A stretch of 32,000 bases of DNA, taken from Candidatus Saccharimonadota bacterium. Its GTDB lineage: Bacteria; Pseudomonadota; Alphaproteobacteria; CAJXXZ01; 1604HC. The DNA lies in contig NZ_CP043316.1 of assembly GCF_008189405.1 (NCBI RefSeq), forward strand, positions 420,001-452,000, written 5' to 3'. This document shows, one piece after another, positions 1 through 32,000 of this stretch; position 1 is the first letter of the stretch, and each line of letters opens with the position of its first letter. The notes beneath the pieces are model-generated. The model had not been told where the DNA came from. It did no database searches and saw nothing but the letters and a program-made list of their open reading frames with translations. Position numbers and translations under genes: made by a program.

Positions 1-1015
1 AATATCCTATCAACTCACCTTTTTTAATTTTCTGATTTTTATTCAAAAGCAATTTTGTAAGATGCGCATAACCAGTTGTGATTTTACCATTATATGTCGG
101 ATGTGTAAGTTCAATATAATTTCCATAACCCCTACAAACAAATGCTCTTGTAACAATTCCATCGGCTGAAGCATAAATAGGAGTCCCCAAAGGTGCTGCG
201 TAATCAATGCCTCTATGCATTCGTTTAATTTTCAAAACTGGATGAATTCTCCAACCATATGAAGATGAAACTCTAGCATTTACAGGCTTATTCAAATAAA
301 CCAAATCATCATAGGAATAATTTTTCATAGGATCATACAGTTTTTTCCCTAACTGCACTATCACGTTATTCTCACCATTCTTATATTTAACATCTATCAG
401 AGAAATCTTTGGCATCACTCCTTTTTGAGATGAAGATTCATACTCCACATTAATATTATGAATATTATGAAGAGATTTCCCTGCTTTTTGCATATATTGC
501 ATTATTGTATGAACCATCGGCATTGGTAAACTTTTAGAAATTGAATTTCTCAAATTACCATTCACTTTATGCTTAAATATTTCTCTTTTCTCTCTCTGAA
601 TCCATTCTAAAATAATATTATCATCAATAGATTTAAGAAAAATCTTAAAACCTTTGCCTGTAATATAGCATTCATCAAATTTATGCTGACCATTTTGCTC
701 AAATACTTTAGTGGAAATCACGGCATTATATAGCCATGATGGAGGAATTACTTTTTCAATTTCTTGAGTAATTTTTGCAACTTGATTAAGAGCAATTCCC
801 TCTTTTGAAAATGATATTGAAACACCTTCATGCCCAATCACGTGCTTTACCATTAATTGTTTTACAGGAATATTAGATAAAATCATATTAGATTGGGAAA
901 TTTTTGGAACATTTGCTAATTTTAGTATAACAATACAACCACTCATAAATAGACATAATCTAAATAATGATATTAATTCGAAAAAGATATAAGTAAAGTT
1001 GATTAATCTAGGCAT
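1..1015 (-). CDS. M23/LytM-family peptidoglycan endopeptidase, N-terminal about 338 codons; the C-terminus runs off the window edge
   Basis: I translated the minus strand by hand from the ATG at 1015-1013 and it stays open to position 1, which is why it is absent from the supplied track. The N-terminus is a hydrophobic anchor with a possible lipobox (LFMSGC). LytM catalytic motifs lie near the edge: SSYGWRIHPV..HRGIDYAAPLGTPIYASADGIV..GYGNYIELTH..TGYAHL. Confidence 0.8.
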   Translation of the reverse strand, partial: MPRLINFTYIFFELISLFRLCLFMSGCIVILKLANVPKISQSNMILSNIPVKQLMVKHVIGHEGVSISFSKEGIALNQVAKITQEIEKVIPPSWLYNAVISTKVFEQNGQHKFDECYITGKGFKIFLKSIDDNIILEWIQREKREIFKHKVNGNLRNSISKSLPMPMVHTIMQYMQKAGKSLHNIHNINVEYESSSQKGVMPKISLIDVKYKNGENNVIVQLGKKLYDPMKNYSYDDLVYLNKPVNARVSSSYGWRIHPVLKIKRMHRGIDYAAPLGTPIYASADGIVTRAFVCRGYGNYIELTHPTYNGKITTGYAHLTKLLLNKNQKIKKGELIGY

Positions 1016-1363
1016 TAATCTGACAAAACTAGCCACATAACGACTCCAAAAACTAATTTCATCTACAAAAAACTTTACTACTATCGAGACCACGAAGCAA
1101 TTCTAACACTTTCAAATAATTATCGCTATCTTATGTTGAAAAATCTGTGTAAAAATTGATATAAAATTAATTTTATTCTTTGGAAATACCTATATATAAC
1201 GCAAATATATTGTAATTTCTTTATTACAAAAATATCATTATTTTATATGGTATATTTTATGTAAATTTATCCGTTTATTCTTGTAAATTTTATGCAAATA
1301 ATATTCTATATTGCATGATTACAAATAATATGCCTATTATGCACACATTAGGAGTGTGTAAGC

Positions 1364-3379
1364 ATGAAAAAATCTCTAATAATACCTCTGTGTACATTAA
1401 TCACCCAGATCGAATCTGTAGTTCTAAGCAGTGAATTTCATATATTTGATGTTGGGCAAGGTAATTGCCAGTTGAGTAAATATTATGTCCAATATAATCA
1501 TAGCAATGAATATGGACAATCAGTTGAAAAAACGGAAAGAATTGGATTCCTTTATGACTGTGGAAACCATAAGCATTCACAAAAATCTGGTAGCCATAAG
1601 AGCAGATCGCAAACTTTAAGTGATGCAATCAATAAAGATATGCTAACAGATCTTGACTTGCTTGTAACAATCCTTTCATACCCAAATGTAGAAAATATAA
1701 ATAGTTTGAGTGGATTATTAGAAAATCACTATGCAGTCCAAAGCCATGATCCAAAAAAAAGAAGATCTTCTGAAAAGCCATTTGTTTCATTTCTATGTGG
1801 TGATTGGGGTCAAAGTAAAGACTCTGTTGCAAGCACAAAAAAACGTTTGGCAGATAATTCTATAGAAACATATTCATGGAAAAACAGTGATGGATCACCT
1901 GAATTTTTCTCTGATAATATTGTTGAATTGTGGTCAAAAGCAAAATCACAAACAAGTCATGCAAAACAATTGTTATTAAGTAAGTTTGATAATGCAATTG
2001 CTGAATTAAGAATGCAAATATACATATGGTCTATGAATACTAAACACCAAAGCATAGATAATCAAAATGCAGCAAACCCAATCATTTCATTTACACATAG
2101 TTATTTGAAATATAATACACAGAAGCAAATATCTCTTTTGTGTGCTGGAAATGCTGAGCATAGCACAGCTCTTGAGCTAGTTCAAAGTATCTATAAAAAC
2201 AATAGTTATTTCATACAGACAATTGATAAGGTTCAGAAAAACAAAGAGATGCAGGAAGTTGATGTGCAGAATGCTGTGAGATATGCTTTGCCACCCATTG
2301 ATGATGTATTATTAGATGGAGATGTTGTATATATCGCATCACATAGAGAATCAGAACAGCATGCAAATACTATATACATATTGAATAGTATGTTTAAATT
2401 TAGTGCTATATATATATCTAATGGAAATGAATATCCTAATTTACATCGCAATTTCTATGATCAAACAATAAAATCATTAGAGGGATGGAGCATTAACTAC
2501 GTTGTGGCACAAATGTCAAATATGTATAACGCAAAGACCTATCATATTGCATATAATTATGACCAAAGTAATTTGAATAATTTGATCAAATTTAATTTAG
2601 GTAAAAATCAAGCAAATACACCAAAGATAATCACAACTTATGAATCTAAAAGTAATGAAATCAAAGAGAGAGAATGTCCAAATTGGCTGTATTCTACAAG
2701 CAGCCATGGATCTGCTTCAAGTGTATTATTTGTAAGCACTGAAGATGGATCAAATAAAATATCTAATGTCATTTCAAATATTATGAAGCGTGAATACGAA
2801 TTGCTTACTAAGAATGATTATAAGTTAGTTAAATCTCTTGCATCTTTATTATGCACGACATCTATTGTAGATTATGCTACAGATTCACACTATACAACAC
2901 CAATCGCTTCAGCAATTATTTATCCGTATATCGTACGTAAATTATGTGATGATATTGCAAATATTTCATTTTTACAATCAGATTTCACTAAAAAATTAGG
3001 CATGATGGCACAACTTCCACTTGCATTAGATTTTATAATGGGGAATGAAGATTTTTATTGGAGCAAACTGACCACAGCATATGTTATGTCCAATTACTTT
3101 TGCTCGCTAAGTGGTGTAGATAATGTAAATAAATATATATATAACTTACTATCTGGGCCTGCATTTGCGATAATGTACCATCAAATGCTTGGTAGTAATG
3201 ACGAAATATGGGACACAAAGATAATTAATATAAATTACGCATCCATACCAATCAAATTAGCACTTTCATTACTATATGGATCTAATTCAATATTGCAGAA
3301 CGTAGTTTATGTAGTTGGATATGTGTTTTATGATTTCTTCTATAATATATTTCTATCATTCACACAGCTAATGGTCTAA
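1364..3379 (+). CDS. Paralog P1 of the ComEC-type MBL-fold family; predicted catalytically degenerate, with a C-terminal hydrophobic repeat domain
   Basis: AGGAG lies about 9 nt upstream of the ATG. The N-terminus is signal-like (MKKSLIIPLCTLITQIES). It shares family motifs EFHIFDVGQGNCQL, IGFLYDCG, FLCGDW, IYIWSMNT, PIISFTH and CPNWLYSTSSHGS. The metal-site motifs are altered: LSYPNVENIN, AGNAEHST, ASHRES and NLHRN. The C-terminal roughly 210 aa are homologous to the P2 C-terminus (GNEDFYWSKLT, IWDTKIININ, GYVFYDFFY). Confidence 0.75.
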   Translation: MKKSLIIPLCTLITQIESVVLSSEFHIFDVGQGNCQLSKYYVQYNHSNEYGQSVEKTERIGFLYDCGNHKHSQKSGSHKSRSQTLSDAINKDMLTDLDLLVTILSYPNVENINSLSGLLENHYAVQSHDPKKRRSSEKPFVSFLCGDWGQSKDSVASTKKRLADNSIETYSWKNSDGSPEFFSDNIVELWSKAKSQTSHAKQLLLSKFDNAIAELRMQIYIWSMNTKHQSIDNQNAANPIISFTHSYLKYNTQKQISLLCAGNAEHSTALELVQSIYKNNSYFIQTIDKVQKNKEMQEVDVQNAVRYALPPIDDVLLDGDVVYIASHRESEQHANTIYILNSMFKFSAIYISNGNEYPNLHRNFYDQTIKSLEGWSINYVVAQMSNMYNAKTYHIAYNYDQSNLNNLIKFNLGKNQANTPKIITTYESKSNEIKERECPNWLYSTSSHGSASSVLFVSTEDGSNKISNVISNIMKREYELLTKNDYKLVKSLASLLCTTSIVDYATDSHYTTPIASAIIYPYIVRKLCDDIANISFLQSDFTKKLGMMAQLPLALDFIMGNEDFYWSKLTTAYVMSNYFCSLSGVDNVNKYIYNLLSGPAFAIMYHQMLGSNDEIWDTKIININYASIPIKLALSLLYGSNSILQNVVYVVGYVFYDFFYNIFLSFTQLMV

Positions 3380-3488
3380 AAAAGCTAATAGTTCTTTTGT
3401 ATGATATCTAGCATATAAAGTCTTATATTATCTAATAAAATTTATATATACTTGCCAATCAATTTATTGCTTTCACTAAATCAATAAA

Positions 3489-3986
3489 TTAAAAGTATGC
3501 TCTATTCAGCCAACCATTTATGAATCTATTCTGATTTGCATTTTGCATAACAATTATTCTGTAATAATTTGCAGCTTCAGATCGCAGGGCACATAACAAA
3601 GCATATGAGTTAGCTTCATTAATTGTAGCAATGCTTTTTGTGCCTAAAATACCATCTTCATCTATATGCACACCTGTGGCTCTTAATGCTCTTTGAAGCA
3701 GCTTATTTGCATTCTTATTCCCTAAATTTACCCCTAAATTAAACACTTTATTTGCAATTACATCATCATCGATTTTGTCATACTTCCATGTACACCAATA
3801 ATATTTGTAATAAATTTCTGTTGCTGTTTCAATCGTTAATCTCTCAATATCAATATTCTGATGCACTTTTTTACTAATTCCATATTTTGTTTCTCCTCCT
3901 CTATCATACTGATCATTAACATACCCACCTTCATGTTCTAGTAAAACATTCATTGCTTTTTTAAATTTATTGCTATAAATTACCAT
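3489..3986 (-). CDS. GH108-family N-acetylmuramidase with a C-terminal PG_binding_3-like domain (often annotated as secretion activator protein)
   Basis: The N-terminal LLEHEGGYVNDQYDRGGETKYGIS matches the GH108 EGGY..D.GG.T.YGI signature. The C-terminal DEDGILGTKSIATINE matches the DG..G..T peptidoglycan-binding motif. The gene is convergent with P1. Confidence 0.8.
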   Translation of the reverse strand: MVIYSNKFKKAMNVLLEHEGGYVNDQYDRGGETKYGISKKVHQNIDIERLTIETATEIYYKYYWCTWKYDKIDDDVIANKVFNLGVNLGNKNANKLLQRALRATGVHIDEDGILGTKSIATINEANSYALLCALRSEAANYYRIIVMQNANQNRFINGWLNRAYF

Positions 3987-4686
3987 AGTTATACCCCTTA
4001 ATTACACCAATTCTCAATTATATAGGGTGATATATAAGCAATAAACATGAGATTGATTATTAAATTCAACAAATCTATTTAATGTTGCTTGCTCAACCCT
4101 ATAAAGTAGTTTTGATGAATAGCTCTTATAAATAATTCTACGAAAAATGAAGTAAAAAATTCAAGAAAAATTTCTGAACTATTATAATATTAAATCAATC
4201 ATTGCAGCCTGTTCAATATATTACTAGATATATCCATTGCCATAATATATTCAGCAAATCACTACAATGCATCATACAATTGTTATATATTTTCATTAAA
4301 CATTTTAGATAATTTGACCAGATCATATATATTTCCTAAAGCTCCACCACTACACTTAAAGCTCTATTATTATACTTTTCACATGGCGCGCATAACTAAA
4401 ATTAACCTAGGTTACAGATTGCATTTTTTCTTAGTTCTATAATATTTCCTATTATTCACCATTTGCTTACTGCGTTACCATACATTATATAATTGGCTAT
4501 ATTGAATAATGATCTTCTTAGTATTTTACAATATTTCATTAACAAGAATTACTGGTTATTATATAATTTAGATGTGGCTATATATGGATTTAATCATAAT
4601 ATTGCTTTTATTAACTTAAAACATCATACAATTGTTATATTCCATTATAATGCTTTTTACACTTTATTATCATATGTATTTTTCAT

Positions 4687-5379
4687 TTACTTAATTATTG
4701 TGCTATTTTTATTCATTATCTTATTATCTATATCATTCAAATTATTATTATTTAGCATTGGAAGCATTTTACTTAAATTTGTTAGATTTGCTACTATTAA
4801 TGGTAAATTATTCTCTTGTGCAATTAAAATTGCAGATTTATCATATGCGTCATACTTAATCGCTTGCTCATAATCCAAACTGTGCAGAAGTTTTGCACCT
4901 ACATTAGAAGATGGATCTTTATCAAAAACCCCACCAACTGTAGATGCTTTACAAACCCAATTACAAGATAATTCCAACCCTCGAATCACCATTGCTGTAT
5001 CTGTACTTACATTTCCACACCAACCTAATCCACCACATATAATAATTTTATTATGACTGTTTTGCATGAGCTGTCTTATTTTAATAGGATTGTACTTATT
5101 AATTATATCTTCATTACATATAGGTGATGCAATATATGAATCAAATCCCAAATCTGATATCTTATCTGCTAAATCAATACCATTAATCAAGGTGCTCATG
5201 ATACCAATTCGATCTTTAAATAAGCGTTTGTCAGATTTGACAGATCTTCCTCTCATGATATTACCACCACCCACCATAAAAATTATATTCTGATTATGGT
5301 TTGATTTTATAAAACTAAGCAATTCATGAATGTGTTCTTTGAAATATGATCCAGAGATTTTAATTAATCCGAAATTCAT
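4687..5379 (-). CDS. pyrH: UMP kinase
   Basis: It has the IKISGS and MVGGGNIMRG motifs and sits directly downstream of tsf in the canonical rpsB-tsf-pyrH order. The Asn-rich C-terminal tail is atypical. Confidence 0.9.
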   Translation of the reverse strand: MNFGLIKISGSYFKEHIHELLSFIKSNHNQNIIFMVGGGNIMRGRSVKSDKRLFKDRIGIMSTLINGIDLADKISDLGFDSYIASPICNEDIINKYNPIKIRQLMQNSHNKIIICGGLGWCGNVSTDTAMVIRGLELSCNWVCKASTVGGVFDKDPSSNVGAKLLHSLDYEQAIKYDAYDKSAILIAQENNLPLIVANLTNLSKMLPMLNNNNLNDIDNKIMNKNSTIIK

Positions 5380-5396
5380 TCAAACACTCTGTTTCC

Positions 5397-6227
5397 TTAT
5401 TGTTTTCCAATAATGATTTTTTTGAATTCAATAATTGTAATGCCAGCTTCTTTTGCATATTGTTCAATTGTAATTTTACCATCAAATGCGTAAGGTTGAG
5501 ATAATAATACTCTATCTTTCAAAGCCTTCTGAACTTTTCCTTCAAGCATTTTATCTTGAACTTCTTGTGGTTTATTTTGATCAATCTGAGCTAAAGCAAT
5601 ATCTTTTTCACGATTCATAATTTCTTCAGAAATTTCAGAGCTATTCAATACATCTGGATTCATAGCAGCAATATGCATAGCAATTTTCTTACCAAATTCA
5701 GGATCAGGACTTGAAATTCTTACTAAAACACCAATTGTTCCAACTGTTGGAAGTGGCACGATATTACCATGAACATATCCATATACATATGTGTTTTGTT
5801 CAGATTTTAATGTTGTAATTTCTCCTAATTGAATATTTTCTTTAATTACAGATGATGATTCAATCAATAGTTCAGAAACTTTGGTTCCATTTAATGCTTG
5901 ATTCTCTAAATCTTTAGGATTCACAATGGATAGTGTACATAAATCTCTTGCAATTCCCCAAAAATCTTCATTTTTAGCAACAAAATCTGTTTCGCATTTT
6001 AAGGATACTAAAGTTCCTGCATTTCCATCCAAATGCATAGCTACTATACCTTCAGATGCATCTCTGCTAGATCTTTTAGATTGAGAAGCAATGCCTTTTT
6101 GACGTAACCAATCTATAGCTTGTTCTTCATTACCATTAGTTTCTTTTAAAGCTTCGTTACAAGCTTTAATACCAGCTCCAGTTCTTTCTCTTAAAGACTT
6201 TACTTGTACTGCAGTTATTTTACCCAT
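5397..6227 (-). CDS. tsf: Translation elongation factor Ts
   Basis: The N-terminal UBA-like ITAVQVKSLRERTGAGIKACNEALKETNGNEEQAIDWLRQKG is diagnostic. Its start overlaps the rpsB stop by 8 nt. Confidence 0.95.
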   Translation of the reverse strand: MGKITAVQVKSLRERTGAGIKACNEALKETNGNEEQAIDWLRQKGIASQSKRSSRDASEGIVAMHLDGNAGTLVSLKCETDFVAKNEDFWGIARDLCTLSIVNPKDLENQALNGTKVSELLIESSSVIKENIQLGEITTLKSEQNTYVYGYVHGNIVPLPTVGTIGVLVRISSPDPEFGKKIAMHIAAMNPDVLNSSEISEEIMNREKDIALAQIDQNKPQEVQDKMLEGKVQKALKDRVLLSQPYAFDGKITIEQYAKEAGITIIEFKKIIIGKQ

Positions 6228-7104
6228 TTTTAATCTCTTCCGTGGTTTTTTCTATTTTTTCTGTTTGTTTCTCTTCTTCTTTTTTCTTCTTTGCTTCTTC
6301 TTTTCTCTTTAATACTTCTTGCTCATCATGAATACCTAACAATCCAGCTCTTGAACAAAGAGTGCAGAATAAATCTACAGAGATTATAGAGTCATCATTT
6401 CCTGGTACTGGGAAATCAATGCCTTGAGGATCTCCATCTGTATCCAATAATAATACTATAGGAATATTAAGTTTTTTTGCTTCCTTAATTGCATTGGTTT
6501 CATTATGTGAAGTAATAATAATTAAGCTTGGCAAATCACTCATATCTCTGATACCTTCAAAAAGCTTTGCTTGCTTATCATGCTTTTTTTGGATCTTTAC
6601 TTGTTCATGCTTCTTATAACTATTGTAAAAACCATCTTCTAACTTCTTTTCAGTGTCTTTCATTCTTTTAATTGATTGAGAAACTGTTTTCCAGTTAGTA
6701 AGCAACCCACCAGGCCATTTTTCACTGATAGAATATTGAGCACATTGTTTTGCAGCATCTTTTACAGCTTTTCTAGACTGATGTTGAGTTCCTACAAATA
6801 AAACACGTCCATTTCTTGAGTTAGCAACATGTTTTCTAATGGCTGCCAATGCGTTTTTAAATAATGGAATAGTTTTACCCAAATTAATTATGTACATTCC
6901 ATCTTTTTGCTCAAATATATATGGCATCATTTTTCTGTTAGTTCGCTCTAACTTATGTCCAAAATGCACACCTGCATCCCTTAAATCATTAAAGGTAAAA
7001 TTAATAATAGATTCTATTTCTTTATTAGCTTCTTTGTTAACTTCAACTTCTGGTTGATTTTCTACTGCTTTATCAGCACTGATATTATTGATATCTGTAT
7101 TCAC
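6220..7104 (-). CDS. rpsB: 30S ribosomal protein S2 with a Lys/Glu-rich C-terminal extension
   Basis: Evidence is the GVHFGHKLERTNRKMMPYIF and LFVGTQHQSRKAV motifs and the position upstream of tsf. Confidence 0.95.
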   Translation of the reverse strand: MNTDINNISADKAVENQPEVEVNKEANKEIESIINFTFNDLRDAGVHFGHKLERTNRKMMPYIFEQKDGMYIINLGKTIPLFKNALAAIRKHVANSRNGRVLFVGTQHQSRKAVKDAAKQCAQYSISEKWPGGLLTNWKTVSQSIKRMKDTEKKLEDGFYNSYKKHEQVKIQKKHDKQAKLFEGIRDMSDLPSLIIITSHNETNAIKEAKKLNIPIVLLLDTDGDPQGIDFPVPGNDDSIISVDLFCTLCSRAGLLGIHDEQEVLKRKEEAKKKKEEEKQTEKIEKTTEEIKNG

Positions 7105-7327
7105 AAATAAATCTCCTTCTGTTTTGTTGCAGTCAGGAATTTTAATAGCTTTACTACTTTGATTTCACCAAGCTATGCTTAAAAACAAAAAAACTCCACA
7201 GAAAGTTTTTGACTGCACTTGCTGGACATTATCGCATAAAAAGATATAAAATCAAACAGTAGTTTCAGTTGATTGAGTTTATACAATTAACTGTAATCAA
7301 TGAACTAATTTTTTAGGAAGGTGAAAA

Positions 7328-7801
7328 ATGCATTCTGTTCCAATCACTAGAAATGGGTATGAAAAATTAAAAAATGAGTTGCACGATTTAGAAGCAATAG
7401 AACGTCCAAAAATAATTGATGCAATACAAAAAGCAAGAGCTTTAGGAGATTTATCTGAAAATGCTGAATATAAATCTGCAAAAGAAATGCAAGGAAAATT
7501 GGACTACCGTATTTCATATTTGAGAAAACGCATTCCATTATTACAAATTACCGATTTGTCAAAAGCAGTTGATAATATAATAAGATTTGGAGCATTTATC
7601 ACATTAATAGATATAGATACTGACAAAGAGATTATTTATCAATTAGTTGGAGAAGATGAATCTTCTCCAGAAAAAGGCAGCATATCTATCAAATCCCCAG
7701 TAGGTAAATGTTCTCTAGGAAAGTCAGTTGGTGATTTTTTTAAAGTAATCACACCAGGTGGCACAAAAGAGTATGAAGTAAAAAACATTGATTATAGGTA
7801 A
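7328..7801 (+). CDS. greA: Transcription elongation factor GreA
   Basis: PITRNGYEKLKNELHDL..ALGDLSENAEYKSAKE is the GreA coiled-coil signature. GGAAGGTG lies upstream of the ATG. Confidence 0.95.
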   Translation: MHSVPITRNGYEKLKNELHDLEAIERPKIIDAIQKARALGDLSENAEYKSAKEMQGKLDYRISYLRKRIPLLQITDLSKAVDNIIRFGAFITLIDIDTDKEIIYQLVGEDESSPEKGSISIKSPVGKCSLGKSVGDFFKVITPGGTKEYEVKNIDYR

Positions 7802-7993
7802 TAATCATCATATATATTGCATATACATACCTTTTATACCTACAATTTCTTCTAATGATATAGTGTTTTATGAATATTTCAGCACTCTTTAGTGTGCTAA
7901 ACACTCTAAATATTTATATCTGTATCTATTACTTTTATAATGAATGTATATATATTAAATTTAAATCAAAGTGAGATTAAGATGTTAGTTAAA

Positions 7994-8701
7994 TTATTTC
8001 AAAGTGATTGATCTAGCTAATGTAACACAATAAATTTTATTTACTCCTGCTTTTTTAAGTGATTCTGCTGCAAAATTAATGGTAGCACCTGTAGTTGTCA
8101 CATCATCAAGTAATAAAATGTTTTTTCCTTTGAACCTAAATTCATATTCATAATTAAACTCAAAAGCTCCTTTTACATTTTTCCATCTATCCGCTTTATT
8201 AAAAGTACTTTGAGTGCCAGTAAACCTGACCCTTAACAGCCCATTGTCTAAATATGGAATTTTTATTGCTTTAGATAGATTTTTCGCCAAAATTGAGGAT
8301 TGATTATACCCTCTCCAAAAAAGACGCCAACTATGTAATGGTATGGGAACAATATAATCTATATCACTAATCCATTCTTTGATGGTGTTTTTTAATAAAT
8401 TAGAGAAAAAACTTGTCAAATAAAAACAACCATGATTTTTATATGCCATAATTAGTTTTCTTGTATTTTTATCATACTTCATAATAGATTTTGCATAATC
8501 TATATGATGATTATCTTGTATACATTTTGCGCATGATATTTTTCCTAAATCATATTCAAATGGATTACCACATGTAATACATGCTGGATCTTGTATGAAC
8601 ACTATCTTACCCCAACATTGATGGCATAATCCATTTTCTTGCAACGTACAATCACATAAGTAACAAATCTTAGGGTAAAATATACTCATTAATTTTTTCA
8701 T
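7994..8701 (-). CDS. comF: ComF-family (ComFC-like) phosphoribosyltransferase-domain protein
   Basis: The N-terminus has a Cys-rich zinc-finger pattern (CYLCDC..CHQCW, CITCG..CAKC). The C-terminus has the PRTase loop ILLLDDVTTTGATI. Confidence 0.8.
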   Translation of the reverse strand: MKKLMSIFYPKICYLCDCTLQENGLCHQCWGKIVFIQDPACITCGNPFEYDLGKISCAKCIQDNHHIDYAKSIMKYDKNTRKLIMAYKNHGCFYLTSFFSNLLKNTIKEWISDIDYIVPIPLHSWRLFWRGYNQSSILAKNLSKAIKIPYLDNGLLRVRFTGTQSTFNKADRWKNVKGAFEFNYEYEFRFKGKNILLLDDVTTTGATINFAAESLKKAGVNKIYCVTLARSITLK

Positions 8702-9402
8702 GAATTGGCGCTTATTAGATTATTACTTATATTTTCAATTATTTGATTAAAATTTGCAGATCTGCTTAATCGTCCAAAACACAATCCATCCACATATGGA
8801 ATCAAATCTTTATAATTATTTTCATTTAAAGATCCACCATAACAAACTGGGCTATCTGTTAATTGTTTGATCCTATCAATTTCATATTTTACTTTATTTA
8901 AATCAGCAATACCTTCTTTCCCAATATAATCATGTGGCTCAAACACAAAAATGCTCTTATAAGATAGGAGGTCTAATGACTTATTTTCATTAGTGTAATT
9001 AGGTTTACGTTTAATCTTATTAAGCGTATTAGATAGATTAATAGCTTCTTGATAATCTTTAATAAAAATGATTGGCGTAATACTATTTTCCTCACATATC
9101 AAAACATGCTCTGTTGGATTATAATTATTGTTTGCACGATGATCTGCATGATTACACAACATATATTTCACATTAAACTGCATAAGTAAGCTGATAGAGA
9201 CACTGCCTGTTAGTTCATTTTGCACAGAATTTTGAGCACATAAATTAATATTTTGTAATTTTGATATATAGGAAATATGCAAATAATTAGGAGCAATTAT
9301 ATAATGTATATTTTGTTTTGTTTTATATTGCGATGCATGCAATAAGTTTGCTTGAGAGCAAATACCCTTCCAATTTCCTATAATAACAAAGCTCATTTCC
9401 AT
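8698..9402 (-). CDS. tpiA: Divergent triosephosphate isomerase
   Basis: GNWK, FEP (catalytic Glu position) and YGGS are present in the right order. The GHSERR box reads NHADHR and the WAIGTG loop reads DYIGKEG. There is a 4-nt ATGA overlap with comF. Confidence 0.6.
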   Translation of the reverse strand: MEMSFVIIGNWKGICSQANLLHASQYKTKQNIHYIIAPNYLHISYISKLQNINLCAQNSVQNELTGSVSISLLMQFNVKYMLCNHADHRANNNYNPTEHVLICEENSITPIIFIKDYQEAINLSNTLNKIKRKPNYTNENKSLDLLSYKSIFVFEPHDYIGKEGIADLNKVKYEIDRIKQLTDSPVCYGGSLNENNYKDLIPYVDGLCFGRLSRSANFNQIIENISNNLISANS

Positions 9403-9552
9403 TATTTTAATATATTTTATTCAAGATAGATATCGTGAATATATAGAATAATTTAATAGATAGGCAGTATAAATACTAAAATAAAAAACAAAGGGAATAT
9501 TGCAGAAAATTATGATAATAAATATATTATATGTAAAGAGCATGGAGAAAAA

Positions 9553-10110
9553 ATGGAATTAATAAATAATATAGAATCAAATCTGAAAAACAGGATTGCA
9601 AAATCGATTGAAGTATTTGCAGATCACTTGAAAGGTTTGAGAACTAATGTTGTGTCCCCTGATTTTCTGAGTGCAGTAAAGATTGATGCGCATGGCCAGT
9701 TCATGCCTATCAAATCAGTTGCTAGTATTACAGTTAAAGATCAAACCTTGCACGTACAAGTATGGGATAAATCTTTAATCAAAGCTGTTGAAAAAGGAAT
9801 TATGGATAGTAAATTAAATGTGAATCCATCATTGGAAGGTGATTCTATTTTTATAAAAATTCCACCACTAACACAAGAAAGACGTAAAGAACTTGTAAAA
9901 ATGGCTAAAGACCTTAAAGAAAAATCTAAAATTTCTGTTAGAACAATTAGGCAAGATTCTATGTCAGATCTTAAAAAACTAGAAAAAGACAAAGCAATAT
10001 CTGAGGATGCTAGAAAGAAATCAGAAAAAATATTTGAAGAAATTATCAAAAAAGGAACAGCTCAAATTGAGTTACTTACATCTCAAAAAGAAAAAGATAT
10101 CATTGGCTAA
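9553..10110 (+). CDS. frr: Ribosome recycling factor
   Basis: Evidence is LRTNVVSPDFLSAVKID, VWDKSLIKAVEKGIMDS and PPLTQERRKELVKMAKD. Confidence 0.95.
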   Translation: MELINNIESNLKNRIAKSIEVFADHLKGLRTNVVSPDFLSAVKIDAHGQFMPIKSVASITVKDQTLHVQVWDKSLIKAVEKGIMDSKLNVNPSLEGDSIFIKIPPLTQERRKELVKMAKDLKEKSKISVRTIRQDSMSDLKKLEKDKAISEDARKKSEKIFEEIIKKGTAQIELLTSQKEKDIIG

Positions 10111-10516
10111 ACTGATTTGTTTCACCACATTTCATTACATTAAACGTACAATTATACTTTGAGAATCTGATGTAAAACTGTAATTGAATTGAATGAAAAT
10201 ACCAATCATATATTTTAAGCTTTAGTTTTTTTTATATTTTATACACTTTATTATCCTAATTTTATAGAATTAATAAATTTACCTTTGCTAGCTGAATAAA
10301 ATGCACTTAACATTCATTTTATCCATATAGCATGATTTGATTACTTATCAAATTTAATACAACTAATTAAGCTAAGCATAAGAATCAATCAATACTTATT
10401 TCACTATATATTTTAGTTAAAAAAAACATTATTCACTTGATTTATATATTTAACTTTTATCAACTTATTAACTTTATGCACCCAAATATCATTAACTTCC
10501 ATGCATATAATAATTA

Positions 10517-10849
10517 TTAAAAGGCTGATTTATTTAATGATAATTGTAAAGATGATAGTAAATCTATAAAGCAACAGTCAAACACTTCACGCTTTAGTAC
10601 AATCACAATATCTTTAGCAATTACAGAATGATGTTCGCATAAAATACGATCAATAGCATTTTTAATTCTTCTTTTACATTTATTACGAACTACAGCATTG
10701 CCAAGCTTTTTGTTAGCAATAATCCCTATCCTAATTTTATCTTCATTATTATCAATACTACGAATAGAAAAAAACTTAGAAAAAAAAGGCTTTTCTTTTT
10801 TAGCTTTTTGAAATATATATCTACAACTTAAAGCAACATATTTGCGCAT
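10517..10849 (-). CDS. rnpA: RNase P protein component
   Basis: The basic RNR-like motif KKLGNAVVRNKCKRRIKNAI is present. It starts immediately after the rpmH stop, the classic rpmH-rnpA pair. Confidence 0.85.
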   Translation of the reverse strand: MRKYVALSCRYIFQKAKKEKPFFSKFFSIRSIDNNEDKIRIGIIANKKLGNAVVRNKCKRRIKNAIDRILCEHHSVIAKDIVIVLKREVFDCCFIDLLSSLQLSLNKSAF

Positions 10850-10984
10850 TTATGCTGAGATTTTACTTCTACCTTTTCTACGTCTTGCTGACATTACATT
10901 GCGTCCATCTTGAGTAGACATTCTTTTTCTAAATCCATGTCTTCTTTTTCTGACTAATTTACTTGGTTGATAAGTACGTTTCAT
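10850..10984 (-). CDS. rpmH: 50S ribosomal protein L34
   Basis: My own translation gives [44 protein letters not shown] (44 aa). It is not in the supplied track because it is short. Confidence 0.9.
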
Positions 10985-11064
10985 AGTAAAATTTTCGCGT
11001 TTTTTGTTAAATATGTCAAGAAGAGATATTGTAAAAAAAAATCATAAGGGTTAGAATTTCAACT

Positions 11065-11155
11065 GGAGAGGTGGCCGAGAGGCTTAAGGCGGCGGTTTGC
11101 TAAACCGTTATACGTTTCTAACGTATCGAGGGTTCGAATCCCTTCCTTTCCGCCA
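11065..11155 (+). tRNA. tRNA-Ser, anticodon GCU, 91 nt, CCA encoded
   Basis: I folded it by hand. The acceptor is GGAGAGG/CCTTTCC and the D stem has 3 bp. The anticodon stem is GCGGT/ACCGT with loop TTGCTAA. There is a long variable arm (ATACGT-TTCTA-ACGTAT), a T arm GAGGG-TTCGAAT-CCCTT, discriminator G and CCA. Confidence 0.85.
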
Positions 11156-11290
11156 ATTCATTTTTTTTGTATTTTATTGCGAGAGGAAGGGCAAAAACAA
11201 GATTTAAAATACCCTTCCTTTCCGATTTCATTTTATTCAATCGAGTAGATATCCTATCTTTCCGCCATCATTTTATTCAGGCGAGTAGAT
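11140..11290 (+). repeat. Degenerate direct copies of the tRNA-Ser 3-prime end plus flanking sequence (att-like scars)
   Basis: The genuine tRNA end is CCCTTCCTTTCCGCCA-ATTCATTTT (11140-11164). It recurs as CCCTTCCTTTCCG-ATTTCATTTTATTCAATCGAGTAGAT (11212-11250) and ATCCTATCTTTCCGCCA-TCATTTTATTCAGGCGAGTAGAT (11251-11290). A related ATTTTATTGCGAGAGGAAG occurs at 11171-11189. AGGAAGGG (11185-11192) is inverted relative to CCCTTCCT (11212-11219). Confidence 0.6.
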
Positions 11291-11297
11291 GAATATA

Positions 11298-11471
11298 GTA
11301 TTTTAGAAGTGCAAAATTAGCATTAGCACAATTAATGCAACTGAATCATATAATGCTCTGTACATTGCGATCGGAAGCTTCAAATTACTATAGAATAACT
11401 GTCATGCAAAATGCAGGACAGAATAAATGCATAAATATCTGGTTGAATTATGGCGTATTTTTAGTGAAATG
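11298..11471 (+). pseudogene. Truncated, frameshifted remnant of a GH108 muramidase paralog (3-prime third only)
   Basis: The nucleotide string aligns by eye to the reverse complement of 3489-3650. Two frames together read ..INATESYNALYIA / RSEASNYYRITVMQNAGQNKCINIWLNYGVF, against IATINEANSYALLCALRSEAANYYRIIVMQNANQNRFINGWLNRAYF in the intact gene. There are in-frame stops near 11318-11330. Nothing is left of the catalytic N-terminal part. Confidence 0.7.
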
Positions 11472-11473
11472 AT

Positions 11474-14413
11474 TTATTGAACAAATATTGGAGAAAGTGA
11501 ATATAGAAAATCATAAAATACAAACCCAATTATATGAAGAACAAAATCCATTACTCTAATATTTTTTGTAATAGCGGGCCCATTAAATAATAAATATGCT
11601 AGTTGCATAGGAATAAATGCAGAATTTACATTAATCATTCTTGTATCCCATTCTACATCATCACTGCCAATCATTTTACAATACATTATAGGATACATAG
11701 ATGCAATTAATAAACTATACATATCCTCTTCACTATTGTTCCTTAATTGTGAAAATATATGTTGAAATAAAGCGCCTCCTAACATAAATTTAGTCCAATA
11801 GAAACTATTAGTACGCATATAATCTGTTGCAAGTAATAATGATATTGAACTTGCAATGGATTTAAGGTTTTTGAAATTATCCTTACTAAGAAGATTAGCT
11901 TCATATTTTATCAAATTAGCTGTATTAACTACTAATTTATATACTGGATATGAACTAATAACTGAACCAGCTAATATTTTCATGCAAATTAAGTCATTAT
12001 TTGTCATATAATCAATATGATATGTTGATATTGTTGCTATAAAGAATAACATTGCCTTGGTATAATAATCACGATAAACATGATTTTGCATATCATATTC
12101 CATATATTCAATAATATTGACTATAGATCTTATTGCAATATATGGGTAAACAATTGAACCAGCGAATATTTTTGTACAAAGTAAATTATTTTGTGCTATA
12201 TAATCTATTGCATATGTGAGCGATGATATAATTGAAAGAACTTCAATAAGATTAAGCTCGCCTGCATTGCTTCTAATAGGAAGTTCAGCTTCATTTTTCA
12301 TAATTTTTGCAAATTCATTATTCATGTCCGAGCTTATAACATATTCAGCAAGTTTAATGCCTGATCTGCATGCGACATATGGATAAGTAAATGAACCTAT
12401 AGTTAATTTGCTCCAATAAAAATCTTCATTCCCTGCTATATAATCTACAGCCGATGCTGATAATGATAAAAATGCACACAATTTAATAATATTAAGATCA
12501 AGATTTTTAACTTCATTTTTCATAATTTTTTTGATTTTATTATTAATGTCAGAGTTAATAATATATTCAGCAATATTATTATATAAGTGATTTAAGTATG
12601 ATATTTTAAGCTGTATGCTTGAAGCAGATCCATGATCATTAGTTGAGTATAACCAATCAGGGCAATACTTTTTTTCTCCACCATCACCTTTTTTTTGATA
12701 GGATGTTATTTTTTTTGATATGGTTTTTTGATCTTTATCTGAGCTAAATGTAATTAAATTATTTAAATCACTTTTCAAATAGTTATATGCAACATTATCA
12801 GTTTTATTATTGAATAAATGCAATATATAAGAAATATAATAATTTATTGCCCCTTTATCTAGTTTTATAATCTCTTTATACCAATTTATATGTGGATGTG
12901 GTTGCTGTGTTCCATGTCCTGCTGATACATATATTACACTGGGTTTAAATAACTTATTTAGTAACAGCATAGTAGTTGCTTGGCCTGCAGAACCATGATG
13001 AGGTGTTAAACATATAATGTCTCCTTTCAATAAATTATCATTTGGCAATAATTTAATTAACTCATTAATTGCACTTTCATAGCTTTTCCCTGAGATTTGT
13101 TTTAATTTATCAATTTTTTCCAATATGTCTTTCAATAGCATGTTACTTTTTTTATCTTTGTTTTTAACCAATTTAAAAGCTGTGCTATCTTCAGCATCTC
13201 CTGTACATAAGTTTTTAATCAATTCAAAAGCTGTACTATCTTCAGCATCTCCTGTGCATAGCATTGATACTTGCTTTGAAATGCAATGTTTTGAATATTT
13301 ATGTGTAAATGAAATAATGGGGCTTGCTGCATTACAACCTGTAGTATTCATCGACCATATGTATATATAATCTTTCAGCTGATTAATAGCATTATCAAAT
13401 TTATATAAAATGCTTGTATATATTGAACTTCTCTTTTTTGTAACATCAAATAACTTTTTAATATCACCAGCAAAAAATGGATATTCATAGAAAGATAAAT
13501 GATAATACCCTGCAGTATATCCTGACACTTTTATTACCTCATTTACACCTGTATATTTAGTATCATCATTAGAAGGAAGGTTATTTGCGTTCTCACTTCT
13601 ATCTCTTTGTGGAGATAAAGATCTTTCAGCTTTGTGCATTTCACCTGTATTTTTATTATGCCAATCCCCACATAAAAATGATATTACATCTGTTTTTATT
13701 GGATAAATTAATTTTTCTATCTTATTTATATGATCTTTTTCTGGATGTGATAAGAATATAATAAGCAAATCTAAATCTTTAAGTTTAGAGTTAACTCTGC
13801 TAATCATTTTATTCTCTACATTTTTTCTAGAAGCGTTTGCATATTTTCTATTTGCTATTATTGATAATTCAAGCGCTGTTTTTATAGATTCTGCTTCACG
13901 CTTCTTATATCCAGTAAGTGAATCTATTAATGTATCTATTTTTTCTTTAATCTTCTTATCATCAAATTGCAATATATCAGATTCTTCATTTTCTTGCATA
14001 TATGTAGATAAAGAAAACTCTTTATATGCACATGATATATCTTCTTCTGATACTGCATTTTTATGAGCAAATATTGTATTTATACCCTGTTGCAAATAAC
14101 TTTGAAAATAAAATTGCTTTATTAATTCTTCTACTGCTTTTTCAGCTTTTTTCTTTGCTTCATATGCTGCTTTTATATTTTCATCACCCATCATATCATT
14201 CCATGGATATACACAACTCCCGCAATCATACAAGAATCCAATTCTACCTGCACTAGTATTATATTTATTCAACTGGCAATTACCTTGCCCGACGTCAAAT
14301 ATATGAAATTCACTATTCCATACTACCGCTCCAATAGAAGCACAAACCATACTAAGATTTCGTGCCATTTTTAGCAAATTCTGACCTATATAATCACTAT
14401 CAATATGTTTCAT
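11474..14413 (-). CDS. Paralog P2 of the ComEC-type MBL-fold family; the longest member, with four hydrophobic C-terminal repeat modules
   Basis: GGAGG lies 4 nt upstream of the ATG. Motifs are EFHIFDVGQGNCQL, IGFLYDCGS, LLIIFLSHPEKDHIN, FLCGDW, IYIWSMNT, SPIISFTH, LCTGDAEDST (duplicated), LTPHHGS, YVSAGHGTQQPHPHINW and CPDWLYSTNDHGS. The C-terminal roughly 375 aa (11474-12600) are repeated hydrophobic modules. Confidence 0.8.
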   Translation of the reverse strand: MKHIDSDYIGQNLLKMARNLSMVCASIGAVVWNSEFHIFDVGQGNCQLNKYNTSAGRIGFLYDCGSCVYPWNDMMGDENIKAAYEAKKKAEKAVEELIKQFYFQSYLQQGINTIFAHKNAVSEEDISCAYKEFSLSTYMQENEESDILQFDDKKIKEKIDTLIDSLTGYKKREAESIKTALELSIIANRKYANASRKNVENKMISRVNSKLKDLDLLIIFLSHPEKDHINKIEKLIYPIKTDVISFLCGDWHNKNTGEMHKAERSLSPQRDRSENANNLPSNDDTKYTGVNEVIKVSGYTAGYYHLSFYEYPFFAGDIKKLFDVTKKRSSIYTSILYKFDNAINQLKDYIYIWSMNTTGCNAASPIISFTHKYSKHCISKQVSMLCTGDAEDSTAFELIKNLCTGDAEDSTAFKLVKNKDKKSNMLLKDILEKIDKLKQISGKSYESAINELIKLLPNDNLLKGDIICLTPHHGSAGQATTMLLLNKLFKPSVIYVSAGHGTQQPHPHINWYKEIIKLDKGAINYYISYILHLFNNKTDNVAYNYLKSDLNNLITFSSDKDQKTISKKITSYQKKGDGGEKKYCPDWLYSTNDHGSASSIQLKISYLNHLYNNIAEYIINSDINNKIKKIMKNEVKNLDLNIIKLCAFLSLSASAVDYIAGNEDFYWSKLTIGSFTYPYVACRSGIKLAEYVISSDMNNEFAKIMKNEAELPIRSNAGELNLIEVLSIISSLTYAIDYIAQNNLLCTKIFAGSIVYPYIAIRSIVNIIEYMEYDMQNHVYRDYYTKAMLFFIATISTYHIDYMTNNDLICMKILAGSVISSYPVYKLVVNTANLIKYEANLLSKDNFKNLKSIASSISLLLATDYMRTNSFYWTKFMLGGALFQHIFSQLRNNSEEDMYSLLIASMYPIMYCKMIGSDDVEWDTRMINVNSAFIPMQLAYLLFNGPAITKNIRVMDFVLHIIGFVFYDFLYSLSPIFVQ
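13161..13262 (-). repeat. In-frame 51-bp tandem duplication inside P2
   Basis: 13161-13211 and 13212-13262 differ at about 5-6 positions. They encode LCTGDAEDSTAFELIKN and LCTGDAEDSTAFKLVKN. Confidence 0.85.
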
Positions 14414-14489
14414 TTTCCTCCAATTAATTAATAACCATCAAAATTGTAATATTATGGCATAAAGCGATTAAGCCAACACAATAAATGTT

Positions 14490-14540
14490 GATAATTGCTC
14501 AGATTGTAACCTATTTTACAGGCAATTTGAATAGCAACCT
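14490..14540 (-). promoter_or_regulatory. Putative sigma-70 promoter plus conserved CAATTAT box upstream of P2
   Basis: In gene orientation it reads TTCAAA (14531-14526), a 17-nt spacer, TACAAT (14508-14503), then CTGAGCAATTATC. The same architecture and spacing occur upstream of P3, P4 and P5. Confidence 0.4.
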
Positions 14541-14613
14541 AGAATTACCTAAATTTCAATCAAACTCAACAATCAAGATTTGAGAGCCAATTTAGTATGG
14601 ATTTTTCAATTTC

Positions 14614-16773
14614 CTATTCTGATTGTGTATCTGTATTTGCAGCAACTTCTAATTCTTGAATTCTGTTTTGTAACTCTTCTAGTTTAGTTTGCATTTCATC
14701 TTGCTTATTTTTAGATTTTTGATTTTTTGCCTTTAATTCTTTGATTATGGTTTGTGCTTCTTGATTTTCATCTTCTAATTTTATAGCTTTAACTTGAATT
14801 TTAGATATTTCGTTCATGAGATTATCATATGCATATTCATCCTTTACATTATAACTCCTATTTTTCATTCGTCTTTTTATAATAGGCACTTTTCTACCTT
14901 TTGACTTTTTTGTTTTATCAGATAATACTGAGCCATGCATTTCTAGTGTATTAATTTTATCTATTAATAGCTGATTATCAAGCATATAACCATCTATTAA
15001 CAGTTGATTATCATGCATGCATCTATTAATTTTATCTATTAATAGCTGATTACTGAGCATACAGTTGAATTTTATATACATTTCACCATGGCTATTTGTT
15101 GAATATAGCCATTCTGGACACTGTTTGAATCCTTGGCTTTGTGATGAAAACCCCATAGACTCAGATGAAAAACACTCTAATGTTATGCCTTTATTTAGTA
15201 TTTTAGTGAGATTTTCATTACAGTCTTTTGCGCCTTTTATATTTTGCATAAATTGTTTGTAATGATCTTCAATGTTTTCTATTTTAGGACAATAACTACC
15301 TTGTTGATTCTTACCTATTGTTATTGGAAGAAACCAGTTTATATGCGCATGTGGCTCTCTAATCCCTTGTCCATTTGATACATATATAGCACTGAATTTA
15401 AATAATTTATACAATAATAATGTGTCATAATATTGCTCTTGAGACCCATGATGAGGAGCTATACATATAATATCTATATCTTCATTATAACAGCCAAAAT
15501 TTGTTTTTATCATCTCTCTAAATAGATTTGTCTTGCCAATATATTTAATAACTTCTTTATAAGCATCTATGTATTCTTTATATCCAATATGCTTACCATT
15601 TTCATTCTTACTATGCTTATGTTCCAAGCATTTCTGTAATTCTTTTGCTTTTTCTAATAGACCTTTTGCATCTGGAAAATAACTATAAATGAAGTTAACA
15701 ATTGTATATGCATCAGCATCTCCAGTACAAAGCATAGATATATATTTATTTTTTGTTTTAACTATATCTATTTCTTGCATTACACTTTCACCTTTGTGAT
15801 TTTTATATAAACGATTCTCCTTATCTATATACTGATATTTATATTTATGTGTAAATGAAATAATTGGGCTTGCTGAATTATCATTACCTTCAATATTAGT
15901 GTTCATTAGCCATATGAATATGAAGCTTCTCAACTCACTAATTGCACCATCAAACTTAGTTAGTAAAATATGCTTCCTTGCATAATTATGCTTTGTTAAA
16001 TAAAATAATTTTTCAATATTCATTGAATTGTTTAGCGTATCACACATTAAATCTCCATTAAAATCTTTAAAATTATGCGGATATGCTACAAATAAATTCT
16101 CTTTTCTTATCGTTTGTTTGCTATCATCCCAATAGTTATATAATCTTTCTCTTTCTAAAGTTTCTTTTATGCTTTGAGCAATGTTTGTATTTTTAGTCCA
16201 ATCACCACATAAAAATGCAACTATCTTTAAATCAGGATTTCTTTTGCTAAGCTCTTTTTTAGTATTATTACAATATTCACTTAGATCTTTAGGATCTATT
16301 ATATGATTTATTATATTTATATGGTCTTGATCTGGATGCGATAGAATTATTACAAGCAAATTTAAATCTGTAAGCTTATCATTAATTTCATGGATTAATG
16401 TATCATCTTCCTGATTTAAAGATATACAAGATATTTGATAATCTAAATCTTTTTTTTCTCTTTTTTCTCCTAAATCACCTTTGTACATTTCTTTCATATA
16501 TTCATTTTGATCAGAAATACGTTTTGGATATTCACTGCTCCCGCAATCATATAGGAATCCAATTACTTCTCTTTTATTTTGCTCTACCGACACCCCATAT
16601 TGATCTTTTTTATTATACTCAATAACATACTTATTAAGCTGGCAATTTCCTTGCCCAACATCAAATATATGCATTTCGCTGCTCAGAACTATAGATTCGA
16701 TCGATATGAACCCAACATTAACTGCAAGCATTAAGCAATATAATCTGTCTGATATACTAATATTACTATTCAT
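14614..16773 (-). CDS. Paralog P3 of the ComEC-type MBL-fold family, with a C-terminal coiled-coil tail
   Basis: GAGGT lies upstream of the ATG. Motifs are EMHIFDVGQGNCQL, IGFLYDCGS, LLVIILSHPDQDHIN, FLCGDW, IFIWLMNT, SPIISFTH, LCTGDADAYT, IAPHHGS, YVSNGQGIREPHAHINW and CPEWLYSTNSHGE. The C-terminal part is heptad-like and K/E/Q-rich. Confidence 0.8.
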   Translation of the reverse strand: MNSNISISDRLYCLMLAVNVGFISIESIVLSSEMHIFDVGQGNCQLNKYVIEYNKKDQYGVSVEQNKREVIGFLYDCGSSEYPKRISDQNEYMKEMYKGDLGEKREKKDLDYQISCISLNQEDDTLIHEINDKLTDLNLLVIILSHPDQDHINIINHIIDPKDLSEYCNNTKKELSKRNPDLKIVAFLCGDWTKNTNIAQSIKETLERERLYNYWDDSKQTIRKENLFVAYPHNFKDFNGDLMCDTLNNSMNIEKLFYLTKHNYARKHILLTKFDGAISELRSFIFIWLMNTNIEGNDNSASPIISFTHKYKYQYIDKENRLYKNHKGESVMQEIDIVKTKNKYISMLCTGDADAYTIVNFIYSYFPDAKGLLEKAKELQKCLEHKHSKNENGKHIGYKEYIDAYKEVIKYIGKTNLFREMIKTNFGCYNEDIDIICIAPHHGSQEQYYDTLLLYKLFKFSAIYVSNGQGIREPHAHINWFLPITIGKNQQGSYCPKIENIEDHYKQFMQNIKGAKDCNENLTKILNKGITLECFSSESMGFSSQSQGFKQCPEWLYSTNSHGEMYIKFNCMLSNQLLIDKINRCMHDNQLLIDGYMLDNQLLIDKINTLEMHGSVLSDKTKKSKGRKVPIIKRRMKNRSYNVKDEYAYDNLMNEISKIQVKAIKLEDENQEAQTIIKELKAKNQKSKNKQDEMQTKLEELQNRIQELEVAANTDTQSE
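14951..15060 (-). repeat. Three imperfect roughly 35-bp tandem copies inside P3
   Basis: TTAATTTTATCTATTAATAGCTGATTA occurs at 14951 and again at 15026, with a diverged copy between them. They encode (D)NQLLID(K/G) three times. Confidence 0.6.
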
Positions 16774-16837
16774 TTGACCTCAATCTATTAATAAGTTTCA
16801 GATTTTATAGCATAGCATACACCATGTTTCTAAAATT

Positions 16838-16880
16838 TTATAATTGACTGAAATATACATCGATTTGTATAGTTATGCAA
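16838..16880 (-). promoter_or_regulatory. Putative sigma-70 promoter plus CAATTAT box upstream of P3
   Basis: In gene orientation it reads TTGCAT (16880-16875), a 17-nt spacer, TATATT (16857-16852), then TCAGTCAATTATAAAA. Confidence 0.35.
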
Positions 16881-16999
16881 TATTACTATTAGTGTTTTTC
16901 GACGATTTAGGAAGATAATCAAGTTTCATATTATACTGATTTTCCAATTATGATTATATAGAATCACATATAACCTATGCATATTATTATCCGCTTAGT

Positions 17000-18427
17000 C
17001 TAAACATACATAATTTCATAGTGCTTCAAATTTTTCTTATATTGAATGAATTTCAATGCATCTAATAAGCTACCTTCTTCATCAATTAATCCTAAACTCT
17101 TAGCATCTCTTCCTGTATATACTTGCCCTAAACTAATCTGGCGAGAATATTCTAAACTAAACTTTCTTTGATTTGCGACTAACTTTCTAAATTGATCCAG
17201 CGCATCTTTAATATATACGATGATTTCTTTTTTCTGCTCTGCAGTAATAGGTGTATATGAGTTAATATCTGGCATATCATGTGAATCTATATTTTCTACA
17301 TTCACCCCTGGTGTTTGAATATGTACATGATTCATAATAACCCCAATTGATCCAACTAATGCACATTTAGGAGCAAATATCTTATCTGCACTCAAAGCTA
17401 ATATGTATGATCCAGATGCACAAATATCTTTAATAGATGCCACAAGCAACTTTTTCTCTTTCAGCTTTATCAATGCATTATATATTTCATTGGAAATGTA
17501 CGCACTCCCTCCTCCGCTATCAATTCGCAATATCACAGCTTTAATTCTAGGATTTCTCGCAATATTATCTATTTGACTTATAAAGCTCATATTTCCTAAA
17601 TAAGATCCAGCACGAATAGTACCATTAACATTGATCACTGCAATTTTATTATATGATTTTCTATCTTTGCATATTCTAGCATATTTGAATGTACTCAATT
17701 TATTATTATATCTGCTACTCCAAGTGGCAAAGTTAGATATATTAATAAAAGAATATTTCTTTGCGATATCTGCATTCTTATGCATTCCGAGCATTCCATT
17801 TTCAATATTAGTATGTAATTTAATATCATTGATTACTAAATCAGAACATGCTTTTAACAATTTTTTCAACCCATCCTTATATTCATCACTCATGCTGTTC
17901 CTAGATTCACTTTCTGGGGTTTTAAATTCTCCAGTTGCAATACTAGTAACTTCAATTCCTTGAGCCTTTAATGCATCACGTACAAATGGCATATGTATGT
18001 GAATTCCAGAAATATGGCTCATTTCATTTTGTGTTAACGTAATACTTGATGCATGAGAAGCTAAATACAATGATTTAAATGTCAAAGATGGAATATAAAA
18101 ATCCACAAATTTCTTATTTCTCTTAAATAGATCAAATACTTGGGTCAATTCATTAATATTAGCGATTGAATCTTCACTTGCACAAAAAGCTCCCTGATAA
18201 TTAATCGCAATGCCTCGTACTTTAGGATCATGCGCAGCTTTGTTTAATAAGCATAAAAATTGATTGAACTGATTATGCTGGAAATATAAATCATCAAACC
18301 CATAGGTCAAAGTAATTTTATTACTATATTGATACTTAAACATTTGATAAAAAGATTTCATTGAACTAAATCCCAATAAAACAAACAAAAAATTTCTTAA
18401 AAGCTTCATATGCTGCTCATTGTACAA
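17000..18427 (-). CDS. sppA: Signal peptide peptidase SppA (S49 family), two-domain form
   Basis: There is an N-terminal membrane anchor. The C-terminal domain reads RIDSGGGSAYISNEIYNALIKLKE..ICASGSYILALSADKIFA..VGSIGV. The N-terminal domain is a degenerate copy. Confidence 0.8.
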   Translation of the reverse strand: MYNEQHMKLLRNFLFVLLGFSSMKSFYQMFKYQYSNKITLTYGFDDLYFQHNQFNQFLCLLNKAAHDPKVRGIAINYQGAFCASEDSIANINELTQVFDLFKRNKKFVDFYIPSLTFKSLYLASHASSITLTQNEMSHISGIHIHMPFVRDALKAQGIEVTSIATGEFKTPESESRNSMSDEYKDGLKKLLKACSDLVINDIKLHTNIENGMLGMHKNADIAKKYSFINISNFATWSSRYNNKLSTFKYARICKDRKSYNKIAVINVNGTIRAGSYLGNMSFISQIDNIARNPRIKAVILRIDSGGGSAYISNEIYNALIKLKEKKLLVASIKDICASGSYILALSADKIFAPKCALVGSIGVIMNHVHIQTPGVNVENIDSHDMPDINSYTPITAEQKKEIIVYIKDALDQFRKLVANQRKFSLEYSRQISLGQVYTGRDAKSLGLIDEEGSLLDALKFIQYKKNLKHYEIMYV

Positions 18428-18554
18428 TTATATTAATCTTTTATCTATGTCACATATACCATAAACAGTAATAACTGAAATAAAATTCAAATCTCTATCA
18501 CATTATTCAGTTTTTTGGGAATCGCTAATTTTCAAAAATCAAAAATTTGAGAAT

Positions 18555-19367
18555 TTATTTTATATCATTCTCAGGGCTTCTCACTCCAATTGTATGATAT
18601 CCACTATCTACGTAAATGATTTCCCCGGTCACACCATGAGATAATTCACTCACTAAGTATGTCGCAGTTCCACCAACTTCTTCCAAAGTAGTATTTGCTT
18701 TAATTGGGGAATGCGTTTTATGCCATGTTAGCAATTCTGGGAAATCTTTAATCGCTGATGAAGCCAAAGTTCTTACTGGTCCAGCAGAAATACAGTTTAC
18801 TCTAATATTATCCACACCAAAATCATTCGCCAAGTACATCACACTAGCTTCCAACGCACTTTTCGCTACTCCCATAACATTATAATTCGGAATATATTTT
18901 ACTGCTCCATAATATGAAAGTGTGATCATGGACCCACCATTTTTCATTAATGGGGCACATTCTCTAGCTGCTGCTGTGAAAGAATAACAGGAAATATTCA
19001 TTGCCTGAGCAAATGCATCTTTTGTAACATCTGAGTACTTACCATTCATATATGTTTTATCTGCAAATGCAATTGAGTGTACAAGAAAATCCACATTATC
19101 CCAATGATTTCCAACTTTATTGAAGAATCCAGCAATTTCGCCTTCGTTATCAGCATCACATGGATACGCAAAACTAGCATTTAGCTGATCTGCGATCCCA
19201 ACTGCTCTACTTTCTAGATTCGGATGGTAACTAATTCCAATTTCAGCTCCATGATTCACAAAGGACTCCGCGATACCAGACGCAATAGATCTGTTATTTG
19301 CAACCCCCATAATTATACCTTTTTTACCTTTTAACAAGTTACTTTTACAATCATCTGTAGTGTTCAA
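18555..19367 (-). CDS. fabI: Enoyl-ACP reductase (NADH), FabI
   Basis: Evidence is LLKGKKGIIMGVANNRSIASGIA, HSIAFA, SYYGA..IPNYNVMGVAKSALEA and INCISAGPVRTLA. Confidence 0.9.
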   Translation of the reverse strand: MNTTDDCKSNLLKGKKGIIMGVANNRSIASGIAESFVNHGAEIGISYHPNLESRAVGIADQLNASFAYPCDADNEGEIAGFFNKVGNHWDNVDFLVHSIAFADKTYMNGKYSDVTKDAFAQAMNISCYSFTAAARECAPLMKNGGSMITLSYYGAVKYIPNYNVMGVAKSALEASVMYLANDFGVDNIRVNCISAGPVRTLASSAIKDFPELLTWHKTHSPIKANTTLEEVGGTATYLVSELSHGVTGEIIYVDSGYHTIGVRSPENDIK

Positions 19368-19517
19368 TTCACACCCCTTACAGGTCGAATTTTATGCATT
19401 AGTATTTATTTTGTCAAACTGATTAATTATTGCTGACTAATTATTACTAACTATGCACTATAATTTTCAAATGCATACCCACTTTTGAAAAGAGATGGGT
19501 TTATATGCTTTTGCTAC

Positions 19518-21794
19518 TTATTTTCTAATATGAGAAGGGCTTTTCTCTCTTAGAAAATCACCATGAGGCTTTCCTGCTGCGACTTGATTATCAAACCCAG
19601 ACCAATCGCTAATCCTTACATGCAAACTACCATGATTATTTGTTGAATATAACCAATCTGGAGAACTTTCAAGATAGTTTGTTAATAGAATTTTATCTGA
19701 CCTATTATATGTAGTTATATAAATCTCTTCATCAGAATATATATCACTAGGTAGTCTCAATACATTTTTTGTAATCATTTCACTTATTTTATAACCAGCA
19801 TAATTAAGATCATCATATTTAAATGCTATAGCGCTATCACCATTGCTACATAATTTACTATATCTACTCATTATATCCATGCTTTTTATACGATCATACC
19901 AATTTTGATGTATATGAGGACAATTAGGTAGTGTTCCATGTCCATTAGATACATACATCATACTAACTTTAAAAAATTTATCTAAAAACTTCATTGTGCT
20001 CCATTGATTTTCAGATCCATGATGAGGTGCTATACAAATAATATCATGATTTTTACTGTCATGACCCAATAAATCTCTTAATAAGTCAGTAGATATATAA
20101 CTTTCTTTTTCAAGCTTTGATGGCACGCTACTTATTAATCCCAAAATTGTACTATCCTCAGCATCTCCTGTACAAATCATTGATAAATACTTTGTTTTTC
20201 CATTTGATCTATCTTGATATTGATGTGTAAACGAAATAATCGGACTTGATGCATTATCATTACCTGCAATATCCGTATTCATAGACCATATGTATATATA
20301 ATCTTTCAACTGAGCAATCGCATTATCAAATGCACCTAAATACCCTACCAAATTTTTTATCTCTTCATTCTTTTTCTGATTAGCATGCGTTTCCATTTCA
20401 TTTAATCTTCTTATTGCCTTTGCTTCTGCTGTTTTTTCTGCTAACACTCCTTTGTTTATTGCATTTTTTACTAATCTTTCTTTTTCTACATCTGTTACTT
20501 CTGCTTTCATTGCTTCTTTTGCTTTTAATGCTCCGTGCACTGCTAATTTTGCTGCTGCTTCTGCTTCTGATGCTCTTTCTGCTGCTTTTTCTGCTGCTTT
20601 TTCTTTTACTTCTAATACTTTTGCCTCTTCTGCCTCTATTTTATTGACTGCATCTATTGCTTCTACTGCACCTATTGCTTCTACTGCTTTTTTTACATCT
20701 TCTTCTTTTTCTGTTACTTTTTCTATTGCTTTTTCTATTGCTTTTATTGTTGCATTTTTCTTTAATGTTCCTATTTTTGCTTTTTCTGCTACATTTTTTG
20801 CTTTTTTCTCTTCTGCTTTTTCTTTTGCTTCTCTTAATTCATCTATTGCCTTATTTAGTTTGTCTTTCATTTTTATTACTTTGTTTGCTACTGTTGTTGC
20901 TTCATCTATTGCTTTTGTTGCTACTTTTGCTTCTGTTTCTGCTTCTTCTGCTTTTATTGCTAATTCTACTGCATCTTTTACTGCATCTTTTACTGCATCT
21001 TCTTCTATTGCATGATTTATTACTGACTCTACTGCTTCTTTTGCTTCTTTTGCTTCTTCTTTGTTGTTATACTTTATTATTGCTTTGCTTTTTTCTGTTT
21101 TTATTGCTTCTATTTTATTTTTCTTTTGCTTATCTATGCATTCATCACTGAATTGACCTTGAGCATACTCCCACATCTCTTTAATATTTCTAGCAGGAAA
21201 ATCACTATCTATACTATCTTTCCAACAATATGGCTCTATTGCATATCTACTTAAAAGCTGCTCTACTTTCCATGATTCTTCTGTATTTTTACCAGCCCAA
21301 TCTCCACATAGAAAGGCAATTTTAGCTAATCCATCAGGAATATTTAATTTGCCTATATTATTTATATGATCTAGATCTGGGTGTGATAAGATGATTACAA
21401 GTAAATTTAAATCTGAGAATTTAAGCGCATCTGTAATACCTTTTAACTGCATTTTTGAAACATCACTACGCTTATTTGCGCATACTGATTTATAATATAT
21501 ACTAGAATTTACATTATCATCTGATAAAGAATCGTCTATAGCATTATATGCACTCTTAATTTCCTCATTACGCATCATATTATTCCATGAATTCTCACTG
21601 CTCCCACAATCATAAAGGAATCCAATTCGCTCTTCTCCGTTAGGACGCATAGGATTTTGCACAACATACTTATTCAACTGGCAATTTCCTTGTCCAACGT
21701 CAAACACATGCATCTCACTACTAATTGGCGCAGCGTCAACTGATATACCAACAACCAATATCAAGCTGCATAATAGCATCATATTATTCTTCAT
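19518..21794 (-). CDS. Paralog P4 of the ComEC-type MBL-fold family, with a roughly 265-aa Ala/Glu/Lys-rich insert
   Basis: AGAGG lies upstream of the ATG. The signal peptide has a VDA-AP site. Motifs are EMHVFDVGQGNCQL, IGFLYDCGS, LLVIILSHPDLDHIN, FLCGDW, IYIWSMNT, SPIISFTH, ICTGDAEDST, IAPHHGS, YVSNGHGTLPNCPHIHQNW and SPDWLYSTNNHGS. Confidence 0.8.
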   Translation of the reverse strand: MKNNMMLLCSLILVVGISVDAAPISSEMHVFDVGQGNCQLNKYVVQNPMRPNGEERIGFLYDCGSSENSWNNMMRNEEIKSAYNAIDDSLSDDNVNSSIYYKSVCANKRSDVSKMQLKGITDALKFSDLNLLVIILSHPDLDHINNIGKLNIPDGLAKIAFLCGDWAGKNTEESWKVEQLLSRYAIEPYCWKDSIDSDFPARNIKEMWEYAQGQFSDECIDKQKKNKIEAIKTEKSKAIIKYNNKEEAKEAKEAVESVINHAIEEDAVKDAVKDAVELAIKAEEAETEAKVATKAIDEATTVANKVIKMKDKLNKAIDELREAKEKAEEKKAKNVAEKAKIGTLKKNATIKAIEKAIEKVTEKEEDVKKAVEAIGAVEAIDAVNKIEAEEAKVLEVKEKAAEKAAERASEAEAAAKLAVHGALKAKEAMKAEVTDVEKERLVKNAINKGVLAEKTAEAKAIRRLNEMETHANQKKNEEIKNLVGYLGAFDNAIAQLKDYIYIWSMNTDIAGNDNASSPIISFTHQYQDRSNGKTKYLSMICTGDAEDSTILGLISSVPSKLEKESYISTDLLRDLLGHDSKNHDIICIAPHHGSENQWSTMKFLDKFFKVSMMYVSNGHGTLPNCPHIHQNWYDRIKSMDIMSRYSKLCSNGDSAIAFKYDDLNYAGYKISEMITKNVLRLPSDIYSDEEIYITTYNRSDKILLTNYLESSPDWLYSTNNHGSLHVRISDWSGFDNQVAAGKPHGDFLREKSPSHIRK
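20345..21140 (-). repeat. Low-complexity, degenerate A/E/K-rich (coiled-coil-like) coding insert in P4
   Basis: The plus strand is an almost pure pyrimidine run. It translates as EAKEAKEAVE..AVKDAVKDAVELAIKAEEAETEAK..AIEKAIEKVTEKEE..AVEAIGAVEAIDAV... It lies between the FLCGDW and FDNAIAQL motifs. Confidence 0.7.
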
Positions 21795-21905
21795 TTTACC
21801 TCTATCCTCATAATGCCCAGGTTTTTACAATGAATTGCACCTGAAACTTTATAATTGTTCAGACTATAACCTATTTTCCCAGCAATTTAAAGAGTAATGC
21901 CTGAA
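21795..21905 (-). promoter_or_regulatory. Conserved upstream region of P4 (putative promoter, 5-prime UTR, RBS)
   Basis: It is near-identical to 25368-25478. In gene orientation it reads TTTAAA (21891-21886), a 17-nt spacer, TATAGT (21868-21863), then CTGAACAATTATAAA. Confidence 0.5.
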
Positions 21906-21969
21906 TATCACGAAAATTCGTTTATTGCCTAAAATCCACATAAAAAGTACAGTAAAATCAGGAGAATAT

Positions 21970-22698
21970 ATGAGTATCGATACATTTTTATCTGAATTGG
22001 AATCTGGAAACACAAGAATCGTACGTAAAAATCAAGGAAAATGGGAATTAAATCAACCTGCTTTCTCCAAAATAAACGAAATATTCAAATCGGACAAAAA
22101 AATCAGCAAAATCGACGGATTGGTCAAATGGGCAGACAAAATCGATATGCAAAGCAACCTATTACATGATCAAGATTTGCTCAACAAAGATTTCCGACTA
22201 GTACCAGGTTCATGGGTAAGGCGCGGAGCATATATCGGCCCAAAATCCGTAATCATGACAAACTCATTCGTGAATATCGGGGCCCACATCGGGGATGAAA
22301 CCATGGTGGATAGCGGAGTCACAATCGGATCCTGCGCATACATCGGCGCACAATGCCACATCTCATCCAATGTCATCATCGCCGGCGTACTCGAACCATC
22401 ACAACACATGCCAGTAATTATCGAAGATAACGTGTTTATCGGCGCACAATCACTCATTGCTGAAGGGGTTGTAGTGCCAGAAGGATGCGTAATAGGTGCA
22501 GGTACAAAACTTACATCCTCCACTAAAATCTTCGACGTCGATGGGGATGAAATCAACGAAATCGAACCGTACAGCGTCATAATCCCAGGAACATACAGCA
22601 AAACCTCCAAAATCTCATTCTCATGCGCTGTAGTTATCAAGAAAGTCGACAAAAACACAAAATCTAAAACAAACATCAATGAATTACTTAGAGATTGA
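21970..22698 (+). CDS. dapD: 2,3,4,5-tetrahydropyridine-2,6-dicarboxylate N-succinyltransferase
   Basis: The hexapeptide-repeat core is RLVPGSWVRRGAYIGPKSVIMTNSFVNIGAHIGDETMVDSGVTIGSCAYIGAQCHISSNVIIAGVLEP. I prefer the ATG at 21970, which is preceded by AGGAG, over the TTG at 21925 used by the track. Confidence 0.9.
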   Translation: MSIDTFLSELESGNTRIVRKNQGKWELNQPAFSKINEIFKSDKKISKIDGLVKWADKIDMQSNLLHDQDLLNKDFRLVPGSWVRRGAYIGPKSVIMTNSFVNIGAHIGDETMVDSGVTIGSCAYIGAQCHISSNVIIAGVLEPSQHMPVIIEDNVFIGAQSLIAEGVVVPEGCVIGAGTKLTSSTKIFDVDGDEINEIEPYSVIIPGTYSKTSKISFSCAVVIKKVDKNTKSKTNINELLRD

Positions 22699-22742
22699 GG
22701 TGTTTTAGCAATGGAAATAGATCTATGTACTGGTAGGTTTTA

Positions 22743-22930
22743 ATGAATTGTCTAAATATTTGCATCTCATCATCACTATTTTTCGAGGAACGTTTTATTC
22801 ATATGGTTGCTCATGGGCACTACACCTAATCGGGTACAATCACGAAACCTAGTAACAAAGCAAAATCATGCAGGACGTAGAAATAAAATTGCTCAAAACC
22901 TTTAATATCCAAAATCCTTATTTAACTTAA
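22743..22930 (+). pseudogene. ybeY: Remnant of the endoribonuclease gene ybeY (C-terminal part, frameshift plus two in-frame stops)
   Basis: Frame 1 reads ..LNICISSSLFFEERFIHMVAHG. After a 1-nt loss in a G run, the next frame reads ALHLIGYNHET-stop-stop-QSKIMQDVEIKLLKTFNIQNPYLT. This matches the YbeY signature H.vHG.LHL.GYDH....M...E..iL....i..PY. The N-terminal roughly 90 aa of a normal YbeY are missing. Confidence 0.55.
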
Positions 22931-22961
22931 TAGAAATATCAATAGTTTTTATCTATATATA

Positions 22962-25367
22962 TTATGAGCTTTGACCAGATTGATTATCATCTCTTACAGC
23001 TGAAGGAACACTGCCAGCCCTACCTGTGCTATTATGCAACGCAACTGGCACACGTGATGATGGTGGTGAAGGTGAAGATGCATGTGTAAGGCCACGCCAA
23101 TCACGTATATAAATGTGCAAACTGCCATGATTATTTGTTGAATATAGCCAAGATTGGCAATGTTTATGCTCAGCAGATTCATTATATGAATCTGATGCAG
23201 ATTTTTTCTCACTATACATAGTTATGCTTATCTCTTTATCATAAATATCATAGCTACCCTTTAACTTTATCTTATCGCCTGACGAATCATAAACTGAGAG
23301 TCCCATAGCATCCTTACTATTAATACATAGATAGTTATACCTCTTTATAATATCATTATTAAATATGCCAATACTCATTGTTCTATACCATCTCTTATTA
23401 ATATGTGGATGTCGCCCTCCATGCCCATTAGATACATAAACCATGCTCATCTTCATTAAATCATTTAATAAAAGCACAGTATTTGCCTGACCTGCAGAAC
23501 CATGATGTGGCGCAACACAAATAATATCATGATCACTAGTATCACTTGTTATAGAATCATATAATGCATATAATCCAACTTTATGACTATCTGTCGCCTG
23601 CATCAATGCATTTACATATGAGTATTTTTGTAATTTCATATTCCTACGCACAATATCTTTTCTATCTTTTAAATATAGTGGCAACCCTCCTTCCGATGAT
23701 ACACTATTCTCACCTTTGCCACACACTGTACTATCCTCAGCATCTCCCGTACAAATCATTGATAAATATTTTGTCCCTGGTACAGTATGTGTAAATGAAA
23801 TAATAGGACTTACTGCATTCTGATCATTTCCAGGCGCAGTATTCATAGACCATATGTATATATAATCTTTTAACTGAGCAACTGCATTATCAAATAAATC
23901 TAAACATCCATCATATTTTTCTAATTCACCTACTTTCTTTTCTGCTTCCTTTGCTTCCCTTATTTCTTTCTCTCCTTCTTCTATTGCTTTGCTTGTTTCT
24001 TTCTCTCCCTCTTCTATTGCTTTTCTTATTTTTTTCTCTTCTGCTTCTATTGCTTTGCTTGTTTTTTTCTCTGCTGCTTCCTTTGCTTCCCTTATTGCTT
24101 TCTTTTCTGCTTCTATTGCTTTGCTTGTTTTTTTCTCTGCTGCTTCCTTTGCTTCCCTTATTGCTTTCTTTTCTGCTTCTATTGCTTTGCTTGTTTTTTT
24201 CTCTGCTGCTTCCTTTGCTTCCCTTATTGCTTTCTTTTCTGCTTCTATTGCTTTGCTTGTTTCTTTCTCTCCTTCTTCTATTGCTTTTCTTATTTTTTTC
24301 TCTTCTGCTTCTATTGCTTTGCTTGTTTTTTTCTCTGCTGCTTCCTTTGCTTCCCTTATTGCTTTCTTTTCTGCTTCTATTGCTTTGCTTGTTTTTTTCT
24401 CTGCTGCTTCCTTTGCTTCCCTTATTGCTTTCTTTTCTGCTTCTATTGCTTTGCTTGTTTCTTTCTCTCCTTCTTCTATTGCTTTTCTTATTTTTTTCTC
24501 TTCTGCTTCTATTGCTTTGCTTGTTTTTTTCTCTGCTGCTTCCTTTGCTTCCCTTATTGCTTTCTTTTCTGCTTCTATTGCTTTGCTTGTTTTTTTCTCT
24601 GCTGCTTCCTTTGCTTCCCTTATTGCTTTCTTTTCTGCTTCTATTGCTTTGCTTGTTTTTTCCTCTGCTGCTTCCTTTGCTTCCCTTACTGCTATTTCTA
24701 TATTCTTTTCTTCTTCCTTTATTTTTTCTATTACATCATCTATTGCTGCATATATATGATTATTCCTATTTTTAACCTTGTTTTCTAATTGAGATTTTGC
24801 CTTATCCCACAACCGTAAAATATTCCCAGAAAAGAAATTACTGCTTTTTTCTTTATCCCAATAAAATGGCTCTATTGCATACTTACTTAATACTTCTTGT
24901 ACATTCCATGATTCTACAGTATTTTTCCCAACAAAATCACCACATAAAAATGATATAATTTTTAGTGTGTCATTATCAATTTTTGCTTTTATATCAGTAC
25001 TTTTCAAAACAACATCTATCTTATTTATATGATCTAAATCTGGATGTGACAAAACTATTACAAGTAAATCTAAATCTACAAGCTTGTCGTTAATGCTATG
25101 AATTAATTTATCAGAATTCAATATACCTCCAGGTAAGACACCTTTACCTCCTAAACGCTGAGGAAACTCACAACTCCCGCAATCATACAGGAATCCAATT
25201 CGCTCTTCTCCATTAGGACGCATAGGATTTTGCACAACATACGTATTCAACTGGCAGTTGCCTTGTCCTACATCAAATACATGCATCTCACTACTAATTG
25301 GCGCAGCATCGATCGATATACCAACAACCAGTATCAGGCTGCGTAATAGCATCATATTATTCTTCAT
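22962..25367 (-). CDS. Paralog P5 of the ComEC-type MBL-fold family, with a 12-unit 22-aa tandem repeat insert and a Pro/Ser-rich tail
   Basis: The 5-prime end is near-identical to P4. Motifs are EMHVFDVGQGNCQL, IGFLYDCGS, LLVIVLSHPDLDHIN, FLCGDF, IYIWSMNT, SPIISFTH, ICTGDAEDST, VAPHHGS, YVSNGHGGRHPHINKRW and CQSWLYSTNNHGS. Confidence 0.8.
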   Translation of the reverse strand: MKNNMMLLRSLILVVGISIDAAPISSEMHVFDVGQGNCQLNTYVVQNPMRPNGEERIGFLYDCGSCEFPQRLGGKGVLPGGILNSDKLIHSINDKLVDLDLLVIVLSHPDLDHINKIDVVLKSTDIKAKIDNDTLKIISFLCGDFVGKNTVESWNVQEVLSKYAIEPFYWDKEKSSNFFSGNILRLWDKAKSQLENKVKNRNNHIYAAIDDVIEKIKEEEKNIEIAVREAKEAAEEKTSKAIEAEKKAIREAKEAAEKKTSKAIEAEKKAIREAKEAAEKKTSKAIEAEEKKIRKAIEEGEKETSKAIEAEKKAIREAKEAAEKKTSKAIEAEKKAIREAKEAAEKKTSKAIEAEEKKIRKAIEEGEKETSKAIEAEKKAIREAKEAAEKKTSKAIEAEKKAIREAKEAAEKKTSKAIEAEKKAIREAKEAAEKKTSKAIEAEEKKIRKAIEEGEKETSKAIEEGEKEIREAKEAEKKVGELEKYDGCLDLFDNAVAQLKDYIYIWSMNTAPGNDQNAVSPIISFTHTVPGTKYLSMICTGDAEDSTVCGKGENSVSSEGGLPLYLKDRKDIVRRNMKLQKYSYVNALMQATDSHKVGLYALYDSITSDTSDHDIICVAPHHGSAGQANTVLLLNDLMKMSMVYVSNGHGGRHPHINKRWYRTMSIGIFNNDIIKRYNYLCINSKDAMGLSVYDSSGDKIKLKGSYDIYDKEISITMYSEKKSASDSYNESAEHKHCQSWLYSTNNHGSLHIYIRDWRGLTHASSPSPPSSRVPVALHNSTGRAGSVPSAVRDDNQSGQSS
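23930..24716 (-). repeat. 66-bp (22-aa) in-frame tandem array, about 12 units, with 198-bp higher-order structure
   Basis: Unit A is KAIEAEKKAIREAKEAAEKKTS and unit B is KAIEAEEKKIRKAIEEGEKETS. The order in gene direction is A-prime A A B A A B A A A B, then a hybrid unit. Many units are identical at the nucleotide level. Confidence 0.9.
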
Positions 25368-25478
25368 TTTACCTCTATCCTCATAATGTCCAGGTTTTTA
25401 CAACGAACTGCACCTGAAACTTTATAATTGTTCAGACTATAACCTATTTTCCCAGCAATTTAAAGGGTAATGCCTATA
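25368..25478 (-). promoter_or_regulatory. Conserved upstream region of P5 (putative promoter, 5-prime UTR, RBS)
   Basis: It is near-identical to 21795-21905, with a handful of substitutions. In gene orientation it reads TTTAAA (25464-25459), a 17-nt spacer, TATAGT (25441-25436), then CTGAACAATTATAAA. Confidence 0.5.
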
Positions 25479-25559
25479 AATTGAATTATAAATCATAAGC
25501 AACTTTCAAAAATGGCATGAATCATATAAAATTGATCTTATAATAAATGGAGGTGTTTT

Positions 25560-26105
25560 ATGCTTGGTGTTGGATCAAAGTTTCCTGAATTTAACTTGCA
25601 AAGTGTATTAGGCAAGGATCAGAAGAATACGTTTAAAGAAATCAATTCTTCTTCATACAACGGCAAATGGATTATATTTTTCTTCTGGCCTAAGGATTTT
25701 ACATTTGTATGCCCTACAGAAATCAGTGCTTTTTCAGATTTGCAAAAGGATTTCGAAGAGAGAAATACACAAGTTCTAGGTGCTAGTATGGATTCTGAGT
25801 TTGTGCATTTGGCATGGAAGAAAGAAAATTCTGAAATTGGACGCGTAAACTTCCCTATGTTAGCAGACATTGGTGGATCTTTGACAGATGAATTAGGAAT
25901 CAAGGATGCAAAACATGGTGTTTCTCAACGTGCAACATATATAATTGACCCGAATATGGTTATTAGACATGTTAGCGTAGTTGATTTGAATGTTGGAAGA
26001 AGTCCTGAAGAAATATTACGTACTTTGGATGCGCTGCAAAATGGTGGGTTGTGTCCTGTAAACTGGAAAAAAGGGAGTCCTACCCTTCAACCAGGAAATG
26101 AATAA
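25560..26105 (+). CDS. ahpC: Typical 2-Cys peroxiredoxin (AhpC/Prx1 type)
   Basis: The peroxidatic Cys lies in FFFWPKDFTFVCPTEI and the resolving Cys in GGLCPVNWKKG. GGAGG lies upstream of the ATG. Confidence 0.9.
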   Translation: MLGVGSKFPEFNLQSVLGKDQKNTFKEINSSSYNGKWIIFFFWPKDFTFVCPTEISAFSDLQKDFEERNTQVLGASMDSEFVHLAWKKENSEIGRVNFPMLADIGGSLTDELGIKDAKHGVSQRATYIIDPNMVIRHVSVVDLNVGRSPEEILRTLDALQNGGLCPVNWKKGSPTLQPGNE

Positions 26106-26194
26106 AACGACTAATGAATCAATGATCAGTCAAGATTCAAACTGTCAAAATACATATATCAATCAGAAAGCAAATTGCAAGAAAGAATCTACAT

Positions 26195-27565
26195 ATGAAT
26201 CAAAGCTCTAATTATCAAAAATCGAAAATAAAATCAGGTATGTCTCAAAAATCACAAATAGCACATAGGCAATTCTTGTCTAGTAGTGCATGTGTTAGCT
26301 TTTTTACATTAATATCAAGAATTTTAGGGTATTTCAGAGATATTATAATATTAAACTGGGTTGGCATTGGAGCTATTACAGATGCATATATATTGGCAAC
26401 AAAATTTCCATCATTATTCAGAAAAGTTATATCTGATGGAAGTATGAATAACTTACTAATACCTATGCTTAAAGATATCAAAATCAAACAGCAGAATGAA
26501 AAATCATTCATCATGCAATTATCTAAAAAATTGTTTATGCGTATATTTATAGTAGTATCCTTATTTTTACTACTAATCAAACCATTGTCAAAAATAATCT
26601 TTACCAATTTATCTAACTTATCTCAGGAATTTTTTGTGATATTTTCATATTTTATATTCCCTAGCCTACTATTTATGGGACTATCTAGTATTTGGATGAG
26701 CTTATTAAACCACAATAAGAAATTCTTTGCTTCTGCTGTCTCAAGCGTAATATGTAATATAATTGCAATTATTACCCTTCTCATAAGCTATAAATATAAT
26801 TTTTCATTTTTATTTATAGGGATAGCAATTTTATTCGGTAATATAGCACAGTTTCTATGGATATCATTTAATGTGTATAAGCACAATTTATTATACAATC
26901 AACAATCTAGTGATAACTTCCAATCTGAAATGAAAATATTCAATTCTAGGTTTCTAAATATATCATTTTCATCAGGCATATCACAAATTATGATTATGTT
27001 TTCATCTTGGTTCGCCAGCTTTCTCCCAACAGGAAATATATCGTATTTAGCATTTGCAGATCGTATAATGCAAGTTCCTCTCAGTTTAATAGGCATCATA
27101 TTTAGCACGACATTCTTACTTTATTTAACACAATACATTAAAGATAAAGAGTTCATTAAAGCAAAAAAATTATATAATAAAGTATGGCTCTATGGCTTTA
27201 TAGTATCATGCGTAATCTCATTATTCATTTTTCTTTTTGCATATCAAATATGTAAAATACTATTCTTAAGAGGGAAAATGACAGCAAATGATATATATAA
27301 TATAAGTATGTATTTGAAGATATATATATTAAGCGTACCTGCATATACACTAAGCAAAACAATGAATGCAGTATTTTTTGCATATGGAGATACAAAAACC
27401 CCATTAAAAGGAGCTGCAATACAATTCGCTTCAAATATCATTTTAATACCTACACTTTTTTATATGGGTTCAATAGGAATTTCTATTAGTTTCTTAGCAT
27501 CTGCTTGGATTTACACACTATTCATGGGAGTTAATATGCGCATATCCTATAAATTTACAGTTTAA
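26195..27565 (+). CDS. murJ: Lipid II flippase MurJ (MviN family)
   Basis: The N-terminus reads TLISRILGYFRDIIILNWVGIGAITDAYILATKFPSLFRKVISDGSMNNLLIPML, and the protein is polytopic and hydrophobic throughout. It is somewhat short (456 aa) and the start codon is uncertain. Confidence 0.85.
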   Translation: MNQSSNYQKSKIKSGMSQKSQIAHRQFLSSSACVSFFTLISRILGYFRDIIILNWVGIGAITDAYILATKFPSLFRKVISDGSMNNLLIPMLKDIKIKQQNEKSFIMQLSKKLFMRIFIVVSLFLLLIKPLSKIIFTNLSNLSQEFFVIFSYFIFPSLLFMGLSSIWMSLLNHNKKFFASAVSSVICNIIAIITLLISYKYNFSFLFIGIAILFGNIAQFLWISFNVYKHNLLYNQQSSDNFQSEMKIFNSRFLNISFSSGISQIMIMFSSWFASFLPTGNISYLAFADRIMQVPLSLIGIIFSTTFLLYLTQYIKDKEFIKAKKLYNKVWLYGFIVSCVISLFIFLFAYQICKILFLRGKMTANDIYNISMYLKIYILSVPAYTLSKTMNAVFFAYGDTKTPLKGAAIQFASNIILIPTLFYMGSIGISISFLASAWIYTLFMGVNMRISYKFTV

Positions 27566-27585
27566 TATCAGCACAATAAATAAAA

Positions 27586-28731
27586 TTAGCTATATGTGAT
27601 TTCTGCATTGCATTTCATAATATCCTTCATACTATCTATGCCTCCTACTGCAGTTGTATGAATATGCAAATTAGCATCATGAAGTGATTTGGAATCTATA
27701 TCAATTGGCATACATATCATATCCCAATATAAAATTGAATTTTCTACTTTTAACATATTACAATTCATATGCGCCAGCACAAACTTATTAGCATGCATAC
27801 CATCCTCTATAAATAGTTCATTTACAAGAATACTACTAGCATTGTTTCTACAGTTCTTTATATGTATTCTATCAGCTACCATTTTTATCAAATATGCTTC
27901 AATATTTCCATCTAAACTAATATTTTCATATGTTCCACGAAAACTACAGTGAAGTGTTGGCAAATCACTCAATGGACGTATTACATGCACACTTCCTCCA
28001 TTAGAATCAATATCTAAATCTATCTTGCTGCCATCCCAATCTCTAGCATTTATAACAAGCTCATCTTTCAAATCTTTCACATTAATAGTTACTTTATTTC
28101 TTCTTGGCCCATTATTAAATCTATCTGCTAATGCGTAAGCTTCCGTATCTTTATCTTTTACATGTAACATTCTAATATTTCTAATAACAATATTATCATT
28201 TCTAATACATTCTTCTCTATATTGTTTCAACATATCATGAATATATGTAACTAACTCAACATCAGTTGGGCCCATTAAAACAACTGTATTTACAAACTTA
28301 TCTTCGCTCCTTATATGACGTTGCAACCTTATTATATCTACATATGTGAAATCATACTTACCTTGATGTATACGAAATAACATATTCCATTCAACACTCA
28401 TATATTGCAAAATATTAGATATAACACCCATTCCATATAATAATTGATCTGCTAATTCTTGTAATCTGCTTATATAGCTAAATTCAAATTTATCATCATT
28501 TTTAAGCACTGACTTAAATAAATTCTTATATTCATTATCTTTAATCATAGATGCTGCTATATACCCAGATAACATAATTCTTCTAACACAACTTGAAGTA
28601 TCTACGTACTTTATATAACTTTCATCAAATATTTGATGTGTTTTTGCATCTTCTATCTTAGTTTCAAAAGTAGTATTGGCACTGCTATAATATAGCATAC
28701 AAGCAGTAATTATTTTATTTATATTAACCAT
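27586..28731 (-). CDS. Hypothetical protein, 381 aa, with no family that I can recognise
   Basis: It is a long uninterrupted ORF with non-low-complexity composition, wedged convergently against murJ. I saw no recognisable motifs. Confidence 0.5.
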   Translation of the reverse strand: MVNINKIITACMLYYSSANTTFETKIEDAKTHQIFDESYIKYVDTSSCVRRIMLSGYIAASMIKDNEYKNLFKSVLKNDDKFEFSYISRLQELADQLLYGMGVISNILQYMSVEWNMLFRIHQGKYDFTYVDIIRLQRHIRSEDKFVNTVVLMGPTDVELVTYIHDMLKQYREECIRNDNIVIRNIRMLHVKDKDTEAYALADRFNNGPRRNKVTINVKDLKDELVINARDWDGSKIDLDIDSNGGSVHVIRPLSDLPTLHCSFRGTYENISLDGNIEAYLIKMVADRIHIKNCRNNASSILVNELFIEDGMHANKFVLAHMNCNMLKVENSILYWDMICMPIDIDSKSLHDANLHIHTTAVGGIDSMKDIMKCNAEITYS

Positions 28732-28857
28732 AATTTAATTGTAAATATAATATATATGCATATAGTAGATCATTATTATAAATAATATAAAATTCACTAT
28801 ATCACCACATGTTAGTTATATTATATAATTTGTCAATTAAATGTATTAAAATATGCT

Positions 28858-29577
28858 ATGAAATTCGTTAAAGCACATGGACTAGGAAATGATTTTATTA
28901 TGATATTTCAAGATATTTCTAAAGAAGATATGATATTATTATCTGACAGAAAATTAGGGATTGGATGTGATCAGGTCATTCAGAACATAAATAATAATGG
29001 ACAATATAATGTAAGGTTTTGGAATCAAGATGGATCAGAAGCAAACTTGTGTGGTAATGGAATTCGCTGTTTAGCGCAATATTACGATAGAGTAATCAAT
29101 AAATTTCATACAAACTCAGGAATAATTCATACAGTTAAGCTGAATAATGAACAGGTTGCATTTTCACTACCAGTCATACCTGTAATAAAGCAAATGAGTT
29201 ATAAATTGCCTACTTATGACGTTCACATTGGTAATGAACATATTGTTATATTCATAAATAATGAGCCAGATTGGGATCAAATTACACATGATTTTCAAGA
29301 TTATTTAAGCATAAAAAACATTATGTGTATTTGGCATGATAAACAATGGAATATTAGGTCATGGGAGCGTGGTGTAGGCAGGACATTAGCATGTGGATCA
29401 GGAACTATTGCTGCAGCATGTGCAGTTTGGGAGAATAATAAATCTCTCACACTAGGCAATAAAGATAATATTACATTCCATACTGAAATAGGTGAATTAT
29501 CTGTTATAAAGAAAAAACAAATATGGCAAATTGGACCAGCAAATATTGTAGCCAATGGTAATTTTAAGCTGATTTAA
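28858..29577 (+). CDS. dapF: Diaminopimelate epimerase (short form)
   Basis: Evidence is FVKAHGLGNDFIMI, NQDGSEANLCGNGIRC (first catalytic Cys) and LACGSGTIAAA (second catalytic Cys). Confidence 0.9.
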   Translation: MKFVKAHGLGNDFIMIFQDISKEDMILLSDRKLGIGCDQVIQNINNNGQYNVRFWNQDGSEANLCGNGIRCLAQYYDRVINKFHTNSGIIHTVKLNNEQVAFSLPVIPVIKQMSYKLPTYDVHIGNEHIVIFINNEPDWDQITHDFQDYLSIKNIMCIWHDKQWNIRSWERGVGRTLACGSGTIAAACAVWENNKSLTLGNKDNITFHTEIGELSVIKKKQIWQIGPANIVANGNFKLI

Positions 29578-30063
29578 ATTGCAAATATAACTCTGCATGG
29601 TATCGAGTTTACTAAATATATATATCAAAAAACAACACTACAATTATAATACATCATAATATTCGAAATTCACTATATATAGTAATGTTTAAATTAACAA
29701 TGCAAATAGTGTTTAAATAAATAATATGTAAAATATAATCATAATCTGTTATACATAAGTTCTAATCATATGCGCAATAATAATATGATATAATACCTCC
29801 GAGCAAGGCTCAACTAAAGGAGGCTATATGTATAAAGGTTTCTTATATATAAGTTTCATTATTACAAAAATGCTAAATAGCACGATTGATTCGAAATATC
29901 ATTTGCTTTTAAAAGAAGAGTTAGCATTAACTATCAAAATCAATATACAATATAAATCAGAATTTAATTGATTCTTATGCCTATTTTACTAATCTATGAT
30001 CTATAATTTATCACACTACTTCTGGTCTAAAACTCTATAAATTCAATTTGAACTGCGTAATTC

Positions 30064-30909
30064 TCAATCTAAAATATCTAATATTCTGATAATCTCTGAT
30101 CGCATTTTAGATCTATGTACAATCTTATCTATAAATCCATTGTTAAATTGGAAATCAGCACTTTGAAAATCATCTGGCAATTCTACTCTAATAGTTTGCT
30201 GAATAACTCTTTTTCCTGCAAACCCTATTAATGCATCAGGTTCTGCTAAAGTAATAGTTCCTAACATTGCAAATGAAGCCTGCACACCACCAGTGGTAGG
30301 GTCACATAATACAGAGATATATGGCAAACCAGCTTCCTTCACTTGCTTAATAGCAATAGTAGTACGAGCCATTTGAACTAAAGAAAACATTCCTTCTTGC
30401 ATTCTAGCTCCACCAGAAGATGAAAATATAATTAAAGGGATTCCATTTTCTACAGCAAGATCAGCAGCATATACAATTGCATTTCCAAGTGCACGCCCCA
30501 TAGACCCACCTATAAATTTAAAATTCATAGATAATGCAACTACTTTTTTACCTTCTACACTTCCAATTCCAATTAAGAAACAATCATCTGAATCACATAT
30601 CTCTCTATACTTTTTCAATCTAGATTTATAAGAAATTTTATCAGTAAAATTAATAGGATCATCAGAGTATTTCTTAGGCTCTTCTACAACAAAACATTTC
30701 TCAGATCCGAAAAATGCGCATAATCTCTGCTTAGCTGTCATTCGTTCATGGTGATCACAAATAGTACAAACTAATAAATTATCTTCTATTTGCTGCTTGA
30801 AAATCATCTCTCCACATTTATTACATTTGTGCCAAAGGTTCTCTGGTATGCTAGAAGACTTTGTAGATCTAATTTTAGGAATCCAATTCGTTAACCAATT
30901 CATTAACAC
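30064..30909 (-). CDS. accD: Acetyl-CoA carboxylase carboxyltransferase beta subunit
   Basis: The N-terminal zinc ribbon is WHKCNKCGEMIF..LVCTICDHHERMTAKQRL. The carboxyltransferase core is FIGGSMG..SSSGGARMQEG. Confidence 0.95.
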   Translation of the reverse strand: MLMNWLTNWIPKIRSTKSSSIPENLWHKCNKCGEMIFKQQIEDNLLVCTICDHHERMTAKQRLCAFFGSEKCFVVEEPKKYSDDPINFTDKISYKSRLKKYREICDSDDCFLIGIGSVEGKKVVALSMNFKFIGGSMGRALGNAIVYAADLAVENGIPLIIFSSSGGARMQEGMFSLVQMARTTIAIKQVKEAGLPYISVLCDPTTGGVQASFAMLGTITLAEPDALIGFAGKRVIQQTIRVELPDDFQSADFQFNNGFIDKIVHRSKMRSEIIRILDILD

Positions 30910-31132
30910 AATTTTATGATAATTTATCTTTTTCTGCTAGTAACCATCAAATATCCTTCCCTGCTATATGATAAAATTAATAGTGACGCTATATTATTGT
31001 CCAATAATACTATTATCATAATAGGGTGAATTACATGTTATACCATAAAATTACAAAATCATGGCACAGTAAAAAAACAATATATAGTATAGTAAATGAA
31101 TACACAAATATGATACATATTACAATATACCA

Positions 31133-31765
31133 TCAAATCATATGCAAAATAGAGCTTATAAATATTAAAGAAGGGGCTTTTCGCTGCAGCATACACTGCA
31201 TATTAATATGAGATATAACATTAAAAACATCTACATATGATCTTTTGATTCTTTTAATCAGAAATTGAAATACATCATCATGTATATCTAATCCAAAATC
31301 TATACTCATCTTTCTCATAATTTCTATGCAAATTTCTTCAGTTGGGCTTGGAATATGCATAGATGTCATAGTGTTAAACCTAGATTGTATATCAGGAATA
31401 AATTGTTTTAAAATATTAGAATTTTCTATAAGCCATAATGTATGTGTTTTATGGTGCATAGAATTAAATAGAATATTAAATATATCTTCTTGTATAAAGC
31501 TCTCGATTTTATCTATTATTAGGGGTTGGGTATAGTCAATATTTTGTACATTTTTTATAAAAGAGGCATTTGTAAGTTTTTTCCATATATGCGCTAAATG
31601 GGTTTTGCCAGATTTTGGTTGGCCAATAAGTATAGTATGGTAATTCCACATATTCTGACTTTTAATCCATGAAATAACATGCCTATTTGTTTCATTAACA
31701 AAAAAACTGCTTTCTGAAAAATCAATATTCCATTGAAAATCTAATATCATTTGCATACAAGCCAT
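31133..31765 (-). CDS. hda: DnaA-related AAA+ protein, Hda/HdaA-like regulatory inactivator of DnaA
   Basis: It has a Walker A (LIGQPKSGKTHLAHIW) and a short size (210 aa). The N-terminal QMILDF resembles the Q-x-x-L-x-F beta-clamp-binding motif of Hda proteins. Confidence 0.6.
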   Translation of the reverse strand: MACMQMILDFQWNIDFSESSFFVNETNRHVISWIKSQNMWNYHTILIGQPKSGKTHLAHIWKKLTNASFIKNVQNIDYTQPLIIDKIESFIQEDIFNILFNSMHHKTHTLWLIENSNILKQFIPDIQSRFNTMTSMHIPSPTEEICIEIMRKMSIDFGLDIHDDVFQFLIKRIKRSYVDVFNVISHINMQCMLQRKAPSLIFISSILHMI

Positions 31766-32000
31766 TTTTTATATGAAAACCACTTATGTATAAATTGATA
31801 TTTGTATTTATATACCCTATACCTAGAATTGAATCTTAATTTATATACCATACTGTACTTACATAGAATATATTGTATAACATATTGATGTAATGTTTTC
31901 GCCAAATTATATAGGTGTAATATGCATTTCAAGCTGTTTTGCTTATACTTCAAGACCATCTTCGCTTAATAATACCTGTTCTCCATACTGCTGCAAAAAT

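Follow-up and report, generated by a model that had tools for sequence, protein, structure and literature searches.

The C-terminal nuclease domain of ComEC/Rec2, which has the metallo-beta-lactamase (MBL) fold, has hitherto been studied mainly in natural transformation and is also seen in some anti-phage effectors. Studies on the C-terminal domains of Moorella and Bacillus ComEC have described a Mn2+-dependent nuclease and phosphodiesterase activity for this extracytoplasmic domain, in which Asp takes the position of the second His of motif II and motif III has an Asn (Silale et al. 2021, PMC8579336). ComEC-like MBL modules also stand alone in the anti-phage effectors Avs1a (NF041809) and the 6A-MBL enzyme (NF058524), which are cytoplasmic and encoded in defence operons. 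Streptococcus pneumoniae exports an MBL-fold phosphodiesterase of its own, the teichoic-acid phosphorylcholine esterase Pce/CbpE; its metal site is binuclear, and its MBL module is joined to a C-terminal module of choline-binding repeats that anchors the enzyme. Nuclease-plus-DUB modular toxins are known from arthropod endosymbionts, with the Rickettsia felis pLbAR toxin, the Wolbachia Cin/Cnd-type factors and Spiroplasma Spaid as examples. To our knowledge, these toxins use PD-(D/E)xK or other folds and not MBL, and the term metallo-beta-lactamase was found in none of the 10 top-ranked papers on them.

The window analysed here, a stretch of 32,000 nucleotides, comes from the 622-kb genome of Candidatus Cytomitobacter primus, which lives as an endosymbiont in the diplonemid Diplonema japonicum. 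Five open reading frames, P1–P5, are present at exactly the coordinates given in a preliminary description of this DNA, and their summed length of 11,799 bp (36.9%) bears out its estimate that they occupy over a third of the window. P1–P4 match, without any difference, proteins deposited for Ca. Cytomitobacter primus as "hypothetical", and P5 differs from its deposited version solely in repeat number. The features of the locus are as follows:

1364–3379, plus strand: P1, 671 aa; leader, ComEC-type MBL core whose active site is degenerate, helical hydrophobic tail
2729–3376, plus strand: tail of P1 (aa 456–671), 216 aa
11474–14413, minus strand: P2, 979 aa; weak leader, MBL core with ligands intact (D108 replaced by E), charged insertion of ~135 aa directly after the YDCGS motif
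11477–12613, minus strand: tail of P2 (aa 601–979), 379 aa, with four helix-DY(I/M)xxN-helix modules
13160–13260, minus strand: in-frame 51-bp tandem duplication within P2, copying the motif IV block CTGDAEDSTAF(E/K)L(I/V)KN
14503–14531, minus strand: promoter-like site upstream of P2 (TTCAAA-17-TACAAT, consensus match only), within a ~50-nt element common to the upstream regions of P4 and P5
14614–16773, minus strand: P3, 719 aa; leader, MBL core with intact ligands, several large insertions
14617–14916, minus strand: C-terminus of P3 (aa 620–719), K/E/Q-rich, helical
19518–21794, minus strand: P4, 758 aa; signal-peptide-like leader (aa 1–22, VDA|AP), intact-ligand MBL core
20361–21128, minus strand: insertion of P4 (aa 223–478), 256 aa of A/K/E-rich degenerate repeats between the FLCGDW and FDNAI motifs
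21594–21902, minus strand: 5' block of P4 (−108 to +201), including a promoter-like site at 21863–21891 (blastn, alignment and promoter scan; consensus match only)
22962–25367, minus strand: P5, 801 aa; signal-peptide-like leader (IDA|AP), intact-ligand MBL core, short S/P-rich C-terminus
23934–24779, minus strand: insertion of P5, ~282 aa, with 11 "TSKAIE" units of a 22-aa repeat
25167–25475, minus strand: 5' block of P5, counterpart of the P4 block, with a promoter-like TTTAAA-17-TATAGT at 25436–25464 (consensus match only)

The ten motifs listed in the preliminary description occur once each and in the same order in every paralog, except that the 51-bp tandem duplication (2.0 copies with 92% match in TRF) gives P2 a second CTGDA; P1 carries degenerate versions of three of them (SYPNVEN, CAGNAEH and SHRES). 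More than 80 columns are invariant in a five-way alignment and core identity is 39–57%, which makes P1–P5 homologues and not chance resemblances. As to the diversifying selection suggested earlier, paralogs with 34–52% identity over the profile-aligned core are probably too saturated for dN/dS, and the divergence that is visible among the paralogs takes the form of modular accretion through repeat insertions, tails and small duplications. The tail of P1 is homologous to that of P2 only, aa 650–714 of P3 give a weak ERM-helical match (E = 4.7e-4), and the repeat of P5, 11.5 copies of a 66-bp unit in TRF, varies between data sets (11, 8 and 4 units) with identical flanks. The first ATG of P2 is preceded by an SD-like GGAGG.

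The assignment of the core to the ComEC type, which had first been made from the motifs, holds on several lines. A family profile searched against the PDB matched six different ComEC/Rec2 chains (among them 9vcb, 9vcf, 9vc9, 9ic4 and 9vc6) at E = 1.9e-11 to 3.4e-5, with the significant alignment spanning the C-terminal half and the N-terminal half resting on weaker matches, and no other MBL family appeared below E = 0.1. Individually, 40 of 52 family members match the ComEC/Rec2 model TIGR00361 (best E = 4e-15), and hhalign aligns the family with E. coli ComEC YcaI at 85% probability (E = 5.9e-6) with six motifs collinear. The N-terminal half of P5 including motif II aligns with TIGR00361 positions 434–517, at 15 bits (E = 0.005), which is far under the curated whole-protein cut-off of 190 bits. 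On P1–P5, every Pfam and NCBIfam model stays below its curated cut-off; PF00753 (Lactamase_B) scores 12.6 bits on P4 and 13.0 bits on P5 against a gathering threshold of 22.7 bits, does not match P1, P2 or P3, and reaches E < 0.01 in one of 52 family members. AF2 models have a core pLDDT of ~90 for P1, with a helical tail below 50, and a pTM of 0.81 for the core of P3. In Foldseek searches of these two models against the PDB, MBL folds rank first or second at E ~0.04 with poor TM-scores and nothing is found at E ≤ 1e-3; the MBL fold is therefore predicted from sequence and not by structure comparison.

The collinear series shared with ComEC comprises DVGQG, YDxG, SHxDxDH, N..S, TGDxE, PHHGS and G..YGHP, and in both systems a hydrophobic helix immediately precedes the MBL domain, which is expected to lie on the outer face of the inner membrane. 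The architecture differs from that of ComEC in that the MBL domain is N-terminal instead of C-terminal, as had been described: the first core strand (FDVGQGN) starts within ~5 residues of the leader, the polytopic competence channel domain (PF03772) gives no Pfam match at E ≤ 1 in P1–P5 and none in the P1 and P2 tails, and the OB-fold domain (DUF4131) gives no Pfam match in P1–P5, which have no sequence upstream of the leader. Unlike ComEC, the family also has five or six large specific insertions that roughly double the size of the domain, and it is multi-copy with extra repeats and tails. Sub-threshold matches to Avs1a (27 of 52 members, best 4.1e-11) and to the 6A-MBL enzyme (31 of 52, best 7.7e-7) are all far below the curated cut-offs. 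In contrast to these cytoplasmic effectors, members of the family carry export leaders and lie among housekeeping genes, and no defence partners occur in the gene neighbourhoods examined.

The predicted binuclear metal site consists of HxDxDH, the motif III Asn, the Asp of GDAE, the His-His of PHHGS and an extra His in a G-H-P motif. In their order along the chain, the nine positions are conserved across 49 family members as H 48/49, D/E 48/49, D 48/49, H 47/49, N 49/49, D 48/49, H 49/49, H 48/49 and H 47/49, and SHx[D/E]xDH fits 142 of the 144 sequences with a recognisable motif II. Both ComEC-specific deviations, the motif II Asp and the motif III Asn, are present: motif II reads SHPDxDH in P3–P5 and SHPEKDH in P2, with P1 (SYPNVEN) as the exception, while the Asn, at position 235 of P1, aligns with the N of the ComEC "gNn.S" motif in both the PDB and the YcaI alignments. 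P2–P5 keep every near-invariant ligand position. Taken with the leaders described below, this leads us to lean, with some reserve, towards a reading of P1–P5 as a rare family of Sec-exported, stand-alone ComEC-type MBL-fold phosphodiesterases, most likely metal-dependent nucleases.

An exported phosphodiesterase could by analogy also act on something other than nucleic acid, such as phosphocholine or phospholipid head groups in the membranes of the host or its mitochondria, in the manner of Pce/CbpE and with the P1 and P2 tails keeping the enzyme on a membrane. The layout of Pce resembles that of P1 and P2, and the symbionts lie in close contact with the membranes of mitochondria. According to Silale et al. 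(PMC8579336), the substrate need not be nucleic acid; the same authors contrast the ComEC ligand pattern with Pce, which has canonical His ligands where ComEC and the P1–P5 family have Asp and Asn. PDB searches with the family profile or its members returned ComEC only and no Pce/CbpE chain, nor was Pce/CbpE detected by any other sequence search made here; all of the nearest profile families are nucleases or nuclease-type effectors, and the choline-binding tail of Pce is unrelated to that of P1 and P2. A substrate of this kind thus seems quite unlikely.

P1 is the odd copy. The preliminary description had suggested a metallo-hydrolase function for all five proteins, which is implausible for P1 since seven of its nine metal-ligand positions are substituted, N235 and H327 alone being kept. 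It is for this reason that P1 is probably a pseudoenzyme. It retains 2 of 9 ligand positions but 12 of 16 other near-invariant positions (Fisher p = 0.017), and this clustering of losses on the ligands suggests a change of function and not decay.

A Sec-type signal had been proposed for all five proteins. By hand inspection and hydropathy, P4 and P5 begin with MKNN, a 15-residue h-region and VDA|AP or IDA|AP, respectively, which agrees with the VDA-AP site first proposed for both; judged by hydropathy, the signal is convincing in P4 and P5, plausible in P1 and P3, and weak in P2. The leaders of P1 and P3 could be uncleaved anchors. Of the 108 members whose N-terminus is intact, 93 have a hydrophobic 10-mer leader, and an AxA-like site and acidic residues often come next. 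P1–P5 may also be secreted beyond the periplasm; of possible routes other than Sec, George et al. describe no more than a reduced T2SS/T4P and a modified T6SS in these symbionts.

The family has six copies in C. primus (five of them in the window), three in C. indipagum and three in N. abundans, in keeping with the earlier view of an expanded family in a streamlined genome; the relatives are multi-copy and variable. P1–P5 are monophyletic in a neighbour-joining tree drawn without support values. They seem to have expanded within C. primus alone, while the two sister symbionts underwent duplications in parallel. The 5' blocks of P4 and P5 share 93% DNA identity, compared with ~65% across the rest of the genes. 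Transcripts of P4 (full-length and identical) and P5 are present in the D. japonicum transcriptome EP01064.

These data also bear on whether P1–P5 could be non-enzymatic surface or structural proteins that use the MBL core as a scaffold, or duplicates decaying under strong drift and lacking a specific host-directed role. Such a view draws on the lost ligands of P1, the long low-complexity K/E/A repeats of P4 and P5 with numbers that vary between data sets, the fresh in-frame duplication within a catalytic motif of P2, and the tendency of drifting genes to accumulate in reduced symbiont genomes. It appears very unlikely, however, when set against the retention in P2–P5 of all ligand positions that are near-invariant in 49 to 144 members, the integrity of five reading frames of 671–979 aa at 30% GC, where stop codons arise easily, the transcription of P4 and P5, and the concentration of the P1 losses at ligand positions where decay would spread them evenly. 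The ~2.2% of a 622-kb genome given to the family likewise argues for selection.

Some distant relatives add a second activity. Four of the 30 long members scanned (P0057, P0067, P0070 and P0079), all of them distant metagenomic members and not Cytomitobacter, contain OTU-like domains above the Pfam cut-off, in which DGNCLF is present and the His precedes the Cys, as it does in the aligned EschOTU chain 6w9s; the OTU domain (PF02338) has no match in P1–P5. These four would, like the nuclease-plus-DUB toxins of arthropod endosymbionts, join a predicted nuclease and an OTU-like domain in one exported protein, with the difference that the nuclease module is MBL-fold and that the proteins in the window are without OTU. 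Family carriers are low-GC genomes, and some of their contigs also encode a T3SS translocon, Fic or relaxase proteins. The idea of a host-interaction or effector system put forward earlier gains indirect support from the OTU fusions, while for P1–P5 themselves it is something that we infer.

P1–P5-type proteins might instead be trans-acting nucleases that serve a presumed channel-only ComEC in DNA uptake, be it for transformation, GTA DNA or as a nucleotide source, with the residual T2SS/T4P and a ComF-type gene as partners. A ComEC made up of OB and competence domains without the MBL domain is described as the usual alphaproteobacterial architecture (PMC8513845); in about half of all ComEC proteins the C-terminal domain is missing, which leaves the literature with the question of how the other strand is degraded in these cases. 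The gene at 7994–8701, noticed earlier as ComFC-like, proves to encode a double zinc ribbon and a PRTase domain, T2SS/T4P remnants and GTA genes have been reported in these symbionts, and the leader would place the P1–P5 domain in the compartment of ComEC's own nuclease domain. Against this, a single housekeeping partner would not call for six copies that include a dead one and bear repeat stalks and tails; with 141 representatives among 1.84 billion, the family is very rare, unlike the common MBL-less ComEC; competence genes adjoin no family member examined; and OTU fusions make no sense in a bacterial periplasm. We consider a role in DNA uptake improbable.

Under the preferred reading of P1–P5 as exported ComEC-type phosphodiesterases, the leader would carry the MBL domain over the inner membrane, to the side where the nuclease domain of ComEC itself works, and the enzyme would cleave the phosphodiester bonds of nucleic acid there or following further release. 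The family may descend from the C-terminal domain of ComEC and the transmembrane helix in front of it. Repeated gene duplication, promoter included, within ~25 kb would then have produced the C. primus copies, which could have diversified through modules added to surface loops and the C-terminus: the K/E/A tandem-repeat helices of P4 and P5, the coiled-coil end of P3 and the repeated hydrophobic helical tail of P1 and P2. P1 would have lost catalysis later and probably persists as a binding or scaffold protein. The family may serve to degrade nucleic acid from the host, either on the surface of the symbiont or within the host itself. C. primus imports its nucleotides and lies against, or is engulfed by, the mitochondrion of its host.

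A more far-reaching version, which we regard as possible but doubtful, is that these proteins form a so far unrecognised class of effector nucleases which intracellular bacteria of protists deliver into their hosts. The helix and the nuclease domain would have been cut from ComEC, with the helix turned into an export signal, and would have radiated independently in Cytomitobacter and Nesciobacter to act on mitochondrial or other host nucleic acids; the mitochondria of diplonemids contain an exceptional amount of DNA. The membrane-inserting tail, the helical repeat stalks and the coiled coils might then be targeting modules and the catalytically dead member a binder or regulator, while nucleic acid degradation could feed nucleotide salvage or control the mitochondrion; the OTU-fused relatives would combine the same weapon with a countermeasure against the ubiquitin system. 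According to the genome papers, the symbionts obtain nucleotides from the host and encode many secreted proteins of unknown function, with no effector named besides T6SS parts, and the literature describes them as associated with, or engulfed by, the host mitochondrion.

The family is captured by no current Pfam or NCBIfam model. Judged by its sequences, it would show that several lineages of bacteria that are probably intracellular have turned the ComEC nuclease module into a free-standing exported enzyme, and it bears on the fate of the second DNA strand in bacteria whose ComEC is without a nuclease domain. For the diplonemid endosymbionts, it provides a concrete candidate for the interaction with the host or its mitochondrion, with six members, a predicted mechanism, an export leader, transcription of P4 and P5, a natural paralog that is probably inactive, and OTU-fused relatives.

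All five open reading frames singled out in the preliminary description are present in the window, which belongs to the chromosome of Candidatus Cytomitobacter primus, a Holosporaceae endosymbiont of the diplonemid Diplonema japonicum with a genome of 622,378 bp. They are paralogs of one another and are referred to here as P1 to P5:

1364-3379, forward strand: P1
11474-14413, reverse strand: P2
14614-16773, reverse strand: P3
19518-21794, reverse strand: P4
22962-25367, reverse strand: P5

Each of them contains the ten motifs ascribed to the group in unchanged order, and with more than 80 invariant columns in the five-way alignment and a core identity of 39-57%, their proposed membership in one family is borne out. 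Together they amount to 11,799 bp or 36.9% of the window, in agreement with the earlier estimate of over a third. A sixth, more distant C. primus paralog (P0008, locus L003) lies outside the window, and all six copies make up about 2.2% of the genome. The window has a GC content of 27-37% and is densely filled with housekeeping genes, the neighbours being tsf, rpsB, pyrH, greA, tpiA, frr, rnpA, sppA, fabI, dapD, ahpC, murJ, dapF and accD. Directly downstream of P1 and convergent with it, a gene at 3489-3986 on the reverse strand codes for a GH108 lysozyme-like domain together with a PG_binding_3 domain. The gene of the signal peptide peptidase SppA (Peptidase_S49; 17000-18427, reverse strand) sits between P3 and P4, amid genes of leader-bearing proteins, which is probably a coincidence. 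A 381-aa open reading frame at 27586-28731 on the reverse strand has no Pfam match at E <= 0.001.

No Pfam or NCBIfam model reaches its curated cut-off on P1-P5, where only sub-threshold matches are found: Pfam Lactamase_B, whose cut-off is 22.7 bits, reaches 12.6-13 bits in P4 and P5, and TIGR00361 (ComEC_Rec2), whose cut-off is 190, reaches 15 bits in P5. In a Pfam scan of 52 members of the wider family, Lactamase_B falls below E = 0.01 in only one, and a profile made from P1-P5 finds no match among the PDB sequences. A 52-member profile matches six different ComEC/Rec2 chains in the PDB, the best being 9vcb_A at E = 1.9e-11, and none of the other metallo-beta-lactamase (MBL) families there, as the initial assignment to ComEC-type MBL proteins had predicted. 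TIGR00361 is matched individually by 40 of the 52 members (best 4e-15), and the ComEC-like MBL nucleases of anti-phage systems are matched by 31 (6A-MBL) and 27 (Avs1a) of them. With hhalign, the family aligns to E. coli ComEC (YcaI) with a probability of 85% and E = 5.9e-6. The significant alignments to ComEC span the C-terminal half of the domain (N..S, TGDAE, PHHGS, AGxG..YGHP). For the N-terminal half matches are weaker, and its assignment to ComEC is based on the match of P5 residues 21-126, including motif II, to TIGR00361 positions 434-517 and on the collinear order in YcaI of transmembrane helix, LDVGQG, LYDTG, LSHEHLDH, NNHS, LTGDIE and PHHGS.

The C-terminal domain of ComEC is extracytoplasmic, has Mn2+-dependent nuclease and phosphodiesterase activity, and differs from other MBLs by an Asp in place of one His ligand in motif II (the HxDxDH region) and an Asn in place of His in motif III (Silale et al. 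2021, PMC8579336). Both of these ComEC-specific changes are present in the family and nearly invariant. Among 49 aligned members, the putative ligands of motif II are conserved as H in 48, D/E in 48, D in 48 and H in 47; the Asn of motif III is found in all 49, the Asp of motif IV (GDAE) in 48, the two His of PHHGS in 49 and 48, and the His of GHP in 47. The pattern SHx[D/E]xDH fits 142 of the 144 sequences with a recognisable motif II. As both ligand deviations of ComEC are shared, the core is, judged by its sequence, a ComEC-type MBL domain. The proteins could also be phosphodiesterases acting on substrates other than nucleic acids, as Pce/CbpE are, but no sequence similarity to Pce is detected and the ligand pattern is that of ComEC.

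P1-P5 are not ComEC proper, as they have neither channel nor OB domain. The core starts about five residues after the N-terminal hydrophobic segment, in keeping with the claim that the domain is N-terminal and not preceded by a competence channel. They can also be set apart from beta-lactamases and other MBL clades, since only ComEC-type models are matched and the ligand pattern is specific to ComEC, and from the anti-phage components Avs1a and 6A-MBL, from which they differ by their putative export leaders, their housekeeping neighbours and scores far under the cut-offs.

AlphaFold2 models computed on the family alignment reach a pTM of 0.81 for the P3 core and a pLDDT of about 90 across residues 20-370 for the P1 core. 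The order of strands and helices in these models places each motif at a predicted strand end, as would be anticipated for an MBL. A Foldseek search of the PDB with the P3 core model and the full-length P1 model returns nothing at E <= 1e-3, and TM-scores stay below 0.3; with such scores, MBL entries occupy ranks one to three for the P3 core (7fct and CPSF73, E = 0.04-0.16) and rank two for P1 (5iqk, E = 0.04).

Leaders were judged by hand. The signal peptides attributed to the five proteins have a textbook layout in P4 and P5 (MKNN followed by a hydrophobic stretch of 15 residues and VDA|AP or IDA|AP) and are plausible in P1 and P3, while that of P2 is weak. Of the 108 family sequences whose N-terminus is complete, 93 have a hydrophobic leader; an AxA-like site and an acidic stretch often come between it and the first strand. 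In HMMER alignments, the leader is aligned with the last transmembrane helix of ComEC just ahead of LDVGQG. As these alignments score only 2-4 bits, they do no more than suggest that the family descends from a comEC gene's 3' end and that the helix was turned into an export signal; such an origin would hold the domain on the same side of the membrane as the ComEC nuclease.

The expectation that the group consists of metallo-hydrolases is consistent with P2-P5, in which the ligand set is conserved, but not with P1. At seven of the nine ligand positions, P1 is the only outlier (H to Y, D to N, D to E, H to N, D to N, H to R, H to N), while it retains 12 of 16 other near-invariant positions (Fisher p = 0.017 against the ligand positions). 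Its open reading frame of 671 codons is unbroken, which fits a pseudoenzyme better than a gene in decay. Outside the core ligands, the paralogs differ by insertions and repeats:

Between FLCGDW and FDNAI in P4 and P5: A/K/E-rich insertion of 256-282 aa
23934-24693, inside P5, reverse strand: repeat with a 66-bp (22-aa) unit, 11.5 copies, 90% identity
13160-13260, inside P2, reverse strand: in-frame 51-bp tandem duplication, 92% match

In the P5 repeat, 11 'TSKAIE' units are found in the window (801 aa), eight in the NCBI protein P0004 (735 aa) and four in the Trinity transcript P0003 (647 aa), with identical flanks across the three data sets; this difference represents either assembly collapse or true length polymorphism. 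The duplication in P2 doubles the catalytic motif IV block CTGDAEDSTAF.L.KN and looks like recent slippage within an otherwise conserved active-site motif. P3 ends in a K/E/Q-rich helical segment at its C-terminus. P1 and P2 share a tail which local searches find nowhere else in the collected data. It is made up of helix-DY(I/M)xxN-helix modules, two in P1 and four in P2, and closes with a conserved block of about 110 aa whose last part is an aromatic hydrophobic helix. A classical polytopic membrane domain is a possible reading of the tail, its Kyte-Doolittle values of 1.4-1.6 being at the margin for transmembrane segments; AlphaFold2 gives no resolved structure. By inspection, charged helical insertions resembling those of the window paralogs occur at other loops in the sister symbionts, namely after motif II in P0010 of Nesciobacter abundans and after YDCG in P0007 of C. 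indipagum, the latter site being shared with P2. Loop insertion is therefore recurrent.

A survey of these relatives, suggested at the outset as a check on copy number, finds three copies in each. In C. indipagum all three lie within about 12 kb (L001/L002, NZ_CP043315.1, about 456.7-477.4 kb); in N. abundans (L004/L005, OZ247489.1) two lie within 7 kb and the third about 18 kb off. In a neighbour-joining tree of 423 profile columns, computed without support values, the symbiont sequences cluster together, P1-P5 form a C. primus-specific clade, the a/b pairs of C. indipagum (69% identity) and N. abundans (53% identity) represent duplications of their own, and the sixth copy of C. primus is placed with N. 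abundans c. As P1-P5 are only 34-52% identical over the profile-aligned core, their synonymous sites are probably saturated, which would make dN/dS a poor test of the diversifying selection proposed at the outset. The 5' blocks of P4 and P5 (-108 to +201; window 21594-21902 and 25167-25475) are 93% identical compared with about 65% elsewhere in the genes, which points to gene conversion or to partial duplication at a recent date, either of which would keep promoter, leader and first strands alike. A promoter-like element, TT[T/C]AAA-17-TA[T/C]A[G/A]T, is common to P2, P4 and P5, spacer included. P4 (full length and identical) and P5 are both present in the D. japonicum transcriptome assembly EP01064 and are therefore transcribed. 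The notion that the paralogs are non-enzymatic or decaying duplicates is contradicted by this transcription, the intact reading frames, the ligands conserved in P2-P5 and the non-random losses of P1.

When 1.84 billion representatives are searched exhaustively with the profile, 141 proteins are found at E <= 1e-30 and 21,588 at E <= 1e-3, the latter set being the ComEC/MBL neighbourhood. Rare and discrete, the family has members that are usually 500-650 aa long and reside on low-GC contigs (27-39% GC), the carriers including a Caedibacter MAG (Holosporales), alphaproteobacterial MAGs and contigs binned as Cytophagales, Opitutales or Verrucomicrobia. Gene neighbourhoods vary, from housekeeping genes to a relaxase with transposases to type I restriction-modification with Fic and a T3SS SseC-like translocon; neither a conserved partner gene nor competence genes are found around the members examined. 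Two members have an unusual provenance. P0019 (L016), which has no leader, is encoded at 10001-11740 of the 41.6-kb JGI contig Ga0621872_04032, a contig with sparse gene calls, a PiggyBac-type DDE_Tnp_1_7 match and fragmented WD40 matches; it may be eukaryotic, and P0019 a possible transfer to a host genome. P0047/P0171, from the transcriptome of the diplonemid Flectonema neradi (EukProt EP01060), is extended by 250 aa at its N-terminus and lacks a hydrophobic leader; it may come from an undescribed symbiont, perhaps with another secretion route, or from the host.

In four of 30 long members scanned (P0057, P0067, P0070, P0079), an OTU-like cysteine-protease domain passes the Pfam gathering score (24.8-27.6 bits against a cut-off of 23.3) and is joined N- or C-terminally to the MBL core. 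These members are metagenomic (loci L023 and L024), on short contigs with little gene context. Three of the four (P0067, P0070, P0079) have a DGNCLF motif, and as in the EschOTU chain 6w9s to which they align, the His region precedes this Cys motif. P0049 has an OTU-like GQGMRCFFNAIG motif recognised by eye. The ubiquitin system that OTU deubiquitinases target is eukaryotic, and for this reason the fusions argue that at least part of the family works inside host cells; their bearing on the Cytomitobacter proteins, which themselves have no OTU domain, is indirect.

The fusions also bear on a role in competence, in which the proteins would provide a nuclease in trans for a channel-only alphaproteobacterial ComEC or serve DNA uptake as food. 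This is attractive in that the compartment would match and a ComF-type gene is present, but several points weaken it: the number of copies, a paralog that is probably dead, how rare the family is, the absence of linkage to competence genes in the members examined, and the OTU domains themselves. With moderate confidence, P1-P5 are instead seen as an exported family of ComEC-type metal-dependent phosphodiesterases or nucleases acting outside the bacterial cytoplasm; action beyond the periplasm takes roughly half of the weight within this reading. It starts from the homology to the nuclease module of ComEC, the ligands of P2-P5, the hydrophobic leader, the lineage-specific expansion with its own promoter-like sites and the transcription. 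The leader would direct Sec export, a binuclear metal centre, with Mn2+ by analogy with ComEC, would activate water for phosphodiester cleavage, and the substrate would most likely be DNA or RNA. Accessory modules may decide the location of each paralog, and host-derived nucleic acid could be degraded at the symbiont surface or inside the host. Such a mechanism fits the biology of these symbionts, as they are reported to obtain host nucleotides, to have genes for many signal-peptide proteins as well as for a reduced T2SS/T4P and a modified T6SS, and to adjoin or be engulfed by the host mitochondrion.

Some members had already been assigned to the MBL superfamily. The sixth paralog is listed at NCBI as 'MBL fold metallo-hydrolase' and two relatives are labelled 'beta-lactamase superfamily II metal-dependent hydrolase' at JGI. 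P1-P4 are 'hypothetical proteins' among the deposited C. primus proteins, with identical sequences. The papers searched on this symbiont and its relatives make no mention of the family. Within the literature searched, there appears to be no description of the core as ComEC-type or of its stand-alone, exported layout, nor of the expansions that ran in parallel in three tiny genomes, the pseudoenzyme, the modular tails and repeats or the OTU fusions. The family represents an unexpected reuse of a competence nuclease and, with function, location and substrate all inferred, a concrete and testable effector candidate in a system without any known one.

Follow-up and report, generated by a model that had tools for sequence, protein, structure and literature searches.

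Tandem-repeat proteins are known among the secreted and surface proteins of host-associated bacteria, where their size varies by intragenic recombination; examples are TRP32, TRP47 and TRP120 of Ehrlichia, Msp1a of Anaplasma, the streptococcal M and alpha-C proteins and the Vlp and Vsa proteins of Mycoplasma. Amphipathic repeats of 11 or 22 residues with a periodicity of 3.67 occur in exchangeable apolipoproteins, alpha-synuclein and group-3 LEA proteins, and ER/K single alpha-helix (SAH) domains offer a further system for comparison. The metallo-beta-lactamase (MBL) domain of ComEC is a metal-dependent nuclease. The locus described here is a tandem array placed inside the gene of a predicted exported ComEC-type hydrolase.

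The window, by which we mean the whole stretch of 32 kb that was analysed, comes from Candidatus Cytomitobacter primus, a Holosporaceae endosymbiont of Diplonema japonicum with a 622-kb genome and few pseudogenes, which has been described as an 'energy parasite' pressed against or enclosed by the host mitochondrion. The genome is reported to have kept RecA/RecFOR and MutSL (bioRxiv 10.1101/719211). Published analyses of C. primus point to secreted effectors and name few candidates; neither a ComEC-like metallo-hydrolase family nor a 66-bp repeat is mentioned in the literature on these symbionts. The assembly that holds the window is probably of Illumina MiSeq/SPAdes origin, and it was compared with a second assembly of the same organism, obtained with PacBio HiFi (OX638200.1), and with a Trinity transcript from the D. 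japonicum transcriptome (EP01064_P032868).

Tandem Repeats Finder reported one array, at positions 23934-24693. It has a period of 66 and 11.5 copies, which match at 90% and without indels; its score of 1247 compares with 174 for the runner-up in the window. The array, its main parts and the gene that carries it are the following:

22962..25367, minus strand, host gene (P5) including the stop codon, 801 aa, a predicted exported ComEC-type MBL-fold hydrolase paralogue
23925..24716, minus strand, array of 12 in-frame units of 66 bp (22 aa) each, the terminal units degenerate
24105..24658, minus strand, array core, perfectly periodic at 198 bp, which holds a 356-bp perfect direct repeat
24255..24650, minus strand, two identical A-A-B blocks (24453-24650 and 24255-24452), present as a single copy in OX638200.1

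Units followed one another along the gene in the order A' A A B A A B A A A B* C', unit A being KAIEAEKKAIREAKEAAEKKTS and unit B KAIEAEEKKIRKAIEEGEKETS. The A units were identical in nucleotides (7/7), two of the B units were identical to each other and the third carried one synonymous base difference, and A differed from B at 10 of the 66 bases. The longest perfect direct repeat covers 356 bp, its two copies (24105-24460 and 24303-24658) being offset by 198 bp, and a repeat of this kind is a substrate for unequal recombination or slippage. The original prediction of a near-perfect 66-bp array with a 198-bp higher-order period, of about twelve in-frame 22-aa units of types A and B arranged mostly as A-A-B, and of long stretches identical at the nucleotide level was borne out on every count, the unit sequences being exactly those given. 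Its proposal of recent expansion or ongoing homogenisation fits the 356-bp perfect repeat when this is set against the approximately 65% nucleotide identity between the host gene and its nearest paralogue in the window. The host gene was transcribed, as seen in the Trinity transcript EP01064_P032868. The array is a real, in-frame, transcribed minisatellite in a C. primus gene. No comparable array was found by Tandem Repeats Finder in 19 related loci from Cytomitobacter-like genomes and more distant relatives, and a 30-mer taken from unit A had no exact match among metagenome contigs.

Other origins of the repetitive stretch were also considered. In translation the array is flanked by FLCGDF on one side and FDNAVAQL on the other. 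Two plus-strand ORFs (23951-24775 and 23989-24759, of 274 and 256 aa and rich in Leu, Phe and Ser) were discarded as stop-free artefacts of the repeat; the minus-strand frame is the only one that runs into conserved protein at both ends. A reading as a CRISPR-like element or as a non-coding satellite was ruled out, the units abutting without spacers and in frame with conserved protein at either side, and so was an RNA explanation, a tRNA-Ser being the only Rfam match across the window.

The host protein could be divided into the following parts:

25302..25367, minus strand, N-terminal hydrophobic segment MKNNMMLLRSLILVVGISIDAA, signal-peptide-like according to a heuristic call
24822..25295, minus strand, N-terminal half of the MBL domain (residues 25-182), with FDVGQGN, D62 and SHPDLDH, pLDDT 85-95
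25029..25049, minus strand, metal-binding motif 2, SHPDLDH (residues 107-113), in conserved columns
23103..23891, minus strand, C-terminal half of the MBL domain (residues 493-755), with IYIWSMNT, TGDAED (23733-23750), PHHGS (23496-23510) and H655
22965..23090, minus strand, Ser/Pro-rich C-terminal tail, 47% G+C, predicted disordered, pLDDT around 30

An exact-protein look-up of the 801-aa product returned no record, and its RefSeq counterpart is WP_284442953.1, of 735 aa. The N-terminal segment reached a maximum 12-residue Kyte-Doolittle hydropathy of 2.40 and was modelled by AlphaFold as a helix at residues 2-19; by a hydropathy heuristic, a hydrophobic segment preceded the first beta-strand in 20 of 29 family members. 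These features of the sequence suggest that the host protein may be exported. The C-terminal tail was absent from the paralogues and differed in G+C from the gene outside the array (47 vs. 34%).

Curated models hardly recognized the protein. The full-length sequence gave no match to Pfam at E ≤ 0.1, and no Pfam or NCBIfam model reached its threshold; Lactamase_B matched the repeat-deleted protein with E = 0.065 (13.6 bits against a cut-off of 22.7) and, when relatives were searched one by one against Pfam, only 2 of 29, both below threshold. The ComEC model TIGR00361 matched weakly over the ComEC-like part (15 bits against a cut-off of 190). The family HMM matched the host protein with E = 7e-106. 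The family is small and distinct, with about 132 clusters at E ≤ 1e-30. When the family profile was compared with the PDB, it matched the MBL domains of ComEC/Rec2 (9vcb, E = 3.3e-7; 9vcf, 3.7e-7; 9vc9, 1.8e-5; 9vc6, 9.7e-5; and 9ic4, 4.6e-4), the C-terminal MBL half being the source of this match. Across 33 relatives, S107 of motif 2 was invariant and H108, D110, D112 and H113 were at least 90% conserved; GQGN, D62, SHxDxDH, N509 and N517, followed by G541/D542/A543, P620/H621/H622/G623/S624 and H655, were invariant or nearly so. Since helices dominated the Foldseek search with the full-length model, a repeat-deleted construct was modelled (pTM 0.77), and its best four PDB matches were all MBL enzymes (2xr1, 7fct, 6auf and 1ww1), the first with E = 1.2e-3 and a probability of 0.98; these matches were weak, with TM-scores of 0.16-0.38 and E-values of 1e-3 or weaker. 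The MBL core that had been proposed is thus supported by the ComEC/Rec2 profile match, the motifs conserved in 33 relatives and the Foldseek matches, with the caveat that curated models stayed below threshold. This indicated that the host protein is a member of a divergent metallo-beta-lactamase family of the ComEC type, one that is not covered by Pfam. As the MBL domain of ComEC is a nuclease, the predicted activity, by analogy, is probably that of a nuclease or phosphodiesterase.

The family is locally expanded, with at least five paralogues in the window and at least seven within about 55 kb of a genome of some 500-550 protein genes; one member has a trypsin-like protease as its fusion partner. 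Four of those in the window are listed here with their coordinates:

19518..21794, minus strand, nearest in-window paralogue (P0003), 758 aa, with a non-repetitive 266-aa Lys/Ala/Glu-rich helical insert at the same site
14614..16773, minus strand, paralogue P0004, 719 aa, with a short linker only at the insertion site
11474..14413, minus strand, paralogue of 979 aa, matching the family HMM with E = 1.5e-101
1364..3379, plus strand, paralogue P0006, 671 aa, with no insert

Most relatives had a short linker at the array site, a 1015-aa paralogue had an insert of about 85 aa, and across the family the site ranged from a short linker up to about 290 aa. Such tolerance would be expected if the array were the product of neutral repeat expansion, that is, filler produced by slippage which a fast-evolving paralogue tolerates at a permissive place on its surface, in a genome under strong drift, its length and sequence having no role. 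The presence of the array in no other species among the 19 related loci, the fast divergence of the paralogues (about 65% nucleotide identity) and the low-complexity composition of the array, whose coding strand is 86% purine, go in the same direction. However, the frame is preserved over 792 bp, every catalytic motif is kept in a gene that is transcribed, and a 622-kb genome with few pseudogenes still holds seven or more paralogues in about 55 kb. In addition, P0003 keeps its 266-aa insert with a different sequence but the same helical, charged character, and the similar length and nature of the two inserts suggest that the stalk itself is maintained. We consider a purely neutral origin unlikely.

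AlphaFold predicted four long helices in the host protein (residues 183-275, 283-340, 345-407 and 415-490), with a mid turn at 341-344. The long charged helical stalk that had been anticipated thus appeared in the model as residues 183-490, with the reservation that pLDDT across the array was 35-80, falling below 50 at helix breaks. In the repeat-deleted model the flanks already formed a helix-turn-helix (183-201 and 208-227), and both MBL halves carry ligands of one metal site. The position assigned to the array in the original prediction, a loop of the MBL core between FLCGDF and FDNAVAQL, stood, and was refined in that the array extends a conserved helix-turn-helix between two beta-strands. 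With the full-length model, the best Foldseek matches were Rad50, SMC and chemoreceptor hairpins, none of them significant (E of 0.2 or weaker, TM < 0.15).

The 22-aa unit is made of two related 11-mers (with an identity of 0.39 at lag 11 that rises to 0.71 at lag 22), hydrophobic residues recur in the array as a hendecad-type stripe with a spectral peak at 3.66 residues, and the hydrophobic moment was greater at 98 degrees than at 100 or 103. A 22-mer of two 11-mers with such a periodicity is a signature of amphipathic helices that lie on lipid surfaces. These properties, together with the close apposition of C. primus to the mitochondrion, where a part for tethering complexes in the contacts is a question that the published study leaves open (PMC13462478), could be read as a membrane-binding or tethering module that would serve to anchor or space the hydrolase with respect to a membrane, such as the host mitochondrial one that wraps the symbionts. 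Nevertheless, the periodicity is partly forced, 22/6 being the sole helix-like harmonic of a 22-aa repeat, and the apolar face is almost all Ala, with no Pro punctuation and no aromatic residue or Leu. This reading seems to us improbable.

Composition likewise bears on how the helices may associate. Residues E, K and R account for 56% of the array, i,i+4 pairs were of opposite charge in 61 cases vs. 27 of the same charge, and no Pro, Leu or aromatic residue is present. The apolar arc consists of Ala/Ala, Ala/Lys, Ala/Ala, Glu/Ala, Ile/Thr and Ile/Lys; an Ala-dominated face with few Ile is weak for a stable coiled coil, and a flexible or single-helix state of the insert is possible. A 264-residue SAH in extended form, of about 40 nm, would be unable to reconnect the two halves of one domain.

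The number of units differed among the sources: 12 in the window, 9 in the HiFi assembly OX638200.1 and 5 in the Trinity transcript, whose first unit is chimeric and reads EKK where EEK would be expected. OX638200.1 was 100% identical to the window over all 32 kb except for the absence of one 198-bp A-A-B block; it matched positions 1-13379, and 12962-32000 outside the array, at 100%. The short-read-derived window thus appears to hold more copies than the long-read assembly, the opposite of the usual collapse artefact.

Variation in copy number between strains had been foreseen, and two assemblies of the same organism do differ by one 198-bp block; an assembly artefact, which the original prediction had also envisaged, would give the same pattern. 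The difference between 12 and 9 units may be biological or assembly-made. In the latter case the array would be real and its unit number fixed, and the count would reflect the path taken by the assembler through a cyclic repeat graph. The window apparently derives from MiSeq reads assembled with SPAdes, and a 792-bp array with a 356-bp perfect repeat is longer than short reads; the 735-aa form is on record solely under a RefSeq WP accession that stems from the HiFi assembly, while for other paralogues QEK accessions exist in addition. The Trinity contig is plainly collapsed to 5 units, and there are zero other differences in 32 kb, so that the sole one falls at the place hardest to assemble. 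Against this, short-read errors normally collapse repeats, and here it is the short-read sequence that has more units. HiFi reads easily span 600-800 bp, so the 9 units should be a true allele of that culture. Moreover, years separate the two DNA preparations, which may stem from different clonal strains of the host (YPF1603 or YPF1604), and therefore a real change in copy number is plausible. We give the artefact somewhat less than an even chance, and infer that the copy-number difference is probably biological.

Taken as a whole, the explanation that we favour, with a probability of roughly 0.6, is that of a transcribed minisatellite in a predicted exported ComEC-type hydrolase, whose recombination-prone repeats would encode a helical hairpin stalk. 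The 22-aa units would form a continuous amphipathic helix rich in Lys, Glu and Ala. The insert would lie between the halves of one beta-sandwich domain, at the tip of the family-wide helix-turn-helix, and a helix so placed would therefore have to fold back on itself. Its most likely form would be an antiparallel helical hairpin, or stalk, of about 20 nm projecting from the catalytic domain. Owing to the likeness of the units, pairing within the hairpin could be re-established whatever their number, and with every additional 198-bp A-A-B block either arm would grow by about 33 residues (about 5 nm). In the DNA, the perfect repeats, which reach 356 bp in a genome reported to have kept RecA/RecFOR, are substrates for gene conversion and slippage during replication as well as for unequal recombination; these processes would maintain the identity of the units while altering their count by 66 or 198 bp at a time. 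The export, hairpin geometry and enzyme activity of the host protein are what we infer within this explanation. More speculative, and something of a long shot, is the idea of a length-adjustable stalk, in which a self-complementary antiparallel hairpin would split the MBL hydrolase in a Rad50-like manner and keep the enzyme, or a partner bound at the tip, a set distance away from the surface of the symbiont, for instance where it meets the mitochondrion of D. japonicum; in a clonal population of symbionts, recombination between 198-bp blocks would adjust this reach by about 5 nm at a time.

As a genetic element the array is of an ordinary kind, an apparently variable in-frame repeat in a putatively secreted protein, within an undescribed family. 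This family of ComEC-like metallo-hydrolases provides a concrete set of candidates for the host interface of C. primus. The array is the sole difference between two public assemblies over the 32-kb window, and it flags either a hypervariable locus, usable as a marker of strains or populations, or an assembly error in need of correction; it also offers a natural series of stalk lengths for testing whether length matters. Were the variation only technical, it would be an ordinary low-complexity repeat in a fast-evolving paralogue.

With the C-terminal MBL domain of ComEC/Rec2 (COG2333) the host protein has in common the ordered motifs GQG.., D, SHxDxDH, the N..S strand, TGDAE and PHHGS. In contrast with ComEC/Rec2, it has neither competence channel nor OB-fold domain, stands alone behind an N-terminal hydrophobic leader, has its MBL domain split by a helical insert of about 300 aa and scores far under the curated cut-offs. 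The division of one globular domain into two halves, with about 300 helical residues between them whose ends must return, recalls Rad50/SbcC and SMC, and the AlphaFold model shows both a mid turn and an 'elbow' break in each arm; the head is, however, an MBL hydrolase and not an ABC ATPase, the apex is without a hook or hinge motif, and the stalk is made of identical repeats. Like ER/K SAH domains, the array is rich in E, K and R (56%) and dense in i,i+4 pairs of opposite charge, but it bears a continuous Ala/Ile stripe. It resembles the repeats of apolipoproteins, synuclein and LEA proteins in its 22-aa unit of two 11-mers, its 3.67 periodicity and its richness in Lys, Glu and Ala, whereas its apolar face is small (Ala), Pro punctuation is missing and there is no known lipid context.

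The size-variable repeat proteins of host-associated bacteria differ from the present case in that the array interrupts a catalytic domain instead of forming a fibrillar or disordered region of its own, and in that its putative variation is seen between two assemblies and one transcript. Furthermore, since C. primus lives in a protist without adaptive immunity, antigenic variation does not readily suggest itself as a driver. The likeness to those proteins lies in near-identical in-frame units within a predicted exported protein of a host-associated bacterium, in a copy number that differs between sequenced sources by whole units or higher-order blocks and, as in the M protein, in repeats that encode a charged alpha-helix.

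Tandem Repeats Finder located a 66-bp tandem array at 23934-24693 (11.5 copies, 90% matches, no indels), with a score of 1247 vs. 174 for the second-ranked tandem repeat of the window; such an array is genuine and well outside what chance would produce. It lies inside the minus-strand ORF 22962-25367 (801 aa). Read in the frame of this ORF, 23925-24716 comprises twelve units of 22 aa, arranged A' A A B A A B A A A B* C', where A is KAIEAEKKAIREAKEAAEKKTS, B is KAIEAEEKKIRKAIEEGEKETS, B* is a one-base variant of B, and A' and C' are degenerate end units. Together these two analyses showed that the original prediction, about twelve in-frame units of two types, had described the array correctly to within 5 bp. 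All seven A units were the same at every base, two B units were identical and B* carried one synonymous change; between A and B, 10 of 66 bases were different. Perfect direct repeats reached 356 bp, with the copies 198 bp apart (24105-24460 = 24303-24658), so that 24105-24658 is perfectly periodic at 198 bp. Since the 11-residue halves of one unit are themselves related (identity 0.39 at lag 11), the repeat hierarchy comprises 33, 66, and 198 bp. Long plus-strand ORFs across the array were rejected as stop-free artefacts, the minus frame alone leading into conserved protein sequence at either end. On its coding strand the array (23925-24716) was 86% purine, and in the 1-kb bin 24001-25000, which holds most of it, the plus strand had AT and GC skews of -0.66 and -0.42; a polypurine tract of this kind might promote slippage and non-B DNA.

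When the repeat-deleted protein (the array gene product with its repeat units taken out) was used as query, 100%-identical proteins came up in Candidatus Cytomitobacter primus and in a Diplonema japonicum transcriptome, along with paralogues and relatives sharing 22-49% identity. C. primus, of the Holosporaceae, lives as an endosymbiont in the diplonemid D. japonicum and has a genome of about 622 kb; its PacBio HiFi assembly from D. japonicum YPF1604 (OX638200.1, GCA_951805245.1; PMC13598402) spans the entire window. Identity was 100.000% over 1-13379, and in 12962-32000 all mismatches fell inside the array, at an alignment overrun, the array being the sole locus of difference between the two assemblies over 32 kb. 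The HiFi array reads A' A A B A A A B* C', shorter than that of the window by precisely one A-A-B block (198 bp), so the expected discordance in copy number was indeed found (12 units in the window vs. 9). Because the 735-aa RefSeq counterpart of the array protein has a WP accession alone, other paralogues having additional QEK accessions from the earlier GenBank record, and because an exact protein look-up found no 801-aa product in the collection, the window probably corresponds to the assembly that George et al. made earlier from Illumina MiSeq reads with SPAdes. An assembly artefact behind the 12 vs. 9 units is given somewhat less than an even chance: MiSeq reads cannot resolve a 792-bp array with 356-bp perfect repeats, but short-read errors usually shrink repeats and here the short-read sequence is the longer one, and HiFi reads span the array easily. 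As regards a genuine change in copy number, RecA/RecFOR and MutSL are reported as kept by the genome, which makes unequal recombination and conversion available as mechanisms. A Trinity contig of the host transcriptome (EukProt EP01064) contained 5 units, the first chimeric; it is almost certainly collapsed, and it shows that the array gene is transcribed. The array is an in-frame, transcribed, recently homogenised minisatellite.

The full-length array protein gave no match at all against Pfam, Lactamase_B matched the repeat-deleted protein, and 2 of 29 relatives, only below threshold, and ComEC TIGR00361 reached 15 bits vs. a cut-off of 190. In an alignment of 33 relatives, invariant or nearly invariant positions were GQGN, D62, S107-H-x-D-x-D-H113, N509, N517, G541-D-A543, P620-H-H-G-S624, and H655, the ordered series of motifs that characterises ComEC-type MBL proteins. 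Searched with the family profile, ComEC/Rec2 proteins of solved structure matched in their C-terminal MBL domains (9vcb, E=3.3e-7; four others <1e-3). For the repeat-deleted protein, the AlphaFold model (pTM 0.77, core pLDDT 85-95) found its four best PDB matches in MBL enzymes, with low TM-scores. On the basis of the motif alignment, the profile match, and the MBL matches of the model, the product is filed as a putative divergent ComEC-type MBL hydrolase that scores below the curated thresholds. By a hydropathy heuristic, the array protein and 20 of 29 relatives have a hydrophobic N-terminal segment, a sign that they may be exported.

The array separates the N-terminal half of the MBL domain (residues 25-182) from the C-terminal half (residue 493 onwards). 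Its flanks, in the repeat-deleted model, form a helix-turn-helix (183-201, 208-227) between two beta-strands, and relatives have a short helical linker at this site, indicating that the array lengthens a pre-existing alpha-hairpin. The array had been placed in a loop of the MBL core; its position within the core, between the halves, stands, and the plain loop gives way to an extended hairpin. Residues 183-490 of the full-length AlphaFold model formed four long helices (183-275, 283-340, 345-407, and 415-490) with a turn near the middle and one break per arm (pLDDT 35-80). The array was composed of 27% Glu, 25% Lys, 22% Ala, and 10% Ile, with a hydrophobic period of 3.66 residues, an apolar stripe of mostly Ala and some Ile, and opposite-charge i,i+4 pairs outnumbering same-charge ones two to one. 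As both halves supply ligands of one metal site, the insert must come back to its origin, and the simplest geometry would be a helical hairpin with antiparallel arms of about 150 residues each (~20 nm). The array would, according to these models, lengthen a helical hairpin splitting the catalytic domain of a predicted exported ComEC-like metallo-hydrolase.

The family HMM, run on the window, identified five members, and two more lie just upstream in the genome.

Family members and the only RNA gene of the window (Rfam + ARAGORN); L020 is the locus of OX638200.1 just upstream of the window
1364-3379, plus strand, family member
11065-11155, plus strand, tRNA-Ser(GCT)
11474-14413, minus strand, family member, 979 aa
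14614-16773, minus strand, family member (P0004)
19518-21794, minus strand, family member, closest in-window paralogue of the array gene
22962-25367, minus strand, family member, array gene, 801 aa
Just upstream of the window, 562-aa family protein named 'MBL fold metallo-hydrolase'
L020:5099-8146, minus strand, 1015-aa paralogue, N-terminus as in the array gene (MKNNMMLLRSLILVVGISIDA)
L020:1-199, the other upstream locus in the count of at least seven paralogues

At least seven paralogues of this ComEC-like MBL family, which lacks Pfam recognition, lie clustered within about 55 kb of the 622-kb genome, with housekeeping genes in between, and differ mainly in inserts and C-terminal extensions. 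The 1015-aa paralogue is an MBL-protease fusion, with a trypsin-like protease domain at its C-terminus (Pfam Trypsin, E=2e-13), a C-terminal MBL half 84% identical in nucleotides to 23350-23895, and a run of SVE tripeptides encoded by 4.6 copies of a 9-bp repeat. Against 1.84 billion representative proteins, the family profile retrieved 132 clusters at E<=1e-30, 995 at E<=1e-10, and 16,129 at E<=1e-3, which makes it a small and distinct family within a far larger superfamily. Members of the same family (P0036 / P0168) occurred in the transcriptome of another diplonemid, Flectonema neradi (EukProt EP01060), with long N-terminal extensions and several Trinity isoforms, and may come from symbiont or host.

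At the array site, the paralogue at 19518-21794 has a 266-aa Lys/Ala/Glu-rich insert, helical in character and non-repetitive, and the 1015-aa paralogue one of about 85 aa. Given these inserts, the stalk seems to be a maintained, length-variable trait of the sub-group, within which the array gene alone uses a homogenised array as stalk material. The 266-aa insert also contains, at 20547-21109 (minus strand), many short degenerate tandem repeats with periods of 9-24 bp, which may be an old decayed array or source-type material of the 66-bp array. The first 67 codons of the array gene plus 108 bp upstream (25167-25475) were 92.9% identical to the same part of this paralogue (21594-21902), vs. 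about 65% for the remainder of the genes, pointing to gene conversion or to a promoter-leader module common to both. The last 42 residues of the array gene product (22965-23090, minus strand), Ser/Pro/Gly-rich, predicted disordered, and absent from paralogues, are encoded at 47% G+C vs. 34% for the gene outside the array. In the 979-aa paralogue, a 51-bp tandem duplication (13160-13260, minus strand; 92% identity), present in both assemblies, doubles the conserved metal-binding motif (LCTGDAEDSTAFELIKN then LCTGDAEDSTAFKLVKN). The C-terminal extension of P0004 (14614-16773, minus strand) carries three DNQLLID(K/G) copies and then a charged coiled-coil-like tail with a weak ERM_helical match (E=5e-4), and is another paralogue-specific helical module.

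In a scan of genome contigs, relatives came from C. indipagum, from two MAG chromosomes of Cytomitobacter size, from 'Caedibacter' MAGs, and from distant bacteria; C. primus itself was not among them. No comparable array was detected by Tandem Repeats Finder among 19 related loci, nor any exact 30-mer match among metagenome contigs, and neither family nor repeat is mentioned in the literature available on these symbionts. Among the concrete results, the most useful is the discordance in copy number between the two assemblies. In kind the feature is familiar, a variable tandem repeat of a protein secreted by an intracellular bacterium; what is new is its setting, within an MBL domain, in an undescribed paralogous family, and in a bacterium symbiotic with a diplonemid.
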